Translations under genes and position numbers: made by a program | Shown here: piece by piece, positions 1 through 64,000 of the stretch | Numbering within the stretch: position 1 is the stretch's first letter | How the letters are laid out: each line of letters opens with the position of its first letter | From: a virus | Virus record (IMG/VR): IMGVR_UViG_3300047319_000185 | Span: 32,001-96,000 of that record | Length of the DNA stretch: 64,000 bases | Direction: 5' to 3' (one strand) | Notes under the pieces: generated by a model | Databases searched by the model: none | Told to the model about the DNA's origin: nothing | What the model saw: the letters and a program-made list of their open reading frames with translations, nothing else

Positions 1-1467
1 AGGACGATCAGTAGTAACGAAATAGAAAGCCTTCCACACCTGGTTGTTAGTCCCTGGTGTCACTACTGTAGTAGAAGGACCATTAGGAGCAAGTGCTACG
101 TAGTAATATCCGTCTGCTCCAAGTACATAATTATTTATTACATAGTTAGCGGCATTGGAATAATTAGGTGTATTGATAGGAGAAATACTATAGATATCCA
201 CAAATCCAGCATTGAGATTAGTGGTCTGATTAAATGCTAACGCATTCCAGTTGTGGATAGTAGTATCCGTAGGGTGTGGTAAACCTGCTACTACACCAGT
301 AAGGGTAGCTGCGGCTCCGTTAGGAACAGCCTGCCATGTGGAGTAGAAAGAAGTCTCAGGATTTAGCAGGGTAGTTGTGTCAAGAACCTGTAGCTGAACC
401 TGCCACCATGTATTGCTTGTTCCCAGTCCTGTAGGAGCCTGAGCAGTACCTACAGATTGTACAAGGTTCTTGTAGTTGTATCCGCTGTACTGGATAAGCT
501 GGTTAGGGAAGTAAGTAGTATTCGCACTCCAGGTATCGTAATTTGGATGGACGAATGCGGACTGGTCCCCAGTATTCAGCAGATTTGTATTATAGGTAGA
601 CGTAGAATCCCAACCGGCTAGGTCGGCAATAAGATTGTGCAGGCTCTGAGCCTCACCCTTAAGCTGGTAGTTCACAGTAGCATTCTTGATACGTTGTCTG
701 CGCTGCTGAGGTGTGGACATGTAATCAGTATTGATACCTAGTTGCTGGCCCAGAATATCCAAGGATGTAGCAGAAACCCTGTCCGCATTATTAGAGTTCA
801 GATAAAGGTCATAACTGTTCTTTAGTGTACTGAGTCCGAATCCGAATACATTCAGATAGTTCTGTAGAGAAGGATTATCTACAGTAGTGTTTCCGAAAGT
901 GTCAGAGGAAGTAATCTTGTACGGCTGAGGAGTTCTGTTGTACAGCAGGGAACCGTATCCAGAATTCCCAAGAGAAAGAGTCGCTGCGTATCCTGCTGGA
1001 TACCATGTTGGTATGTATGTTGAAGGACTCCAGAAGGAACTACCAGCAGCAGGAGTATTACCAGTATTGACAGTTGTAAGGCTGCTCCAGTACAAACCGT
1101 TGTACAGTACCTGCTGATTGGTTACATAACCTGTACCCACATTCCAGGTAGGTGCCTCAATAGTAATGAACATGGCGTAGTAATAGATGGTACCCGTAGT
1201 AAGACCTGTATCATCATAGGATCTCACCATAGTCCCAGGAACAATTTCCTGTAGTAGCACACCATCATTTGCAGTAGAGGGATATCCATAAGTACTACGA
1301 ACTAGGTGAAGAAACTTCCAGGTGGTTGTATTAGGAGACTGCCACTGCAACTTGATCTCGTTGTAGTTGGACTGAGAAGCTGTAAAAGGAGTTACACTGT
1401 AATCCGCAGGCTGTGAATATCCGTAGAAGTCCTGCCCATAGATATCGACTCCATAGCCTTTGCTCAT
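1..1467 (-). CDS. Baseplate/tail protein (gpI-like) with FN3-like and two CBM5/12-like motifs; 3' end runs off the window
   Basis: Not in ORF track. ATG at 1467 after GGAG RBS; hand translation MSKGYGVDIYG...WNVGTGYVTNQQVLYNGLYW...LDILGQQLG...RRQRIKNATVNYQLKG...WSANTTYFPNQLIQYSGYNY. Confidence 0.75.
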   Translation of the reverse strand, partial: MSKGYGVDIYGQDFYGYSQPADYSVTPFTASQSNYNEIKLQWQSPNTTTWKFLHLVRSTYGYPSTANDGVLLQEIVPGTMVRSYDDTGLTTGTIYYYAMFITIEAPTWNVGTGYVTNQQVLYNGLYWSSLTTVNTGNTPAAGSSFWSPSTYIPTWYPAGYAATLSLGNSGYGSLLYNRTPQPYKITSSDTFGNTTVDNPSLQNYLNVFGFGLSTLKNSYDLYLNSNNADRVSATSLDILGQQLGINTDYMSTPQQRRQRIKNATVNYQLKGEAQSLHNLIADLAGWDSTSTYNTNLLNTGDQSAFVHPNYDTWSANTTYFPNQLIQYSGYNYKNLVQSVGTAQAPTGLGTSNTWWQVQLQVLDTTTLLNPETSFYSTWQAVPNGAAATLTGVVAGLPHPTDTTIHNWNALAFNQTTNLNAGFVDIYSISPINTPNYSNAANYVINNYVLGADGYYYVALAPNGPSTTVVTPGTNNQVWKAFYFVTTDRP

Positions 1468-1476
1468 GTGTGCTCC

Positions 1477-2181
1477 TTATATATTGTTCAGTGGAGATGT
1501 ACCAGCGTGGAAAGCTGTAGTAGGTGGATCTCTGTGGTAGGTAACAGCCATCATAGCTGTGGCAGTAATACCTGTTGTTAGTACATTCTGTACAGCTATC
1601 ATTTCAATAGTAGTACCTTGAGTCCAAGGCAGTGTAATAGAAGCTGACTGGTGATTAGATCTCTGCCATCCCTGAGGGAAGTATCTAAGATCGTCTACGT
1701 ATTCATATGTTCCACCAGCGGGTAGCGCTCTTATACCTAACCCACCTGCTCTGTTAAACGGTGTCTGCTGACTGTCGGCTGGTTGATTGTCTGCGTGCCA
1801 TCTTATGTAGATATCAAAAGTATATACACCTGATCGTGTACAGGTAAGAGTTGGTCCTCCACCCCACATATTATGGGTGTCCCAAGTCTTACTGGTCCAT
1901 TGGATAGGGACAGAGGTATTGTATCCCACGACGATATTATTGGCCCAGACATTGGCGTAAGGCTTTGACTTCCCTTGTCTTACAGACGTTATTCTTGAAG
2001 ATACAGTAGGCCAGGAAGCAAGCTGCCCATCGATAGTGTCCGTATTAGGAAGAACACCTAGTATATTCTGAGTAGCTGATATCTCATCATACGCCACATT
2101 TACGTCAGCAGCTTCTACTAGTTCTGTATAGTCCACACGGTTAGAGAACTTCTTTACTGCGTTAGGATAGATTGCTACCAT
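1477..2181 (-). CDS. Minor tail/baseplate-associated fibre protein
   Basis: Follows baseplate J; beta-rich C-terminus. Confidence 0.55.
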   Translation of the reverse strand: MVAIYPNAVKKFSNRVDYTELVEAADVNVAYDEISATQNILGVLPNTDTIDGQLASWPTVSSRITSVRQGKSKPYANVWANNIVVGYNTSVPIQWTSKTWDTHNMWGGGPTLTCTRSGVYTFDIYIRWHADNQPADSQQTPFNRAGGLGIRALPAGGTYEYVDDLRYFPQGWQRSNHQSASITLPWTQGTTIEMIAVQNVLTTGITATAMMAVTYHRDPPTTAFHAGTSPLNNI

Positions 2182-2190
2182 GGTTACTCC

Positions 2191-3717
2191 TTATGGTGTA
2201 GCAGTTACGGATACAACAATATTACCAACAGTTGGTAGCTCGAAACTTCTCATAAGGATATCCGCAGCACCTGACTGAACAGCATCTGATCGTACAAAGA
2301 GAGGAATATTTACGTACTGTACACCTGGAATATTGTACAGTGCTGAATAAGCAGAGCTAAGGGAGACTCTCCCTCCAAGAACTACATTACTAGGTGCGAA
2401 TAGATTCTGTATAGCCTGAGTAGCTGCTATCTGAATAGACGCAGGATTATATCTAGAACTACATCCTATCGTTATTGGAGTGCTGTTGGCTCCCACATTA
2501 ATAGGTACGAGAGTAGCGGAGTTTACAGTAACAGTAGTACCAGCAAGTGCATTGGCCTGTAGGAATGTTGTTGTCTGGTTTATAACAGACTGCGTGGGTA
2601 GCACGTTACCGACACCAGTTATATATACCGTGATATTAGTATAAGTATTAGCTACCGCATTAGCCTGAGAAACAGTCGCAAGACTCATAGCAAGATTGCC
2701 GTAGTCCGCAAGGGTTACGGCTCTTTGCTGTGTAGTGAAAGACTTAGGAGCATTGACTCTGATCTGGTCTATGCTCTCTGCGGCTGTTCCACCTGTTGTA
2801 CTTGTGGAGCTTATGATATTGACGCCAAGAATAGGAGAAGCAATATCAATAATGGAATTAGAAGTAAGATTGCCTATAGTTCCACCACCTACACGATAGT
2901 TTGCATATACCTGTAGACCTGCGGCAGGAATAGAACCATTGATATTATCGCCGAAGTTGACTGTAACAATTCCCTTGGCATCTACTGTCTCTGCCCATGC
3001 CAGATCATTGGACTTGGAGGACTGTAGTGAATTGACCTGGTTCCAGGCAAGAATAGGATCTACGTTGGTTACTCCAGGAAAGTTAGGATTCTGAATGTAT
3101 ACAGTTACCGATCCGCTGACTACAGGATTATTTGCCAGAGCAAAAGTCTGCAACTGGGAGCCATCAGAGGTTCCAAGTAGTTCTGTAGTGATAGCGAAAG
3201 GAGAAGCAGTACTATTTCCTATGGTGAATACAGCTTTTCCCTGTGTTACTCCCTGCACAACTGGAACAGCCACAGTTCCACCATTTGCAGGAACCGTAGC
3301 TGCTTGAGTAGTCTCAAAAACGATAGGACCATTGAGACTGCTGATGTAGTCGGTTGTTACCTGAGTAGCCAGTGGAATGGGAACTGCTGCTGAAGTAGTA
3401 GCAGTCTGAAAGGTAACTGTTCCTGTAGCTGCTTGTGGTTGGCCTGGTGTATATCCGAGAAGCTGTGCCAGTAGAAGAACAGAGGACAACTGAGTGGCTG
3501 TGCCTATATATGCTTCCCCTAGAATACGGTCACCATAGTAGGACAGTACGTCTAGTTCTCTGGACAGGGATTCCAGGAGCATGACTTCTAGACTTCCCGG
3601 ATTCTGGTTGGTCCATTCCGGAAAAGCTGTTGTAGCGAATGTCAGCATGGACTGTAGGAAACCTGTGTAGTCCTTACTGGTGTAGTCGATAGCGGGAACA
3701 CCATTAACCGTTGCCAT
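2191..3717 (-). CDS. Baseplate wedge protein (gpJ/T4 gp6-like)
   Basis: IDYTSKDY N-terminus, LAQLLGY, YRVGGG.GN, GG..AES and RAVT..DY motifs. Confidence 0.92.
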   Translation of the reverse strand: MATVNGVPAIDYTSKDYTGFLQSMLTFATTAFPEWTNQNPGSLEVMLLESLSRELDVLSYYGDRILGEAYIGTATQLSSVLLLAQLLGYTPGQPQAATGTVTFQTATTSAAVPIPLATQVTTDYISSLNGPIVFETTQAATVPANGGTVAVPVVQGVTQGKAVFTIGNSTASPFAITTELLGTSDGSQLQTFALANNPVVSGSVTVYIQNPNFPGVTNVDPILAWNQVNSLQSSKSNDLAWAETVDAKGIVTVNFGDNINGSIPAAGLQVYANYRVGGGTIGNLTSNSIIDIASPILGVNIISSTSTTGGTAAESIDQIRVNAPKSFTTQQRAVTLADYGNLAMSLATVSQANAVANTYTNITVYITGVGNVLPTQSVINQTTTFLQANALAGTTVTVNSATLVPINVGANSTPITIGCSSRYNPASIQIAATQAIQNLFAPSNVVLGGRVSLSSAYSALYNIPGVQYVNIPLFVRSDAVQSGAADILMRSFELPTVGNIVVSVTATP

Positions 3718-3732
3718 TAATATCTCTTCTCC

Positions 3733-4152
3733 TTAACCGTTACCTGCTAGAGTAACGTCCTTGACGGTTCCACCAACTTCAACAGTAACCATGTTGGCAG
3801 CCGTAGAAGCTGCTGAACCCTGAAGCAATGGAGAATAGTTTACATTGACTGCTGCCACACCATCATTCGCATTACCTGTAACAGGCTGAACAGACAGAAC
3901 CTTTAGACCAGGTTCATACAGGTTCAACTGCTGCGTTACAAGAGCGGATAGTTCTGTGGCAATAAAAGCATTATTGGGATCGAATAGAAGCTTTGACAAA
4001 GGCAATCCCATTTGGGCACGCATAGCTCGCTGGCCAACTTCAGTAGAAATAATAGCATCTACTCTCTGCTGAACTTGTGCACTGTTATCAGTCTGTATAG
4101 ACACGGCACCATTCTGAAGAACAGTGAACGGAATTGAAATTTGTGAACCCAT
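3733..4152 (-). CDS. Baseplate wedge subunit (gp25/gpW family)
   Basis: ISIPF...T..GQR.MR...G...LLFDP...YEP motif. Confidence 0.9.
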   Translation of the reverse strand: MGSQISIPFTVLQNGAVSIQTDNSAQVQQRVDAIISTEVGQRAMRAQMGLPLSKLLFDPNNAFIATELSALVTQQLNLYEPGLKVLSVQPVTGNANDGVAAVNVNYSPLLQGSAASTAANMVTVEVGGTVKDVTLAGNG

Positions 4153-4166
4153 ATTATTATCCCATA

Positions 4167-4820
4167 CTAAGAAAGGTTACCCAAAGGAACTATGCACTCG
4201 TCTACCCAGTACTCATTATTTATAGCTATGCCGCCACCCATCAGCGTAGTGACACTAACGACACCAGCAGAAGTTATCTGTAGACCGAAGGACGTTACTG
4301 TGGCAGCATTATTTCTCTTGGTGTCGGCCCAATAAGTAGCTGAAGGACGGTATCCAACAGGTAGTGTGAATACAGCAGCAGAAGGTAATGTTCCTCCGGC
4401 CATAAAGCATCCACCAATTACCAGGTTGTCTTCAATATCTAATCTGAATCTCAAGCTCTGATTACCAGTGGTTGTATTGAAGGTAGTAGAAGTCAGCCAG
4501 TTTGGATTGTAGGAAGGAGTCTGCCAAGAAGCGTTGGCTTTTATGAGAGGACTGTTTACCTGTAGAACTCCAGTAGCTCCTAAGTACACATAGGAAGAAT
4601 TGGTTACATAGAAAGGCTTGGTAACATCTCCTCCGTTGAAGCCAATCCATACTACTGTATTAACATTAGGTACAGGCATCCGTGGGTTTATAGGTTCCGC
4701 TGATCTGATCTCCGCTGAACCCGCGACCTGAGGACACTGGACACGTATCTTGCCTGTATTCGTGCTGTCTGTATTGGAAGTAACGACAGCTCTGTACAGC
4801 GCATCTAGACTAGGTTGCAT
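4167..4820 (-). CDS. Baseplate spike (gpV/gp5 OB-fold) with fibre-head-like C-terminus
   Basis: YRAVV..N.D....GKIRVQCP...P.V...VWIGF.GGD...P; C-terminal FTLP.GYRP. Confidence 0.85.
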   Translation of the reverse strand: MQPSLDALYRAVVTSNTDSTNTGKIRVQCPQVAGSAEIRSAEPINPRMPVPNVNTVVWIGFNGGDVTKPFYVTNSSYVYLGATGVLQVNSPLIKANASWQTPSYNPNWLTSTTFNTTTGNQSLRFRLDIEDNLVIGGCFMAGGTLPSAAVFTLPVGYRPSATYWADTKRNNAATVTSFGLQITSAGVVSVTTLMGGGIAINNEYWVDECIVPLGNLS

Positions 4821-6039
4821 AGATAGACGCTCCTAAGTTAGATGACTTCCAAGTTCCGCCTACCAAGACTGATGGGACAGACTGTGATGTTGCAGCCGTC
4901 TGCGCAATGTTGGTAGTCACTGCTGTGTGTATCTGGTCTCTCTCTAATTGTGTACTCATCATATATGTAGAAGTGACATGACTTCCATTAGGAGAAGGTA
5001 GTTCCAGTGTATGCGTAACACCATGTACCAACCATAGACCCTCTTCATCACTTGGAAGAGAATTACCTATAAGATTTACCAGAGTATTCGGCTTGACATG
5101 AGAGTCTCCCCACAGATCACTGTCCGCAGTATTCCAGTAAAGATTGTTATTGGCATCTGCTGCTGCCTTCTGTGCAGCCTCATAGTAGGACTCAGCAGGA
5201 GCTGTGGTGTAGTACTTAGTTATTGTAGGTACGTTCAGAACGCCACCAGAAGCATTAGTAACGTTGGCTGTAGAAGTAGCCTGTACCAGATTTGCGGTAT
5301 TAGGATTAAGTCCTATAACATTTCTATTGGCTACGATACCTCCATCAGGAGTTATAGTTCCTACAATAGGTTCGAAGGATCTAATAGTATCCCAGATTCC
5401 TGGTGTATTGTATGACCAGAATTGTGGAATGTTTCTTATATTACTTCTATCCAATATCAATTGAGGATTAACAAAGTACAGATCAGTATTGTCTATATAG
5501 AATCTATAACCTATCTCGTCTGCCAACTGGCTTAGGAACTTGAAGTCACTAGTATTCTGTAGACGGTACTGAATAGCTGATGGATAGCTGTGGACAACAG
5601 AGCGGAAACCATTCTGTGTGGCTATAGTTGCTGCGATTGTAGAAGGACTAGTATGCTTCCACGCCACATTCTTGGTAGTCTGCATGACCTGAGAGGTACC
5701 TGTAATGGTGTACTGTACTGTTGTAGTTGTAAGACCATTGTAACCAGGATCGGCACCAGAACGTAGAAGCTTATACGATGCCACATATCCTAGGAATGGA
5801 TATACGAAGTAAGGCTTCATTCCATAGTTGATAGTTACAGGTGTCTGCTCAGGTATATACTGCCAGCTATTTTTCTTATTCTGCGCGACATTCTTTCCTA
5901 CATAAACAACATTGAGTAAAGCAATAGTGTGTGAATTAGTATTCTGAAGGATCTGTACACAAGGAGTGTACTGAGGAACTCTCTGGTTCCCGTTGATAAG
6001 AACTTCAAAGTATGGAACTGATGGAGAAGGATTAAGCAT
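4810..6039 (-). CDS. Baseplate hub protein (gpD/gp27, VgrG-like)
   Basis: Q..SDFKFL..LA..IGY, G.W.V..VTH; synteny; likely start ATG 6039. Confidence 0.85.
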   Translation of the reverse strand: MLNPSPSVPYFEVLINGNQRVPQYTPCVQILQNTNSHTIALLNVVYVGKNVAQNKKNSWQYIPEQTPVTINYGMKPYFVYPFLGYVASYKLLRSGADPGYNGLTTTTVQYTITGTSQVMQTTKNVAWKHTSPSTIAATIATQNGFRSVVHSYPSAIQYRLQNTSDFKFLSQLADEIGYRFYIDNTDLYFVNPQLILDRSNIRNIPQFWSYNTPGIWDTIRSFEPIVGTITPDGGIVANRNVIGLNPNTANLVQATSTANVTNASGGVLNVPTITKYYTTAPAESYYEAAQKAAADANNNLYWNTADSDLWGDSHVKPNTLVNLIGNSLPSDEEGLWLVHGVTHTLELPSPNGSHVTSTYMMSTQLERDQIHTAVTTNIAQTAATSQSVPSVLVGGTWKSSNLGASIYAT

Positions 6040-6313
6040 TAGGCACTCTGATCTGTGTACCAGCAGGCACACTGTCCCAGAACAGGATCTCAGGATTCAC
6101 GTTAGCTATTCTCCACCACTGGGTCTCATCACCATATGCAGAGAAAGAAAGGTAGTCTATCTGGTCACCATCACTCCACACATGCACTGCGATGTTGTAT
6201 GTCAGTGGCTGCGTGGGAGGAGTAATAATTATAGTAGGTCTGGAAACATTATTCCTATCAGCAATAGGAATAACAGTATTGTCTGCGTAACGACTGAAGA
6301 CACTGATTGTCAT
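6032..6313 (-). CDS. LysM-like tail protein (gpX-like)
   Basis: GD.ID.L...YGD...WW.IA..NP...G..IRVP. Confidence 0.88.
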   Translation of the reverse strand: MTISVFSRYADNTVIPIADRNNVSRPTIIITPPTQPLTYNIAVHVWSDGDQIDYLSFSAYGDETQWWRIANVNPEILFWDSVPAGTQIRVPNA

Positions 6314-6321
6314 AGTTACTC

Positions 6322-7104
6322 CTATCCCGCGATGTTGTAGTTATTGGATGATGTAGGCAGAACTGTAAAGGTTACATCCACTTCAGCTCTTACAGGAACC
6401 ATGGCAGCACTGAAATGGCTCCATGTGATATCCATACCGGATATAAATCCGTAGAAGGATAGAGCGCCTGGACTATTAGCCCCGAAGTAAAGGTTACAAG
6501 GAGATACGATCATTGGTCCTTGAATGGTTACGTTGGTTTTCTGGGTACCATTGCTACCCTGCTGAGGATTTACTACACTCTGTGTAGCTGCCACAGAGGT
6601 ATTAATACCTACCAGATTGTACAGAGATTCTATATCTGCTCTTGCTCCATAAGTACCCGCAATAGTTCCTGTATAACTACTATCCCACAACTCAAAGGTT
6701 CTATCAAAGAGTAGGGCAAAAGAAATAGTAGTAGAAAGACCAGTAGCATACTGACCTGTGTCACTCTGATTTCTAGCACTGGCCGGAAGAATACCAGAGT
6801 TCATATCAATAGCTCTGGACTCATAGATAGTAGCAGGATTATAAAGGAAGTTCACTATATAACTTACGTTAGTAGGAACTCCATAATAGGCTCCTGCTCC
6901 ACCTACAAGCTTTCCTCTTTGCAGATTTCCACCAGAGTTATATCCGAAACCATTGTTCAGTCTTGGATTGGTGGCAGAATTTCCACCACCCACATTAAGA
7001 ATGCTGGGATGGAAGGGTGGATTGGAAACCACATTGGAACCTGGCTTACCACTTAGTGTCGGATACAGATTACCGGAGATCGGCTCATCAACTGTGCTTG
7101 GCAT
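6322..7104 (-). CDS. Tail tube initiator / CIS-type tube-like protein
   Basis: F.YNP..I, LLFDR, F...MVP.RA.V.VTF; follows tape measure. Confidence 0.75.
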   Translation of the reverse strand: MPSTVDEPISGNLYPTLSGKPGSNVVSNPPFHPSILNVGGGNSATNPRLNNGFGYNSGGNLQRGKLVGGAGAYYGVPTNVSYIVNFLYNPATIYESRAIDMNSGILPASARNQSDTGQYATGLSTTISFALLFDRTFELWDSSYTGTIAGTYGARADIESLYNLVGINTSVAATQSVVNPQQGSNGTQKTNVTIQGPMIVSPCNLYFGANSPGALSFYGFISGMDITWSHFSAAMVPVRAEVDVTFTVLPTSSNNYNIAG

Positions 7105-10067
7105 TACTGTCCAATCTGTAGGGTAGAGATACGAAGCTGCTCAGCAACAGCCTTGGTAACAGCCTTGCCGATATCCTGGGCGTCCTGGTAGGAACCAGTG
7201 AATGTACTTGGTAGGTTAACAGTAACACCACCAAGATGTATGGTTGCTCCTGAACCTGCCGCATTCTTCTTTACATTAGGATTGTTGGTGCTGTTTATAA
7301 GAGTTTGACGAATGGTCTCAGCCTGCTGTGCAGGAATAATCATCTCGCCCTTGTGAACAGTTGCTCCCTGATCCTTGTCAATATTCCACGCACCAGCCGC
7401 ATACCAGTTGTTCTTCTGGTGGAATGCCCATGCTGAATCAGGAGAACCGTAACGTCCCTTGATATAGTCCATCATCCAAGAGAGCTGAGTATCTCCGTTG
7501 GTCTTCCAGTCTGATCCTGCACTAGCCATCTTGGATGCTGGTAGAGACTGCGGAAGACCATAAGCACCTGATGAAGGATTGGTTGCGTGTATGTCCCAAC
7601 CTGCTTCAGACATTTCAAGAGCATTGAATGATCCCCACTGACCTCCCCAACCATACTTGGCAAGCAGAGCCTTGGCATAGGACTGTAGCGCGGACTTGCT
7701 GTTGTTCCCATTAGCCACTGGAGTAGAGCCTGTAGGAGATCCGGCAGAGCTGACACCTGATGCTGTAGTAGAAGATGCTTGAGAAGTTACTGGTGATCCG
7801 CCAATTCCAGACAAGGCTGCTGCAACAATATCTGCTTCACTGGTTCCGCCAATTCCCAGGTCTCCACCGCTTCTACTCTGTGAAGTGCTCAGCGTACTGG
7901 AACTAGCAGAGGTACCTGTAGTAGATCCACTGTTGCCTACAGATCCTACAATTCTTCCCGCATTATCGAATTCACCAGGATTAAGGGAACGAATACGAAC
8001 CTTGGCACCAGGATGAGGAGCTTCAATGATCTGTCCGCCACCAATGGACATAACAACATGGTGAGCTGGGTTACCGACGAATAGAAGGTCACCAGCTTGA
8101 GTCTTGTTCTTGTCCACTGCCTTTGCAGACTTCTGCTGATCAGCAGCAACACGTGGAATCTTTACACCAGCTTGTGAGTATGCCCACTGAGTTAGACCAG
8201 AACAGTCCATGGCCTTTCCTGGTGTTTCTCCTCCCCAGACATACGGAACACCTAACTGAGTCTCGGCGGCTCGGATAACAGATGAAGCATTGGCTCCAGA
8301 ACCTGAGGAAGAACCATTACCTACAGAAGTTCCACTAAGAGTATTACTAGACGCCTGACCATATCCACCAGGAGCAGTTGGAGGTGTATATCCTCCACCC
8401 AGCATTTGAAGATACTTGGGATCAACATTTGCACCAGGATGCGCAGCAAACCATTCCTTGGCCTTCGCAGCTCTCACGCTCTGGCTCTTGCCCATGTAAT
8501 TGAACATGGCACTTTCAAAAGATGAAGTGTCTGCACCACCCCTATTGGTTCTACTGTTTATAGTATTCTGCGTAGTCTGTCCCGCAAGAGCAGCAGCACC
8601 TAGGGCACCTGCACCAGGAAGCATTCTTGCTAGCAGTCCTGTACTTGCTGCACCACCTGCGACAGTAGTTACGTTGTAAACGCCATTGGCACCCATAGCC
8701 CCTAAACCACTTGTTGCGCCTCTACCAAACAAACTCCCTAGGAGCCCGCCTGAGCCTCCCAAAAGTCTAGAGACACCTAATAGACCTGCGCCTGCTCCAA
8801 AGGCCCCAGAGAAGCCTCCTAGGGCGTTAGAGACAGGACTGGCAGCTCCCGCTCCGATACCTAGAAGCTTGTCCATCCCAGTTGCCTTAATCATGGCTGT
8901 CATAGCCTGACTGAACTGGTTGATTACATTAGTAGTCTTGGTGAAAGCAGATGCCATTGTCTCGTTGACATCTTCCTGACGAGTCATCTGTGTTGAGCTG
9001 AGATTACGCTGTGCCTCAAATGCTGAGGTTCCGATACCTACACTCTTCAGTCTGGAGATAGCATTCTTATTTCCACCAGCGGCCTGCTGTGTAAGAGTGG
9101 AGTATTGGGCAGAAGAGATTCCCTTGTTCTGTGCTGTTACCTGTCCCTGTAGATAGTTCTGGTATTCCTGAATAGTATTCTGGTTCCAGCCCATCTGAGC
9201 ACCCCAGGACTGCATGTTCACATTAAGTGATCCACCCTGTTGGATAGCAGCATTGAACTGTGCAGCAGTAAGCTTCTGATTACCGAAGGTTCTCTGCATC
9301 ATTCCCTGTGCAATAGAACTCATGGAAGCATTGCGTCCTAGACTTCCCAGTCCGTAAGCCTGTCCCATGATTCTGGAACGAGCTGAGAATGTTTGCTGAG
9401 CTGCTGTAGCAGAAGTTGCGGCACCCATAGTAGGACTCAGGTATCCGAAAGCATTAGCCTGTCGGCTACCGTTTACAAAGGCAGGATTAGACTGACCATT
9501 AAATACAGCATTACCGAAGGTGTACTGATTTATGTATGCAGCCTGAGCAGCATCAGTAGTATTAAGAGCGGCATAGTTATTAGCGAATGCACTACGCATG
9601 GCCACGTTGTTGCCTGTAGTTCCGCCACCAGCAAGAGCAGACTGTGAACCATAGAAGTTCATCTGCATCATGTTGGACATGTTCTTGTTGCCGTACTGGG
9701 TCAAGGCAGAAGCCACACCCATTGCAGCACCGACACCAGCAGACAGACGAGACCCAGCACCTAGTGCGCCAAATCCTCCGCCACCTCCATTGGATCTAGT
9801 TCCACCCTGGCGACCGGCACCACCAAAGGAGCCACCACCTCCATTAGAGCTGTAGCGATTACTATTGGAACCTGCATTCCACCCTGATGCGGATGAGGAA
9901 GTGCCTGTAGAGCGCTTGGTAGAACCAGTCAACCCATCAATACTGCTGACTAGCTTCCCTACATCCGCGCTCATTTTATTAACTTGTGTCGTTAACGAAT
10001 CAACCGCCTGCTGAAGACCATTGGTCCCCAACAAGCGGCTGGCTCCGATATTGTTTTCCTCAGCCAC
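7104..10067 (-). CDS. Tape measure protein with NlpC/P60 peptidase and lytic transglycosylase domains
   Basis: Gly/Ala-rich helical N-terminus; LGVPYVWGG...DCSGL...HHV; EAGW...A.NPSSGAYGLPQ...YIKGRYGSP..AW. Confidence 0.92.
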   Translation of the reverse strand: MAEENNIGASRLLGTNGLQQAVDSLTTQVNKMSADVGKLVSSIDGLTGSTKRSTGTSSSASGWNAGSNSNRYSSNGGGGSFGGAGRQGGTRSNGGGGGFGALGAGSRLSAGVGAAMGVASALTQYGNKNMSNMMQMNFYGSQSALAGGGTTGNNVAMRSAFANNYAALNTTDAAQAAYINQYTFGNAVFNGQSNPAFVNGSRQANAFGYLSPTMGAATSATAAQQTFSARSRIMGQAYGLGSLGRNASMSSIAQGMMQRTFGNQKLTAAQFNAAIQQGGSLNVNMQSWGAQMGWNQNTIQEYQNYLQGQVTAQNKGISSAQYSTLTQQAAGGNKNAISRLKSVGIGTSAFEAQRNLSSTQMTRQEDVNETMASAFTKTTNVINQFSQAMTAMIKATGMDKLLGIGAGAASPVSNALGGFSGAFGAGAGLLGVSRLLGGSGGLLGSLFGRGATSGLGAMGANGVYNVTTVAGGAASTGLLARMLPGAGALGAAALAGQTTQNTINSRTNRGGADTSSFESAMFNYMGKSQSVRAAKAKEWFAAHPGANVDPKYLQMLGGGYTPPTAPGGYGQASSNTLSGTSVGNGSSSGSGANASSVIRAAETQLGVPYVWGGETPGKAMDCSGLTQWAYSQAGVKIPRVAADQQKSAKAVDKNKTQAGDLLFVGNPAHHVVMSIGGGQIIEAPHPGAKVRIRSLNPGEFDNAGRIVGSVGNSGSTTGTSASSSTLSTSQSRSGGDLGIGGTSEADIVAAALSGIGGSPVTSQASSTTASGVSSAGSPTGSTPVANGNNSKSALQSYAKALLAKYGWGGQWGSFNALEMSEAGWDIHATNPSSGAYGLPQSLPASKMASAGSDWKTNGDTQLSWMMDYIKGRYGSPDSAWAFHQKNNWYAAGAWNIDKDQGATVHKGEMIIPAQQAETIRQTLINSTNNPNVKKNAAGSGATIHLGGVTVNLPSTFTGSYQDAQDIGKAVTKAVAEQLRISTLQIGQ

Positions 10068-10101
10068 TTAGGTCTCCTAGGGTAAGTCGTTACTCTCAAT
10101 T

Positions 10102-10342
10102 TTACCTCATGGGTACTCCACCGAAAGTAGCCCCAGCTCCTACAGGTCTAGTAATGACTTGAGTAGAGTTATTAGCTTGATGCATCTGTTCGTACTGCTG
10201 CTCTAGCTTGTAAAGGTAGCGCTTTACCCAGTGCTTGCGTTCCCTGTATGTTAGCTTGCGTGAATCGAAAATAGACCAGTTGAATCCCTCTTGGAGTTGT
10301 TCGTATTCCTTGTAGAGGGATTCGTAATTAGAGTTCCCGAAA
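10102..10342 (-). CDS. Tail-assembly chaperone C-terminal extension (probable +1 frameshift product)
   Basis: Overlaps upstream gene in the +1 frame, no obvious RBS; W.....RKL...ER..W motif. Confidence 0.65.
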
Positions 10343-11191
10343 CAGAATACCCACATTGAGTGGGACAGGAACCTCTCCTTCGCACGCATGGCACTTTGCA
10401 AATACCTTGTCGTAGCGTGGTCCAGGCTGGTTGTTGTATATGTACTCTTGCAGAGTATTTCTGTCAGCGATACTCATTCTCTTTACATCTGCCAGACCGT
10501 TGCTCATCTTCTCGGAGCCATCAGCTTCAGTGAAAGAGATAACACAGTTGGCAAGGGTTATGCTGTTCATTTCAGGAAGGGTCAGTACGTTCTTGAATAT
10601 TTCATTCTGTACAGCACCAGTAGGGAAATTGATCTTTGCCTTACGTCCCTTACGAAGTTCTACAAGGAACTCTCGTTCCTCAGGATCATCAAGCTTGCCA
10701 ACAGGGATGTCCTTGAGATCCATGGAAAGGTCATTGCTCTCGTCACAATGAGGACAAGTAACATTGAATACCTCAAACTCGTCACCGAAAGTCGCACGAC
10801 GAATACCCAGCATCAGCATGTCCAGGTCTCCCTGCATCATGGAATCAAGAAGATCCTGCGTAGCCTTCTTGTCTCCTACAGATACCGTTCCACACAGTAG
10901 GAGAGTATTGATGTACTTGGCGGGGTTGGTAGCAGATCTAGCCTTTGCTATCTTTTCCTCATGCTCACCATTGAGTTCCTGTACCTCTGCATCCTGACGA
11001 ATCTTTCCATCAATCTCGATACCCGCAGGAAGTTTTACATAGGTATCGGGCAGTTCCTCAATGGAAGGGGCAGGCTGTAGGGAATGAAGAACTCTCTTTG
11101 TAAGCTCATGAAGTTCTTGATCTGTACCCTTACCTACCTGCCCCTTGTCATCATCAAAGGACATTGAGTATTCTGGCTTTTGGTATTCCAT
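10328..11191 (-). CDS. Tail/baseplate hub assembly chaperone (T4 gp26-like, two CxxC)
   Basis: V.LP.G, GD..MLMLGIRRATFG, CPHC, CHAC; between tube and tape measure; ATG 11191 after GGAG. Confidence 0.85.
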   Translation of the reverse strand: MEYQKPEYSMSFDDDKGQVGKGTDQELHELTKRVLHSLQPAPSIEELPDTYVKLPAGIEIDGKIRQDAEVQELNGEHEEKIAKARSATNPAKYINTLLLCGTVSVGDKKATQDLLDSMMQGDLDMLMLGIRRATFGDEFEVFNVTCPHCDESNDLSMDLKDIPVGKLDDPEEREFLVELRKGRKAKINFPTGAVQNEIFKNVLTLPEMNSITLANCVISFTEADGSEKMSNGLADVKRMSIADRNTLQEYIYNNQPGPRYDKVFAKCHACEGEVPVPLNVGILFREL

Positions 11192-11235
11192 TAATTCTCC
11201 AAATATTGTCACGAAAGGTTATACATCAGTCTAGC

Positions 11236-11811
11236 TTAAAAGTTAACTCCGCTCAAGCCAATCTGTGAAGCCAGCTTATAATCGAATCCTTCGTGAGCCA
11301 ATGAGATCTGCTGCATAAGAACAGCGTTGGCTCCAGCATCTAGATCAGAGAATGCCATGGAAGTAATCCATGCATTGTAGATTCTATAGATAGCCTTGAC
11401 AGGAACAGTTGGTGTGGTTACTGGGTGGTCCAGAACCATGACATCAACTGTTGCGCGGAAATCCTGACCTGGAGAACCTGTTCCTGTTCCCTGCATTACT
11501 GTGAATAGTTCGCGCATCCACTGCCACATAGGTCCAGAACCAACTGCTACACCTTGGGATAAAGTAATTGGTGCGAAGTCACTCTGCCCGGGCATTTTCT
11601 GTGTTGTCGTGTTCATTCCACCTTCACGATATGGAATAACTTCAGTGGTTACATTCAAACCACTTACAGTCATGAATCCCATAGTAGTGAAACCAGAAAT
11701 ATGTGGGTGCATGATATTTACATTGAACTTGAAATTTCTTAGTGGATCTGTGGCCAAGTGAGCAATAGACGGAGTTGCCTTAGCTGTAGGCGCGGTTACA
11801 GTAGTAGCCAT
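11236..11811 (-). CDS. Tail tube protein (T4 gp19-like)
   Basis: DPLRNFKF...GF..VSGL...YREGG...KMPG...ITL..G...NAW...L.HEG. Confidence 0.96.
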   Translation of the reverse strand: MATTVTAPTAKATPSIAHLATDPLRNFKFNVNIMHPHISGFTTMGFMTVSGLNVTTEVIPYREGGMNTTTQKMPGQSDFAPITLSQGVAVGSGPMWQWMRELFTVMQGTGTGSPGQDFRATVDVMVLDHPVTTPTVPVKAIYRIYNAWITSMAFSDLDAGANAVLMQQISLAHEGFDYKLASQIGLSGVNF

Positions 11812-11823
11812 TTAACTATCCCC

Positions 11824-13722
11824 TTATCCGGTAGTTGTTGTAGAAGCGGCCATCTGGTTAATGTCGATCACAACGAACTCAGCAGGACTGTTAAGAGCCA
11901 AACCAACTTGTACGTGGACTTCGCCAGCAGCGATGGTTGTTGGAGTATTGTTTCCAGAGTCGCACTCTACAAAGAATGCCTGACTTGCTGTGTCTCCGTT
12001 AAGAACACCCTGCTGCCAAATTCCCTGTAGATATTGACTTACTACAGCAGAAAGTCTTGCCCATAGGTTTGCATTGTTGTTCTCGAAGATTGCAAACTGA
12101 GTAGCCTGTGTCAGCGTGTACTGGATATTCATAAGAGTACGCTCAATGGATACATAGCGACTAGGTAGTGTAGGTAGAAGAGTTCTTGCACCCATAACAC
12201 AGAATCCATAAGATGAAATATTACGGATGATGTTAATACCATTGGAGTTCAGGGTATCCAGGTTGGTATTCTGGAATGCCAGTTCAACTCCTGCAACTCT
12301 CTGAAGAGGAATGGTTACACCAGCAGGAGACTTCTGTACACCAACCTGAGCATCTGTCTGAGAGTACAGACCTAGAACAGCCCCACCAGGTGGAAGAGTT
12401 CTTGTAGCACCAGGTGTAGAAGAAACAGGATCTGGAACCTGTACCCATGGAGCGTAGATAGAAGCGGCAGATGTAGGAGTGATCTGACTATTTCCCACAA
12501 CCATATTCAGGTAGCTGTTCACAGTAGCGGACTCATTAGGCGTAAATCCGTCAGTTCCGATTGTTGCAGGTGGCGCATCAATTACTGTGAAGATATTAGG
12601 AACAGACTCTGTCCAAGCAAGAATAGGATTCAGAGTAGTTGTGGATGTAACACCAGGAAGATTCAGATCAAGATTGCCCTGAATAGTATTCAGAGTCTGT
12701 GTGGCAGTCAGAAGACTTGGAGTAGCTGACCCGTCAGCACCAGATGCAAGAGCTATAGGAGACTGGTCTTGTGGGGTGATGGCAGTAGTCCAGGTTGTAT
12801 ACGCGCCTAGGTCAACAGCATGAATGTACTTGGACCCTAGCAACGTAGAGTTAATCATGGATACTGCATAGCGCTGATCAGTTCTGTTCATTGTCACATC
12901 AATGAAACGCTCAACGATCATTGCGTCAGCGGTTCCACCATAGCGTACAGTCAGATTAAATCTTCCTACACCATTGACAGAGTCAGTGATATCGATGAAG
13001 ATCTGATTCCCCCAAGCTCCCACAGAGATACAGGAAAGCTTCAGAATTGGTACGGCAGTTCCAGTTGTATTGTAAAGAGGAATAGCTGTTGTAGGTGTGA
13101 AGCTACCATCATCAGTGAATGTAACTGTTGGGGAGGTAACAGAGCTTAGTAGTAGTGGAGTAGATAGTGGTCCACCAAGTGTAAGGTTACGACGGTAAAT
13201 CTTGTAACTGGTTGCTGTAGCTACAGCGGTCCAGGTAAGTACAACATTATTAGTCACAGTAAGAGTCTGGTTGGCGATAGCCTGTACAGGTACAGAACCA
13301 TTGGTTTCACCAGGAGACTTCACAGCAGTAACAGTGTACTCGTATGTGTAAGAAGGTGTAGTAGTTCCACCTGGTGTTGCACCAAGACCTGTTGGAGGAA
13401 GGATTGCTCCTACTCCTGCTTCACGGTCATTAAGAGTCTCGTTAGCTGCTACAGCATCAGAAGCTGCTGCGCGAACTACATAGCACTGATTTCCATTATT
13501 GGCGAAGTACTGCCATACGGCAAAGGGAAGATAGTTAGTGCCATTTCCGAATCCGCCGAACTGATCCACGAACTGGTTCCAACTATTTACAAGGGTTGGC
13601 TGAGTTGGTCCCTGAGTGTGAACACCCACGAACGCAGCCGTAGCTGCACCAGGACTATTGGTCCCAATGGTCAGCGGAGTCAATGATGTATTAACATATA
13701 CACCAGGACGCTGATATGTCAT
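11824..13722 (-). CDS. Contractile tail sheath protein with FN3-like insertion
   Basis: YQRPGVY, F...FGG, YF.N.G..CYVVR, GV.KSPAG, GARTL, PAEFVVI. Confidence 0.97.
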   Translation of the reverse strand: MTYQRPGVYVNTSLTPLTIGTNSPGAATAAFVGVHTQGPTQPTLVNSWNQFVDQFGGFGNGTNYLPFAVWQYFANNGNQCYVVRAAASDAVAANETLNDREAGVGAILPPTGLGATPGGTTTPSYTYEYTVTAVKSPGETNGSVPVQAIANQTLTVTNNVVLTWTAVATATSYKIYRRNLTLGGPLSTPLLLSSVTSPTVTFTDDGSFTPTTAIPLYNTTGTAVPILKLSCISVGAWGNQIFIDITDSVNGVGRFNLTVRYGGTADAMIVERFIDVTMNRTDQRYAVSMINSTLLGSKYIHAVDLGAYTTWTTAITPQDQSPIALASGADGSATPSLLTATQTLNTIQGNLDLNLPGVTSTTTLNPILAWTESVPNIFTVIDAPPATIGTDGFTPNESATVNSYLNMVVGNSQITPTSAASIYAPWVQVPDPVSSTPGATRTLPPGGAVLGLYSQTDAQVGVQKSPAGVTIPLQRVAGVELAFQNTNLDTLNSNGINIIRNISSYGFCVMGARTLLPTLPSRYVSIERTLMNIQYTLTQATQFAIFENNNANLWARLSAVVSQYLQGIWQQGVLNGDTASQAFFVECDSGNNTPTTIAAGEVHVQVGLALNSPAEFVVIDINQMAASTTTTG

Positions 13723-13755
13723 TAATATCTCCTAGCTAGGTAATTAATTGGTGGC

Positions 13756-15669
13756 TTACGTGTGATCAACGATCAGCCACGCAACGGTTGATGTATCCGC
13801 CGCATTACTGGAGTGGATAACGAAAGATGTACCTGCTGTAATAGTACCAATATTTAGGAATCCGGCGGTTCCACCGGTTATTTGTGGTGTCAGATAGATA
13901 CGACTATTAGCAGTTACAGCAGTAGTAGCTACAGTAACAGTTCCTGCAACAAGAACAGAAGTTCCCATCTTGGCATTCGTACCTTCTGCAATCTTTACAC
14001 CGCGACCAGCAGTAACAATAGCTAGGTCAGTTGTTGTTAGACCAAGTTGATTAGCCGCAGTTCTTCCAACAGTTACATCTCTAGCGGCAGCACCAGAGCC
14101 TACCGTGAATGAGCCATCTCCAAGTAAGCGAAATCTATCAAAAGCATCTGCACTATTTACATTGGAGGACAAGATAGTATTACCACTTGCGGAAGGCTGT
14201 GCAGCAATATTTCCCTTAGCAGAAGCTGCTGTACCTGTATTACCCAAAGTTACACTGGTAACAAAGTTGAAATTACCAGCACTAGTTTCCAATACAGCAG
14301 AAGGTGTTGCAGTAAACCAGTTAGCAGATGTTGATCCGGTACCTTGGAAAGAGGCATTGATAAAACGAACAGCTTGTGCAGCAGATATATTTACAGTCTG
14401 CTGCACTCCAGGAGTACCTATGGTAACTATTGGGGAGGCGAATCTGCAATCATCAACGTAGCCTGTTGAGGTTCCTGACCAGTTAATATCATAATTACTG
14501 CCAGTGGCTCCTTGACCACTAGTAGAAAAGAACAAGTCATTAAGATGAACAGGTGCCCCAGTACCCTCAACGGAAATACCATGAGTCTGATTATTAATGA
14601 AGCGTAGAGTACTAAGATGAATATTTACCGCAGCACCCGTAATACGCACACCTATAAGACCTTGCTGAATAACTCCACCGTCTATCTGAACATTCTGTGG
14701 AGACCCATTAGCGCTGTCTTCAATAAGAACATTATTACCTGTGTTTGGGCCTAGTGCATCCAAATTCTTTATAAAGGATGCTGCACAGTTCCCCTTTATA
14801 TGAAGACCCACACCTGTACCCAGAGATGTCCATAGGAATAGATTAGTAGCAAGAATATCCCAAGCATCTTCAATTCTAAGACCATCTAGATTAGCTGAGG
14901 CTCCTGTGGTAACTCCTCCGGAGATGTACTGAATATTGGATACGAAGGAATTTACAGCAAAACCAGAAGCAGTGTTTCCTAGGAATCTGATGCCACCAGC
15001 AGAAGATCGGATAATAACATCCGTTATCATAGTCGCATCAGGATTATTACTTGAACTACCTCCGGCTGTTACTTCAATCGCCCATCCGTTGATGAACCAG
15101 AATACGCAACGAGTAATTTTGGAACGACGTACAGCCGTTACTTCTACAGCATTAGCAATAGGATTACTAGTAGTAGTTGCATTATTTCCCTGAATAGTCA
15201 GGTCCACAACTTCACAAGTACTAGCAGTTATCTGAATAGCATAAGCTCCAGTAAAGCTGGAACCAATAGTAAGCTTAGCATTCTCTGCCCCAGAACCTCT
15301 AAGAACTGTTCCCACATTTGGGACAGTTAACTGAGAACTGTTAAGTAGGTAATTACCTGGTGGAAAGAATACTGTTCCACCATTAACAGCAGCGTTTATT
15401 GCTGCCTGAATAGCGGCAGTATCATCAACTACGCCGTTTCCTACTGCGAGATAATCCTTAACATTATATTGGTTTACTCCTGCTGCCGCCCCAGCACTTA
15501 TACCTAAATGGGATACCGCTAAAGGAACATTGGTTAGGTCACTTAAGTTATTCGCGCGCTGTAGCGCCCCAGCTATTGTGGAAGTATTGTTATTATCCAA
15601 CTGAGTTAACGCAGCATTGAGAGAGATATCCCAATTCAAAGAACCCTTAACGGGTAGTACTACTGCCAT
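13756..15669 (-). CDS. Right-handed beta-helix (Pectate_lyase_3-type) virion appendage / depolymerase
   Basis: NVKDY.A.G.GV.DDT.AIQ.AI...GGTVFFP.G.Y followed by beta-helix repeats. Confidence 0.85.
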   Translation of the reverse strand: MAVVLPVKGSLNWDISLNAALTQLDNNNTSTIAGALQRANNLSDLTNVPLAVSHLGISAGAAAGVNQYNVKDYLAVGNGVVDDTAAIQAAINAAVNGGTVFFPPGNYLLNSSQLTVPNVGTVLRGSGAENAKLTIGSSFTGAYAIQITASTCEVVDLTIQGNNATTTSNPIANAVEVTAVRRSKITRCVFWFINGWAIEVTAGGSSSNNPDATMITDVIIRSSAGGIRFLGNTASGFAVNSFVSNIQYISGGVTTGASANLDGLRIEDAWDILATNLFLWTSLGTGVGLHIKGNCAASFIKNLDALGPNTGNNVLIEDSANGSPQNVQIDGGVIQQGLIGVRITGAAVNIHLSTLRFINNQTHGISVEGTGAPVHLNDLFFSTSGQGATGSNYDINWSGTSTGYVDDCRFASPIVTIGTPGVQQTVNISAAQAVRFINASFQGTGSTSANWFTATPSAVLETSAGNFNFVTSVTLGNTGTAASAKGNIAAQPSASGNTILSSNVNSADAFDRFRLLGDGSFTVGSGAAARDVTVGRTAANQLGLTTTDLAIVTAGRGVKIAEGTNAKMGTSVLVAGTVTVATTAVTANSRIYLTPQITGGTAGFLNIGTITAGTSFVIHSSNAADTSTVAWLIVDHT

Positions 15670-15680
15670 GGAAACTCCTA

Positions 15681-16301
15681 CTACTCGACTGGGGGAAGAA
15701 CTGAAATAGTATTTATAACGGTGTGTACCTGTAGATACTTATTTACCTCTATAGGTAGTAGCTCTGTGGAAACTCTAACAGAATAGATGGAGTGGAATAC
15801 TCTCTTATCATCAGTATCATGAGTGCTCTGTCTCTCTGGGCCGGACATAAGATCCATTCGGCGTACTGTGCCATCCTCAGGTATTGCTAGATAGCCATGT
15901 CTTACGCTAAGGAAATCAGGTCCAGATAGTACAGCAGAAAGAAAAGTAGAGTGCTTGTTAGTTCTGGAAAGTACTTCTATTTGGTAATCAATATTATACG
16001 GTATAGGAGTAAAAGCCCAGTATGGACTATTAGTGACGTCTAGGTTAGAGTCATTTATCCACTGCTCAAAACCTTCTGGAGTGTACGGCAACTGTGACCA
16101 ACCAGAGGAAGCACGCTCTGCATCATATGACAAGCCAACATTGCAGATGATGATAGAAGGGTAGGTAAGGTCTACTAGTTCCGTATCATTGTCCAGCCAG
16201 GTAACCTGTACTGGTCTTCCTGTATCAGGAGCATTGACGTCCTGTACAACCATTCCGGAGAATTTTTCCATCATGGCTCTATCTTCATTGAAGATAAACA
16301 T
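15681..16301 (-). CDS. Tail terminator / completion protein
   Basis: TYPSI, PIPYNIDYQI motif; synteny. Confidence 0.7.
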   Translation of the reverse strand: MFIFNEDRAMMEKFSGMVVQDVNAPDTGRPVQVTWLDNDTELVDLTYPSIIICNVGLSYDAERASSGWSQLPYTPEGFEQWINDSNLDVTNSPYWAFTPIPYNIDYQIEVLSRTNKHSTFLSAVLSGPDFLSVRHGYLAIPEDGTVRRMDLMSGPERQSTHDTDDKRVFHSIYSVRVSTELLPIEVNKYLQVHTVINTISVLPPVE

Positions 16302-16313
16302 ATAACTCCTTAC

Positions 16314-17021
16314 TTACTGGTTGGCTGGATTAGGATTTAATGATGGAATAATCTGTCTTAGCTGCTTGCTCATTCCATTTGACGGCTCAGGAACCTTGTA
16401 GTTAAGTGGATAAGCACTACCATGACCACTGTTGTATGGATCATAGGAAGCATTGTTTAGATTCCACTGCTGTTCAAACGCTGCACCAGATCTGACATCT
16501 GTTGGAACAGCATACTGTGCGAACTGTATATCATTTACTAGCTCATCCGGCTTAACCTGTGTGGCATCAATAGCCACGATAATGTCTCGCTGTTGAATCT
16601 GGCCGAGAACCTGCACAGTGGTTACACGGAATACCTTTGTGTCATAGACGAATCTGTCCTTAAGGTAGTTAGCAGTATTGATATCCATCTTATTCAGACC
16701 CAGCTTCTTCAACTGGTCAAAGGATAATGTGACATGCGCTCTGTCGTTGTAGTAGAAACCGTCTTCAGAATTATCGTTGTCTCCCTCAATATGGATAACA
16801 TGGAGAGCTGGAACATTCATAGGACCAAAATAGATTCTACCCAAAGGAGAATCTGCTTCACCATAGACAGGATCAACACTGGACTGGTCGTAAGCAAATC
16901 TGAAATAGGCTACAGTATCTCCTGTCCATCTCTGCCAATCACGAAGACCTCCATAGATAGAGGCAGTTTCAAAGTCGACAGAAAAGCGGCCACCCTTCCA
17001 GCCTGCTCGGTCAATCGCCAT
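16314..17021 (-). CDS. Head closure / neck protein
   Basis: DPVYGE, DRFVYD..VFRV; synteny. Confidence 0.65.
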   Translation of the reverse strand: MAIDRAGWKGGRFSVDFETASIYGGLRDWQRWTGDTVAYFRFAYDQSSVDPVYGEADSPLGRIYFGPMNVPALHVIHIEGDNDNSEDGFYYNDRAHVTLSFDQLKKLGLNKMDINTANYLKDRFVYDTKVFRVTTVQVLGQIQQRDIIVAIDATQVKPDELVNDIQFAQYAVPTDVRSGAAFEQQWNLNNASYDPYNSGHGSAYPLNYKVPEPSNGMSKQLRQIIPSLNPNPANQ

Positions 17022-17054
17022 ACTAGCTCTCTTTCCATGGAGGTCTTCATTGGA

Positions 17055-17879
17055 CTACAATCCCCATAGGCCACCGAAGATAGGTGAACTTAGGTTGCTC
17101 TCGTCTTCTTCTCTTGCATCGATAGGAGGCAACTGACGACGTGGCAATTCGTAATCGTCGTACTCTCTGTCCTCAAAGATAGGTACCAAACGATTGGTAG
17201 TTCTGGAAACTCTACGAATCTTGGACATCTCTATTGCGTTTAGTCCTACGTTAAGCATAGCGCAAAGCTGGTTGTACCTTGCAGTCATACCATCGATCTG
17301 TTCACGGATCTGCTGGTATCTCTGACTACGCGGAACAGTAGTTCCATCAGCGGAAGAGATATCGATATCGGTAGAAGCATCAGTAGCAAGTGCCCAAAGA
17401 GCATCAATGGATGCGCGGATAGCTACTAGAGTTCCTTCAATCTCTGGGAGATTGGATAGATCCATTGGTACTCTGACGTACTTAAGGAATCCATTTGAAT
17501 CCTTGTAGCGTGTCTTGGTTGTTCTACCATTGACGTGCTGAAGAGTCGCATCATTTATAAAATCTGTAAGCTCAGTATCGGAAAACATTCCACCAGCAAA
17601 TCCTGATACTACAAGAGTATCTCCTTGAGGAAGTGGTGCTGAAGCTCCCTGTAGGAAGATGCGGCCTTCCTGACTATTGAAACTGTAGTCAGTATTGGCT
17701 ACTAGAAGGATAGGTGCTTGATTATGAATCCATGTTACTGTCACGTTCCATACATTGAAATCTGTAAGATCATAGGTGGACACCATTCCCGTACCTAAGA
17801 AGGTATCTGAGAATGGTGCCCCTGTGTCCCCCAGCTCAGTGCGGACTCTACTGATAATGTCCTGAGTAGTGAAGCCCAT
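17055..17879 (-). CDS. Head-tail adaptor / neck protein
   Basis: RVR.ELGD...FSD.EL..F adaptor motif. Confidence 0.7.
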   Translation of the reverse strand: MGFTTQDIISRVRTELGDTGAPFSDTFLGTGMVSTYDLTDFNVWNVTVTWIHNQAPILLVANTDYSFNSQEGRIFLQGASAPLPQGDTLVVSGFAGGMFSDTELTDFINDATLQHVNGRTTKTRYKDSNGFLKYVRVPMDLSNLPEIEGTLVAIRASIDALWALATDASTDIDISSADGTTVPRSQRYQQIREQIDGMTARYNQLCAMLNVGLNAIEMSKIRRVSRTTNRLVPIFEDREYDDYELPRRQLPPIDAREEDESNLSSPIFGGLWGL

Positions 17880-17892
17880 AGCTGGAACCTAC

Positions 17893-18345
17893 TTACTGTT
17901 GTGTGAGTGTGATATTAGCTATTGGAATAGTAATAGATTGATTCTGTGGAGCCAGCACTGGTATATCCCACTGCCAAGTAGCAATAACTTCCCCAGAAGT
18001 TCCGGATACAACATTGACCAGTGCCCCAAATGTTGTAGTAGTTCCAGAGCCAGCAGCTCCTGTAAAGGGTCCGAATGTCAGAAGATTAGAATTCTGAATC
18101 TGACTGGTTCCATTATTAGGTGTAGATGCTGCTGTAAATGTAGCGACCTGTCGTGCATAACCTGTAGCCGCAAGTTCAGTAAGTTCTGATAGCTGCGGAT
18201 TAGTTGGAACTGCTGAAGTAGTCGTAGGATCTGCGGTCAGTAGCATAACGTATGCAGTTGTCGGAGGAGTCCAACCACCTAGTGAAGTACCTGTAATCCA
18301 GTCCAGCATGGCACGGTCTGTTGTGTCGGTGAAATTACCTGACAT
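17893..18345 (-). CDS. Virion fibre/decoration-type protein
   Basis: YV.L.TADP...E....GYARQ...F motif seen in actinophage structural genes. Confidence 0.65.
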   Translation of the reverse strand: MSGNFTDTTDRAMLDWITGTSLGGWTPPTTAYVMLLTADPTTTSAVPTNPQLSELTELAATGYARQVATFTAASTPNNGTSQIQNSNLLTFGPFTGAAGSGTTTTFGALVNVVSGTSGEVIATWQWDIPVLAPQNQSITIPIANITLTQQ

Positions 18346-18380
18346 ATTGACTTCCTATTTTGTCGAGACAAAAGCTTGTC

Positions 18381-18761
18381 TTAGCGGTAGCCACCGGTCC
18401 ATAGGAGGCCCTTACTGTCTAGGTGTCTCGCCAAATCCAGCGGCACCGTATACTTGCGGCCCTCTTCAAAGTTATAGTGCTGTCCGGCACCAAAGGTTAC
18501 AGACTCAAGAGTAGTATTCGGGATGATCGTACGAGTCGGGGTTTCCAGCTCAATCTCTTCATCTCTTTGGTAAAGCTCATCCTCTACTACACGGGTAAGG
18601 GGACCATCTGAATAATCAATAGGAACTGCGTTCTCCTCGGCTTCAACCTCAGCCATCATAGAAATTTCCTGTGATCTCTTCTTGAGTTCAGCCTGGTTTT
18701 CCTTCTGAAGACGCTCAGTCTCAATACCTGTCAAGTCTCCTGCACGCTTACGTGGTGGCAT
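18381..18761 (-). CDS. Hypothetical head-associated protein
   Basis: RBS GGAG; position in head operon. Confidence 0.55.
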   Translation of the reverse strand: MPPRKRAGDLTGIETERLQKENQAELKKRSQEISMMAEVEAEENAVPIDYSDGPLTRVVEDELYQRDEEIELETPTRTIIPNTTLESVTFGAGQHYNFEEGRKYTVPLDLARHLDSKGLLWTGGYR

Positions 18762-18929
18762 TCTATTCTCCAATTTAGTTTCTCAGTTAGTAGGATCTCT
18801 GATCCGTTATCTATATTGTAACGCTTTTGATATGGGGTTTAGGGTTGGTACAGCTTTTGAGGACACTAGACACACTATGGGGACTGTGCTATGATGATCT
18901 TATCATCCACTTCAACGAAAGGCTTTACT

Positions 18930-19229
18930 GTGAAGAACATTCTGCACTTCGACCTTAACGAGACTAAGTCTGCCAAGATTCTAGCAAACCAGGAAAACAT
19001 CTGCCTAGTCTGCCAGCTACCTTTTGGCAAGGAGCACCCTAAGTATGACGTGTTTGCTCCTGCTGATGAGAACCACGGTTTTGAACCCTGCATGACTCAG
19101 GTCACTCTAAACTCTCCCTTGGGTATGCACTTTATCCATATAGATTGTGATCTGGGAATGTACCTATTCGACTATAGTGCTGAGCTTATGCAGAGGGCCT
19201 ATGCTTATGTCACTAAGGAGAATAATTAG
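18930..19229 (+). CDS. Degenerate endonuclease VII-like protein
   Basis: IL..Q...C..C...and G....D.S...M..A..Y scaffold, lacking the DH motif. Confidence 0.5.
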   Translation: MKNILHFDLNETKSAKILANQENICLVCQLPFGKEHPKYDVFAPADENHGFEPCMTQVTLNSPLGMHFIHIDCDLGMYLFDYSAELMQRAYAYVTKENN

Positions 19230-19233
19230 GCTA

Positions 19234-20007
19234 ATGGCTACCATTGAATGTTCAGTCGATGAGTGTATGACTAAGGTGCACTCAAAGGGTCTGTGTCAGA
19301 AGCACTATCGCAGGTTTAACCGGAATGGTAATACTGATCTCCAGGGTACTCCTGAGATTAGCTGGGAGCTGATTCGTGCTAAGAGTGTTCAGTATAACGA
19401 TTGTATTATCTGGCAGGGTTCTACTGATAAGGACGGATATCCTCGGGCTTACTCCCCTGCCCTTTATAAGGCAGGAAGCACCAATCCACTAATATATATT
19501 CGACGCTGGATTATGGAACAGCTAGGGGAGGATATAAAGTCTAATATTATAGAGAGTTCCTGCGGAGATAAGCTCTGTCTATCAAAGAAGCACCTTCAGA
19601 AGTCTACAGTTTCTGAAGGTCTATGGACTGCCGCAGGAATAAACTCTCGTAAAGAGTTCTGTCCTAGCGGCCACCCTATAGATTCAGAAACTAAGGACGG
19701 TAAGCGATACTGCCGAATTTGCACTAAGGGATATCAGCTTAAGTATCTTTACGGAATTAATCTTGATGAGTATAACCAAATGCTTGTTGATCAGGATAAT
19801 AAGTGTGTTGGTTGCGAGAAAACCTTTGGTCGTATTCCTGGGCCCTGGGGAGATCGTACAGAAGCATTTGTGGACCATTGTCATTACTCAGGGCTAGTTA
19901 GAGCGCTTCTCTGTATGAAGTGTAATAGTATCCTAGGATTCGCTAAGGATAGTATAGCTACCCTTAAAAATCTTATTAAGCTATTAGAAGCTAATACTGT
20001 AGATTAA
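19234..20007 (+). CDS. Endonuclease VII-family nuclease with N-terminal Zn-finger/HNH-like modules
   Basis: YGI.L.EY..ML..Q...C..C...VDHCH.SG.VRALLC..CN..LG. Confidence 0.88.
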   Translation: MATIECSVDECMTKVHSKGLCQKHYRRFNRNGNTDLQGTPEISWELIRAKSVQYNDCIIWQGSTDKDGYPRAYSPALYKAGSTNPLIYIRRWIMEQLGEDIKSNIIESSCGDKLCLSKKHLQKSTVSEGLWTAAGINSRKEFCPSGHPIDSETKDGKRYCRICTKGYQLKYLYGINLDEYNQMLVDQDNKCVGCEKTFGRIPGPWGDRTEAFVDHCHYSGLVRALLCMKCNSILGFAKDSIATLKNLIKLLEANTVD

Positions 20008-20009
20008 AT

Positions 20010-20050
20010 AATACCCTTCCTTTCTATAAACTCTAGAAAGGAAGGGTATT
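20010..20050. terminator. Bidirectional terminator between convergent EndoVII and capsid genes
   Basis: 17-bp perfect inverted repeat aatacccttcctttcta / tagaaaggaagggtatt. Confidence 0.8.
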
Positions 20051-20071
20051 TCTTTATGCTAAACTATGGTA

Positions 20072-21103
20072 TTAGTTAGTTGATGCAATTACTACGGAAA
20101 TGTCTGTGATTAATCCCAATCCCCATATAGCATACCAAGCAAGTGCGTGCTCTCTTCCAAAATCTAGGATACCGCCATCGCGCAATTCAACAGGTAGAGA
20201 AATAGCGTGTCCGAATGCATTGTCTCCAATGAAGATGGAATCATAACGGTTAGTTGCACCATTACCAGTTGTTACACCATTAGTTGTGGTATCAGTTGTC
20301 CAACCTGCTCCAGCTCCACCTACAACATTACGAACCTGAGTAGTCTCGATAAACACTACGTCGTTGAGTCTACCTATCTCACCTAACATGAAATTACCTG
20401 GGGCAGCATACTTAGTCATTTCAATAAACTGTGGGTCATTTCTTAGCCAACGTGACTGGTGTGGGTGTACGAAACATACATATGTCTCACCAAGTCTTGG
20501 AACATTCTTTGTAGCCAAAGTTTCTACAGCGTCGAATACAACCTGGGAAGTAAGGTTGAAGTCACCAGTCATAGATACATTGGATGTTCCAGGAGTTCCT
20601 ACATTGTAGAATACCTGGTTGTTGATTGCGCCAGAATCCTTCTGGTATCCGAATAGCTGAGAGGATGCCTGTAGAAGAGTGTTTCTTGCGGAGATGTCTA
20701 GGTAGGTAGCCATGTTACGACCTAGTAGACGAGAAGCAGAAGCCATAACATCATCGAAGGATGCGTTAAGTAGAAGCTCGGAAACAGCAACAGCGAATCC
20801 CTGTTCTGCAACAGTAATAGAGAACTGAGAAGCTGTTAGTGGAGCAGTCTGCATACGAATACCTTCAACAAGCTGGGAAGCCTGTCCAAGGTTGTTGTAT
20901 CTCATGAAATTAATTGTAAGACCAGGTGTAACACCTAGCTCTGTCTTCTTTACTGCGAATTGCTCGAAACGCAGAATAGGCATTGCCTGGAATAGAATTT
21001 CTTTTGACCAGATGGTCTGAATTGCTGGGGAAAGAGCAGAGCTACTTCCATAGGAGGTTGGGGCTCCGGAAATATTCGGTGTGCCCGTAATTGCTGAGGC
21101 CAT
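20072..21103 (-). CDS. Major capsid protein, N4-gp56 family
   Basis: PILRFEQFA...G.TI.F.RY..L...L.EG; VHP.Q...L; GEIG...V.FIET; DFGR. Confidence 0.95.
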   Translation of the reverse strand: MASAITGTPNISGAPTSYGSSSALSPAIQTIWSKEILFQAMPILRFEQFAVKKTELGVTPGLTINFMRYNNLGQASQLVEGIRMQTAPLTASQFSITVAEQGFAVAVSELLLNASFDDVMASASRLLGRNMATYLDISARNTLLQASSQLFGYQKDSGAINNQVFYNVGTPGTSNVSMTGDFNLTSQVVFDAVETLATKNVPRLGETYVCFVHPHQSRWLRNDPQFIEMTKYAAPGNFMLGEIGRLNDVVFIETTQVRNVVGGAGAGWTTDTTTNGVTTGNGATNRYDSIFIGDNAFGHAISLPVELRDGGILDFGREHALAWYAIWGLGLITDISVVIASTN

Positions 21104-21160
21104 ATTTAGTCCTTATCGATTATATGGGTTCGGGCACTAGCCGTACCCAGTGTATTTAAC

Positions 21161-21973
21161 TTATCCAAAGAGGCCACGGTTAAGAGATGCATCCTTACCG
21201 GCCAGTCCAGATTCTTGACGGAACTTTGCATACTCAGCCATAGACATGTTGTTTATATCCTGTGGTGTGTACGTCTTTGATCCCATAGATCCTTCAATTG
21301 GACCTAGTGGAGGATAACCTGTAGTAGATACACCTCTTGGTTGTGCTACCTGCTGTTGTCTTGCCGCAGCCACTTCATCAACAATGGACTGAGTAGCAGC
21401 CTTTGCTTGTGCTATAGCGTTGTCAATCTGTTCCTTAGTCTCACCGGTAATGAAGTTATGGAACTGCGGAGCAATGTCTTCAGCATTTGCAGTAATAGCA
21501 GATGTTCTATAGTCTACAAGTTCATTATATGCTCTTTCCTTGGCAAGAAGTGCACGCTCATTGTCACGCTCTTGTTGGAGTGTGCTAAAGCGATTCTCCC
21601 AAGTATCATTAGTCTCCTTCAGCTTGGCTTCAAGAAGCTGCTTTGCAGACATCTCTTCTTCCTTCTTAGCCTGAAGTGCTGAGTCCTTTTCCTGCTGCTT
21701 ACGCGCGACTTCTGCAAGTTCCTGCGCTCTCTGCTCCTCAATGGTCTTAAGGGACTTCTGAGCTTCTGCCCACTGGTCCTTCAAAGACTTGATATCAGAG
21801 TAGAGCTTGTCCTTCTCTTCCTGTCTTACTCTTGCTAGGTCTGCTTCAGTGAATGTACGTTCACCTGTAGCTCCGTGTGCAAAAGAAGATGGGGAAGGGT
21901 TTGGACTCTGCGCACCATTATCGCTTGGAGACTCAATTGTTGCCGCCAAACCTGGCTGTACTGGAACTGTCAT
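21161..21973 (-). CDS. Capsid scaffolding protein
   Basis: Coiled coil, FTE.DL..VR..EKDKLY, C-terminal MSM.EY..R; between portal and capsid. Confidence 0.88.
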   Translation of the reverse strand: MTVPVQPGLAATIESPSDNGAQSPNPSPSSFAHGATGERTFTEADLARVRQEEKDKLYSDIKSLKDQWAEAQKSLKTIEEQRAQELAEVARKQQEKDSALQAKKEEEMSAKQLLEAKLKETNDTWENRFSTLQQERDNERALLAKERAYNELVDYRTSAITANAEDIAPQFHNFITGETKEQIDNAIAQAKAATQSIVDEVAAARQQQVAQPRGVSTTGYPPLGPIEGSMGSKTYTPQDINNMSMAEYAKFRQESGLAGKDASLNRGLFG

Positions 21974-22042
21974 TTTTCTATCTCCTGAGTTTTAACTAGC
22001 CGTTTTCCGAATATGTCCCGAATTAATGTACTTAACGTTATT

Positions 22043-23761
22043 CTAATTGTCGTCTGTAGGTAGCTGGCGTGAACCTAGCTTAGTACCGTATGCGTTGTTA
22101 ACCATCTCTCTTAGAGCATTCATGGAACCTGCTCCATCCAAAGCCTGTAGATTAGGAGTCTGATCAATCTTATCCGGACCATTATCTGTTGGCTTAGGGT
22201 TTCCTTCTGCATCTGTAGCAGGAACTGCATTAGGATCTGCAACAGACCCGTCTTCAGTTGGTAGAAGACCAGTAGACCCGAGAGCGATAGCATCTATCTG
22301 TGTTCTCAGCATACGTAGTGCACCATCACGAATTGCATCTTCATGTAGCTCATCATAGATTTCCTGAAGCTTGTCATCTGGGAACTGTTCTCCCAATTCC
22401 TTCAGTGCTCCTCTACGACTTTCAAGATCCATGTTCATCATGGCTGCGATCTCATTCAGCTTTACAAGCTTGTCGATTGGAAGTGGTGAAGGCCAATCGA
22501 TATCACTGAAGTAGACCAGTGGATCATTAGGATCAATCATCAATGGCTGACCCTCTTGTATAATCCCCTCTGTATCAGGATTATAAAGTAATGCTTCAGG
22601 CTCAAAAATGAATAGAGTTCTAAGAGCTAACTCATTTATCTTTTGTAGTCCCTTACCATATTGTATCTTCTTTAGGTCAAACTTTTGCATTAGTGGCAAA
22701 AACTGCATTGCAAGAGCTACACCAGAAGTATTTGAAATAGCCTGTGACTGTCCAAGAGCAGACTCTGGAACACCTGTCATCTCATGCATACCAATCTTGA
22801 GGGTATGCAAAACTTCAAGTGGCCACTGTAGATCCACACCATTTTCAAGGTTATGGATATCTACGTCCTTGCTACCAATAGACCAAACACGGTTGGTACC
22901 CTTCTCAAGTTGACTTGGCTTTGCGCCAATAACAACTGTGATAGGAGCTGCATGATAGTTTACGATATCAGCAATGTCAGTAGCAGTTTCATTGTACTGA
23001 CGGTTGAGAGTAATAATGTCCTGTACATCGCTCATTCCCCAAGGGGAACCTGATGCAGGATGATTGGCGATATGCACGATAGGAATAACACCTAGTGCAT
23101 TTGGACGCTCATCAATAAGCTCATCATTTACATACTCACGAATGACATCAGAACGAATCAATTCAGTATAAGTATATACGCTTCTTGTACCTTCTGTGTT
23201 TGTTCCCCAGAAACGGTACTTAAGTTTGAACTCCAGAAGTCTGTCACGGTCGTGTGGATGCCAGGTTGGAAAGCAGTAGGCAGAGTTAAGGGGAAGGATA
23301 CGGACTCTTCCAGGATGGAAGTTACCAGCATCATCAGTCCACTCTGATTCGTAGGCTACCTTCAAAAAACAGTCTCCAGAGACACCGCCCTGTTGACCCA
23401 TCTCCCAGGTAACGGCCTTCATATTATTATCCTGCTGCCAAATTCTCTTCAGCAGAGCGGGAATAATGTGGTCATATTCCTTGATGGTATCAAAGGCGAT
23501 GCCTCTGGAGAAACAGAAGTTATTTATATAGTCAGCGAATGACTTGATGTAATTGAAAGTAAGTTGAGGATCACCGAATTCACGTCTGGTTCCCCAGTGG
23601 TGTCCTAGATACCAAGCCCAGTACTCTGCATATCTATTGAGTCTTGGCCCATGCATTTCAAATTCTTCATCGGAAAGCTCTACTAAACCTAGTGGTGATA
23701 TTGCTATCGCTAGGTCTGATGCTGCTGCTCTCATTGACGGAGAAGCGAAACTCATTGACAT
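22043..23761 (-). CDS. Portal protein (SPP1 gp6-like)
   Basis: N.LG.IPIV, G.SD, SN.SGVAL motifs; 572 aa; synteny. Confidence 0.93.
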   Translation of the reverse strand: MSMSFASPSMRAAASDLAIAISPLGLVELSDEEFEMHGPRLNRYAEYWAWYLGHHWGTRREFGDPQLTFNYIKSFADYINNFCFSRGIAFDTIKEYDHIIPALLKRIWQQDNNMKAVTWEMGQQGGVSGDCFLKVAYESEWTDDAGNFHPGRVRILPLNSAYCFPTWHPHDRDRLLEFKLKYRFWGTNTEGTRSVYTYTELIRSDVIREYVNDELIDERPNALGVIPIVHIANHPASGSPWGMSDVQDIITLNRQYNETATDIADIVNYHAAPITVVIGAKPSQLEKGTNRVWSIGSKDVDIHNLENGVDLQWPLEVLHTLKIGMHEMTGVPESALGQSQAISNTSGVALAMQFLPLMQKFDLKKIQYGKGLQKINELALRTLFIFEPEALLYNPDTEGIIQEGQPLMIDPNDPLVYFSDIDWPSPLPIDKLVKLNEIAAMMNMDLESRRGALKELGEQFPDDKLQEIYDELHEDAIRDGALRMLRTQIDAIALGSTGLLPTEDGSVADPNAVPATDAEGNPKPTDNGPDKIDQTPNLQALDGAGSMNALREMVNNAYGTKLGSRQLPTDDN

Positions 23762-23827
23762 GGGCTATTCTCAATTCTTCGAATTAGTATCTCTTGATCT
23801 ACAGATTACCACATATTACTTAAGAGA

Positions 23828-26068
23828 TTATGCGGTATCAAATCTACCTGCTATTAAAATTGCTCCTTGTGAAGTGTTATTTAGAGAAGTAGCTGCCTTA
23901 GTAGCAGCAATATATCCAAGAAGACAAGCCTGACTTCCAATTAGATCCGGATTGGGTGTAAAAATTTCCTGACCAAATGCAGCAGTAGCCAGCGCTAGGG
24001 AACCGTAATCCACCTGCCCGTACTGAATAACAATCTGAGACCCTGAGACTCCTGTAGGAACTTGCCATATTCTATGTATAGCAGCATGACCATTAGCGCT
24101 TAGTGCAGTAATAGTTCCGGCATTATCATAGTTAGCAACATCAATAGTTGTTCTAGTTGCTGATTGAGATGAAGAGTTCTGAGTCACGTATCTAAAAGTG
24201 GCTACAGTTTCAGCAGGATTGGTTACTAGATTGGGAACAACGGTTCCACCTGTAGCAAAGTTTCGTCCTACAGCTACCTGAGTACCGGCTGCCTTATTAA
24301 TATTTAGGTTAGCCCCATTGAAAGTAATCTGATTACCAGATACTGAGAAAGATCCTAAGTTAATAAATAAGCCAAATAGAGTGTCAGTAGAGTAGTCCAG
24401 AACTATTGGTGCACACATAATATTGTATAAGTTTCCAGTACCTGTAGCAGACCAAGTCACTCCTAGTTGCACATTAGATCTACGCTGGGAACCACTCAAA
24501 GCTGTAGTCTGAGAATGTATAACGCCACTGCTATCTGCATACCAATAGTTAACAACTTGTGGAGTCTGCAAACCACTAAGTGTAATGGTCTGAGCACTTA
24601 TATTAACAAGTGTCACAGCTGGATTAGCCGGATCTGTTGTGTAGTCAGCGATATAACCAACGGCGGCAGTAATATCAAACGCATTAAGAATACCGCCATT
24701 CTGCGTCATTACTCCACCACTTATAGTTCCACTACTAACAGTGACTGGGCGAATACCCCATGCCGCTGCTGATCCGGAAGAGGCTACTATACTCTTGCCA
24801 AAATTAGCTGTGCTAGAAACTGCTACACCAGTTATCTTGGATACGGTTGGATTAGGATATGTACCTGTTAAATCTCCCCCAGCACTTCCTGTTGGAGGAA
24901 GAACAGTAGGCAACTGACCAAATGCCATAGCGTCTGTAGCTAGTGTTGCATTAGCCAGAGATGTAATCTTATGGCTGTTCATAGATACGTTTGCTGCTGG
25001 TGCACTTACCAGATCAAGAGTAGGCATAGCATGGACGTGACCAGCATCAGCTACTTGTCCAACTGCTCCTGCTGCTTGGGTTCCTAAAGGCGCTATATTG
25101 CCCGCTGTGACGTTTACATTGTCTTGGGCAGCAGAACCTAGCCCTAGGGCTGTACGGGCCGCAGATGACGTTGTAGAGGCTGTTCCACCCTGGTTAAGAG
25201 GAAGGGGTGAAGCAAGGTGAGTGCCTACTACAGTAGGAAGCACATTAGTACCTGCTAAGTCTCCAGCAAGTTCAATAGTTCCTGTAGTAGAAGTAGTAGC
25301 CCCAGGAAGATTACTTGGATCAACAGGTATTTCCAAACTTATAGTATTACCTACTTGGCGTAGGCCTAGACCTATATTTACCAGACCAGGAGAAGAAAAC
25401 TGAGTCCAGCTAATAGCAGTGGTTCCTACTGTATACGGTGGAGTTCCTACTACTACCCAGCCTGATCCTTTATTAGCTGTTCCATTGTTGATAAACGCTG
25501 CTGCTGCATTAACTTCAGCAGACTGATCCATATCAGTTGCACGAGTAAGAATATAAGGAATACCAACGGTTCCCAAAGTTGTCAGGGTGTAGATACCATT
25601 ATTGGCTGAGGCCACTTCATTCTTTACCATAACTCGATCGTTAAGAAGAACGGTATAGCCATCAATAACAAGAACGCCAACAGCAGTAGCTGTAAGAGTA
25701 GCTCCTACACCTAGTGTTCCGTTGACATACACATTAGTAGGCAGAGCTGAAAGCGTGCCTACTGCCACAGAATTCTTTACGGAGATACCTGCGGAGATAC
25801 CATCAGCATATCCCTTGGAGGCAGCATCTACTCCACTGATAGGAGAAGGTACGATGATTCGATCAGTAAAAGTCTTGGCTCCCGCAATATTCTGGTTAGT
25901 AGTAAGGTCCACATAGTTCTGGGTAATACTTCCAGTGCCTCCCTGGACAACAGGAAGAGGTGCACTTAGACTTGTGCTTTGTACTAATGGGTTGGGATAA
26001 GCTCCCATAAGGTCCCCACTGGCAGAGCCTGTAGGAGCACCTCCCCCGAAGCTTCCTCTAGATGCCAT
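23828..26068 (-). CDS. Long fibre protein with internal repeats
   Basis: PTGSA.GDL.G.YPNP twice, PLP..QGGT twice, DRV.VKN....NGIY...LTRA.D fibre domain. Confidence 0.75.
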   Translation of the reverse strand: MASRGSFGGGAPTGSASGDLMGAYPNPLVQSTSLSAPLPVVQGGTGSITQNYVDLTTNQNIAGAKTFTDRIIVPSPISGVDAASKGYADGISAGISVKNSVAVGTLSALPTNVYVNGTLGVGATLTATAVGVLVIDGYTVLLNDRVMVKNEVASANNGIYTLTTLGTVGIPYILTRATDMDQSAEVNAAAAFINNGTANKGSGWVVVGTPPYTVGTTAISWTQFSSPGLVNIGLGLRQVGNTISLEIPVDPSNLPGATTSTTGTIELAGDLAGTNVLPTVVGTHLASPLPLNQGGTASTTSSAARTALGLGSAAQDNVNVTAGNIAPLGTQAAGAVGQVADAGHVHAMPTLDLVSAPAANVSMNSHKITSLANATLATDAMAFGQLPTVLPPTGSAGGDLTGTYPNPTVSKITGVAVSSTANFGKSIVASSGSAAAWGIRPVTVSSGTISGGVMTQNGGILNAFDITAAVGYIADYTTDPANPAVTLVNISAQTITLSGLQTPQVVNYWYADSSGVIHSQTTALSGSQRRSNVQLGVTWSATGTGNLYNIMCAPIVLDYSTDTLFGLFINLGSFSVSGNQITFNGANLNINKAAGTQVAVGRNFATGGTVVPNLVTNPAETVATFRYVTQNSSSQSATRTTIDVANYDNAGTITALSANGHAAIHRIWQVPTGVSGSQIVIQYGQVDYGSLALATAAFGQEIFTPNPDLIGSQACLLGYIAATKAATSLNNTSQGAILIAGRFDTA

Positions 26069-26367
26069 TAGACACCAGCTTGTACAGTGAACGCAGCATT
26101 TGCAGCAGTAATGATCTTTACTACTGTATTGGATGTTGTAGCTATTGCTGGCTCTGGTGGAAGCTTAGGATTTACAGCATCAAGAAAACTCTGTGTAGGT
26201 ACGAAGAAACATTCGTCTCCAGCAATAGTAGGGTCTACTCCGTCAAAACGGACCCACATATCTCCAGAACTTCTGTTAATAACTTCTATGTTGTGATACC
26301 AGTTGGCAAATGTAACTGTTGTTACTGCTGCACCTACTGTAGTACCGCTTGTAATATGAATAGCCAT
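26068..26367 (-). CDS. Small beta-rich virion protein (paralog of 26434-26757)
   Basis: Shared I.VI.R....W.R.DG..P...FTV.A. Confidence 0.55.
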   Translation of the reverse strand: MAIHITSGTTVGAAVTTVTFANWYHNIEVINRSSGDMWVRFDGVDPTIAGDECFFVPTQSFLDAVNPKLPPEPAIATTSNTVVKIITAANAAFTVQAGV

Positions 26368-26433
26368 TTGGCTCTCCCAGTATTTGAGGGATGGGTGAGG
26401 AGAGTCCGGGTAGTAGTATGGAGATATTACTTA

Positions 26434-26757
26434 TTATGATGCGTATACAGTGAAAGGAATCGCTGTATCTGAGATTAGAAGAACGGATGTTCCGTTGACA
26501 CTTCTGGTAATAGGTTCCTGGGACAGTATTCCATTAGGGAAGGTAACAGCCTGCCCAGGAAGAACAGGATAGTTGTCGTCAGAGTTACTTGGTGTCAGTG
26601 AAGCAAAGACAACTGGAGCTATACCGTCAGTTCTCAACCAGATAGTTCCAGTAGTTCCTCTGTGAATAACAGTGATATTGGCAAAGTACTGAGGAAAATT
26701 GACAGGATAAACCGTGTTAATTGTCAGAGTATCTGAATGTGCTCTACTTGCAGCCAT
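26434..26757 (-). CDS. Small beta-rich virion protein
   Basis: Paralog of the adjacent gene. Confidence 0.55.
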   Translation of the reverse strand: MAASRAHSDTLTINTVYPVNFPQYFANITVIHRGTTGTIWLRTDGIAPVVFASLTPSNSDDNYPVLPGQAVTFPNGILSQEPITRSVNGTSVLLISDTAIPFTVYAS

Positions 26758-26764
26758 TGGTTTC

Positions 26765-26989
26765 CTATCTCATATTTACCACAGAAGTGGTTTGGTCTAC
26801 TGGATACTTTACTTGCACATCACTTCTAGAAGGTAACTCTCCTCCGCTGTACCCAAGTCTGTTTAGTAACTGGTTCCGCTCTTGAATATCGGCAGAGTTC
26901 TGACCGGGAATAGGAGTGAGCATATAGTCACCACGATTCCCGGTCAGTTCTGAGTAAGCGTCGGTACGTCTGTCACGAAATACCGTCAT
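26765..26989 (-). CDS. Hypothetical protein
   Basis: Fills operon gap; RBS present. Confidence 0.55.
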   Translation of the reverse strand: MTVFRDRRTDAYSELTGNRGDYMLTPIPGQNSADIQERNQLLNRLGYSGGELPSRSDVQVKYPVDQTTSVVNMR

Positions 26990-26997
26990 GTTAATCC

Positions 26998-27366
26998 TTA
27001 ACCTAGAACTGGGGAAGTTCCAGCACTTAGCGCTAGAGTAAGAACAACATTTGCAGTTGAAGAAGTAGCAATGACACTGATAGGTGTGCTGGCGGCGCTG
27101 AACACTGGAACAGCAGACGGATCAGTAGCAAGAGGAGTTGTAGTTGTCAACTCCGGACGGGCAACACGGTTACGGATGTATGTTGTTGCGCCGATTGGGC
27201 AGGATACAGAATCAACACCTGTGGTTACAGCAGTTCCAGATGTTGATACGAATACAGGCACAGTAGCTGCTGCTGGAACAGTTACAGCAATAAAGGGTGC
27301 CCAGGAAGTAAGCGTTGTAGTAGCTGCGGAAGTTCCAGCAGTTACAATTGTTGAGTAAACAGCCAT
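26998..27366 (-). CDS. Small Ala/Thr/Val-rich virion protein
   Basis: Composition and position. Confidence 0.55.
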   Translation of the reverse strand: MAVYSTIVTAGTSAATTTLTSWAPFIAVTVPAAATVPVFVSTSGTAVTTGVDSVSCPIGATTYIRNRVARPELTTTTPLATDPSAVPVFSAASTPISVIATSSTANVVLTLALSAGTSPVLG

Positions 27367-27385
27367 TAGTTAATCCAATCGATAA

Positions 27386-27661
27386 TTACTTGGTGGCTGT
27401 CTTGTCCACTGCATCAGCAGCAGCATTAACAACCTTGTCAGCTACGTTCACGTCAGAACGTAGAGTGTCAGCAACTGCCTCTACCTTTACAGCAGCGGCA
27501 TGAATATCAGAAGCAACAGCAGTCTTTACAATCTCCTCAACAGGAGCCTGATGAACATGCTCAAGGACAGACTGTAGATGAGTAAGAAGAACGTGTAGAT
27601 CACCCTCCACCTTATTCTTCACATCGACTAGCTTTGCCTCTACGTCAGTAAATACACTCAT
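27386..27661 (-). CDS. Amphipathic helical hypothetical protein
   Basis: ATG 27661 after AAGGA RBS. Confidence 0.55.
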   Translation of the reverse strand: MSVFTDVEAKLVDVKNKVEGDLHVLLTHLQSVLEHVHQAPVEEIVKTAVASDIHAAAVKVEAVADTLRSDVNVADKVVNAAADAVDKTATK

Positions 27662-27672
27662 TTTATTTTCCT

Positions 27673-27879
27673 TTAGTTTCTTGCTACTGCCGCATTTGCG
27701 GAGTAGACAGCGCTTTCTAGGTGTGTGATGGCAAGAGACTTGTCTCTGCCTTCTGGTAACACGCTGTTCAACCATAGTGCATACTCTCTGGCCTTACCAC
27801 GAATCTCTTCGTACAAGGCAGCAGTCTCAGGTGTGGAAGCGTGAAAAGTGAATCGGTTAGTTAGATCGTTGATATCCAT
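27673..27879 (-). CDS. Tad1/Acb2-like helical hairpin protein (putative signalling-nucleotide sponge)
   Basis: RF.FH...P.GRDKSLAITHLE.A...ANAAVAR. Confidence 0.7.
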   Translation of the reverse strand: MDINDLTNRFTFHASTPETAALYEEIRGKAREYALWLNSVLPEGRDKSLAITHLESAVYSANAAVARN

Positions 27880-27901
27880 ATAGTATTCCTTATAAAGTTT
27901 C

Positions 27902-28339
27902 TTAATTTGAGACGATTGCTGAGTGCAATCTTTCGTATCTTCCGCCAGAACGGGTAACCTCTTCAAAGCGGCGAGTAGCATTGGTGTCAACGTTTACTCC
28001 ATGCATGAACTCTCCGGTCATACCAACAGAGTCAATCCAAGCAGCAGAACCTACGTGAGCACGTGCGCGCATTGTCTCAGCGGCAGGCTTCTCGAATACA
28101 TTCATATTGTGGTTAGGGCGACCAGGAGCGGTACGGTAACCCTGCATAGCACCTAGCTGGAAATCACTAGGAACATCGGTATCAGTAGCAATACCTTCCT
28201 CAAAACGCAGCGGTCCACGACGCTCAGGATTAGAAGCACCCTTTGCCTCATAGTTGACTGCCCCACGGTCTCTTTCTGGGAATCTAGGAGCAGGGGCTAG
28301 CTGAACAGCACGTCCTGCTTCCTGGTACATTTCTGCCAT
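27902..28339 (-). CDS. Hypothetical virion-associated protein
   Basis: Strong RBS; between terminase and portal. Confidence 0.55.
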   Translation of the reverse strand: MAEMYQEAGRAVQLAPAPRFPERDRGAVNYEAKGASNPERRGPLRFEEGIATDTDVPSDFQLGAMQGYRTAPGRPNHNMNVFEKPAAETMRARAHVGSAAWIDSVGMTGEFMHGVNVDTNATRRFEEVTRSGGRYERLHSAIVSN

Positions 28340-28391
28340 ATTATTTCCTTAAGTTTATAGACGTCTATTACATATAATACCCTATAATCGG

Positions 28392-29966
28392 CTAACTACG
28401 TCTTCTATCATAGAATACATTGTTGCTGATCTCTATCTCCTCAGAAACAGACTCTGGAATAACGCTCAGGGCAATAGCCAAAGAGTCACAGTAATCATCA
28501 TGAGCGTTGGCTTCCTTAGGTGCTTCAGCCAGCATATAGGGTCCTTCAAACTTCACCTGAAGGTCAGACATCTGCTGAACAAAGTTTCTATATGTACGAA
28601 GACTTCTGGTCTTAGCATGGGCTGGCCAACCGATCTTTCCACGATCTATCATCTCTCGCAGATACTTCCAGCGATCTGACTGTGCAGGACGCATAGAGGA
28701 TACATCGATAATATCTATATGAGGCAATAATACTCTTAATCTGGAAATGAATAGATCACCCATACCACCAGAGTCCACACCGATAGCCCACACATTGTAT
28801 TTGGATACGAATTCCACAATACGATGATACTGTGCTTCCCAGTCCTGTCCCTGTAAGTCAAGCCAGTTCAGTACTCTTGCATTGAAGTATCCGAATTCAT
28901 CACGTCTTTCCCAGTCCACGAAGACAGCAGTAACAATAGTGCTGTCAATCTTTCGTGCAGGATCAATTCCAATAATGACTGGAGTAGTGTAATAAGCCTT
29001 AACAGTCTCCATAGACTTGTCCCCCAGTTCCTCCAATCTCTCGGAGGTGGTGAACATTCCCTGGGAAAGAAGCCACATGAGACGATAGGACAACTTGAAC
29101 TCGTCTGAGTCGTAACCCATACGAAGCATGTCACCGGCTACGTGCTTCTCATACTTACTGTTCCACTTTCCTACTTCTCTGAAGTCTGCTTCAAAATGAT
29201 TCATTCTGGCAGCACGCTTCACACCGTTGCGCTTGTTCATAGAGATTTCTCTATAGAAGACACCCTTCTCATAAGTAGGTGTGCCTGTCATAACAAAGGT
29301 TCCACGAGTAGACGCCAGCATAGGACGAATAGACTTGTCCACAACCTTCTGATCAGCTACCTGCGCCTCATCAAGCAGAGCAATGTGATAAGTCTTTCCT
29401 TCAATAGAAGCTCTTGGGTGAGCAGTCTGGCGACGTACAAGAGAGCCGCACTTCTCTAACTTAATCTCAGCACCACGACCCTTTATCTGTTCTCCCAGAT
29501 CATTGAGAATACCTTGTGCTCTTTCAGAGGTAAGCATGGAGACTATTCGAGAGAACAAGGTCTTGGCCATGTCATCAACTGGTGCGAATGCTCCTACCCA
29601 GACTCCTTCCTTGAAGGAATCCAGCAGGGTGTTGAAAGGGTCTACCTTGGCCAGTCTGGGAAGCATGATCATAAGAGTAGCAATTGTTGCTGATACTGTT
29701 TCCGTCTTACCGCTCTGTCTACTGAATAGAGCAGTGATAGTAGCTCCATCATTGATAATTACTGATTCCATGAGGCGCGCAGCAAAAGGTCTTTGATAGC
29801 CATATAGCGGGTGCCCGGATAGTTGATCAGCAAACACCATAAGACGTTCTACTACTGCATCCACAAATGCTTGGGATTGAGGGTCCAGCTCTATCTTGGT
29901 AGCTTCTAGCGCTTCTCGTTCTTCTTTACTCAGTTCATCCAAGTACTCTTCTTGCAGAATAGTCAT
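28392..29966 (-). CDS. terL: Terminase large subunit
   Basis: Walker A SRQSGKT, Walker B LLDEAQ, TGTP, GID, HDD.CDS. Confidence 0.96.
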   Translation of the reverse strand: MTILQEEYLDELSKEEREALEATKIELDPQSQAFVDAVVERLMVFADQLSGHPLYGYQRPFAARLMESVIINDGATITALFSRQSGKTETVSATIATLMIMLPRLAKVDPFNTLLDSFKEGVWVGAFAPVDDMAKTLFSRIVSMLTSERAQGILNDLGEQIKGRGAEIKLEKCGSLVRRQTAHPRASIEGKTYHIALLDEAQVADQKVVDKSIRPMLASTRGTFVMTGTPTYEKGVFYREISMNKRNGVKRAARMNHFEADFREVGKWNSKYEKHVAGDMLRMGYDSDEFKLSYRLMWLLSQGMFTTSERLEELGDKSMETVKAYYTTPVIIGIDPARKIDSTIVTAVFVDWERRDEFGYFNARVLNWLDLQGQDWEAQYHRIVEFVSKYNVWAIGVDSGGMGDLFISRLRVLLPHIDIIDVSSMRPAQSDRWKYLREMIDRGKIGWPAHAKTRSLRTYRNFVQQMSDLQVKFEGPYMLAEAPKEANAHDDYCDSLAIALSVIPESVSEEIEISNNVFYDRRRS

Positions 29967-30009
29967 ATAGTTCTCCTGATTAGTTTCTCGTAATTACATT
30001 TTACCTGAG

Positions 30010-30039
30010 TTGACAAACCAAGAGGTACGGATGTAGAGT
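30010..30039 (+). promoter_or_regulatory. HrdB/sigma70-type promoter
   Basis: TTGACA-N18-TAGAGT upstream of the inverted membrane-protein gene. Confidence 0.7.
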
Positions 30040-30069
30040 TTGAGTACCACACCAACTAAGGAGATACTG

Positions 30070-30327
30070 ATGGAAGATCCGAACGTGTTTGACCAGATGA
30101 GTCATCACGGAAGCCACTTTGAAGAGTTTGTCCGTCCAGCCGTCGCGGCAGGTGTAGGATACTGGATTGGACACAAGCTCTCTCAGACACGTCTTGGCCA
30201 GAGGTTTGAGAACAGTACCTTTGTAGGATATGTTCTTTCTCTGGCACTGATCGGAATCGGTGGATATGTTCTGTACTGTGCTGGTGTGTTTGTATGGATG
30301 CTTCTTAAGATTCTTGTTGCGGGTTAA
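30070..30327 (+). CDS. Small membrane protein in inverted orientation
   Basis: Own promoter, AAGGAG RBS, hydrophobic C-terminus. Confidence 0.65.
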   Translation: MEDPNVFDQMSHHGSHFEEFVRPAVAAGVGYWIGHKLSQTRLGQRFENSTFVGYVLSLALIGIGGYVLYCAGVFVWMLLKILVAG

Positions 30328-30580
30328 TTCTCTCTTCCAGTGCTTGCATAGCAGCAAGAAGAGATACTGCTCCAAGACGGATATCTTCAATGTAGATATG
30401 AGCCTGATCCTTGCTTGTTGAGGACAGGCTCTTTCTCATTTCCGAAACATCCCTGCCAATACCTGTATGGATATTGTCTATCCAGCGAATGAGTTCCTGG
30501 TCTCCAGTATTTCTCAGCCTGTTGAGTACTCTCCCACGTACCTTTGGGTCAGGCTGCTTTACCCTTCTGAATAATGTCAT
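30305..30580 (-). CDS. Hypothetical protein
   Basis: Coupled start/stop with upstream gene. Confidence 0.6.
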   Translation of the reverse strand: MTLFRRVKQPDPKVRGRVLNRLRNTGDQELIRWIDNIHTGIGRDVSEMRKSLSSTSKDQAHIYIEDIRLGAVSLLAAMQALEERINPQQES

Positions 30581-30930
30581 AGGTCCAATACTTCCACGAG
30601 TAGTTGTTGTTGCTCTGCCGAGAACTGCTTCTTTATAAGGTTCCTGCGAATGTGTGTCTTCTCCGCCTCAGAGAACTCTTCATGGTCCATCTTACGGCCC
30701 TCCATGGCATCTATAAGAGCCTGTTCCTCTGTGCGCCCAGTATTCCTCCACCAGCCTACTGTAAGGCCCTTAGAAGACCCCGGGAGCCGAAGGATGACAG
30801 AGTTGGACCATCTGTAGGGTTCGTCTACTTCATGCGTCGGATATCTGTGTATCAGCGAAGACTTCTTCTTCAAAGAAATGCTATGAAAGAACAGTCTCCA
30901 TATTTCGTGTGTTTCTACATTAATTGACAC
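30577..30930 (-). CDS. Hypothetical protein
   Basis: Operon continuity. Confidence 0.6.
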   Translation of the reverse strand: MSINVETHEIWRLFFHSISLKKKSSLIHRYPTHEVDEPYRWSNSVILRLPGSSKGLTVGWWRNTGRTEEQALIDAMEGRKMDHEEFSEAEKTHIRRNLIKKQFSAEQQQLLVEVLDL

Positions 30931-30932
30931 TT

Positions 30933-31415
30933 CTACGTAATACCTCTTGAGTAGGGGAATGAGTTAAGTCTTGAGTTTATAAATCTACCAGGTGACTGGG
31001 CACGCTGGAACTGCCACCATACAGAAGGTGGAACATTGTAATAAGTGTAGTATTCTCCATTACGGAATTTGATACGCAGAGCCTGACTTCTCTCATCATA
31101 TCCAGCAGCCAGAGTTCTTGGTCTACCCGGATCAATAGTAGGCGTAGGCTGATACGGCAGCAGAGCTTCATCGTCACCATTGATAGCCATGATAATCTCA
31201 CTGGCTAATGTCTGGTCCACCAGTTTACCTGCTTGTGAGCGAACCTGGTTTATATCCAGAACAGAGCGCGGAGAATTAACTCCTGGTACAGGGCCGATAC
31301 TACCACGTGGATTATATCTGTTCTGTCCCAGGAACTCTTCATCCCATGCGTTTCTACGGGTACTGGTTGTTCTTATTATTGGCTGTATTCTAGCAGCCGC
31401 TTTACGTCTCACCAT
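30933..31415 (-). CDS. KTSC domain protein
   Basis: AGYD.....L.I.F.NG..Y.Y..VP...W..F..A.S.G.F.N. Confidence 0.88.
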   Translation of the reverse strand: MVRRKAAARIQPIIRTTSTRRNAWDEEFLGQNRYNPRGSIGPVPGVNSPRSVLDINQVRSQAGKLVDQTLASEIIMAINGDDEALLPYQPTPTIDPGRPRTLAAGYDERSQALRIKFRNGEYYTYYNVPPSVWWQFQRAQSPGRFINSRLNSFPYSRGIT

Positions 31416-31434
31416 TATTTCTCCTAAACACAGA

Positions 31435-31471
31435 AAGACCCTTCAAGTATAAGGATACCTGAAGGGTCTTT
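31435..31471. terminator. Intrinsic terminator hairpin
   Basis: aaagacccttca...tgaagggtcttt. Confidence 0.65.
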
Positions 31472-31480
31472 ATTATGGAA

Positions 31481-31777
31481 TTATTCGCTATCCGGATCCG
31501 CATAGTAACTACGGAATGACTCATGTGTCATATTGGAAGCAAGTACCTGTGCAGGAGTAAGACCTGATCTGGTGCCTCTGAACTGTGGAGGTTCATTATC
31601 GGATTCCTCTACCCACAGACCGTGCTGACTACGATACTGCTCAGGATCAATTCCAGCAAGACGCTGGATATTGGGATCAGGAAGCTGGTCCTCAGTAAAG
31701 GTATTACCTGGAACACCTTCTGATTCAGTCCATCCGTGCTGTGACTGTGCTGTCCAGCCATGGTTATGATCTGTCAT
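31481..31777 (-). CDS. Hypothetical protein
   Basis: RBS GAGG; operon continuity. Confidence 0.55.
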   Translation of the reverse strand: MTDHNHGWTAQSQHGWTESEGVPGNTFTEDQLPDPNIQRLAGIDPEQYRSQHGLWVEESDNEPPQFRGTRSGLTPAQVLASNMTHESFRSYYADPDSE

Positions 31778-31779
31778 TG

Positions 31780-31998
31780 TTATCCTCTTTGTTGAACTGT
31801 CCAGCCAGGATCGAAATCCTCTGGTCGGTCATGGGGACAGTCAGGACCCGCATAGACATGCTTCCCATCGACATAGACACAACGGTCTACCTCCATAGGA
31901 AGATGCCAGGGAGCAGTCTGTCCTCCGTGGGCTGTCCAGCTTTCTTCCTGCCAGACCGCACCTTCATCATACACTGGGTGATTAAACTCTATGCTCAT
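31780..31998 (-). CDS. Hypothetical acidic protein
   Basis: Operon continuity. Confidence 0.5.
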   Translation of the reverse strand: MSIEFNHPVYDEGAVWQEESWTAHGGQTAPWHLPMEVDRCVYVDGKHVYAGPDCPHDRPEDFDPGWTVQQRG

Positions 31999-32434
31999 GG
32001 ATAAAACTCAAATCTGGTGGGGAGTAGGTGTCCGGTTTAAGTACTTTACCTATTTCATTGTAATGCACAGTTCCGTCAGACCATACCTTGCCCATGTTTG
32101 ACTTATGCACTTCTTCAAATACCTCTTGTAGTGGAATACCAAGTTCCTCAGCAGTTCCATAGACTACATACAGTAGATCAGCAAGTTCCTTAGCCAGGTG
32201 CTCTTTACTATCTGAGAGTGTCTTGTCAAATGCTGGAGCCATATCCCAGTACAGCTTACGAAGCAGATACTTACTGTAAATCTCTAGAGCCTCTATGGTC
32301 TCCTTGTATTCTTCGCGAATTAGCTTCACACGCTTCTCACCTAAGGAAACAGAAAAAGATCGGTCTCGTCTAGCCTCTCCGTCCTTGTCGAACTTGTCGT
32401 GGAACTCCTTCAGAGACTTCATAGGGTTATACAT
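31982..32434 (-). CDS. MazG-like nucleotide pyrophosphohydrolase (PRA-PH/dUTPase-type)
   Basis: LIREE..E, KELADLLYV.YG, VH.SNM.K, GKVLKP. Confidence 0.9.
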   Translation of the reverse strand: MYNPMKSLKEFHDKFDKDGEARRDRSFSVSLGEKRVKLIREEYKETIEALEIYSKYLLRKLYWDMAPAFDKTLSDSKEHLAKELADLLYVVYGTAEELGIPLQEVFEEVHKSNMGKVWSDGTVHYNEIGKVLKPDTYSPPDLSFIHEHRV

Positions 32435-33564
32435 CAGTACTGAACTCCGTCTACGCTGAAACAACCATCCTGAACAGTGACAAGACGAGGATACACACGC
32501 TGTCCGTAAACCTCCAGGATTCCGAATGCCTGCTGCCAGTTAGCTGCAACACCCTTCTTCTTAAGATAGTCAGCCTTAGTAAGATCCATGAAGTGACCAA
32601 CCTCAAGACCAGTAAGAGTATTGCGAATCTGGCCATTGTATCCAGTGGACTCAGAAGTCATACCAGCACGGTGCGTGTGACCACAGACAGTGGAGACTCC
32701 AAACTTGTTCTTGGCCAGACCGAATGCTGTCTTACCAGCAGAAGGACTGAGAGAACCTTCATCACCATGAGCCATAACCCAACCTGGTGCAAGCTCTACA
32801 ACCTCATCACGGATAAACTCTACGTCGTACTTATTGAAATGCATAAGAGTTTCAAGACTGAGTTCATCATCCATAAAGGATGCCAGACCTGGTGCACAGT
32901 TCTCAATGTACAGTTCCAAGCGGTCATCATGGTTGGAACGCACAATACGGAACCGACCATCGAAAACCTCACGAATGTCTGCAAGAATTCCTCTGGCAGT
33001 CTTAAATCCTCCACTGAGATCACCAGCAAACTCTGGCTTCTTTCCGCGAACCCAGCGACTGATCTCAGTAGAATCAGTGAAGTCACCGACCTGTGCAATC
33101 TCAGTAGGATGAAAGTCCTTGATGAACTGAATGAACTTGTCCACCAGAGCTACATCATGGAGAGGAGCCTGAACATCCGGCATGACCACAATGGTCTTAG
33201 GCTTTTCCTTGTAAGGAAGGAAAGTAACAGTGGAACCTGCTGGCTTGGTGTCAGGAGTAGCAAAGGTAGGGAACGGCTTTACCTTAGGCTCAAATGGATT
33301 AGAAAGGTCAATATAGTTCCGTACGGGAGGCTCTAGATATCCTACTGAATTCAGGGGAACTTCCATACCTTCTGGATACGTCTTAGCTGCCTGCATGTAC
33401 TCACGGTAACTACGAACCAAACTATCAGACACTATGTATTCCGTCTGTGCGAATATCTGCTTTACTGCATTCCTGCGGCCCAGTAGGGTATCCTCTAGAA
33501 TTTCCCTGACTGTGTCATCCTCATCCGCAAGATCCCGAAGCACTGCCAAACTCTTGATCTGCAT
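32434..33564 (-). CDS. Calcineurin-like metallophosphoesterase
   Basis: PD.Q.P.HD, GD..D, SNHD, HGD, GHTH. Confidence 0.92.
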   Translation of the reverse strand: MQIKSLAVLRDLADEDDTVREILEDTLLGRRNAVKQIFAQTEYIVSDSLVRSYREYMQAAKTYPEGMEVPLNSVGYLEPPVRNYIDLSNPFEPKVKPFPTFATPDTKPAGSTVTFLPYKEKPKTIVVMPDVQAPLHDVALVDKFIQFIKDFHPTEIAQVGDFTDSTEISRWVRGKKPEFAGDLSGGFKTARGILADIREVFDGRFRIVRSNHDDRLELYIENCAPGLASFMDDELSLETLMHFNKYDVEFIRDEVVELAPGWVMAHGDEGSLSPSAGKTAFGLAKNKFGVSTVCGHTHRAGMTSESTGYNGQIRNTLTGLEVGHFMDLTKADYLKKKGVAANWQQAFGILEVYGQRVYPRLVTVQDGCFSVDGVQY

Positions 33565-33638
33565 ACTGCCTCCTTATAGAAAAAGATCCATGTGGTATGG
33601 ACGTTGAGGTACATCCTACACCACATGGATCAATACGT

Positions 33639-34040
33639 CTACTTCTTTGGTACCAGCAACTCCACCAAAGCTATTCCCAGAGGGATCATAACCATAGAGA
33701 CCAGCCATCTGAACTGTGATTTCTTGGCGTCAATGTATTCCTTGATAGATCTGTTACGTTCGTCTGTCTCTCTTGTAAGAGCAGTCTGTACTTCGTGTTT
33801 TAGTGTGGCAAAGGACTCACGCAGTTCTCTGTGAATAGTTTGCAGATCTGTTTCGTTGTCGTCAATCTTTTCAGACAAATTGGCGAACTTCAGATCATCA
33901 ACTCTTCTATCAGCGTGATATTCGGTTAAGGTCAGTAGCTTGTCCAGGCGGTTGGAGAAGTCGTTGAATCGAGTTTGCACGCCATCAAGCTCTCTCGTAA
34001 CCGCCCCGGACCAAGCTTGTGGTTCTGGCTGTGTAGTCAT
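33639..34040 (-). CDS. Coiled-coil protein with C-terminal TM helix (possible lysis accessory)
   Basis: Heptad pattern, hydrophobic C-terminus ending PKK; flanked by hairpins. Confidence 0.55.
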   Translation of the reverse strand: MTTQPEPQAWSGAVTRELDGVQTRFNDFSNRLDKLLTLTEYHADRRVDDLKFANLSEKIDDNETDLQTIHRELRESFATLKHEVQTALTRETDERNRSIKEYIDAKKSQFRWLVSMVMIPLGIALVELLVPKK

Positions 34041-34197
34041 AGTCAACTCACTTGGGGCTCGTATGGATATGTAAAGATGTTCCAGCCACATTATCCGTTA
34101 ATTCTACGAGTATTGCCCCAAAGTGTACAACAAGTGGTCTAGTATCATCTCAGTTAAGGATAACACTAGACCACTCCTGTTTGTAGACTACCTACAG

Positions 34198-35205
34198 TTA
34201 CTCTGCTTCTGGGCGTACTAAATCCCATACCTTATTGGCAATATCCTTGTTATCCAATAATGCGAACAAAAGACCTGCATTAGCGCTGTCCTTCACATAA
34301 AGAGCAAACTCCTTACGCGTGGCAACCCCTTGAAAGTAAAGCTCTACCGCATGAAACTCTGCACTGATTGTAGTATAGGTATCCCAATAGGCATCAAAGA
34401 TTACCTGGTAAGTAGAGCGTAACCACTCATGCCATTCATCAGGAACGATACTGCATAGTTCCTCTAAGGTCTTGCCTTCCTTCATATTCTCCCAGATCCG
34501 ACGCTTTGTCAAACCTGTCACGATCTTGTGTAAAAGTACATAGTCCTCTTGCTTCAGCTTGATCCTGTAGTCCAGATCGGGGAAGTAGATTACGTAGCCT
34601 TCTGCATTAGGCCTAGGAACGGCTTCTATGGCCTCTCTGAGCGTCTTGTAGGGGAAGGTAGTAGTCTTGGGACCATACCACTCTTCTACGTCCTTAGCGG
34701 GGCGTACAGAGCCTGTTATGGCGTTACGTGCAGCCAAGAGGACCAAGTCTTCCTGATCCCCATAATTCAGAACGATACGGTTACCTGGATAGATGATCTC
34801 TACCAGATAGGTCTCCTCATGCCACAGATCAAGCTTGTAACCCTTGTGTGCAGTATTCAAAAACTTGGTTGCCCATATTGCCTGATCTGAAACAAAGGAA
34901 CCACGAGTAGCTACATACCAATTATTATGGTACTCAAAGATGATACCTAATGAACCGTCCATCTTGTCGGTTACTTCAACTCGGTAGCTATCCAGTAGAC
35001 AGTGGTCATCAGTCTCTTGTCCGTAATTCAGGAACTTGTCAAAAGGTCGGGCAATAACATTCAACTTATCATCAATAATGAGACCACGACACTGTCTGGT
35101 TACTTTATTCCACTCGTTGTCAAACTGAGCCTTCTCTGTATAGTTCACGATACTAAGAGGTAAAGTGGGGTGCTTATTAACCCTAATATACTTGTCAATT
35201 AGCAT
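34198..35205 (-). CDS. RNA ligase, T4 Rnl1 family
   Basis: CRGLI...ARPF.KF.N, KMDGSLG, ATRGSF.S.Q, EII...NRIV, EGYV, K.K..DY. Confidence 0.95.
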   Translation of the reverse strand: MLIDKYIRVNKHPTLPLSIVNYTEKAQFDNEWNKVTRQCRGLIIDDKLNVIARPFDKFLNYGQETDDHCLLDSYRVEVTDKMDGSLGIIFEYHNNWYVATRGSFVSDQAIWATKFLNTAHKGYKLDLWHEETYLVEIIYPGNRIVLNYGDQEDLVLLAARNAITGSVRPAKDVEEWYGPKTTTFPYKTLREAIEAVPRPNAEGYVIYFPDLDYRIKLKQEDYVLLHKIVTGLTKRRIWENMKEGKTLEELCSIVPDEWHEWLRSTYQVIFDAYWDTYTTISAEFHAVELYFQGVATRKEFALYVKDSANAGLLFALLDNKDIANKVWDLVRPEAE

Positions 35206-35425
35206 CTTCCGATAGAGACTCATCGGCATCAATCCTGAAAGCTTCGTCATACTCCTTCTCCAGGTCTATTACAGCCTCACAATTGCATCCACACTGTCCA
35301 TCAGGAAGTGGTGGAGTATATTCAGGATGACCTTCCCACTCATCATCACTATCCCACCATACGTGAGGCTCAAGATTGTGATGACCAAATTTGCAGCCCC
35401 AACAAGTTGAGTAGCAGATTATCAT
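35195..35425 (-). CDS. Small Cys/His-rich acidic protein
   Basis: CxxC..GHH...CxCxC; GAGG RBS. Confidence 0.55.
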   Translation of the reverse strand: MIICYSTCWGCKFGHHNLEPHVWWDSDDEWEGHPEYTPPLPDGQCGCNCEAVIDLEKEYDEAFRIDADESLSEDAN

Positions 35426-35548
35426 TCCTCCTCCTTCATTGCGTTGATCAACTTTTTAGCCTGCTTAAAGTCGTGTCGAGTGAGCAGACGGTTCAGCAGG
35501 TTCAATAGCTCCTCACGTGGAGGAAGCTTCGTTGTCTTCATGTGGTAC

Positions 35549-35577
35549 ATCCTAGGGTATAAAAAATGCTCTGTCAA
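35549..35577 (-). promoter_or_regulatory. HrdB-type promoter (leaderless ATG 35541), overlapping a terminator hairpin
   Basis: TTGACA-N17-TAGGAT-N7-ATG. Confidence 0.7.
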
Positions 35578-35606
35578 GCCGAAGCTAAACAGAGCATTTA
35601 GTGGAG

Positions 35607-35690
35607 TGGATGCCGAGGGACTTGAACCCCCAGAGTCCGAAGACGATCGGGTTACAGCCGATGGCGCTGCCAATTACGCTTTAGACATCC
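35607..35690 (-). tRNA. tRNA-Tyr(GTA)
   Basis: Cloverleaf; loop CTGTAAC; long variable arm. Confidence 0.9.
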
Positions 35691-35794
35691 ATTGGTACCC
35701 GAGCCAGTCCCTGTCCTTCCTCATTATATAGAGGCGACTAGGGCATCGAATACATTCTCTACGAGGTGGATTTTTATTTACGTAGGACCTTTTG

Positions 35795-35868
35795 TCCAGC
35801 CGACGGGATTCGAACCCGCGTCACTCGGGTCACAGCCAAGTATGATAACCAACTACACTACGGCGGGG
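35795..35868 (-). tRNA. tRNA-His(GTG)
   Basis: CTTGG-CTGTGAC-CCGAG; T arm GGTTCGAATCC. Confidence 0.85.
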
Positions 35869-35881
35869 ATTATTTACAACG

Positions 35882-35953
35882 TACGAGTACCAAGAGTTGA
35901 ACTTGGGACTAGATTTTATCAGAATCTCGTGATAACCGTTTCACCACACTCGC
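35882..35953 (-). tRNA. tRNA-Ile(GAT)
   Basis: AGATT-CTGATAA-AATCT. Confidence 0.88.
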
Positions 35954-35954
35954 A

Positions 35955-36263
35955 TTATTCAAGACCAGATATGATTTCCTTTATGAATGCCTTAGGCTTA
36001 GCACCTACGACATACTTAATGATACTGCCCTTGTGGAACAAAAGCATAGTGGGTATAGATGAGATATCGTATCTCTTTGTCAGTTCTGGATTCTCATCCG
36101 CATTGACCTTTACTACATCTAGCCAGTCGTTCTCTTCTGCTATTGATTCTAGCACAGGAGCCATCATCTTGCAAGGGTTGCACCAGGTGGCCCAGAACTC
36201 TACAAAAACTGGCTTCTCAGATTCAAGTACCTCTGAGAATGTATCAGTAGTAATATCTCTCAC
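35955..36263 (-). CDS. trxA: Thioredoxin
   Basis: EFWATWCNPCK, IPT, VGA.PK. Confidence 0.93.
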   Translation of the reverse strand: MRDITTDTFSEVLESEKPVFVEFWATWCNPCKMMAPVLESIAEENDWLDVVKVNADENPELTKRYDISSIPTMLLFHKGSIIKYVVGAKPKAFIKEIISGLE

Positions 36264-36287
36264 TATTCCCTCTTTCTTTTATTCACG

Positions 36288-36362
36288 TATCCCAGGCAGG
36301 GCTCGAACCTGCATATCTCCTGTATATAAGACAGGGGCCGTCACCAATTTGGCTACTGGGAC
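36288..36362 (-). tRNA. tRNA-Ile(TAT)
   Basis: CCTGT-CTTATAT-ACAGG; canonical D and T arms. Confidence 0.88.
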
Positions 36363-36452
36363 ATTACATGCATTTAGTTGGCAGCCATTTCCCACTACAG
36401 GCGGTACTGTGTTGCTATCCCTTAGCCAACGGGGTTATGCATGAACCATACG

Positions 36453-36535
36453 TGGAAGATAAAGGAATCGAACCCTCAGGCTTTCACACCTGGCACGGTT
36501 TTCAAGGCCGTTTCGCACCCTGTGCGCTATCTTCC
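36453..36535 (-). tRNA. tRNA-Ser(TGA)
   Basis: Loop CTTGAAA; long variable arm; compact D arm. Confidence 0.82.
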
Positions 36536-36547
36536 GTTATTGGATAG

Positions 36548-36644
36548 CTGATAAAACACTAGGGGAATCGAACCCCAGACTCTATCCGTAGTCCCCAGGA
36601 CAACATTCCTGGCGCTGGTGCCTCCAGCTTTAGCTTAATATCAG
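36548..36644 (-). ncRNA. Non-canonical tRNA-like RNA (no 7-nt anticodon loop, extended acceptor stem)
   Basis: Four hairpins ending in GGGG-TTCGATT-CCCC, closed by CTGATA/TATCAG. Confidence 0.6.
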
Positions 36645-36647
36645 GAG

Positions 36648-36734
36648 CGGAAGATAGGAGATTCGAACTCCTGAGGGGATGGATACCCTGCTGCCTTTCC
36701 AAGACAGTGCACTAGACCGCTATGCGAATCTTCC
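36648..36734 (-). tRNA. tRNA-Ser(GGA)
   Basis: CTGTC-TTGGAAA-GGCAG; long variable arm. Confidence 0.9.
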
Positions 36735-36737
36735 AAG

Positions 36738-36817
36738 CGGAAGGCAGAGTACTCGAAACTCCAGCCGTTAAACTGAACGGATTAGCAATCCGTCTGCCCA
36801 CCTCGGGCTTACCTTCC
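36738..36817 (-). tRNA. tRNA-Ser(GCT)
   Basis: ACGGA-TTGCTAA-TCCGT; compact D arm. Confidence 0.82.
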
Positions 36818-36821
36818 AGAG

Positions 36822-36896
36822 AGCGTATAGGGAGAGTCGAACTCCTAAGTAGCAGTTTTGCAGACTGCCCCCGCGCCCTGCGAGTTAACTCTACGC
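36822..36896 (-). tRNA. tRNA-Cys(GCA), atypical (possible 8/4 fold)
   Basis: GCAGT-CTGCAAA-ACTGC; U73. Confidence 0.8.
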
Positions 36897-36899
36897 GCA

Positions 36900-37073
36900 T
36901 TAATCAATAATCACAACTTCACTGTAGCTAAGACGATATGTCTTAATCTTATCCCCATCCATCTTGGCAGTACACCAAGTTGACTCACTTCGGATAATTC
37001 TGCCTTCTTTACCGAATGCGTTACTACGAGGGTTCGTAACCTTGATCCTAGTACCTTCTTTGTTCTTACCCAC
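36900..37073 (-). CDS. 57-aa KOW/SH3-like miniprotein
   Basis: Below ORF-track cutoff. GGAGG RBS + GTG; MGKNKEGTRIKVTNPRSNAFGKEGRII...SYSEVVIID. Confidence 0.65.
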   Translation of the reverse strand: MGKNKEGTRIKVTNPRSNAFGKEGRIIRSESTWCTAKMDGDKIKTYRLSYSEVVIID

Positions 37074-37088
37074 AGTTTGCCTCCGTGT

Positions 37089-37232
37089 TTAAAGAAACTC
37101 TACTTCGGACTTCTTGTAGTAAAGCGTATCCTTGCCTATCTTAACAAGAACTTGGTCATCCAGCAAATGGACAACTACGCCTCTCTTGCCCGCATTCTTA
37201 CCCACAAGAATAAGGACATGTCTGTCAGCCAC
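37089..37232 (-). CDS. 47-aa KOW-motif miniprotein
   Basis: AAGGAG RBS + GTG; MADRHVLILVGKNAGKRGVVV...YKKSEVEFL. Confidence 0.7.
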   Translation of the reverse strand: MADRHVLILVGKNAGKRGVVVHLLDDQVLVKIGKDTLYYKKSEVEFL

Positions 37233-37254
37233 TATATTTCTCCTTGTTTGAAAG

Positions 37255-37333
37255 TGGAGATAGGGGGAGTCGAACCCCCGCTCCTAGCTATTCCGCGTGC
37301 GGTTTCAAAGCTAGTCGAATCCAGATAATCCCC
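37255..37333 (-). ncRNA. Minimal tmRNA: tRNA-like domain only, no mRNA-like domain
   Basis: GGGGATTATCTGGATTCGAC-TAGCT...AGCTAG-GAGC-GGGGGTTCGACTCCCCC-TATCTCCA; G3.U70, A73, no D stem. Confidence 0.8.
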
Positions 37334-37414
37334 ATAAATGCACAGGCACCAAGCCTCTGTGCTCCCAGGTCCACGAATAACATAACCATCTCCTAAGAGA
37401 CCCTGGCCCTTACG

Positions 37415-37485
37415 TACCCAATGACGGAGCTGCCCCGCCTACTGCTCTTTGTAAGAGAGCTATGATCCTGTTTCACCAATCGGGC
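37415..37485 (-). tRNA. tRNA-Val(TAC), atypical T loop
   Basis: GCTCT-CTTACAA-AGAGC; T loop GGCAGCT. Confidence 0.78.
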
Positions 37486-37518
37486 AAACACCCTTTCGGG
37501 CGATATTACTACTATATC

Positions 37519-37725
37519 TTAAAACAACTTAGTTGGAGTAAACATATCAGCAGGAAGAGTTTCAGACTTCACATGGTTTCCTGCCCAGGTAATATCTACT
37601 ACTAGGTTACCATGGTCGTCTATATACTCGTCACTATTTGCATGAGCCTTACTATTACGTGGACCCCACAGAGAATCTCCTGCTTGAATCTCGTTGCGTT
37701 TCTTTCCGAACAAGAATCCCATCAT
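37519..37725 (-). CDS. Hypothetical protein
   Basis: GGAGG RBS. Confidence 0.55.
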   Translation of the reverse strand: MMGFLFGKKRNEIQAGDSLWGPRNSKAHANSDEYIDDHGNLVVDITWAGNHVKSETLPADMFTPTKLF

Positions 37726-37740
37726 TGCCTCCTTTTGGCG

Positions 37741-37813
37741 TGCGCCTGGAGGGACTCGAACCCCCAACCTAACGGGTAGAAACCGTTTGCTCTATCCTTT
37801 GAGCTACAGGCGC
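37741..37813 (-). tRNA. tRNA-Arg(TCT)
   Basis: AACGG-TTTCTAC-CCGTT; canonical. Confidence 0.93.
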
Positions 37814-37836
37814 AGTGCCCTTTCGGGCGGTACTAC

Positions 37837-38307
37837 CTAATCCCACCAACCGTACCAAACATACTTGGAGTCAGTGTAGATGTCAATCTCATCCCAGTCC
37901 AAATCGCTGATCAGAGCTGTGTGAAGCTGTTGCTTAACCTTACCGCGAACTGCACTGTTGGTCAAGCGCTTGTAACTCTTGTGACTGTTCCAGTTTTCTG
38001 GGTAGTACTGAAGGTATGTGTAGCAGTTCTTGTCAGCAAGCTTACCCTCATTAGTATCCGGGCGAGGATAACGAAGACGCCAACTGGAAGGAGTTGTTTC
38101 AGGTACTTCAAGAGTACACTCTACAGTCTCACTCCAACGACGGTACAAGGGTCTGATACGGGTAGTTCCCTTAGCCCAGTAGGGTTCGTACTCCTCTTCC
38201 CCGATCTGTTCCTTGAGAACTACGTTGTGGTTGTGTGTGACCCTTACAGGCCCTCTGGGATCATTGTTCTGAACCCATGTAGGACGAGTATTATAAGTGC
38301 GAGACAT
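37837..38307 (-). CDS. Hypothetical basic protein
   Basis: GGAGG RBS. Confidence 0.6.
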   Translation of the reverse strand: MSRTYNTRPTWVQNNDPRGPVRVTHNHNVVLKEQIGEEEYEPYWAKGTTRIRPLYRRWSETVECTLEVPETTPSSWRLRYPRPDTNEGKLADKNCYTYLQYYPENWNSHKSYKRLTNSAVRGKVKQQLHTALISDLDWDEIDIYTDSKYVWYGWWD

Positions 38308-38415
38308 ACCAACCTCCGATAGTGCTAGAAGTTAAGCCAGTATATCGTTACTGACGGAACGTCGATGTCCACCATTTTGTGGGGAGAAATAGTCATCGAA
38401 TTTATGCAACTCCCG

Positions 38416-38487
38416 TACGGCTAGAGGGATTCGAACCCCCGACAACGGCTTCGTAGGCCGGTATGTTATCCTCTACACCATAGCCGT
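38416..38487 (-). tRNA. tRNA-Arg(ACG)
   Basis: Loop CTACGAA; canonical. Confidence 0.9.
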
Positions 38488-38898
38488 AGGACCAGTCCAC
38501 CAGCCAAACTGCTCAAAGGTTTTTATCCTATGGCATTTTACGCACAGTACCTGGCATTTATCTATCTCAGCTTGAACAACCGTAATCTTAGAGGTGTGTT
38601 TAGCTGCATCACTAATGTTAAACAATTTGGTAGAAGGATCAAGATGATCAAACTCTAGCACACGTGGGTCAATTTCTCCACATTGTACACAAGGATTATT
38701 AAGTAGGTATCTCCAGATGTATTCTCGCATGATCTGTAGATATTTTAGATCATTCTTCCTAGCCTTGTCAATGTAGTATTGCTTATTAGACGTATAGTGC
38801 TCCCTGTTGTATTGATTGTGGCAGGGCTTACACATTGAACTTCTAGAAGCAAACTCACTTAAGGACTTTTCTATGTTGCACTTTCTGCATGTCTTCAT
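38473..38898 (-). CDS. HNH endonuclease
   Basis: CxxC...LEFDH...C.VLC..CH..KT; overlaps tRNA-Arg 5' end. Confidence 0.88.
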   Translation of the reverse strand: MKTCRKCNIEKSLSEFASRSSMCKPCHNQYNREHYTSNKQYYIDKARKNDLKYLQIMREYIWRYLLNNPCVQCGEIDPRVLEFDHLDPSTKLFNISDAAKHTSKITVVQAEIDKCQVLCVKCHRIKTFEQFGWWTGPTAMV

Positions 38899-38925
38899 GC
38901 TATTAATCATAGCATAGGTTCGTAG

Positions 38926-39438
38926 CTACTTCTTCAATCCTAGCAGATACTTTCTCAACTTACCAGGTGTAACCAGGTATGGTTCCCTGTCTGTCAAAGT
39001 ATAACCCACTTCATCATAGTCCTCAGAAACTAGCTGAGAACAGATAAGGTGCTTTGAATCAAGGACTCTCTTGGTAACTCCTGGAGCCTTGATGTGAAAA
39101 CGATACATCGAAATCGCCAGGTAGTCAAGGAAGCTGTACTTTACTCCTACTTGCCCGACTGCTCTGTTAACTATAGTAGTACGCTGGTCATCTGTCAACT
39201 GAACCAGACCTGTTGACCAGAGGATACTGCGTCCATCATACTCACTCAGTTGGGATATACAAGCCCCACCAGGTTCAGCCTCTACGATCTGACCGTTACC
39301 GATATAGATAAAGGCATGTTCATAGTTGGAGAACCCATCTCCATTCAACCACTGTCCGAAGCGTATTAACGCTCCTACACCACCAGCAATGGATACAAGT
39401 CCGAAGTCTCCTGGTAACGGAGTTACACTATCAATCAT
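38926..39438 (-). CDS. Permuted papain-like NlpC/P60 protein (YiiX/YaeF family)
   Basis: PGD...H.FIY.G.G..VEA...G..Y...ICSQLV...VTP. Confidence 0.85.
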   Translation of the reverse strand: MIDSVTPLPGDFGLVSIAGGVGALIRFGQWLNGDGFSNYEHAFIYIGNGQIVEAEPGGACISQLSEYDGRSILWSTGLVQLTDDQRTTIVNRAVGQVGVKYSFLDYLAISMYRFHIKAPGVTKRVLDSKHLICSQLVSEDYDEVGYTLTDREPYLVTPGKLRKYLLGLKK

Positions 39439-39588
39439 CACACTTCTCCACATGAACTCTCAAAGCCACATTAGCATCATGCTCAGTGGGAAATGGACCT
39501 TCTACATGCTTACGTTTGTCACTACACTGATGGGAGTATGCCCAACCTCTATTAGCCTTATATACCATTTTATTCTCCTTATTATACG

Positions 39589-39660
39589 TACCCCCCGTGG
39601 GAATCGAACCCACTACTCGACGTTTAAAAGACGCCTTGTCAACCGGAGACACTGAGGGGC
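39589..39660 (-). tRNA. tRNA-Lys(TTT)
   Basis: GGCGT-CTTTTAA-ACGTC. Confidence 0.83.
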
Positions 39661-39687
39661 ATAAGGCCATTTCTGGCCCGTTTTACT

Positions 39688-39984
39688 TTAATCAATCTGC
39701 CAGCTAGTCTGACAGTCAGCGCAAGTACCATAATGGCCTCTAGCGCCACGAGAGACCGGTAGAATAGTTCCAAGACCACCAATAATCTTGCCTGTGAAAA
39801 GATTGGTGTTATGGTCTCCACGTCTATCTCTTGGACAGTCAACAAGTTCCCCTGTTGACCCACCAGGAGAATTCCTGGTAAGATTACGCTTTTCCTGACC
39901 ATTCTTCTTGTAGTAACGCGCAGCATGGTCATTAACATCAAACGGCTTACGAGGTTCTGGCTCTTTCTTACCAAACAAACTCAC
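39688..39984 (-). CDS. Zn-ribbon-like protein
   Basis: CP....DHNT.LFTG...SRG..G.Y.TC.DC..W. Confidence 0.6.
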   Translation of the reverse strand: MSLFGKKEPEPRKPFDVNDHAARYYKKNGQEKRNLTRNSPGGSTGELVDCPRDRRGDHNTNLFTGKIIGGLGTILPVSRGARGHYGTCADCQTSWQID

Positions 39985-40250
39985 GATGCAGGATTTCCCT
40001 TCTTATCAGTAAGCTGCCATGCACAGCCGCAGTCGTTACAGGTCATATACGTACCCTTGTCTCCACGAGATGTACAGAGAAGTGGGTATACCTTTGTTCC
40101 ATCAGACTGCTGCTTATAACCACAAGTTATCATACCTGTGAAGAGATGGGTATTATGGTCTCGTTTGCCACTAGGACAAGGAGGACTGGAATTGAATACC
40201 GATCCACCCTTATATACAAACGCCTTAATGGTATCACCTAGAAAACTGAT
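39981..40250 (-). CDS. Paralog of 39688-39984 starting at an ATC codon
   Basis: GGAGG-CAAACT-ATC; same CP..DHNT.LFTG..SRG..TC.DC..WQ motif; GTGA coupling. Confidence 0.6.
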   Translation of the reverse strand: MSFLGDTIKAFVYKGGSVFNSSPPCPSGKRDHNTHLFTGMITCGYKQQSDGTKVYPLLCTSRGDKGTYMTCNDCGCAWQLTDKKGNPAS

Positions 40251-40279
40251 AGTTTGCCTCCTATAGTTTTTATATAACG

Positions 40280-40352
40280 AGCCTTATCAGGGAGTCGAAC
40301 CCTGTCTCTCTCCGTACCAAGGAGAAGTGCTAACCATAGTCACTAATAAGGC
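40280..40352 (-). tRNA. tRNA-Thr(GGT)
   Basis: TCTCC-TTGGTAC-GGAGA. Confidence 0.9.
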
Positions 40353-40463
40353 ATAACAGATTGAGTCTCTAGAGTTCCGTTTAACGGTGCCCTCTCTCTG
40401 CTTTCTTGTATGAAATCCAGCCCTGTGCTCCGGACGCTCTTTGCCCTTCATTCATACAATACG

Positions 40464-40534
40464 TACTCCGCCAGGGACTCGAACCCTGATCCCCAGATTA
40501 AGAGTCTGGTGCATCACCTTAATGCTTGCAGAGC
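40464..40534 (-). tRNA. tRNA-Lys(CTT)
   Basis: CCAGA-CTCTTAA-TCTGG. Confidence 0.9.
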
Positions 40535-40660
40535 ATGTGAGTAGTTCTCGTAACACTACACCGTAGACGTTTACTGAAGCCGATATCTATGGTTCATGTT
40601 AATTATTGGACTCAAAGTCTTCAGTTACCGGAAATCCGTGACTCCTACTCAAAGCCATTG

Positions 40661-40732
40661 TGGAGCTACGGGGATTCGAACCCCGAATTCCTGCTTGCAA
40701 AACAGGCGTGTTGCCACTAACACTATAGCCCC
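40661..40732 (-). tRNA. tRNA-Ala(TGC)
   Basis: Loop TTTGCAA; G3.U70. Confidence 0.92.
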
Positions 40733-40901
40733 AATGTGCCGTAAGGAGACCCCACTATCTCTGCGTGAGGTCACCAGGATGAGCCTTAGCCGAGAGATAT
40801 TACGCATATCTCATCCCAGTAGGTTCCCTTACTTGCGCGCCTTACCCTTAGCGTTTGCGCTTCCCTGATGTAGTCTAGCTTAGCAGATCAGGCTCTAAGA
40901 G

Positions 40902-41303
40902 TCAATCTCGCCAGACCCAGCCAGATCGGTGTACTTCAGCATCACGTTCATGCTTCTCGATCTCATCTGCTGGAATTACCAGAATGTCATCCTGTAGCAG
41001 ATACTGCTCCAACGTAGTATACGTATAGGTATAGCTTCCGAATATGCGTGCAGATTCGATATACTCGTTACCTTCATAGCCGCACCCACGCTCATAAGCA
41101 GTAGCTTCTCTCAAGGAGTCGCTTTGAGTAATGGAATAGTCTTCACCACAGCAAGAACACGTTACGTTATTCGGGTCATGGCCAAAACGGCTGTAGAAGA
41201 CAGAGGTAGCTTGATTCTCTGGAGCCTCAATGTAGATGTACTGATATGGAGACTCCTTGGTTCCACCACCAGAATGCATATCCATAAACTGTGTCCACAC
41301 CAT
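40902..41303 (-). CDS. Hypothetical phage protein
   Basis: GGAGG RBS; FMDMHSGG...CSCCG. Confidence 0.65.
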   Translation of the reverse strand: MVWTQFMDMHSGGGTKESPYQYIYIEAPENQATSVFYSRFGHDPNNVTCSCCGEDYSITQSDSLREATAYERGCGYEGNEYIESARIFGSYTYTYTTLEQYLLQDDILVIPADEIEKHERDAEVHRSGWVWRD

Positions 41304-41382
41304 ATTGCCTCCTATATCGTGGTACGTCATTAGGTAAAAATAAACTCCACCAGTATTTCTACGGTGGAGAGGATTAAGTTAA

Positions 41383-41491
41383 TGATAGATCGTAGCATAC
41401 CGGACTCGAACCGGTGCGACGGACCAGTAACGATCCGTACTCTACCTCTGAGTTAATACTACGAGACTGAATTGACTGTCTCGACCTATCA
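41383..41491 (-). ncRNA. tRNA-like RNA with canonical D/T arms, abnormal anticodon arm and extra 5' hairpin/outer stem
   Basis: TGATAGGTCG/CGATCTATCA outer stem; ACTC-AGAGGTA-GAGT; ACCGG-TTCGAGT-CCGGT. Confidence 0.7.
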
Positions 41492-41493
41492 AG

Positions 41494-41569
41494 CTCTCAC
41501 GACTGGAATCGAACCAGTAGGGGGACGGTTTAACAGACCGTTGCAACTGCCAATAGCTGCCCCGTGAGA
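41494..41569 (-). tRNA. tRNA-Asn(GTT)
   Basis: ACGGT-CTGTTAA-ACCGT. Confidence 0.85.
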
Positions 41570-41646
41570 ATAAACCCTAACCACAAGGGGAAGGGTGTGT
41601 TATCAGCTCAACAAGAGTATCAGGTACCTCTTCTCTCGTCAAGCAG

Positions 41647-41714
41647 CAGGGTATGTAGGGATTGAACCTACCAAGAAAGCTTTTGGAGAGCGATCTCCTC
41701 CCAGAGGATACCCT
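41647..41714 (-). tRNA. tRNA-Trp(CCA), minimal D arm
   Basis: AGGGTAT/ATACCCT acceptor, loop CTCCAAA, G73. Confidence 0.72.
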
Positions 41715-41761
41715 ATCGCGGTTCCGTTGTGTAATCGGACAACGGTTTCCTAAAACCTGCG

Positions 41762-41845
41762 TAGCCCTTATCGGATTCGAACCGATACGTCACAAGGACA
41801 CTGGTTCCTAAGACCAGCGCGTCTGCCAGATTCCGCCAAAAGGCC
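41762..41845 (-). tRNA. tRNA-Leu(TAG)
   Basis: CTGGT-CTTAGGA-ACCAG; long variable arm. Confidence 0.92.
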
Positions 41846-41850
41846 ATACG

Positions 41851-42276
41851 TTAGCTTATTAAGTTATGGACATAATGAGAAGCTTCATAGTCTGAAGCAG
41901 AGGCATTATGTATTCCGCCATGTCCTCTATGATGCTTACTGCACAAGAACATGAAGTTCTCGTCAGATTCTACCCAAGCCCCGATTTCATCAGGATTTGA
42001 GATACCGGGAAAGTCTCTTTCAAGGTAGGTTAAGTCTACACCCTGCTGCATACTGAATTCAACATGTGCGTGGTGAAGTTCTAGTCCTCCGACACATTCT
42101 GCTGTATCCCCGCCACGTCTCAGCGCGAAATCACAAACTGCTGTGTCTACATGAGTCTTGCGGTAATGGTTAAAATCCTTGTAATGCGGATCATCTGTAC
42201 GAGCTGGGTGAGCAGGAAACGCTACAGTGTAGTGCTTAGTCTCTGCTTGACTGTGTGCGTTTACTATCTTACCCAT
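41851..42276 (-). CDS. His-rich HNH-like protein
   Basis: LELHH...N...LC..HH....GIH. Confidence 0.55.
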   Translation of the reverse strand: MGKIVNAHSQAETKHYTVAFPAHPARTDDPHYKDFNHYRKTHVDTAVCDFALRRGGDTAECVGGLELHHAHVEFSMQQGVDLTYLERDFPGISNPDEIGAWVESDENFMFLCSKHHRGHGGIHNASASDYEASHYVHNLIS

Positions 42277-42296
42277 GTTGCTCCTTGTATGTCAAG

Positions 42297-42369
42297 TAGT
42301 CCTTGTCGGATTCGAACCGACACTGCGCAGGACTTAAATCTGCTGCCTCTACCATTGGGCTAAAGGACC
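42297..42369 (-). tRNA. tRNA-Leu(TAA), bldA-equivalent, short variable arm
   Basis: GCAGA-TTTAAGT-CCTGC; canonical D/T arms; A73. Confidence 0.87.
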
Positions 42370-42467
42370 ATTCGCACAATCCATCTTTTCAGGGTTCAGG
42401 CTTTGTGCTGTGCTAAGTCGGGCTGCCCCTCCATTGCCCTGACTGTGGCTTGCGTTACTTAGCAGTG

Positions 42468-42540
42468 TACTCCAGGTCGGATTCGAACCGACAACTCTTC
42501 GTTTTTGAGACGAAGTCCTCTACCATTGGGATACTGGAGC
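42468..42540 (-). tRNA. tRNA-Leu(CAA), short variable arm
   Basis: TTCGT-CTCAAAA-ACGAA. Confidence 0.88.
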
Positions 42541-42730
42541 ATAAGTGACGATTCCGGATTAGCATCCGGGAGCCACTACACAGGTCTTTAGCTTTTAGTC
42601 GGTTCAATGCTGTACAAGTAGTGTACCCCGGAAGTACCTTTGTTGTAAAGCTGTCCGTGCCAGGAGTTACTGTGCAGAACCTAAAGATGGGTTTGGTAAC
42701 TTATTAGTCCCATCCAACCCATCTAGTTGC

Positions 42731-42820
42731 TTACTTTTGCTCAGTTGCCTTGTACAACTTTACTAAAGCTGTTACAAATAACACAACTGCTGTCGCCTGG
42801 TTAAGCTGCTTTGTGGTCAT
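42731..42820 (-). CDS. 29-aa single-TM peptide
   Basis: GAAAGGAG RBS, 8-nt spacer; MTTKQLNQATAVVLFVTALVKLYKATEQK. Confidence 0.55.
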   Translation of the reverse strand: MTTKQLNQATAVVLFVTALVKLYKATEQK

Positions 42821-42841
42821 GAAGCATACTCCTTTCGTTAT

Positions 42842-43372
42842 CTAGTAGGATATACCTGCTGCGTAACGAAGTCTACGAGCATGTCTTCCTTTCCCTTTGT
42901 TCTTACTTTTGTAAGTATCTAGTTGACTGTCACAGTTAGGACAGACAAGACGAAGATTGCTCCGCCAATTATTTTCTGAATTACCGTCAATATGGTCTAA
43001 CACGAAGACTATAGGAAGTTCATTCCACATAGTTCCATTTAAGCAGATACAGCATTTACTATGCTGCTCAGCAAGGATATATAGACGTATTGGATCATTC
43101 TGACTAGTACCTGGAGCTACTGAACCCTCTGCCAACCACTGATCTAACCTAGTTTTAACTCTATGCGCATTTGCACAGCTAGTAGAGCAATATTTTACTT
43201 GGATGTCATTTAACTCTTTAGTACAGTAAAAACAGCTATCGTAACGAATTTTAGTACCTAAAATCTGATTTCTTCTCACGCCTTGATTATTAACTGTTGC
43301 TGCACAAGAACGTGAACAAAATTTAGGATTTTTAGTTTGGTTTAAACATGATGGATTCTTACAAGTATTCAT
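42842..43372 (-). CDS. HNH endonuclease
   Basis: FCSRSC and YCSTSC repeats; LDHIDGN..NN...NLRLVCPNC. Confidence 0.92.
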   Translation of the reverse strand: MNTCKNPSCLNQTKNPKFCSRSCAATVNNQGVRRNQILGTKIRYDSCFYCTKELNDIQVKYCSTSCANAHRVKTRLDQWLAEGSVAPGTSQNDPIRLYILAEQHSKCCICLNGTMWNELPIVFVLDHIDGNSENNWRSNLRLVCPNCDSQLDTYKSKNKGKGRHARRLRYAAGISY

Positions 43373-43400
43373 AGTGTAAGCATACCATATTCGAACCTAG

Positions 43401-43474
43401 AGCCGGTAGGGGGAATCGAACCCAACCTAAATCCGCTTTACAAGAGCGGTGCATCGCCATTATGCTTTACCGGC
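43401..43474 (-). tRNA. tRNA-Thr(TGT)
   Basis: CCGCT-CTTGTAA-AGCGG. Confidence 0.87.
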
Positions 43475-43481
43475 AAGTGCT

Positions 43482-43511
43482 ACTATATCAGGTTAGTAGC
43501 CAACCTGTCAA
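43482..43511 (-). promoter_or_regulatory. Internal tRNA-cluster promoter
   Basis: TTGACA-N18-TATAGT just upstream of tRNA-Thr. Confidence 0.8.
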
Positions 43512-43546
43512 ACAACAGCGGAAGGAGGAACACTGTTGTCTAACTA

Positions 43547-43834
43547 TTAGGAAGTTCCGGAAGCCGTAACAACCCAGTCTGTGATTGCATTAAGAGTAAA
43601 GTCAATAGGCTTTGCAAAAGCGTTTCCGCTTAGGTACACAGTCCAAAGACCATCTGTTCCACCAGCGCCAGGAGCTACAGGAGCCTGAACAACAGATGTA
43701 ACTGTTGGATAGCCAAGACCAGTAGCTGGAACAGGCTGCACGTAGCAGTGACCGTCAGCAGCAGCTACGAAAGCAACAGCGGTTCCGACAGTCAGAGCAT
43801 TTACTCTAGTTGGTGCGTTATAAGTGATTGCCAT
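43547..43834 (-). CDS. Small Ala/Thr/Val-rich virion-like protein
   Basis: GAAAGG RBS; composition like 26-27 kb genes. Confidence 0.55.
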   Translation of the reverse strand: MAITYNAPTRVNALTVGTAVAFVAAADGHCYVQPVPATGLGYPTVTSVVQAPVAPGAGGTDGLWTVYLSGNAFAKPIDFTLNAITDWVVTASGTS

Positions 43835-43916
43835 TTTTGAGCCTTTCATGAAAGAACTATATTTAGTTCGCTATAGCCCTATTATCGTATCATGAAAGGT
43901 CATTTAATTCTTAACG

Positions 43917-43988
43917 TACCCCCGGAGGGAATTGAACCCTCTCTTCAGGCTTGAAAGGCCAGTGTACTAACCAATATACTACGGGGAC
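43917..43988 (-). tRNA. tRNA-Glu(TTC)
   Basis: Loop CTTTCAA. Confidence 0.88.
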
Positions 43989-44225
43989 AAAAACCCTACC
44001 AGTCCCGGAGAACGGTAGGGAACAATCTCGGCAAGGGAACAGTAGTGCCTGCTTCGAATCAGGGACTGTTGGTGCCTTGCTGAGTATAAATAGTCCTTAG
44101 GGTTACCCATCCCTTAACTACACTGAATGGTTGATCACAGGCAGCTTATCTCATTTCAGCTAGCGAGACCGGATGTGGCTTCAGCTCATCCCGCAATCTC
44201 TTGAGACCTGTGAGGGTAACAAACG

Positions 44226-44299
44226 TACTCCGTACGGGGCTCGAACCCGTAATCTCTTCCTTGAGAGGGAAGTGACTTAACCACTTTGTCCAACGGAGC
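44226..44299 (-). tRNA. tRNA-Glu(CTC)
   Basis: CTTCC-CTCTCAA-GGAAG. Confidence 0.92.
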
Positions 44300-44302
44300 A
44301 TA

Positions 44303-44455
44303 TTACTTATTTCTTAGACTGTCTACTACTTTGCGCTGATCCCTGATCTTTGTGGTCAAGGCCTGTCGTTGTGCACTCTGCTTCACAGTACGCAATTCTT
44401 GCATCATCTCATGAAGTTTGTCAAGTGCGTCCTTGTATTCCTGACTGAAGCCCAT
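44303..44455 (-). CDS. 50-aa helical miniprotein
   Basis: GAGGAG RBS; MGFSQEYKDALDKL... Confidence 0.5.
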   Translation of the reverse strand: MGFSQEYKDALDKLHEMMQELRTVKQSAQRQALTTKIRDQRKVVDSLRNK

Positions 44456-44616
44456 ATTACTTGTGTCTCCTCAGAAGTTCAGTATTGATCTGATCGATTT
44501 CTCGTTCAATGAACTTCTTACGTTGTTTTGACAGTCCACCCTGCTTGATGATGTCCTGTCTTAGTTTTAGATAGCCTTTTAACTGTTCACTTGTTTTAGA
44601 CTCTAAGTGTTCCATG

Positions 44617-44688
44617 CGCCCACGACGGTATTCGAAACCGCCCTTGCAGCTTGACAGGCTACCGTGCTAACCACTACACTACGCGAGC
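44617..44688 (-). tRNA. tRNA-Asp(GTC)
   Basis: GTAGC-CTGTCAA-GCTGC. Confidence 0.88.
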
Positions 44689-44713
44689 AAAGTTGCTTTC
44701 GCAACCGATTAAG

Positions 44714-45022
44714 TTATTCTGGCCAGCTAATATTGGGATACTGCTCAACTGCTGTGCCATCTCGTACTATTACCCTTGACATGTCTGGAGATTCTTCTCC
44801 ATGTCTCAGGACTATCAAGAAGTTGTTAGGATAAGCATATGCTAACTGCTGTAGGTCTGTCAACCAGTCATACCACTTAGCACAGTCATATCCGCTTACT
44901 TGGCCCTCATAATCTTCCCAACCAGGAGATCCCCAGCCATACTGCTTATCAGCGTTGTTGAGAACATCCTTGATATCAGGAATATCTGTATCTACTACTT
45001 CGAAAGTAGAGTAATAACCCAT
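44714..45022 (-). CDS. Hypothetical acidic phage protein
   Basis: GGAGG RBS; MGYY...KWY...GEE..D. Confidence 0.65.
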   Translation of the reverse strand: MGYYSTFEVVDTDIPDIKDVLNNADKQYGWGSPGWEDYEGQVSGYDCAKWYDWLTDLQQLAYAYPNNFLIVLRHGEESPDMSRVIVRDGTAVEQYPNISWPE

Positions 45023-45046
45023 AGTTGCCTCCATAGATTGTAAAAG

Positions 45047-45117
45047 CTCCCCCACCAGGGCTCGAACCTAGACTCCGAGAGCCAAAGGCTCGTGTGCTGC
45101 CATTACACTAAAGGGGA
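45047..45117 (-). tRNA. tRNA-Gln(TTG)
   Basis: Loop CTTTGGC; U1-A72, G73. Confidence 0.87.
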
Positions 45118-45121
45118 AAAG

Positions 45122-45192
45122 CTCTCCAACCTGGATTCGAACCAAGTCCAGCGAATTCAGAGTCCGCGATGCTGCCGTTACACCATTGGAGA
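45122..45192 (-). tRNA. tRNA-Gln(CTG)
   Basis: GCGGA-CTCTGAA-TTCGC. Confidence 0.9.
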
Positions 45193-45267
45193 ATAAGAGG
45201 GTCGCGTATTGGGACAATTCAAACCCAAGAACCAATACCACCTACTCTAGGCGGGAAACCCAGCAAG

Positions 45268-45340
45268 TACCGTATAGGAGACTCGAACTCCTTCGTTCAC
45301 TTTGGAAGAGTGACATGCTGCCATTGAACATCAATACGGC
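45268..45340 (-). tRNA. tRNA-Gly(TCC)
   Basis: TCACT-CTTCCAA-AGTGA. Confidence 0.9.
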
Positions 45341-45353
45341 ATTATTTAATTGT

Positions 45354-45430
45354 TGGTGGCGGAGCTTCGGAATCGCACCGAATTAACCCAGCTTATGAGA
45401 CTGGTCGAGATAACTAACCTCCCGCCCGCA
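45354..45430 (-). tRNA. tRNA-Met(CAT), initiator-like and atypical; encoded CCA
   Basis: Loop CTCATAA; 1:72 mismatch; T loop TGCGATT. Confidence 0.75.
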
Positions 45431-45431
45431 G

Positions 45432-45502
45432 TAGCTGATGACAGAATTGAACTGTCGTTGACGGCTTATGAAACCGTTGTTCTGCCATTGAACTAATCAG
45501 CC
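45432..45502 (-). tRNA. tRNA-Met(CAT)
   Basis: ACGGT-TTCATAA-GCCGT. Confidence 0.88.
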
Positions 45503-45650
45503 ATCGGCTTATTCAGCCATAAAACTTATACTGAGGAGCCGAACTGCGCTACCTCAATCTTCTTACCATCAATAAGCTTCTCTACCTTAGCAGAGGCCTT
45601 AACGGTATTCAAAGGCTTACGCATATCGTCTCCTTCTAGTTGTTGTAAAG

Positions 45651-45723
45651 TGTCCCCGACCGGGTTCGAACCGATGACCTGCGCAGCTTCAATGCGCCGC
45701 TCTACCAACTGAGCTACAGGGAC
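45651..45723 (-). tRNA. tRNA-Phe(GAA)
   Basis: GCGCA-TTGAAGC-TGCGC. Confidence 0.92.
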
Positions 45724-45789
45724 AAACGAGTTACTTACTTGTATTTAGCATCGTATCTATTATGTGATTTGGTGATGTCTATACGTTGA

Positions 45790-46125
45790 TCATAACTCTA
45801 GTTTGCGTATGTGCGTTCGTGTCGCATGACAGTTTGCACATACAAGATCACATTTAGCAACTTCTTCAAGAAGCGCCTTGATAGTACTTATCTTACCTGT
45901 TTCGGACACATTGACAAGTTTAATCTCGTCAGGTCGGTGATCGAACTGCATTACCCAATAAGGATATGCTACAGAGCAATCTAAACAGGGTTGCATATCC
46001 TTTAGCTCAAGAGTGATTCTGCGCATCTCAAGCTTTAAAGCTCTAGACCTTGCATAATACTTCTCTTTGTTAGCTTGGTAATGCTTCTTAGTGTACTCGC
46101 GTTGTTTTTCTTTAGAAAGTGTCAT
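45790..46125 (-). CDS. HNH endonuclease
   Basis: PC.DC...MQFDH...KCDLVCANCH..RT. Confidence 0.88.
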   Translation of the reverse strand: MTLSKEKQREYTKKHYQANKEKYYARSRALKLEMRRITLELKDMQPCLDCSVAYPYWVMQFDHRPDEIKLVNVSETGKISTIKALLEEVAKCDLVCANCHATRTHIRKLEL

Positions 46126-46163
46126 ACTTCATTGTATCAAATCTTTGTTAGAGATTTGAACCG

Positions 46164-46237
46164 TCTAGATGGCAGGATTTGAACCTGCGACCGCCCGAAT
46201 CCAAGTCGGGTACGCTACCAAACTGCGCTACATCTAG
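46164..46237 (-). tRNA. tRNA-Pro(TGG), A37 variant
   Basis: CCCGA-CTTGGAT-TCGGG. Confidence 0.9.
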
Positions 46238-46249
46238 ATTAATACTACG

Positions 46250-46321
46250 TCGGGCACCCGAGAATCGAACTCGGTTTATCCTGTTCCCAAAACAGGCGGA
46301 TTACCATCTTCCTCGTGCCCG
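46250..46321 (-). tRNA. tRNA-Pro(TGG)
   Basis: CCTGT-TTTGGGA-ACAGG. Confidence 0.88.
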
Positions 46322-46367
46322 ATAGAGAGCTGACGTTAATCAGCTCCCGTTGAAAGGAGGCAAGATC

Positions 46368-46396
46368 AGTATAACATCCTGCTGTCCCTAAGTCAA
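46368..46396 (-). promoter_or_regulatory. Promoter at the head of the tRNA cluster
   Basis: TTGACT-N17-TATACT with TG extension. Confidence 0.8.
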
Positions 46397-46545
46397 TTAC
46401 TTCTTTTCCGCGCTAGTACTATACTGATTTCCATGTTTCTGGCACAAGTATCTGACTACTCCCTTAACTGGAGCGCGCATACACGCACGTCTCTGACATC
46501 CTTTGAACCAGCACTGATCTATCAAAGGTACGTATTCATTAGTCA

Positions 46546-46773
46546 TTACAGTACCACGGTTACTTCGTTGATGTCAACCCTACCGATAAGAAGTTCACCA
46601 GAACGAAGAGACGCTGTATGGATGCTTACCTGGTCCCTGACTGGCTCTGTGTGATCCCAGACTATGTTGTAGTGGCCCATGTTGTCAAGCAGTTGTTCTG
46701 TGACCTCCATGTGACCGCCCATGTGGTGAAGGGCTACAACAAGGAGTCTAGCCAGAAGCTGTTCCTGTGTCAA
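46546..46773 (-). CDS. Hypothetical protein
   Basis: AAGGAG RBS. Confidence 0.55.
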   Translation of the reverse strand: MTQEQLLARLLVVALHHMGGHMEVTEQLLDNMGHYNIVWDHTEPVRDQVSIHTASLRSGELLIGRVDINEVTVVL

Positions 46774-46775
46774 GG

Positions 46776-46973
46776 TCAGCTCTCCTTTGAAAGACGGGAG
46801 ATGGTTTCCTTGAGGTGACCGTTGGCTTCCAGTAGCTCCTGTACGTGATTCTTTGCCACCTCTGAGGCTACTAGAGCTATCTCATCGACAAACCGTTCAC
46901 TGTCAGCATCATCGGGTCTTATACGGGCAACCAGAGCTTCGTAGATATCATCGTAAATTAGATTTCTTTGCAT
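46776..46973 (-). CDS. Hypothetical protein
   Basis: GGAG RBS. Confidence 0.55.
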   Translation of the reverse strand: MQRNLIYDDIYEALVARIRPDDADSERFVDEIALVASEVAKNHVQELLEANGHLKETISRLSKES

Positions 46974-47183
46974 TTAAATCTCCGGGTAATGTGCATCTTC
47001 ACCAAAGGGTGCCATAACTACAAGAGCATTTTGGTTAATGTTATCGACCAGAGCCTCTAGTACTGAACGAATGTAGACGGTGATTCCCAGACCCTTCTTA
47101 TCTGCTTCCTTCTTCAGTACCGCAAGAGTATCCTTGTGAAGCCGTAGGCTTCTGGATACCATCGCTGTGCTTGTGTTCTCCAT
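46974..47183 (-). CDS. Ribbon-helix-helix DNA-binding protein
   Basis: SRSLRL......LK.EA...GL.IT.YIR.VL. Confidence 0.78.
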   Translation of the reverse strand: MENTSTAMVSRSLRLHKDTLAVLKKEADKKGLGITVYIRSVLEALVDNINQNALVVMAPFGEDAHYPEI

Positions 47184-47309
47184 ATGGTTCTCCTTATTGT
47201 AAAGTTCTGTAAAAAGTAGTGTATCACAGACTTTTACCAAAGGAAACCAACAAGATCATCCTGGAACAACTACTACCAGAAGAGAAAAAGACATAAAGAT
47301 CACCAGATG

Positions 47310-47545
47310 GATTAGTTTATTACCGGATGATAGTAACAGAAGAGTTTTATTCTACTAGTTCTATTCTTTTAGTACTAGTCTCTTCTGGTAAGTTATTTTA
47401 TTCTCTTAGTAGATTAGTTTTATACTAGTAATCTTCTAGTTATTTTCTTATAGAAGTTCTTTACTATAAGATTCTATTCTCTTGGTAACTTTTTCTTCTA
47501 CTAGACTTTTACTCTTCTAGTCTGTAAGCTTTTAGTCCGAAGGAC
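47310..47545. repeat. AT-rich low-complexity tract at the transcription strand switch
   Basis: Recurrent (T)CTAG(T), TTCT and TAGT units with strong T bias. Confidence 0.6.
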
Positions 47546-47890
47546 TTATATACAGACTATGTCTTGTCTTTGTGTCCTGCTCGCTCCTGTCCAGCTTACC
47601 ATACGGTTCCAAATCTGTAAAGTCACTTGGTAGGTTGTCATGGGGTACGTTCTCTGGTAGAGTATCCTTTAAGGGAGAACTGGTGGGGGTAACCAGCAAA
47701 TAGAGAAGGTCACGTATGAAGAACTACAGCATAGCAAACATGGATATCGGTAAGAAGGGTCCATGCATGGTTCCTGGTCATCCTAAAGAGCATGTACTGG
47801 ACATGGCCTGTTGGTCAACCATGCGCAGATTCCTGCACGACAATTCATTCCAGGCTTTCCTGGATGAGGTAAACAGAAAGAAGTAAGGAT

Positions 47891-48301
47891 ATGGGACGAA
47901 AGAATCAGAGTTCCTACTATTCCAAACCTATTGCACGGATACATGCTGACTTCGGTGGTATCTGTGCATTGTGCGGAAATTTTGTAGAACTCTCTGATGC
48001 GTCCCGCGACCATATAATCCCCCGCTCAAAAGGCGGGGGTAATGGCCGGGACAATATACAGCTTACTCATAAGAGCTGTAACAACCTCAAGGGTGATATA
48101 AGTTACCCTGTCGACTGGCAAGAGCAGCTTAAGCGGGATATGGTAATACCAAAGGGCTATCAATGCCGTTACTGCTCACAGGAGATAAACAAGCAGCACA
48201 AGGACTACCAGTATGTGGCAAAGGTGATCGTACAAGGAAAGATCGTAGCCCTTCATACCTGGTGCAATGAGGAGAGGATAAAATATGGAAAGCAGCTATA
48301 G
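47891..48301 (+). CDS. HNH endonuclease
   Basis: C.LCG...DHIIP.SKGG.N..DN..L.H..CN..KG. Confidence 0.9.
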   Translation: MGRKNQSSYYSKPIARIHADFGGICALCGNFVELSDASRDHIIPRSKGGGNGRDNIQLTHKSCNNLKGDISYPVDWQEQLKRDMVIPKGYQCRYCSQEINKQHKDYQYVAKVIVQGKIVALHTWCNEERIKYGKQL

Positions 48302-48313
48302 ACGGAGAACCTT

Positions 48314-48490
48314 ATGAAGAAGACTAATAGAAGACCTCGTATTAAAGATCCGCTTATTCTTAACAACCCTGATGTACTTGGTTATATATGCGCCAAGTGT
48401 CAGGGAGGAATGCACAAGTTCTGTAGTGCCAAGGGTGGTAAGACTAAATTAGGCTGTGTATGTCCTGACAAGAGCCATGAGAGAAAATAA
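48314..48490 (+). CDS. Zn-binding miniprotein (CxxC-x4-H-xx-C-x10-CxC-x4-H)
   Basis: GGAG RBS; hand translation. Confidence 0.65.
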   Translation: MKKTNRRPRIKDPLILNNPDVLGYICAKCQGGMHKFCSAKGGKTKLGCVCPDKSHERK

Positions 48491-48903
48491 TGACAGGATT
48501 CTGGGAAGACGGAAATTACGGTATGGATTTTCTGGCTGCACGAAATAAAGCAGATGCCAAGAAGGCAGAAGCGGCCAGAAAGACCAAATGGGAGATAGAA
48601 GAGGAACAGCGCAATAAGCTAGCCGCTGCTCTCTGGAAGAACGAGATGCATCCTGGCAGAGACCACTGTAGTAGCTGTTTTGGTGAGTTTGAATACGGCA
48701 GTGGCGTAATGATGGATGGCTACTGCTGTTGCAAGGACAACGGAATTACCGGAGTCGTTCAGCCACTTGACGATTATGACTATCGTGTCAAATATCCACC
48801 AGTAAATGGAAAGGTCCCCGAAATATTCGAAAAGTGGGGACCAAGAACACAGGAACGATACCTGAAGAGATTCGAAGGAGAACTAAATGAGCTGGGTAAG
48901 TAA
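48490..48903 (+). CDS. Hypothetical protein
   Basis: Coupled start. Confidence 0.6.
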   Translation: MTGFWEDGNYGMDFLAARNKADAKKAEAARKTKWEIEEEQRNKLAAALWKNEMHPGRDHCSSCFGEFEYGSGVMMDGYCCCKDNGITGVVQPLDDYDYRVKYPPVNGKVPEIFEKWGPRTQERYLKRFEGELNELGK

Positions 48904-49219
48904 CGCTGTCGTCTTTATTCCCTGCGGGGAAAAGGACAAGGACAGGCTTGATGAAGTAAATGCCGCTCTGGTAGGACAGGGTAAATACAATCAGGAATTC
49001 ATAGCATCCACTGATCTGTCTGTAGGTACAGAATGGTACGGCGGGCATAAGTGTATGGAAATGGATATGTGGGCCGCAGCATTCAACTACATAGGTCTGG
49101 AAAGAGTACTGGAAGCCCTGGAAGCGGCTGACTGGAAGTACCCACAAGGAGTTGTACTGATGTGGGCCGACCAGGAAGACACATTCTGGTCCGTACATAA
49201 GCTAGGAGAGATCAGATAA
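48887..49219 (+). CDS. Hypothetical protein
   Basis: AAGGAG RBS. Confidence 0.65.
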   Translation: MSWVSNAVVFIPCGEKDKDRLDEVNAALVGQGKYNQEFIASTDLSVGTEWYGGHKCMEMDMWAAAFNYIGLERVLEALEAADWKYPQGVVLMWADQEDTFWSVHKLGEIR

Positions 49220-49563
49220 TGTGCGGGATGTGCAGTGATGTCGTTGACGGATGTGACCAGGTAGAGTGCGGAGCACTACCAAGAATCAGGGAAGACGGAA
49301 CTCGTAGAAACCACTATATGCGCTGGTTCACCTTTGATGATGTCTTCTGCAAGCACAAAGAAGAGAAATACGGAACCACTAATCCCAGTCTTGCCAGCCA
49401 TGTTGAAATAGAGCACGACTGGGATACCGAAGACATAGATTATTCAGAGGCAGTAGGTAATCCTCTTATCTGTGATGACTTGTGCATTATGAACGGATGG
49501 TACAAGGTAATAGAAGTAAAGAATGTTGTCGAAGCACTGAGAAGGAGCAATAATGGAGCCTAA
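49219..49563 (+). CDS. Hypothetical Cys-rich protein
   Basis: Coupled start, GGAG RBS. Confidence 0.6.
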   Translation: MCGMCSDVVDGCDQVECGALPRIREDGTRRNHYMRWFTFDDVFCKHKEEKYGTTNPSLASHVEIEHDWDTEDIDYSEAVGNPLICDDLCIMNGWYKVIEVKNVVEALRRSNNGA

Positions 49564-50086
49564 TCCGATACTGCTACTGGACGTTGACGGGCCATTAAAT
49601 CCATTCGCGGCCAAGGCTACACAGAGACCAGATGGCTATGAGACCCACAGAATGCGCCCTAATGGCTTTCTTATGCAGAATGCACTTAGAGTATGGCTTA
49701 ATCCTCTGCACGGTGAGAAGCTCCTGAACCTCGGCTACGACCTTGTATGGGCAACCATGTGGGAAGACGAAGCCAATGAGTGGATCGCGCCGCATATAGG
49801 CCTTCCTGAGCTTCCTTTCATCAGTTTCAAGCACGCCAGCTGGTACGACAGGGACGGTCTGTACGTCAAGACGAAGACTATTGCCAGTTTCATGAACGAA
49901 GAGTATGCTGGGGTACCGTTCATCTGGGTTGATGACGAGACAACTGCTGCTGATACCAACTATCTGAGGCAGAACTGTCCTGTAAGGTCAAAGATTTTCA
50001 CTATCAACCCGAGAATTGGGCTAATGGACCGAGATTTTGATGAAATCCGAGTATACAAGGCAAAACTAATGAGATGGAGCAGCTAA
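49553..50086 (+). CDS. HAD-family phosphatase (Swiss-army-knife RNA repair type)
   Basis: LLLDVDGPLN, LVWAT.W, WVDD, GL. Confidence 0.88.
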   Translation: MEPNPILLLDVDGPLNPFAAKATQRPDGYETHRMRPNGFLMQNALRVWLNPLHGEKLLNLGYDLVWATMWEDEANEWIAPHIGLPELPFISFKHASWYDRDGLYVKTKTIASFMNEEYAGVPFIWVDDETTAADTNYLRQNCPVRSKIFTINPRIGLMDRDFDEIRVYKAKLMRWSS

Positions 50087-50087
50087 A

Positions 50088-50267
50088 ATGAAGTTTTTCA
50101 AGTCAAAAGACGAGTGTCCACCCGGTTATACGATTCTATGTGTGGACAATCCCGTTGCCAATACAACCAGATACCAGATTCTCTTCAAGGGAAAAGATAC
50201 AGGATGGTCTGGTACTGATGTGAATGCTGCTTTGCGTGAGGCTAAGAAGATGGCAAGAAATAAGTAA
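50088..50267 (+). CDS. Miniprotein, tandem paralog of 50296-50493
   Basis: CPPGY.I...Y.I.FKGKDTGW.G.D...MARN shared. Confidence 0.7.
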   Translation: MKFFKSKDECPPGYTILCVDNPVANTTRYQILFKGKDTGWSGTDVNAALREAKKMARNK

Positions 50268-50295
50268 CTAACAGACTAGATAAGGAGAGCCAAAA

Positions 50296-50493
50296 ATGGG
50301 ATTCAACAACTGGCTCAAGACAAGAGGAGCCTGTCCACCAGGTTATGAGATAAAATACCTGGCCAACGACAGTGCAGGAAGGACCGAATACCGTATCTTC
50401 TTCAAGGGGAAAGACACAGGCTGGGCAGGATTGGATGAAAAGGTAGCTATTCGTGCTATGAAGGACATGGCAAGAAACAACAAGTTCAAGTAA
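50296..50493 (+). CDS. Miniprotein, tandem paralog of 50088-50267
   Basis: AAGGAG RBS; shared motif. Confidence 0.7.
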   Translation: MGFNNWLKTRGACPPGYEIKYLANDSAGRTEYRIFFKGKDTGWAGLDEKVAIRAMKDMARNNKFK

Positions 50494-50679
50494 TCATGGC
50501 CAAAGAGAACCTGGACATGGCGTATAAGGGCTACCGTATCTACTACGGTGGTCCTATATACGGAATCTGTGTAAATAATCCCCAAGGTATCCGCGTAGTC
50601 ATCGATACCAATGTAAGAACTGCCAAGATACTCATCAAGGCCTTTATAAAGGAGGGTAAATGACTGGGGAATCTGCGAT

Positions 50680-51285
50680 ATGAGATATACGTACGACACA
50701 GAATTCATTGACGATGGTGAGCGTATTGAATTACTGAGTATCGGTATTGTCGCTGAAGACGGTAGAGAATACTATGCTGTAACCAGTGATCCAAAAGTTA
50801 TTGATAGAGCATGGCGTACCCTGAGCGGAGGAGAGTACTGGTTGAGAAAGAATGTACTGAACAGTTTTCCGATCAAGCAGGGACCAATTACCTTTACGCA
50901 GAACAATTGGGCACCGAACGACTCCCATCCCGACTGGGATAAAAGACGTACCCGAGAAGAAATGGCCAGAGAAGTCACCACCTTCCTCAGATATGAGACA
51001 GACATTGAACTTTGGGCATGGTATGCAGCATATGACCACGTTGCTTTTTCCCAGTTGTTCGGGAAGATGATTGACCTTCCTCTCGGCTTTCCCATGTACA
51101 CCAATGACATAAAGCAGGAGCACAGAAGACTGGGCTATCCAAGAATTCCAGAACAGGCTCAGGGGGCACACAACGCCCTGGAAGACGCCAGATGGAACAT
51201 GGATACCCTGCACTACCTAGAGGCCCTAGAAAGCCCCAAAGAATCGGTTCTAGCGGCAAATCCTAAGAGAACGAGAGTCTGGTAG
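50680..51285 (+). CDS. DEDDh 3'-5' exoribonuclease (DUF5051 / RNase AS-like)
   Basis: YDTEFIDDG..I.L.SIG, LWAW..AYDHV, HNALEDAR. Confidence 0.92.
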   Translation: MRYTYDTEFIDDGERIELLSIGIVAEDGREYYAVTSDPKVIDRAWRTLSGGEYWLRKNVLNSFPIKQGPITFTQNNWAPNDSHPDWDKRRTREEMAREVTTFLRYETDIELWAWYAAYDHVAFSQLFGKMIDLPLGFPMYTNDIKQEHRRLGYPRIPEQAQGAHNALEDARWNMDTLHYLEALESPKESVLAANPKRTRVW

Positions 51286-51298
51286 ATGGAGGATATCT

Positions 51299-51475
51299 AT
51301 GGCTAAAGACGGACACAGACCAAAACGTATGAAGAGCAACGCAGGTACCGACAACGTCAAGACAACATGTGAGCACTGCATCAATGGTGACCACCACAGG
51401 TGTACCAGCACTTCCACAAGGGGAATGGTGAAATGCCTGTGTGCCAATTTCTACCACAAGCTGTATGAGGAGTAG
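51299..51475 (+). CDS. Zn-binding miniprotein (same Cys/His motif)
   Basis: GGAGG RBS; CEHC-INGD-H-HR-C-x10-CLC-ANFY-H. Confidence 0.65.
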   Translation: MAKDGHRPKRMKSNAGTDNVKTTCEHCINGDHHRCTSTSTRGMVKCLCANFYHKLYEE

Positions 51476-51511
51476 CCATGGAGGAAGCTGCGCTATGAAG
51501 GAGACTTCATC

Positions 51512-51664
51512 GTGAAAGGCAAGAAGCACAATCCTTCCAATACAGTAAAAGACATATGGAGATGCCAGAACTGTCTTAAGGAAAAGCACCAGCACTGTCT
51601 GCGCTATGACAAAGGCTTCCCCTGTTACTGCATGGTCAACAATCATCTACTGGCCCATAAATAA
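51512..51664 (+). CDS. Zn-binding miniprotein (same Cys/His motif)
   Basis: AAGGAG RBS + GTG; CQNC-LKEK-H-QH-C-x8-CYC-MVNN-H. Confidence 0.65.
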   Translation: MKGKKHNPSNTVKDIWRCQNCLKEKHQHCLRYDKGFPCYCMVNNHLLAHK

Positions 51665-51680
51665 ACGGAGGAGGTATTAT

Positions 51681-51875
51681 ATGGCTCCATTCAAAAAAGG
51701 TCAGATACAGGTGGAGTCATTCGAGACCTCCGACAAAGCCTGGAGAGCCCTTACCAAGAAATATGCAGAACTACTCAATACTCCTAGATACAAGGATGCA
51801 AAAGCAGCCGGATATACATTGGGAGTAATAAAGTCAAAAGGACTCTACTGGGTCGTGGTTAATCCACCTAGGTAG
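51681..51875 (+). CDS. Hypothetical basic protein
   Basis: GGAGG RBS. Confidence 0.6.
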   Translation: MAPFKKGQIQVESFETSDKAWRALTKKYAELLNTPRYKDAKAAGYTLGVIKSKGLYWVVVNPPR

Positions 51876-51877
51876 AA

Positions 51878-51920
51878 AGAAGCTCTCTTTCCTTATACAA
51901 GGATTGAGGGCTTCTTTTAT
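51878..51920 (+). terminator. Intrinsic terminator
   Basis: aagaagctctc...gagggcttctttt. Confidence 0.7.
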
Positions 51921-52100
51921 TTCAGATACTACCTTATATTCAGGATACTATTTCGTTCCTTCGTCACGAAAATAGATACTATATAGATTTTATAGATACT
52001 GTACTACATAGGAGTCCCTAATCATAATCGGAAAACAGATACTACCCCTTATTTCAGATACTTACCTTGTACAGATCACCATTTCATAATCGGGAAACCA
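51920..52100. repeat. Short direct repeats AGATACT and TCATAATCGG
   Basis: About six AGATACT-like copies; TCATAATCGG(A/G)AAAC at 52022 and 52084. Confidence 0.6.
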
Positions 52101-53165
52101 GGCAGGTACCCATTCTGCCCACTAACTTTTAAAGGTGGGGGTACGAATTCATTACATTCATTGGTCGAACTATGTCATATTATTACGCTGAGTAATGGCA
52201 TTCACAACTTATTCACATCTATTTGATTCAAACACGGGTTATTAGGGGTAACATGAACAACAGGTGAACAGAATTATATACAGAGAGTAATAATTAGCCC
52301 TATGGATAACCATTTATAGCCCTTGAATGGCCATAATCAGGGGATACTAGGGTGAATTGGTTGACAAAGGGAGAGGGGTGTGTCCTGGTATTGGGTACCA
52401 GAGGGTTTGTCAATAGTTGGTGCTGTACTGTTTAGTCACATCACGCTGTGTTATTCGGACATAAGGTGTGGTTTGGTGTCTATGGGATATGTGCAGATGC
52501 ATTGATCAGACCATCGCAGGTGAGAGTATGTGCCAGTAGTGGTCTAGTCCTCATAGGTACATTGGTCTAGTCATCTACGCACAGTGAAAATCGTCTGTAC
52601 AGCCCTGTGAGAGGTGAGCTGGATAGAGAGGACGTTGAGTACCAAAGGATCATGTTAGAGGGGCCAAAGAATGGATTCATGGCCATACTTGTGAGTACTC
52701 TTGTCTCTCTATGTATCTATGGTGTATATCGCTACGCTCTCCTGCGCTTCGCTTGGCCCCGAAATTTCCTGAGGGGAGTGTGTTGGGTCACAGGTGTGCA
52801 TCGGCATAACGGACATACAGGGATAGTATGGGCGCGTAGCCACTAGCTTTGGTATCGAGTTGGTAACATCCTGGGATGAGGCTTTGACACGCTTCCCTAC
52901 GTAGACAAGTGTGTGTCTCGCAAGGCAGCGGGGCGAACGGGAGACAGGCTGTAGCGGCCGGTTGAACGGATCGCACGACCCGCTGAGAGTCGCCAACTGA
53001 ATAGCTCGCCATTCCTCACCGAACGGGCAGGGGCCGGATTAGCGACCGGTCAGCCCTTAGTAGGTCCCCGTGGTGAGTGGAGATCAAATGCTTAGTTCGA
53101 TGCAACTTCCCGCATATGATGCGCGTCATTGTGTGTGGGTTGTTGGACCTAGCTAGGGAGAGACC

Positions 53166-53423
53166 ATGAGCAACAAAGCAGAGCGCAAGGCAATCGAGCG
53201 GCAGATCATCAACAATTACAAGGACATGAAGCTGATCCTCAAAGAGGCAGGCATGTCGCTTGACACCGACTGGAGTTACTGGCCGTTGGGTGCAAAGTGC
53301 GTTCACGCTGCCTATGCGGCACTGGGAATCGGTGTGGCATACAACCTGGGCATGGGTCAGTACAGCTATGACAGGTGCGAGCGTGTCATCAACGGACTCC
53401 AATACAGTACGGAGCTGATCTGA
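53166..53423 (+). CDS. Early-region hypothetical protein
   Basis: GGAG RBS; GC3-rich codons. Confidence 0.65.
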   Translation: MSNKAERKAIERQIINNYKDMKLILKEAGMSLDTDWSYWPLGAKCVHAAYAALGIGVAYNLGMGQYSYDRCERVINGLQYSTELI

Positions 53424-53425
53424 TC

Positions 53426-53590
53426 ATGATCCTTGTTGAACTGACCAGGGAACAGCGCAAGTTCATCGCAGAGGCCACTCAGACCCGTATGGATGCCATT
53501 CTGGCGAAGGACAGCAACGCATGGACCACAAGCGAGTATGCGGAGCTGGAAAGCCTTATGACGCAGTTGTATGTGGACTGCGCCGAATAG
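53426..53590 (+). CDS. Early-region miniprotein
   Basis: GGAG RBS. Confidence 0.55.
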   Translation: MILVELTREQRKFIAEATQTRMDAILAKDSNAWTTSEYAELESLMTQLYVDCAE

Positions 53591-53683
53591 TACTGACCTA
53601 GACCCGAAACGCTCTGTATGGAGCGTCTAGCCCTAGTGGAGGGCTACTGACGATGGGTCGTCAGGGAACAGAGGAGACAGACC

Positions 53684-54502
53684 ATGATCTACACCAGCAA
53701 GCACATCGGCGACAATGGCAGCAAGTCCAAGGTTCACGCGATGCCCGATGACAGTGTTGACGGGCACAAGGCGAAGTGCGGTCGCAAGGTGCAGTGGCTC
53801 AACAATGGTCTGTATGGCACTGACCATGAGATCACCTGTCTCCCCTGCATCAAGGTCATGGAGCGTGAGGAGCGTAAGGCGAACACTGACAAGTTCATCG
53901 CCGAGTCGGATGCCCGCTTGGCTGCTGCGGGTATTAGCACTGAGGGAGAGAACATGCGCATTGTCGGCATTCAGAACTACAGCGGTGAGAACGTGTTCAC
54001 CTGTACCAACTGTGTTGCCAGTAGCTCATGGGCACGGGATGTGTTCATGGGTGAGGATGTCGTGTGCTGCACATGTGGTGAGATGCTCGGTTATGCGGCT
54101 GATTTCAGCGCCGCGATTCGGGAGGACAAGGGTCGCAAGCTTGTTGCTGAAGAGGACCGTTGGTACATGCTGGACAAGGCTCATGGAGAGGCACTGAAGA
54201 TGAACAGTGATCTGTACATGCTGGCGCTGGCAGAGCGTCATGAGACCATCACGGACAACCGGCTTTACCACACTCCGCTGAATCGCTGGGAATACCACAT
54301 TCGCGGCCTGTACGTCTCTCTGCAAGCCATTCCGGTTATCGACTGGGTTTGCTACAGGGTGACTAAGTCGGGCAATCCCAGTAAGTCATACGAGACATAC
54401 GACCTTGTGGACGCCATTGCCACGTATGAGGCCATGATCGGTGAGCACATGCACTGGCTTGAGGTCGACAGGCTTGACCGTGAGTGGCACTACTCGCACT
54501 AG
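53684..54502 (+). CDS. Early-region protein with Zn-binding motifs
   Basis: VH...CG...ITC..C and CxxC pairs. Confidence 0.7.
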   Translation: MIYTSKHIGDNGSKSKVHAMPDDSVDGHKAKCGRKVQWLNNGLYGTDHEITCLPCIKVMEREERKANTDKFIAESDARLAAAGISTEGENMRIVGIQNYSGENVFTCTNCVASSSWARDVFMGEDVVCCTCGEMLGYAADFSAAIREDKGRKLVAEEDRWYMLDKAHGEALKMNSDLYMLALAERHETITDNRLYHTPLNRWEYHIRGLYVSLQAIPVIDWVCYRVTKSGNPSKSYETYDLVDAIATYEAMIGEHMHWLEVDRLDREWHYSH

Positions 54503-54607
54503 ACAGACTTACCCCTTCCCTGCCTCTGAGCGGCGTTCTGAGCGCTTCTCAGGGGATGGGTGGGAGTATGTCCCAACTGTGTTGTTCGATCTTGTTAGGA
54601 GACAACT

Positions 54608-55081
54608 GTGTCCCTCTACACTGTCCGCTCGCGTGTCAGCCTCACTGGTAAGCCCATTCTGTCCAGCAAAATGGATGAGCAGGACCCTGCCAACATGCCC
54701 GTGCCGCTCGAATTCAAGAGTGCGATGGAAATGCTGCACTGGTCACTAGCTAATGGTGTATTCGGTCGTGAGTTCTACGCCAATCGCTCTCCCCGCACTC
54801 CTGAGGAGATCCGTCTCCGTGATGGAGGGGACGAATGGCGTGCCTATCGGGTAAGCGGTGACTGGCCTAAGTGGGAGCTGACCAACGAGAACTATGACGC
54901 CATGGTGAGTGCTGCCAAGCGTTACCGTGCGATCCTCCACTACTTCCGCGAGATTGAGCCTGAGTGGACGTACGTGGAAACCATTCACTACGCGGACAAC
55001 AGCACCATGGTTTACGAGATCAATCGCAATGGACAGATGCGCTCGCACATGACTGTCTCTCCGCACGGTGACATCTGCTAG
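54608..55081 (+). CDS. Early-region hypothetical protein
   Basis: AGGAG RBS. Confidence 0.7.
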   Translation: MSLYTVRSRVSLTGKPILSSKMDEQDPANMPVPLEFKSAMEMLHWSLANGVFGREFYANRSPRTPEEIRLRDGGDEWRAYRVSGDWPKWELTNENYDAMVSAAKRYRAILHYFREIEPEWTYVETIHYADNSTMVYEINRNGQMRSHMTVSPHGDIC

Positions 55082-55177
55082 TAACAGAACTCTTTGGGCA
55101 TTCTCAGACTCTCTGAGTGTGTCCATGGGGGATTGTTGCCCCGACCCTGTTTCAACGTCGCAGAGGAGCACACAGCC

Positions 55178-55477
55178 ATGAACAACGCTGCCGCATTCCG
55201 CATGCTTGAGGGACGTCTCTCCGCACATGTCCAGCGGTTCAACGGCTATGACGTGAGCGCCAATGACTCCGATGAGCAGTATTTCCTTACCACGGAGAAA
55301 CTGGCACTTGCCAAGGCTGCATTGGAGAGTGCCCCGGCATTCAAGGTCACGACGCTTGCCCGTTCGTTGGGTGATATCTACCGGACTGTCAAGCACAGCA
55401 TGAGCGCTGCTGACCTCAAGCGCTGGAATGAGATCAATGAGACGTTGGAAGCTCTCTCGGACAAGTACGAGGGATAG
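55178..55477 (+). CDS. Early-region hypothetical protein
   Basis: GAGGAG RBS. Confidence 0.65.
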   Translation: MNNAAAFRMLEGRLSAHVQRFNGYDVSANDSDEQYFLTTEKLALAKAALESAPAFKVTTLARSLGDIYRTVKHSMSAADLKRWNEINETLEALSDKYEG

Positions 55478-55536
55478 CAGCGGAAACGTCAGCCAAGACA
55501 GCACAACAACACACAGCCGTCATGAAAGGACACCTC

Positions 55537-56934
55537 ATGTCTGTCACCACGCTCGCTGCCGAGGAACTCACCGCCATGCTGTCCAGGATGACCTATTCCA
55601 TGATCGGCAAGGGAAAGGCTATCCACCTGTCCAAGGCAGGAACCACCATGTGTGGCAAGTCTGTGGACCTGTACACAGTGAATCCGGCAGACTACCCCGC
55701 TTATGACATCTGCAAGCGGTGCATGGTCACTGCTGAGAAGAACTACCGCATGGAGCGCAAGATTTCCTACGGTGTCATGCGTGACCAGGAATTGGACCGT
55801 ATGACCTACGGTGGAAAGCCTTTCACTAAGGCTGAAGAGAACGCTGCAATTGAGGACGCGATGCAGTATGCGGGAAGGACTACGAATGCAAATATCGCCA
55901 TTCTCACCGCAGACGGATTCGTTGAGTGCACTCCCGAAATTCTGGAGAGCGCGCTGAATGGGCTTGTCACACCTAAGCGTGCCTGCGAGTGCTGCGGTAC
56001 GGAGACAGAAGACTTCGGCGCTCCTGAGGTACTCATGTGTGAGCCGTGTGAGGAGCGCCACTGTGAGGCTGATGGACAGTGCTCCTCCGGTGATGCTGAT
56101 TGGGACCCTGAGATTCAGGTGATGCGTCAGTTGTTCCCTGAGTATTCCGATGAGCAGATTCGGGAGATTCTCGACCGTCCCGAATTCTCTTACCCGAATG
56201 AGAACGACTATGAGGATGCAGATGCATTCGAGTCGGGAATTCGGAATGCGAATGACACAGCGCGGGAAGAGGGATTCGCTATCTCTTCCCCTGAGTGGCT
56301 GGACTGCTTTCAGCGTTCCTATGAGTCCATGCACATTGAGAATGAGGACCGACGCATCAATGCCGCATTTGAGGCAGAACAAGATGCCGAATTGACTGCA
56401 CTTGACGCTGAGTACGACCGTCAGCAGCACAACCCCATGGATGAGCGGCACGAGGAATATCTTGTGACCTATCCCTACATGGTTGGGGAGAATCTCGTGT
56501 ACGCGTGCTGTGAGTCCGAAATCGGTCCTGTCTGTGAGCATCTGCGTGATGTGTCTGAGGAGTGGCACGTATTCGCCATGGGTGAATGGCACTCCATGAT
56601 GTACGAGGGTTACGCGCCGATCTGCATTCTCATTGACGGTATTTACCAGGATGTTGATTATCGTCATCACGCTGGCGATTGCAACAACATGTGTGTCCTG
56701 GGTGATGAGACTCCGATGGAAGACACCATGAATGCTCCCGAAATGGTGGAGGCGCGTCTGTCCATTGAGGTTGACGGAATCACGGTTGATCTCGGATTCC
56801 ACACATTCGAGATTCCCCCGCTGTGTGAGAAGTCCATTGCGACTCTCTACGGAGAGAAGTATGGGGAATGGAAGCGTCCCGGCATCGTTGAGTGGGATGA
56901 CGTGCTGACTGTCACAGAGCAGTACGCACTTTAG
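55537..56934 (+). CDS. Large acidic mosaic early protein with Cys clusters
   Basis: GAAAGGA RBS; IH...CG...IC..C N-terminus like 53684. Confidence 0.7.
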   Translation: MSVTTLAAEELTAMLSRMTYSMIGKGKAIHLSKAGTTMCGKSVDLYTVNPADYPAYDICKRCMVTAEKNYRMERKISYGVMRDQELDRMTYGGKPFTKAEENAAIEDAMQYAGRTTNANIAILTADGFVECTPEILESALNGLVTPKRACECCGTETEDFGAPEVLMCEPCEERHCEADGQCSSGDADWDPEIQVMRQLFPEYSDEQIREILDRPEFSYPNENDYEDADAFESGIRNANDTAREEGFAISSPEWLDCFQRSYESMHIENEDRRINAAFEAEQDAELTALDAEYDRQQHNPMDERHEEYLVTYPYMVGENLVYACCESEIGPVCEHLRDVSEEWHVFAMGEWHSMMYEGYAPICILIDGIYQDVDYRHHAGDCNNMCVLGDETPMEDTMNAPEMVEARLSIEVDGITVDLGFHTFEIPPLCEKSIATLYGEKYGEWKRPGIVEWDDVLTVTEQYAL

Positions 56935-57025
56935 AACGCCCGTAACAGCCCCTCTGCCGCTTGTACAGGGTGGAGGGGTCCCGTTGGTCCAACCACACAG
57001 TTTGATCTTGTCAGAGAGGCATACA

Positions 57026-57397
57026 ATGCAGTTCATCGTTACGGCACACCCTGAGGCATTCACTGATGTTGATGCCGCGCAGCAGTTCGCCGCGAATTTG
57101 GTCCGGGACACAGGAGAGACTCTCTATGTCCTTCCTGTCGGTAATCGGATGCCAGGTTTCAAGGTTGAGAACGTCGGAATCATGGTGACGTTGGAAGAGG
57201 GAGAGGAGACTGAGCAGACAGAGCAGGAATGGCAAAAGGAATTCGCCTCTGCTCTGGCAGTCGATATGAAGTTTGGTGGTGTGCCCAAGGCACGTGCTGT
57301 CAGGCTTTACCGTGATGCATTCCATTGCAGCCTTGCAGAGTCGCTTATGGCGATTGACATTGCAATCGGGGAACTGAATGCAGGAGAGGACATCTGA
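57026..57397 (+). CDS. Early-region hypothetical protein
   Basis: GAGG RBS. Confidence 0.6.
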   Translation: MQFIVTAHPEAFTDVDAAQQFAANLVRDTGETLYVLPVGNRMPGFKVENVGIMVTLEEGEETEQTEQEWQKEFASALAVDMKFGGVPKARAVRLYRDAFHCSLAESLMAIDIAIGELNAGEDI

Positions 57398-57573
57398 TGG
57401 ATGAACAGGACTATTGGGACAGCGTCCATGCCGAACAGGACGATAACGATTATTGGGGTGAGATGGACGCTGAAGCGGTATACGCAGAGGAAATGGAAAT
57501 GCTGAATCGTCACGTTGCCAATTGCACAAAGGCAGAACGTGACGAATACTGCAAGATCTGCATGGAGTACTGA
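57397..57573 (+). CDS. 58-aa acidic miniprotein
   Basis: Coupled start; MDEQDYWDSVHAEQDDNDYW... Confidence 0.55.
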   Translation: MDEQDYWDSVHAEQDDNDYWGEMDAEAVYAEEMEMLNRHVANCTKAERDEYCKICMEY

Positions 57574-58011
57574 CATGTGGAATATGTGTACATGTAGGTC
57601 TCGCCGAATTCGTGGGTGGCGAAGTGTCCGTTGCTCCTACTTGGCTGACCATGTCCAGAGAAGCAAGTGGCACTGCGACAACACAAATACTGGCTACATT
57701 TGGCTAGTGCGAAAGAGATAGAACAGATCTGTATGCCTTTAGGGGTGCTGTAGGGCTTTCTGAGAGCCTCGCAGCATCTCTATGGACAGACAGTCCAGCC
57801 ATAGCCTGAAACAGCCTGAGAGGGGCCGTTGTGTTCGTTCTGATGTTCATCTCGTCATTCAGCTTGGCCAGTGCTTACTACATCGGCCGTAACCACGGAA
57901 GGCAGGGGAAATGAATCCAGTACTGGAGTCTGTCCTGTATTACCTGGGCGCATGTGCAGTGACAGCGATCCTGTGGATTATCGGTGTGGCTCTGATCAAG
58001 AGGAGCGGGAA

Positions 58012-58251
58012 ATGAATGCGTGGATTTACGACGGATTCAAAGACCAGTATTTCTATGTGTGGGAGGGATTCACTGGCTACGTACGTGAGAACCCTGATCA
58101 CACGTGGTCTGCCTGTGTGTGGTTGGGTGACGAGAAGATCAGCCTCAGCCATCCCAAAGAGTCCATGACAGAGGCCATGGTGTACGCTGGTGATGCCATG
58201 TGGGATTGGCAGAGCCAGTCTGAGAGGATGATGTCTCGGCTGTACGTCTGA
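58012..58251 (+). CDS. Early-region hypothetical protein
   Basis: GAGGAG RBS. Confidence 0.6.
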   Translation: MNAWIYDGFKDQYFYVWEGFTGYVRENPDHTWSACVWLGDEKISLSHPKESMTEAMVYAGDAMWDWQSQSERMMSRLYV

Positions 58252-58260
58252 CCAGCAGAG

Positions 58261-58289
58261 TTGACCAGAAGATGAAAGTTTGGTAGTCT
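58261..58289 (+). promoter_or_regulatory. HrdB-type promoter
   Basis: TTGACC-N17-TAGTCT. Confidence 0.72.
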
Positions 58290-58456
58290 CTGGTATGTCG
58301 AAGCATTACCGTCGAAAAGCAGTTAAGTACTAAAAAACAAGATAGAGAGTTAGGGTTAAATGACTAAACCTTAACTCTCTATTTCTGTTTATCTTTTCTT
58401 TTAAATTAAGAGAAAAACTCTTAATTTAAATCAGAGGGTAAATAGGAGGAGAAAAG

Positions 58457-59319
58457 ATGTATTCCTGTTACATTCATTACGATAGTGGAAGAACCTCTAA
58501 ACTGACTGAAATTGACAAGTTGGATGTTGATAAGATTATCTACAGTAAAGAGAACACTCAAATCATCACACAGCATTCTCCCAATGGAGATATAACTGTT
58601 ATTGATATGAGTAAGGTTTACCTGATTGAATTTCTCTGGGAGGAAAAGAAGTAGTGAAAAACTATAAGGTAAAGATTTATCTTAGTGATTTCTCTTTTAC
58701 CATAACAGCAACCCTTAGTACAGAAGGAATAAGCCAACTACTTGATGCCATTTACAGTAACAGGACTAGTAAATGGAGAAAGAAGACAACCTTTACTGTT
58801 ACATCCTCTGGTAGTGATCCCAGTTTTTCATTTCCTCTGGCAAATGTTTGTCTGATTGAGTTCTCTGAAGTTGTTGAAGGAGAGAAGTAATGAGTACTGA
58901 AATTCCTGAGATTCCGTCATTTCCTCTGGATTTGAACGAATTCGAGATAGCAACTCTGTTGGATGCTCTTATTGAGTATCGCAATAAGGTTGGTTATGAG
59001 GAAGAGAGCAAGTACAACTACCGGGTACTCAGGCTATACACTAAGGTTCGTAAGTTCCGTCGACTGACTCGTGAAATGGAAACTAATGAAAATGGGTGAC
59101 ATTCCTGTTCCTCTGGTTCTCACAAGGGATCAGATCAGGTTGATCCGTGGTGCTCTGTTTGTCATCAATGACTCCTGCTTTAATTGGACCGTTGATATTG
59201 TCAAGGACATTGCAGAGGTTGTTGAACTGATCGATCATGCCGAAGACAGGGCAACAATCAACAACGCCAAGTTGGTAAAGCCTACACTCTGGCAAGAGAT
59301 CATTGACTCACTCGCTTAG
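58457..59319 (+). CDS. AT-richer cassette of four coupled small genes (58457-58654, 58654-58890, 58890-59099, 59092-59319)
   Basis: Overlapping start/stop codons, strong RBS. Confidence 0.65.
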
Positions 59320-59459
59320 CCCTACCGCTAGACCCTAAAGACCCTCTAGAACGGCTAGAAATGGCCTCTAGAGGGTCTTTGGCGTTACGGGTGGACTCCA
59401 GGACCAACTGAGGTCTGTGAGGCTCTCAGAGAGGCCGTAGAATCAGTTTGGTTCAGGAC

Positions 59460-59488
59460 TTGACCTCCCTGCGGTCGGCAGGTAGTGT
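59460..59488 (+). promoter_or_regulatory. HrdB-type promoter
   Basis: TTGACC-N17-TAGTGT. Confidence 0.72.
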
Positions 59489-59620
59489 TCTGGTTGTAGG
59501 GAAGAACACGGCGGGACAGAGAGTCTAGTAACACTTTGTTCTAGTGGCTGCTTACCTTCTACAGGGACTGGCTAAATACCTCTCTGTAGCGGGTAAGGAA
59601 CTACTAGTGGAGGAGTAGTA

Positions 59621-59923
59621 ATGCAGATTGTCTATCGCAACAAGGTTGACCACGTCTCGCATGATGTGGTTGACTCTCAGGTATGGCACTGGGAAGAGGG
59701 TGGAGAGATCATCTCTGACGCTGTTGCTCAGACTATTGCGTCATGGTGGCACTATCCAAGCTCTCCGAACAGCACTGCACTCAGTACGATGGGTGCTGTG
59801 ACTGTGGACATGCACATCAGGGATTTTGCTGATGTAGGTGAGTATCTGTCGGCAGGCGAAGCGGACGCTCTTGAACTTGACGCGCTTGAGGCATACATTG
59901 TCTCAAAGCAGGATGACGAGTAA
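59621..59923 (+). CDS. Acidic early protein
   Basis: GGAGG RBS. Confidence 0.65.
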   Translation: MQIVYRNKVDHVSHDVVDSQVWHWEEGGEIISDAVAQTIASWWHYPSSPNSTALSTMGAVTVDMHIRDFADVGEYLSAGEADALELDALEAYIVSKQDDE

Positions 59924-60007
59924 TTCGGTTGAATTTCCTATTAGGGATATCTTAGGAATTCCTAATAGGTTATTCGGTGAATTACCGACAAAGATATGAG
60001 GAGAATT

Positions 60008-60664
60008 ATGTCTTACGAAAGTGCATCTGTCATTAGTGCTGCTGAGTATCTTGACGAGTACTGCGAATTCGGTAACTGGCGCGATAAGGTCAACCTCAAG
60101 ACTCTGCGTATGTCTAGTATGACTGACTGCATTCTGGGCCAGGTTTACGGTGACTACAACGTGGCTGAGGCTGTTCTTAATCGGGCCTCTAGTGATGACG
60201 AGTGGGACAACGTTTCGGAGGCTTTCGAGTCTTTCCAGGATGCATGGATTGAGTATCTGAAGCCTTTCCAGAAGGATTACCTTGTCACGGGTTCTGAGTG
60301 GATTTATCAGAACATCAATGGACAGAATCCTGTTCGGCTGCATCACACTGTCATGCTTGGAACTGTTAATTATGTAGTGTTCTCGCATGTGGGCCAGGAA
60401 ATGCAGATTAGGACTGAGGCTGCTTTCCGCAAGACTTTCAAGCCTAAGCCTGAGATTGTCTACGTTGAGGGACAGCTTTATATTGGTAAGGACAAGGCTG
60501 TGCTTATGTATGGTGCCAAGATTTACTATGGCAAGCCAGGATTCTACTACCTCAATGACACTCTCTACGGTAGTCTAGAGTACTTTGAGAAGGAGCATGG
60601 TCCTCTTAAGCCCATTGAGGCAGTGAAGAATGACGGTAAGCCTGTTATTGCCAAGATTGGTTAA
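60008..60664 (+). CDS. Early-region hypothetical protein
   Basis: GAGGAG RBS. Confidence 0.7.
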   Translation: MSYESASVISAAEYLDEYCEFGNWRDKVNLKTLRMSSMTDCILGQVYGDYNVAEAVLNRASSDDEWDNVSEAFESFQDAWIEYLKPFQKDYLVTGSEWIYQNINGQNPVRLHHTVMLGTVNYVVFSHVGQEMQIRTEAAFRKTFKPKPEIVYVEGQLYIGKDKAVLMYGAKIYYGKPGFYYLNDTLYGSLEYFEKEHGPLKPIEAVKNDGKPVIAKIG

Positions 60665-60749
60665 TTGCACCTGAGTTGTCATAGGAAATCACTTCGTTGT
60701 GCGGAGTGTGTTCCTATGATTTCTCTGGCCCAATTAATCAGGGAGAATA

Positions 60750-61088
60750 ATGAGAATCAGCATGGAAATTCCCGATACCCTTGTTACTGTGGCAGATGTC
60801 ACGAATCACAAGGGAAATCCTGAGAGCATCATTGCAGTACTGGGTATTCCTCTCCTGTATTTCAATGGTGCTGGAGAGCGTAAGTACAACGAGGCAAATC
60901 CTGAGTATGACTGGCGCAGGGATAACAGTGATTGGGAGGAGCACGTGAAGTATGTGCTTGCCCGAACCATCACAAAGCTTTTGTTGGCAGATGAGACTAT
61001 AGCTGATAACTTTCAGCTTGAACCCGTATGCGGTCGGGAGATCAGCTACAATCCGTCGATTGAGTATGTTCGAGAGGACAACAACTGA
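60750..61088 (+). CDS. Early-region hypothetical protein
   Basis: GGAG RBS. Confidence 0.65.
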   Translation: MRISMEIPDTLVTVADVTNHKGNPESIIAVLGIPLLYFNGAGERKYNEANPEYDWRRDNSDWEEHVKYVLARTITKLLLADETIADNFQLEPVCGREISYNPSIEYVREDNN

Positions 61089-61489
61089 TGTACAAGTTCA
61101 CTGCTCAGGACATGGATCAGCTTTGCTCCAATGGCGCGAATTGGGGAGAATGGGCACGCGTTCAGCAGGATGAGGATGGACGCTGGGATGTCATGGGAGA
61201 GACTGGTGAGGAAATCAACTACGATTTCAAGCACGCTCACTGGCTTGAGGACAATTGGGCGAATGTTGTGCTTGCCAAGATGTTTCTTGATCAGGAGGGT
61301 TACACCTATCAAGTTCTCTACGACAATGCAGACAACACTTCGGGGTGGTGGTTTGAGAGGCTGCACCACGTCTCAGAGCGCATCTCAGCCACTGCGGAGG
61401 GTCGGGTGGCACTCTTGGAGCTTGCAGAGATGCTGAGGCGTCAGAACACCGGTTACGTGATTCTGACGGACTTCTCTCGCATCCGTTGA
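61088..61489 (+). CDS. Early-region hypothetical protein
   Basis: Coupled start. Confidence 0.65.
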   Translation: MYKFTAQDMDQLCSNGANWGEWARVQQDEDGRWDVMGETGEEINYDFKHAHWLEDNWANVVLAKMFLDQEGYTYQVLYDNADNTSGWWFERLHHVSERISATAEGRVALLELAEMLRRQNTGYVILTDFSRIR

Positions 61490-61514
61490 CAACGGACTAG
61501 GAACCAGCTAGGTT
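61486..61514 (+). promoter_or_regulatory. HrdB-type promoter with near-leaderless ATG 61521
   Basis: TTGACA-N17-TAGGTT-N6-ATG. Confidence 0.75.
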
Positions 61515-61520
61515 GAGGTT

Positions 61521-61823
61521 ATGGAAGAGATCGCAGTACGTGAGTACAGGATTTGGCTTGAGACTGGTGACCTCATGGGTTGCGCCAGTATCTATAAGCG
61601 TCGTGCATGGTGGACTGTAGAACTTGATCCGTTCTTGCATACTGAGAAAGTCAGGACTAAGGGCTTCCGCAGTGAGTCCGAAGCTGATAGCTTTGCACAG
61701 GAAACAGCCGAGAGGTACATGGCTGAGGCTATCGAGTGGGAGCGTGAGCACTGCAAGGAAATGGACTGTGAAGATGACCATGACTATGCAGAGTCCTACA
61801 GTATTCAGATAGTTGAGAGCTAG
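61521..61823 (+). CDS. Acidic early protein
   Basis: Own promoter. Confidence 0.65.
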   Translation: MEEIAVREYRIWLETGDLMGCASIYKRRAWWTVELDPFLHTEKVRTKGFRSESEADSFAQETAERYMAEAIEWEREHCKEMDCEDDHDYAESYSIQIVES

Positions 61824-61904
61824 AAAGCTTTACTGATTCAGGGCTTGAAATCCTTGGATCGGTATGGTTTCCTAGACACAGGAAACAGACCAGAGGGAGT
61901 TAAG

Positions 61905-62165
61905 ATGACTGAGCTTGAAATGATGACGCGCGTTGCTGTTCACCCGCTTGTCGTTAAGTACCGTGGCATGGTTGATGCCTATCGGAAGCGCATGGTTGAG
62001 CAGTACGGTGAGGGTTTCGATGGAGAGTGGACTGACGTGCATACTCCGGACAACCGTGGATTCACTGTCATGACTGAGGCACAGCGTGCTGAGTACAACA
62101 GTCTCCATGAGCGCACTGCGCGTGTCCGCGCCTCTGTCCGTCGCACTCTGTTCCCCACTTCCTAA
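61905..62165 (+). CDS. Early-region hypothetical protein
   Basis: GGAG RBS. Confidence 0.6.
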   Translation: MTELEMMTRVAVHPLVVKYRGMVDAYRKRMVEQYGEGFDGEWTDVHTPDNRGFTVMTEAQRAEYNSLHERTARVRASVRRTLFPTS

Positions 62166-62188
62166 TAACGTCTTAGAAAGGCATTCTC

Positions 62189-62398
62189 ATGGATTTCACT
62201 ACCTTTCCCCGATCTGACTCTGCCTACTCCGTTGTCATTAAGCGGGGAGAGCTTGAGTATGTGAGCTTCGGAAGTGTCTTCAATCTGACTAAGCGTGCGG
62301 CTGGACAGTTGACCCGTTCGCTTGCTAAGGTGGACACGCGGTACAAGAGCGCAAGGGTTCTCAAGAACACTACGGTTCGAAAGGCTGGTTTGCTCTAA
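62189..62398 (+). CDS. Basic miniprotein
   Basis: GAAAGG RBS. Confidence 0.55.
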   Translation: MDFTTFPRSDSAYSVVIKRGELEYVSFGSVFNLTKRAAGQLTRSLAKVDTRYKSARVLKNTTVRKAGLL

Positions 62399-62635
62399 TG
62401 CGTGGCAAGTATCAGAGTGTAAAGAAGCGCAAGGCAAAGCTTTACCAGGGTCGGCAGCACGACTTTGACAAGGAGTATCGCCAGACCGGAAGGCGACGCT
62501 TCGTGGACCCTAAGTACGTTCACATGACGCACAGTGACTTGGAAAGTGTAGACCTTACTAGTTGACTTTTCTCCGACACAGGCTATAGGTTGGTCTGTGT
62601 CAGGGGATGGAACACCTAGTCAGAAGGAGCAAGGA

Positions 62636-62962
62636 ATGTCCCACAAGTTTGAGAACGAGTTTGCTGAGGCTCTGTATGAGCGAAGCCTCAACGGTTTTCA
62701 TGATGACAGTCTCGGTGACTGTGTCGACTTCGGTTGGTACGGTCTGTTCCTCAAGGACCACGCGATTCTCAGCGAGAACAACCACGGTTTTGTCACTGTC
62801 TCCCGCTTTGACAGTGCTGAGGCAACCGAGGACGCGTGGGATGAGCTGACCGGAGAGTATGAAGAGTTTGAGGATGAAGCGGAAGAGTCCTTTTATGAGG
62901 GTTACGGTCAGTATGATGATGACACTTACGACAATGACTCTGATCTGATGAATGAGTACTGA
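62636..62962 (+). CDS. Highly acidic protein (possible DNA mimic)
   Basis: D/E-rich tail; promoter TTGACT-N18-TAGGTT at 62562-62591. Confidence 0.65.
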   Translation: MSHKFENEFAEALYERSLNGFHDDSLGDCVDFGWYGLFLKDHAILSENNHGFVTVSRFDSAEATEDAWDELTGEYEEFEDEAEESFYEGYGQYDDDTYDNDSDLMNEY

Positions 62963-62998
62963 GAACTAGTGGCTTGACGCACAAAGTGCTCTAGTGGC

Positions 62999-63027
62999 TT
63001 GACAGGGTCAGCCTGCCTGTGTAGGTT
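62999..63027 (+). promoter_or_regulatory. HrdB-type promoter
   Basis: TTGACA-N17-TAGGTT. Confidence 0.75.
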
Positions 63028-63078
63028 GGTCCTATCAGGTTCCTAGCTAAGTAGGAGCCAAGACAGAGAGGCAAGACT

Positions 63079-63735
63079 ATGGCTGCACGCAAGGCTGTTT
63101 CTGCTCCCACGCTTGACACTGACGTTCTGGTCAAGCTCTTTCAGATCGTTGAGTCCTTTGACTCGACTGAGGAGAATCCCACTGGCACGACTGAGATTGC
63201 AGAGGAGAATGGCACGACTCCGACTGACACGTTCAACCTGCTGGGTATGCTGGCAGATGCGGAATTGATTGACTCTGTTGGTCGTGGTCTGACTGCTGAG
63301 TGGTTCATCAGTGTCCCTGATGTCTCTACTGAGAATGCTGAGAGTGTGGCACGAGAGGCTCTGACCAACTTCACTCCTGAGACTCCGAAGCCTGCCACTA
63401 AGGCCATTCCTAAGCCTGAGAAGGCTATCGAGTCTGTGACTGGCCTTACTCGTGAGCAGGTGGCTGAGGAGGTCAAGACTGTTCAGGTCGAGATTCCTCA
63501 GAATGATGTGAACTTCCCTACTCTCATCAGTGAGCTTCGCAAGGTACGTGAGAATGCTACGAATGACCCGACTGGCTATGTTGTGCCCGATGAGGTTATT
63601 CTTCCGCCGCTTCCCAGTGGTGTGAATGAGAATACGTGGGATCTCGCCCACAATGCATTCAGCACCAATGCACGTGACACGTTTACTGCCCGACTGTTTT
63701 GGATGGAGCGGGCACGGGATCAGTTCGTTGCCTAG
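63079..63735 (+). CDS. Acidic protein with winged-HTH-like N-terminus
   Basis: T.EIAE..G.......NLL..L.DA.LI pattern. Confidence 0.6.
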   Translation: MAARKAVSAPTLDTDVLVKLFQIVESFDSTEENPTGTTEIAEENGTTPTDTFNLLGMLADAELIDSVGRGLTAEWFISVPDVSTENAESVAREALTNFTPETPKPATKAIPKPEKAIESVTGLTREQVAEEVKTVQVEIPQNDVNFPTLISELRKVRENATNDPTGYVVPDEVILPPLPSGVNENTWDLAHNAFSTNARDTFTARLFWMERARDQFVA

Positions 63736-64000
63736 TCAGCTTTAATCGTCTACCGGAAACGGTAGGCGGTTATGGCCTACTAGTTGGAGGAAGTAAATGC
63801 GTTCTGGTGATGGTTTCGCTCTTGGTTTTCTCGCACTATTCCTTATCGTAATGACTGGTCTCATTTCTGGTGAGGTGACTCATGAGAATGACCAGCACAC
63901 AGCATTCAAGCTGAAGTGTGGTCAGTCGAATGGAACAGTGACAGAGACTCGCAACACTGATTTCTGTTTCAATGGCAATGTCCTTCTGTTCAAGATGGAC

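Follow-up and report, generated by a model that had tools for sequence, protein, structure and literature searches.

Trans-translation is the main pathway of ribosome rescue and protein quality control in bacteria. Among the tmRNAs listed by Hudson, Lau & Williams (2014; PMC4131195) is an entry that reads 'Mycobacterium phage DS6A (TLD only)', which denotes an RNA reduced to the tRNA-like domain (TLD). According to PMC4131195 and PMC11915505, the record of this RNA dates from Mao et al. (2009, RNA Biol 6:355), and an RNA of the DS6A type has been reported to inhibit tmRNA in E. coli, perhaps via titration of SmpB; PMC4131195 adds that inhibition was reported whether or not the RNA could be charged. 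In the 2025 tmRNA database paper, phages account for 79 tmRNA sequences, and just 9 entries overall are 'standard, no CDS' forms; the paper also notes that CDS-less tmRNAs and SmpB are conserved together in mitochondria and in some plastids (PMC11915505). A TLD-only phage tmRNA is not a new kind of RNA, since DS6A provides a precedent from 2009; rather, it is a known but barely studied kind, and we found no paper that describes how broadly the family is distributed in phages.

In this study, we follow up an element at 37255-37333 of the window, by which we mean the whole stretch of DNA that was analysed (64,000 nt; it covers positions 32001-96000 of an IMG/VR virus record of 112,630 bp, rated complete by CheckV). 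The G+C content of the window is 46%. The first-pass annotation of this DNA treated the element as a novelty on the premise that the known phage tmRNAs are full length, a premise contradicted by the DS6A record cited in PMC4131195 and PMC11915505. Its two functional options, acceptance of stalled peptides without a tag and titration of SmpB, are the same as those in the literature.

Structure of the element and comparison with described tmRNAs

The minus strand at this position reads as a TLD-only tmRNA gene of 79 nt, from G1 to the discriminator A (Table 1). Six acceptor pairs are formed, G1-C72, G2-C71, G3·U70, G4-C69, A5-U68 and U6-A67, and the discriminator is A73. The first-pass annotation had correctly read G1-C72, G2-C71, G3·U70 and A73 and had left unmentioned that the seventh pair (7-66) is a U·U mismatch. 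The D-like loop together with C20, which opens helix 2a, provides 13 bases that agree with the Rfam tmRNA consensus GAucuGGaUUCGAC and form the tmRNA signature GG.UUCGAC. The 6-bp helix 2a (CUAGCU/AGCUAG), the perfect T arm and the 19-nt loop, in which the small hairpin CCG-CACG-CGG follows an A-run, can be read directly, as that annotation had described them. The linker is the 5-nt GGAGC, compared with GGAC elsewhere in the family; the gene is not permuted, and it has no encoded CCA, the bases that come next being CUU.

Table 1. Positions of the features discussed in the text (window coordinates unless a phage is named).
Feature	Position	Strand	Basis or remark
T4 Rnl1-type RNA ligase, beside the array	34198-35250	minus	Profile match (PF09511, 58 bits)
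Co-oriented 30-tRNA array holding the mini-tmRNA	35606-46321	minus	ARAGORN and Rfam
Thioredoxin, beside the array	35955-36263	minus	Profile match
ORF, 57 aa	36900-37073	minus	Second small ORF downstream of the mini-tmRNA
ORF, 47 aa, strong ribosome-binding site	37089-37232	minus	Pfam KOW PF00467, 27.7 bits (cut-off 22.3)
TLD-only (tag-less) mini-tmRNA gene	37255-37333	minus	RF00023 54.8 bits; R1 60.7 bits, E 5e-13
Acceptor stem 3' strand UAUCUCC and discriminator A73	37255-37262	minus	Sequence and covariation
T arm GGGGG-UUCGACU-CCCCC	37263-37279	minus	Rfam alignment and fold; pairing perfect
Helix 2a 3' strand AGCUAG	37284-37289	minus	Covariation and fold
19-nt loop in place of the mRNA-like domain	37290-37308	minus	A-rich GAAA and hairpin CCGCACGCGG (37293-37302)
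Helix 2a 5' strand CUAGCU	37309-37314	minus	Pairs with 37284-37289 (MFE fold)
Stemless D-like loop AUCUGGAUUCGA	37315-37326	minus	Rfam tmRNA consensus; GG and CG invariant in alignment A1
Acceptor stem 5' strand GGGGAUU (G1, G2, G3)	37327-37333	minus	Pairs with 37256-37262
Divergent tRNA-Val(UAC) homologue, upstream neighbour of the mini-tmRNA	~37415-37485	minus	Aligns with annotated tRNA-Val(tac) of Alone3, LuckySocke and BRock
Ordinary tRNA-Ala(UGC), separate gene	40660-40732	minus	ARAGORN and Rfam
tRNA with 2-base anticodon call (ta), identity undetermined by ARAGORN	41390-41463	minus	Rfam tRNA 45.3 bits
Divergent mini copy, Jay2Jay KM652554 (L088)	87505-87581		R1
Divergent mini copy, Pepperwood (L164)	86508-86584		R1
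Divergent mini copy, Samisti12 (L165)	87760-87836		R1

When the whole window was searched with the Rfam tmRNA model RF00023, for which the gathering score is 47 bits, the mini-tmRNA was matched at E = 9e-19; on a 106-nt excerpt the score was 47.4 bits, and the alignment ran over model positions 1-372, of the 374 positions 302 being deleted. The two ends of the model are thereby occupied and the positions between them deleted, which is the outcome that the first-pass annotation had predicted and which, being above the cut-off, bears out its description of an unpermuted, TLD-only RNA with the alanine identity set and no mRNA-like domain. The match that it likewise expected with the mt-tmRNA model RF02544 (gathering score 65 bits) did not appear at E<=1 anywhere in the 112.6-kb genome.

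Only 19 nt lie between the two strands of helix 2a, and a resume codon and a tag ORF with its stop are absent. From the GCA of the hairpin, no in-frame stop is encountered ahead of the 3' end. Pseudoknots PK1-PK4 are lacking, a 79-nt RNA being too short to fit them, and so is helix 5. Since the mRNA-like domain is missing, the mRNA half of trans-translation is impossible for this RNA. A short tag ORF was considered, because some relatives have an in-frame UAG after GCA-YGC-GGA, which by eye is missing from the window copy, DS6A and others; the idea was rejected because this UAG belongs to the closing pairs of helix 2a. An identity as a tRNA (RF00005) was rejected as well: no D stem or anticodon arm and no 7-nt anticodon loop can be drawn, ARAGORN makes no call at the element when run on the window, and the tmRNA model wins the clan competition. 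The MFE fold contains the same four helices, with an energy (z = -0.98) that is not exceptional; thermodynamics is therefore uninformative here, and the support for the element comes from homology and covariation. On this evidence, we hold with high confidence that the element is the TLD of a tmRNA.

We located the DS6A element at JN698994 28478-28560 (tmRNA Website tmID 11587), where RF00023 gives 43.2 bits. The DS6A and window elements are both phage-borne, approximately 80 nt long, not permuted and without an encoded CCA; their parts follow in the same order (an acceptor stem with G3·U70 and A73, a stemless GG..UCGAC loop, helix 2a and a T arm), the central A-run and CCGCACGCGG hairpin are common to both, and with this shared layout the AAAACCGCACGCGG core is identical. 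The stem sequences differ throughout, via compensatory changes, and the U·U at pair 7-66 and the GGAGC linker are peculiar to the window copy. DS6A itself is a 60.6-kb temperate mycobacteriophage whose copy stands alone between protein genes, whereas the window phage is 112.6 kb long, has no tyrosine integrase that we could find, carries its copy in a 30-tRNA array, and has nearest named relatives that infect Streptomyces. Because one covariance model (R1, described below) recognizes both and the core is identical, the window RNA belongs to the DS6A subfamily; judged from these sequence comparisons, it is a further, previously unannotated member of the DS6A-type family of TLD-only tmRNAs.

The other described RNAs share less with the element. 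Standard tmRNA (RF00023) shares with it the two terminal segments, 5' and 3', from which the TLD is built, and the tmRNA of phage Jay2Jay (283 nt, tag ANSNVASAYALAA) has similar termini, even the 3' trailer CUUUCAA; unlike standard tmRNA, the window RNA has no resume codon, tag ORF, stop codon, helix 5 or pseudoknots. The mitochondrial tmRNAs of jakobids and oomycetes (RF02544) and the ~65-bp plastid tmRNAs of Mallomonadaceae (PMC11915505) resemble it in having a TLD without a tag frame, but circular permutation is usual in these organelle forms, and their SmpB is encoded in the nucleus. With tRNA-Ala the element shares the G3·U70 and A73 identity set, the 7-bp acceptor stem and the T arm, but not the D stem and the anticodon arm.

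Genomic setting and gene content of the phage

The array that holds the mini-tmRNA also includes an ordinary tRNA-Ala as a separate gene, in agreement with the first-pass annotation. Nearly all of the array tRNAs lack an encoded CCA, according to the 3' ends given by ARAGORN. The upstream neighbour of the element is a divergent tRNA-Val(UAC) homologue for which a cloverleaf can be drawn, with the anticodon loop CUUACAA and with GGCAGCU instead of UUCGAAU as its T loop; it was missed by ARAGORN, and the Rfam tRNA model did not detect it with the threshold relaxed to E<=10. No other candidate for a Val tRNA was seen in the array. In a related rhizosphere strain, the tRNA-Val stretch shows approximately 25 substitutions and several indels, and the adjoining mini-tmRNA has no listed differences.

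The RNA ligase beside the array, together with the phosphoesterase, RNA ligase and Ro-like RNA-binding protein annotated in the same neighbourhood of Alone3, points to an adjoining tRNA-repair module. Two small ORFs begin 22 nt past the 3' end of the mini-tmRNA. The KOW mini-protein encoded by one of them was considered as a conserved partner and rejected: among the loci compared, its homologue occurs only in the near-identical contig L032 and not beside other mini-tmRNAs. Whole-genome searches found no SmpB, no RF-1/ArfB-type domain, no peptidyl-tRNA hydrolase (Pth), no tyrosine integrase, no CCA-adding enzyme and no second or full-length tmRNA, with R1 giving one copy only. Because the phage has no such partner genes, any activity of the RNA must rely on the AlaRS, SmpB, EF-Tu and tRNA-processing enzymes of the host. 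A promoter and terminator scan gave weak consensus hits only; one -35/-10 match is located ahead of tRNA-Arg(UCU), and between that match and the element no terminator was found. No RNA-seq runs containing the locus were listed.

Relatives of the element and covariation of its helices

The closest named relatives of the window phage are the Streptomyces phages Alone3, LuckySocke, BRock, GiJojo and pSt2308, with genomes of approximately 113-116 kb. Megablast of the locus against named phages gave no match, and blastn with the 82-nt element alone gave only T-arm/3'-end matches to full-length phage tmRNAs; the homologues were reached only via degenerate patterns and a covariance model. This model, R1, was built from 12 environmental relatives, with the window element and DS6A left out. 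Each of the five cultured Streptomyces phages contains one strong R1 match (LuckySocke and GiJojo, 80.5 bits each; pSt2308, 77.4 bits; BRock, 73.9 bits; Alone3, 57.9 bits), and none of these homologues is annotated in the GenBank records. DS6A scores 70.3 bits, and the score of the window element is lower than that of most members. In Alone3, LuckySocke and BRock, the match occupies an annotation gap, with tRNA-Val(UAC) just upstream of it and tRNA-Ser(GCU) downstream, which is the arrangement in the window, and no full-length tmRNA is found at this place in any of the five.

Three side observations concern these relatives. In Alone3 (L006 ~4830-4960, minus strand) and LuckySocke (L080 ~3830-3960, minus strand), an unannotated stretch between tRNA-Val and the mini-tmRNA has a tRNA-like 5' segment (GCGCGGUAGCUUAACUGG...) that lies approximately 60 nt from a canonical T arm (GGUCCGGGUUCGAAUCCCGG). 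This stretch, to which nothing in the window clearly corresponds, is possibly a tRNA that is interrupted or unusual in some other way. In BRock (L087 969-1594, minus strand), ARAGORN calls a 626-nt permuted 'tmRNA*' with the tag AARQVLAEL across several tRNA genes and the mini-tmRNA, and this call looks like a false composite set off by the TLD-only element. Streptomyces phages of the genus Samistivirus (BE cluster) have an annotated full-length, tag-encoding tmRNA plus a divergent TLD-only element with R1 scores of 42-43 bits. The divergent copy lies approximately 10 kb upstream of the full-length tmRNA and lacks the UCGAC...GGAC motif; the one record checked, that of Jay2Jay, has no annotation for it and places it right after tRNA-Val(UAC). 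Coruscant has no such R1 match.

Independent sequence data agree on the element. IMG/VR contig L032, from another metagenome, carries an identical copy. A 26.9-kb rhizosphere Logan contig differs from the window at 47 positions and by 6 gaps over 1.1 kb, and among the differences listed none falls within 37252-37333 (7 more are unlisted). In a second rhizosphere run, a Logan contig crosses the entire element with zero differences, and in a third, a contig covers it from 37268 on, again with zero differences. The Logan contigs of other rhizosphere runs showed no joints or insertions at the element. A unique deletion or an assembly collapse, which the first-pass annotation had named as grounds for abandoning its reading, is thus opposed by the five cultured-phage homologues, by L032 and by the independent Logan contigs.

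The wider family was sought in IMG/VR with two degenerate DNA patterns (D-loop plus T-loop; central hairpin plus T-loop), the acceptor stem being left free. These searches gave approximately 45 loci with such elements, and the distinct family sequences, named phages included, number 31. From the first pattern scan, approximately 20 near-identical contigs of one metagenome (L007 etc.) and L011, L017, L022 and L035 were not counted, because they lack the GGG/G3·U70 acceptor stem or have a poor R1 score. The AAACCGCAYGCGG motif of the window element was found in DS6A and in roughly three dozen IMG/VR family members. Approximately half of the family members stand alone, with no tRNA or repair genes near. 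In bacterial genomes, the second pattern matched 66 loci, against approximately 50 expected by chance on a rough estimate, and 5 of the 66 passed R1 (L111, L124, L126, L139 and L157); we draw no conclusion about hosts from these matches because three of the five are on short MAG contigs.

The first-pass annotation had proposed a search for covarying homologues in related phages; the 31 distinct sequences were aligned. A MAFFT alignment (A1) misaligned the 5' ends, and the model-based alignment A4 was used instead. In A4, which is biased to the model structure by construction, 97.0% of cells form a standard pair (shuffled mean 70.6%), 19 of 23 pairs are changed on both sides (shuffled mean 12.8), and the covariation score is 0.660 (shuffled mean 0.153); the observed pairing and covariation values were reached by 0 of 500 shuffles. 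As a control, the 3' partners were slid by 1-3 columns, upon which pairing fell to 36-51% and the covariation score to <=0.13. All 31 sequences have G1-C72, G2-C71 and G3·U70 without exception, and acceptor pairs 4-7 covary freely. Across the family, changes on both sides occur at all 8 modelled pairs of helix 2a, and 4 of the 5 T-arm pairs covary; in total, compensatory changes are present in all four helices. As far as such comparative evidence goes, selection on the RNA maintains both the TLD fold and the AlaRS identity pairs.

These data also bear on whether the element could be a non-functional remnant, i.e., a decayed full-length tmRNA, an attP core derived from a host ssrA, an assembly collapse or a chance match. 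The acceptor mismatch U7·U66 and the silence of ARAGORN are what such a remnant might present. Against it stand the compensatory changes, the homologues at the same place in five cultured phages that have no full-length tmRNA there, the identical copy in L032, the contigs that span the element without joints or insertions, and the Rfam E-value; moreover, the genome search turned up no tyrosine integrase, and of ssrA only the 3' portion would be expected in an attP core. We consider this origin largely refuted and extremely improbable.

The central hairpin raises a different question. From DS6A to the Streptomyces phages, the sequence CCGCAYGCGG and the preceding A-run are themselves kept, and not the pairing alone, while the conservation of this hairpin and of the T-loop is partly forced by the search patterns. 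No tmRNA function is known for this hairpin, and its conservation, together with the adjoining RNA-repair module, would accord with a tRNA-shaped RNA that has another job, either as a decoy or sponge that engages AlaRS, a modification enzyme or a host nuclease, or in partnership with a phage protein that binds via the hairpin. Yet what is conserved (GG.UCGAC loop, GGAC linker, T loop and G3·U70) coincides exactly with the features of the tmRNA TLD, no neighbouring protein is conserved, and about half of the family lies away from any tRNA or repair genes; we regard such a job as quite improbable.

Proposed competition with host tmRNA

We believe that the best explanation overall is a functional phage gene for a tag-less mini-tmRNA that competes with host tmRNA, an explanation that we favour by a narrow measure. 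The identity, structure, conservation and setting described above are observations, and from them we infer a course of events for processing, charging, SmpB binding and phage benefit. The mini-tmRNA would be co-transcribed with the surrounding tRNA array and excised by host tRNA-processing enzymes, and the CCA would be supplied by the CCA-adding enzyme of the host because the phage encodes neither CCA nor such an enzyme. Host AlaRS would then charge the RNA with alanine via the invariant G3·U70 and A73, and host SmpB would bind the elbow of the D-loop and T-loop and helix 2a. With no resume codon, tag frame, stop codon or pseudoknots, the RNA cannot complete trans-translation, and the net effect would be that host tmRNA faces a competitor for SmpB and perhaps for stalled ribosomes as well. 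During infection, fewer of the proteins from stalled ribosomes would be tagged and degraded, presumably to the benefit of the phage. The mini-tmRNA probably interferes with the rescue-and-tagging system of the host; that competition for SmpB and the ribosome is its main function is a view that we hold with confidence and doubt in equal parts.

Several observations fit this proposal poorly. If titration of SmpB does not need charging, as reported for E. coli, it leaves the invariant alanine identity pairs unexplained. The coexistence of a mini copy with a full-length, tag-encoding tmRNA in Samistivirus is awkward for a pure role in shutting down trans-translation. Furthermore, the window copy has the acceptor U·U, the GGAGC linker and an R1 score below most others.

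The first two of these points are better accommodated if the RNA itself performs rescue without a tag. An alanyl-mini-tmRNA with SmpB and EF-Tu would enter the stalled ribosome, take over the nascent chain and add one or several alanines, after which a host factor would release or hydrolyse the peptidyl-RNA; ribosomes would be freed for the phage, and the products would not be marked for proteolysis. The invariance of the AlaRS identity pairs, set within an acceptor stem of which the rest covaries, argues for charging and is explained better in this way than by competition; the co-occurrence in Samistivirus suggests a role besides blocking trans-translation; and the CDS-less tmRNAs of mitochondria and of some plastids show joint conservation with SmpB (PMC11915505), the mitochondrial ones being thought to act in this manner. 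On the other hand, without a stop codon no termination route is known, and the phage has neither an RF-1/ArfB-type domain nor a peptidyl-tRNA hydrolase. In addition, the RNA of the DS6A type inhibited tmRNA in E. coli and did not replace it, chargeable or not, as stated in PMC4131195. We consider rescue of this kind the chief alternative to competition, though a tentative reading and a rather doubtful one.

A more specific proposal is that the charged RNA carries out tag-free rescue or repeated alanine-tailing and that the central hairpin (A-run and CCGCAYGCGG) is a docking site for a putative release factor of the host or the phage. It would explain the invariant alanine pairs, the occurrence of mini and full-length tmRNAs together in Samistivirus, and the linkage to tRNA-Val(UAC) across two phage clusters, and we rate it as unlikely.

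Whichever activity is preferred, the standard workflow of phage annotation is blind to this gene, which ARAGORN misses and which is unannotated in the GenBank records of the five relatives and of Jay2Jay. Through the cultured Streptomyces phages in which the gene is conserved, the function of TLD-only tmRNAs can be approached directly by experiment. A small phage RNA that blocks or hijacks trans-translation would be a compact tool for the takeover of host translation and a lead for inhibitors of tmRNA-SmpB.

Follow-up and report, generated by a model that had tools for sequence, protein, structure and literature searches.

The element and its transcription unit

The window, that is the whole stretch of 64,000 nucleotides analysed here, carries an array of 30 tRNA genes at 35.6-46.3 kb, and the element described in this study lies inside this array, on the minus strand at 41383-41491. 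The virus genome holding it is 112.6 kb in length and was assessed as 100% complete by CheckV. Its terminase shares 79% identity with the terminases of Streptomyces phage BRock (Borockvirus) and relatives and, judged by sequence, the phage is Borockvirus-like and of the soil Streptomyces type.

Using ARAGORN, nucleotides 41390-41463 of the minus strand were called as 'tRNA-???', with a 2-nt anticodon and no amino acid assigned. The element scored 45.3 bits against the Rfam tRNA model RF00005 (gathering score 29), and no Rfam family besides tRNA was matched at E≤10 within 41300-41600. The minimum free energy (MFE) fold of the 109 nt reached -39.7 kcal/mol (z = -3.5), a value equalled in 0 of 200 shuffles, and comprises, in order, the outer stem (9 bp), a 5' hairpin, the acceptor stem (7 bp) and the D (4 bp), anticodon (7 bp) and T (5 bp) arms (Table 1). 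The acceptor stem, the 5' hairpin and the outer helix form a three-way junction without an unpaired base, so that position -1 and positions 73-81 are all paired. An earlier note, made from the sequence alone, had described intact D and T arms, a 7-bp anticodon arm with a 6-nt loop (GTTACT) and an extra hairpin (GAGAC...GTCTC) in the junction through which the acceptor stem continues, and all of these were confirmed by the fold. The 10-bp outer stem of the same note was recovered as 9 bp; G1-C72 and the first pair of the hairpin both compete with the tenth pair, G41482-C41392, and the outer stem is therefore given here as 9 bp plus one alternative pair.

The anticodon arm of the window copy can be drawn with 6-7 bp and the 6-nt loop GUUACU or, with a 5-bp stem, as an 8-nt loop, CGUUACUG; the loop has neither the U33 nor the R37 of a standard tRNA anticodon loop. 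When leaders and trailers of the array were paired at random, about 2.6% of the combinations gave a helix of 10 bp with G-U pairs counted, so that the window alone carries only mild significance and the homologs decide.

Table 1. Features of the element and of its transcription unit, by position in the window
Feature	Position	Strand	Basis or remark
Candidate promoter of the Asn and element unit, TTGACG-17 nt-TACTCT	41614..41642	-	Putative; read from the sequence
tRNA-Asn(GUU), 77-nt variant, immediately upstream of the element	41493..41569	-	ARAGORN
Outer stem, 5' strand (UGAUAGGUC)	41483..41491	-	Fold; 9 pairs with 41383-41391
GGUCGA motif	41486-41481	-	Spans the three-way junction, no bulge
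Extra 5' hairpin, GAGAC / 10-nt loop / GUCUC	41463..41482	-	Fold; abuts G1
tRNA-shaped body	41392..41462	-	ARAGORN tRNA-???, Rfam tRNA 45.3 bits, pair counts
Acceptor stem	41456-41462 with 41392-41398	-	U5-G68 wobble among the pairs
D arm, loop AGAGGUA	41439-41453	-	Preceded by U8 A9; A26 at 41438
'Anticodon' hairpin, 6 bp	41420-41437	-	Loop GUUACU at 41426-41431
Variable region UCGC, 4 nt	41416-41419	-	
T arm, loop UUCGAGU	41399-41415	-	
Outer stem, 3' strand (GAUCUAUCA)	41383..41391	-	Starts at the discriminator; G73 and A74 paired
Terminator-like hairpin, CUCCACC...GGUGGAG then UUUAUUUUU	41336..41369	-	Fold, -13.8 kcal/mol, z = -3.8

The 5' strand of the outer stem, which includes the GGUC of GGUCGA, begins 2 nt past the ARAGORN end of tRNA-Asn. 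This tRNA-Asn has no match to the Rfam tRNA model and is 98.7% identical in L204, one of the two homologous loci described below. The terminator-like hairpin follows 13 nt past the end of the element; it was missed by a consensus scan because of its long loop, and L204 has a different hairpin and U-run in its place. At the site of the putative promoter the relatives carry TTGACA-17-TAGTAT, and the version of the window was not flagged by the consensus scan.

The downstream order in both the window and L204 is tRNA-Asn, element, terminator-like hairpin with U run, and an open reading frame of 142 aa (ORF142), for which no Pfam, NCBIfam or PHROG family was found. A fixed partnership of ORF142 with the element was rejected, the gene being absent from all 11 relatives, G004 (see below) included; relatives of ORF142 itself occur in unrelated contexts without tRNAs. 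Neither RtcB nor a class-II CCA-adding enzyme was found in the window phage genome. A Trp-like sequence at 41645-41716, with its D arm disrupted and with mismatches in the anticodon stem, is missed by both ARAGORN and Rfam.

Homologs and selective constraint

Two further copies, one in a related phage of 111.7 kb (G004) and one on a 10.8-kb soil metagenome contig (L204), were found by scanning IMG/VR and JGI metagenome contigs for exact words and patterns. The exact 16-mer of the anticodon arm gave 15 matches in IMG/VR, all of them chance matches in coding DNA, and the 15-mer GTAGTATTAACTCAG gave more than 116, with G004 as the only real one among the matches listed. A gapped pattern of the D and T arms retrieved G004 and one ordinary tRNA-Ile from IMG/VR, and the same idea applied to metagenome contigs yielded L204 as a single new homolog. 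A covariance model (R1) was run over 12 related phage genomes, four named Borockvirus-like phages, 15 further contigs and 80 bacterial Rsr loci; nothing was found beyond the three known copies, the remaining matches (≤46 bits) all being ordinary tRNAs. The DNA contigs of four rhizosphere runs hold the element unchanged and add no variation, and none of the RNA runs among the public runs was found to hold its sequence. The element is dispensable and rare, since it is absent from BRock, GiJojo, pSt2308, Alone3 and 10 of the 11 IMG/VR relatives.

The three copies share an orthologous position, for which reason a MITE-like mobile element with inverted repeats was dropped as an explanation; divergent flanks exclude that the homologs are recent copies of one another. 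Folded separately, the window, G004 and L204 copies gave identical MFE architectures, and all 36 pairs are standard in all three sequences of the alignment (108/108 cells). Double-sided changes have occurred in six pairs: the outer stem has three of these, the anticodon stem two and the T stem one. When the partners were slid by 1-3 columns the pairing fell to 26-42%, and the observed values were matched by only 2 of 500 column shuffles, in statistics that are thin because there are only three distinct homologs. The 5' hairpin is kept in all three copies, with 6 bp and a GUAA tetraloop in G004 and with loops that differ between the window and L204.

In every copy the loop of the anticodon hairpin is closed by a C-G pair; its sequence is GUUACU (window), GUUACC (L204) or CGCA (G004). 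Its length is thus 6, 6 and 4 nt, or 8, 8 and 6 nt with a 5-bp stem (the L204 loop then being CGUUACCG), and never 7 nt. Against this variable hairpin the elbow, D arm, T arm and acceptor stem are invariant among the three copies; U56 replaces the near-invariant C56 in the G004 copy.

The window and L204 copies of the element are 92.7% identical, as compared with 62-66% for the flanking non-coding DNA and 74% for the next ORF, where the differences are mainly at third positions. All eight differences within the element lie in loops or preserve pairing. The element is under strong purifying selection in two lineages without a Ro60/Rsr gene, and its architecture is maintained by compensatory substitutions in three phage lineages. 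The earlier note had also considered that homologs might reveal a normal tRNA in decay with an unconserved outer stem; this was checked with a negative result, the outer stem being kept with compensatory changes. Its description of a tRNA mimic in which the elbow is intact, the acceptor end sealed and a canonical anticodon loop lacking is borne out by the loop lengths in the homologs, by the compensated outer stem and by G73-A74.

Relation to tRNA genes, Y RNAs and the Ro60 cassette

The element shares with canonical tRNAs the 7/4/5/5 cloverleaf, U8, A14, G18G19, A21, G15-C48, G53-C61 and the T-loop UUCGAGU, and both its fold and its score against RF00005 agree with a cloverleaf bearing the elbow residues. 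It differs from them in that pairing extends through the whole of its leader and trailer, as far as positions -1 and 73. A 7-nt loop with U33, purine 37 and an assignable anticodon is lacking, and a single-stranded N73 followed by (C)CA is present in none of the three copies. C74 is encoded by about 430 of the 437 tRNA genes called in 19 related arrays, and the full CCA by few; it is absent from all three element copies, which have G73-A74 with both nucleotides paired. Among these 437 calls, the helices that start exactly at N73 are richest in Watson-Crick pairs in the two element copies called by ARAGORN, and the sole longer helix, of 11 bp (7 Watson-Crick) at a tRNA-Gln, starts two bases further on.

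No parental tRNA was identified, the best tRNA of the array scoring 23 against a self-score of 73 in +1/-1 global alignment. The loop of the element contains UAC, and a tRNA-Val was not called by ARAGORN here; the element was rejected as its stand-in, since L204 and G004 carry a normal tRNA-Val(UAC) in addition to the element. The element in fact replaces no missing tRNA, because these two loci also have normal Val, Trp and (in L204) Cys tRNAs. A group I intron or a split tRNA found no support and was dropped.

The tRNA arrays are syntenic across the 11 IMG/VR relatives. In nine of these a Ro60/Rsr gene (TROVE and VWA, about 540 aa) lies between tRNA-Asn and tRNA-Ala, and the same Asn-Ala interval holds the cassette in BRock, GiJojo, pSt2308 and Alone3. 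Rsr is preceded by two to five tandem YrlA-like RNAs that have a common handle, (C)GAUGCG(A/U)AG...UUACUUC. Several of the neighbouring Y-like RNAs carry odd-tRNA annotation in deposited phage genomes. In G004 the order is tRNA-Asn (here the canonical 73-nt form), the sealed element, a YrlA-like RNA directly after it (Rfam YrlA 35 bits, E = 2e-5), more Y-like RNAs and Rsr, the last about 0.55 kb downstream of the element and on the same strand. In other relatives the first slot after tRNA-Asn is taken by a Y-like RNA, by a 60-nt end-paired stem (G009), by a hairpin alone or, in G011, by a 100-nt end-paired multi-hairpin RNA that includes a T-arm-like hairpin. In G003, tRNA-Asn is followed directly by the terminator of the window, without the element, which is therefore a discrete, exchangeable module; in G001 a terminator also follows tRNA-Asn directly.

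A Ro60 protein, which the earlier note had envisaged in the phage or in its host, was found only on the side of the presumed host genus. There was no match to a TROVE gene in the whole 112.6-kb genome of the window phage and no YrlA-like RNA in it (the best YrlA match, 14 bits, lies elsewhere than the element), and neither an Rsr gene nor a YrlA-like RNA was found on the L204 contig. Streptomyces genomes commonly encode Rsr. A first scan of bacterial genomes with a single protein returned nothing; an alignment-based scan revealed relatives of the phage Rsr in at least 562 actinobacterial genome stretches, mostly of Streptomyces and Kitasatospora, the best 80 of which were 51-55% identical to the phage protein. 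Each of the bacterial Rsr loci inspected had one or two YrlA-like RNAs upstream. The model of the element itself found no match in 80 Streptomyces-group Rsr loci, four of which were read, and in the Rsr regions of the phages Atuin, Rabbitrun, Frankenweenie and Quantum, read by eye, only Y-like RNAs with the T arm before the D arm were seen.

With YrlA/YrlB (RF02553) the element has in common the D and T arms, the closed acceptor end, the end-paired stem and the location in phage tRNA arrays, and YrlA-like RNAs occupy its genomic position in nine of the 11 relatives. YrlA is permuted, with the order T arm, capped acceptor and D arm and with its ends at the anticodon position, whereas the element runs from the acceptor through the D arm and anticodon hairpin to the T arm and has its ends beyond the acceptor; that the arm order departs from YrlA had already been remarked in the earlier note. 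The GGTCGA that was there likened to the Ro60-binding motif is present, but GNCGAAN0-1G does not occur in the window (GUCGAGAC), G004 (GUCGAGAU) or L204 (AUCGAGAC); all three have CGAG rather than CGAA, within AUCGAG in L204. The handle of the relatives (GATGCGWAG) had 0 matches in the window, and the Rfam search for YrlA, with a gathering threshold of 69 bits, gave no match at E≤10 on 41300-41600. An Rsr gene within about 4 kb on the same strand was found for the G004 copy only.

A closed acceptor end is also known from the YrlA of Mycobacterium smegmatis; in vivo, this RNA with its closed 7-bp acceptor undergoes cleavage by RNase P and receives a CCA tail (PMC4201824). The two RNAs share a closed 7-bp acceptor stacked on a canonical T arm and an actinobacterial setting. 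The closure of M. smegmatis YrlA is a small loop, whereas the element is closed by a three-way junction, of which selection maintains both the hairpin (5-6 bp) and the helix (9-10 bp).

A precedent for the arm order, overlooked in the earlier note, is Yrn1 of Deinococcus radiodurans, in the model of which D precedes T, the 'anticodon' stem has 5 bp and a 6-nt loop, and the ends pair in a stem (Chen et al. 2014, RNA 20:1715, PMC4201824). The element resembles it in the 5'/3' end-paired stem, in the D side preceding the T arm and in a 6-nt loop at the anticodon position, a likeness of architecture only that was drawn from the description in the text of that paper. Yrn1 is without a full D arm and variable region, whereas the element is a complete cloverleaf. 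Moreover, Yrn1 has a conserved Rsr-binding helix, while the candidate motif of the element (GUCGAG/AUCGAG) straddles the junction without a bulged helix; at the place of the bulged, GGUCCGA-related Ro-binding feature the window has GGUCGA, the first G of which is an A in L204, and no bulge. The two also differ in context, since Rsr is absent from the window phage and the element stands in a row of Y RNAs next to Rsr only in G004.

Taken together, these comparisons point to a variant of the tRNA-mimicking Y-like non-coding RNAs that stands outside any named family and matches Yrn1 in architecture only. The Y-like character proposed in the earlier note is favoured by the Rsr/YrlA slot in nine of the 11 relatives and by the cassette of G004, and is opposed by the window phage, with neither TROVE nor a YrlA-like RNA.

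Proposed function and alternative explanations

The explanation that we prefer, and to which we would give about an even chance, is that the element encodes a stable RNA of about 109 nt, tRNA-shaped but non-decoding, that acts as a protein-binding mimic. It would be co-transcribed with tRNA-Asn up to the terminator, and the cut that matures the 3' end of tRNA-Asn would free it and make its 5' end. The released RNA would presumably persist because its ends are paired. As made, it would not be CCA-tailed, charged or delivered to the ribosome unless the seal were opened, and an RNA that is neither charged nor decoding would be expected to act by being bound by a protein. To a tRNA- or Y-RNA-binding protein it would present the tRNA elbow and a long coaxial helix of acceptor, T arm and outer stem, in the role of an adaptor or of a competitor.

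One phage Ro60, together with its Y-like RNAs, binds the host PNPase (PMC12135203). Given this precedent, the row of Y RNAs in G004 and the Yrn1-like topology, the RNA surveillance machinery of the Streptomyces host, of the Rsr-PNPase type, appears to be the single most likely partner, although we would still wager against it. The binding motif is not matched, its leading G is lost in L204, and two of the three carriers have no Rsr. RNase P, RNase Z or an elbow-binding modification enzyme may be the partner instead.

A cis-acting role is an unlikely alternative, in which the element is a 3' module of the tRNA-Asn unit that directs cleavage by RNase Z or RNase E, or blocks 3' exonucleases, and has no function of its own. 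The spacing fits such a role, as the element starts 2 nt after tRNA-Asn and ends 13 nt before the terminator, and in every relative the CUU trailer of tRNA-Asn is immediately followed by an end-paired RNA or hairpin, be it a Y-like RNA, the 60-nt stem or the terminator. G001 and G003, however, manage without the element, and a simple hairpin would suffice for the purpose. A module of this kind would have no reason to keep the full elbow, U8, A14, G18G19, G53-C61 and an invariant acceptor stem, and the adjacent tRNA-Asn is itself different between carriers (77 nt in the window, 73 nt in G004).

We consider it similarly improbable that the RNA acts, independently of Ro60, as a decoy or competitive inhibitor of a tRNA-directed host defence or toxin whose recognition depends on elbow and acceptor helix and not on the anticodon, a proposal that overlaps in part with the preferred one. 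In its favour are the invariance of the elbow, D arm, T arm and acceptor beside a varying anticodon hairpin, the maintenance of the element in phages without Rsr, and its character as a cassette-like accessory gene confined to certain lineages, which is common among counter-defence genes. On the other hand, no elbow-reading defence was identified here, toxins acting on the 3' CCA end would miss the sealed end, and no neighbouring gene is related to defence, ORF142 being without a family and absent from G004. The earlier note had suggested a decoy for tRNA-targeting defence enzymes; among these, anticodon nucleases are an unlikely target because the known ones need the sequence of the loop, which is not conserved.

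A further alternative, with a small probability, holds that the sealed form is a precursor: RNase P would cut 5' of G1, the leader would leave, the trailer would be trimmed and CCA added, resulting in a free 72-nt tRNA-like RNA. The product might be charged and read a quadruplet with an 8-nt loop, or might have a non-ribosomal role. A 7-bp acceptor on a canonical T arm is the main determinant for RNase P, and 8-nt loops under a 5-bp stem can be drawn in the window and L204. As RNase P opens the closed acceptor of M. smegmatis YrlA, which is CCA-tailed (PMC4201824), 'sealed' need not mean 'never opened'. Against this, the loop in G004 is of 6 nt, or of 4 nt after an extra C-G pair, so that no common decoding function is possible; U33, R37 and C74 are absent, and no aminoacyl-tRNA synthetase identity set fits (A3-U70, G73, short variable arm). 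Positions -1 to -5 lie in a stable hairpin and 73-81 are paired, and there would be no point in keeping up the outer stem and hairpin by compensatory changes if both were thrown away.

That the element is a decaying pseudo-tRNA with flanks complementary by chance, as the other deviant, Trp-like gene of this phage and the roughly 2.6% chance rate of a 10-bp helix might suggest, is largely refuted and only barely conceivable in view of the 108/108 pair cells with six double-sided changes, of an identity of 92.7% against 62-66% in the flanks with every difference preserving structure, and of a loop other than 7 nt in all three lineages.

Returning to the protein-binding mimic, we tentatively put forward, as a doubtful extension of it, that the element may represent a new architectural class, a non-permuted, end-sealed cloverleaf that would serve as a Y-RNA-like adaptor without a phage Ro60, either recruiting the host Rsr/PNPase or sequestering an elbow-reading enzyme (RNase P, RNase Z) during Streptomyces infection.

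To our knowledge, the Y-RNA-type tRNA mimics of bacteria and phages are known almost only in permuted form (YrlA), and always with Ro60. The present element is a selectively maintained RNA with its arms in the natural tRNA order and its acceptor end sealed, and it persists in phages that have lost the Ro60 cassette; its upkeep in such phages indicates that tRNA-shaped RNAs may be used more broadly than as partners of Ro60. The claim is a modest one, in keeping with the three lineages known. Gene finders report such an element as 'tRNA-???' or miss it. Additionally, being small and well defined, the RNA would lend itself to finding out by which proteins the tRNA elbow is read during infection.

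Phage and bacterial Rsr cassettes

Analysis of the Borockvirus-like Streptomyces phages revealed that the Ro60/Rsr gene is preceded by two to five tandem YrlA-like RNAs, i.e. tRNA mimics with the T arm before the D arm, which share the handle (C)GAUGCG(A/U)AG...UUACUUC. None of these phage RNAs reached the Rfam YrlA gathering score, and none carries a Y RNA annotation in the GenBank records. In GiJojo, Alone3 and Frankenweenie (another phage with Rsr), Y-like RNAs coincide with tRNAs annotated shortly 5' of Rsr in the deposited records; these three supposed tRNAs are probably Y-like RNAs that were mis-called.

Relatives of the phage Rsr are encoded in at least 562 actinobacterial genome stretches, the majority from Streptomyces and Kitasatospora, and the best 80 of these (loci L212-L291, feature at about 2000-2500 of each locus) show 51-55% identity to the phage protein. 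Four bacterial loci were read, and in each of them the stretch immediately 5' of Rsr contains one or two tRNA mimics with T-before-D order, of the form GGUGCGAAGG...CUACUUC. The Rfam YrlA threshold was attained in none of the 16 bacterial loci tested.

Coordinates of RNA features, deposited annotations and cassette loci
Feature	Locus	Position	Strand	Remarks
Rsr + tandem YrlA-like RNAs	L193 (also L191, L195, L198-L202), related phages	5320-7455 (L193)
Rsr + tandem YrlA-like RNAs	L205-L208 (BRock, GiJojo, pSt2308, Alone3)
'tRNA-Arg(cct)'	L206, GiJojo	3269-3343		Annotation; start = Y handle
'tRNA-Ser(gct)', 74 nt	L208, Alone3	3301-3374		Annotation
'tRNA-Pro', 91 nt	L294, Frankenweenie	2248-2338		Annotation; covers handle and T arm
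142-aa ORF	Window	40902-41330	-	CSCCGEDY motif; at site of Rsr cassette
60-nt stem with GUCGAAAC	L200, G009	8505-8568	-
100-nt three-hairpin RNA	L202, G011	7628-7735	+	T-arm-like hairpin and GUGCGAAAC
tRNA-Asn, 77-nt variant	Window	41493-41569	-	Adjoins element; 5-bp D stem, longer variable region
Trp(CCA)-like sequence	Window	41645-41716	-	Acceptor stem, T arm and CUCCAAA loop intact
Weak tRNA-Sec-model match, 26 bits	Window	36823-36896	-	Site of 78-nt tRNA-Cys(GCA) in relatives
Mini-tmRNA, about 82 nt	Window	37252-37333	-	tRNA-like domain only; Rfam tmRNA match

The cassette site and the slot after tRNA-Asn

Both the window and L204, the soil metagenome contig with the element, hold the 142-aa ORF in the cassette position; the two copies are 74% identical in DNA, with third-position changes predominating. 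The ORF was not found in 11 relatives, and no family was assigned to it in Pfam, NCBIfam or PHROG. Immediately 3' of tRNA-Asn, the related phages G009 and G011 carry other end-paired structured RNAs, which are possibly additional small Y-like RNAs.

Deviant tRNA-like genes and 3' ends in the arrays

The 77-nt tRNA-Asn variant, common to the window, L204 and G011, was unreported by Rfam's tRNA model, and strain variants have a 68-nt stretch in its stead. The Trp(CCA)-like sequence, whose D arm is altered and whose anticodon stem contains mismatches, was detected by neither ARAGORN nor Rfam; its site holds a different 74-nt sequence in strain variants from rhizosphere runs. The tRNA-Sec-model match may represent a deviant Cys tRNA missed by ARAGORN. 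The mini-tmRNA is conserved between the window and the equivalent site in L190, L199, L201 and L202, with Rfam tmRNA scores of 55-65 bits. There was no Val(UAC) call in the window; in all relatives this tRNA lies near the mini-tmRNA.

In the tRNA arrays of this phage group (window 35606-46321 and L190-L208), N73-C74 without the full CCA is encoded by about 430 of the 437 tRNA genes. Such a uniformly partial 3' end suggests that these tRNAs share a maturation route.
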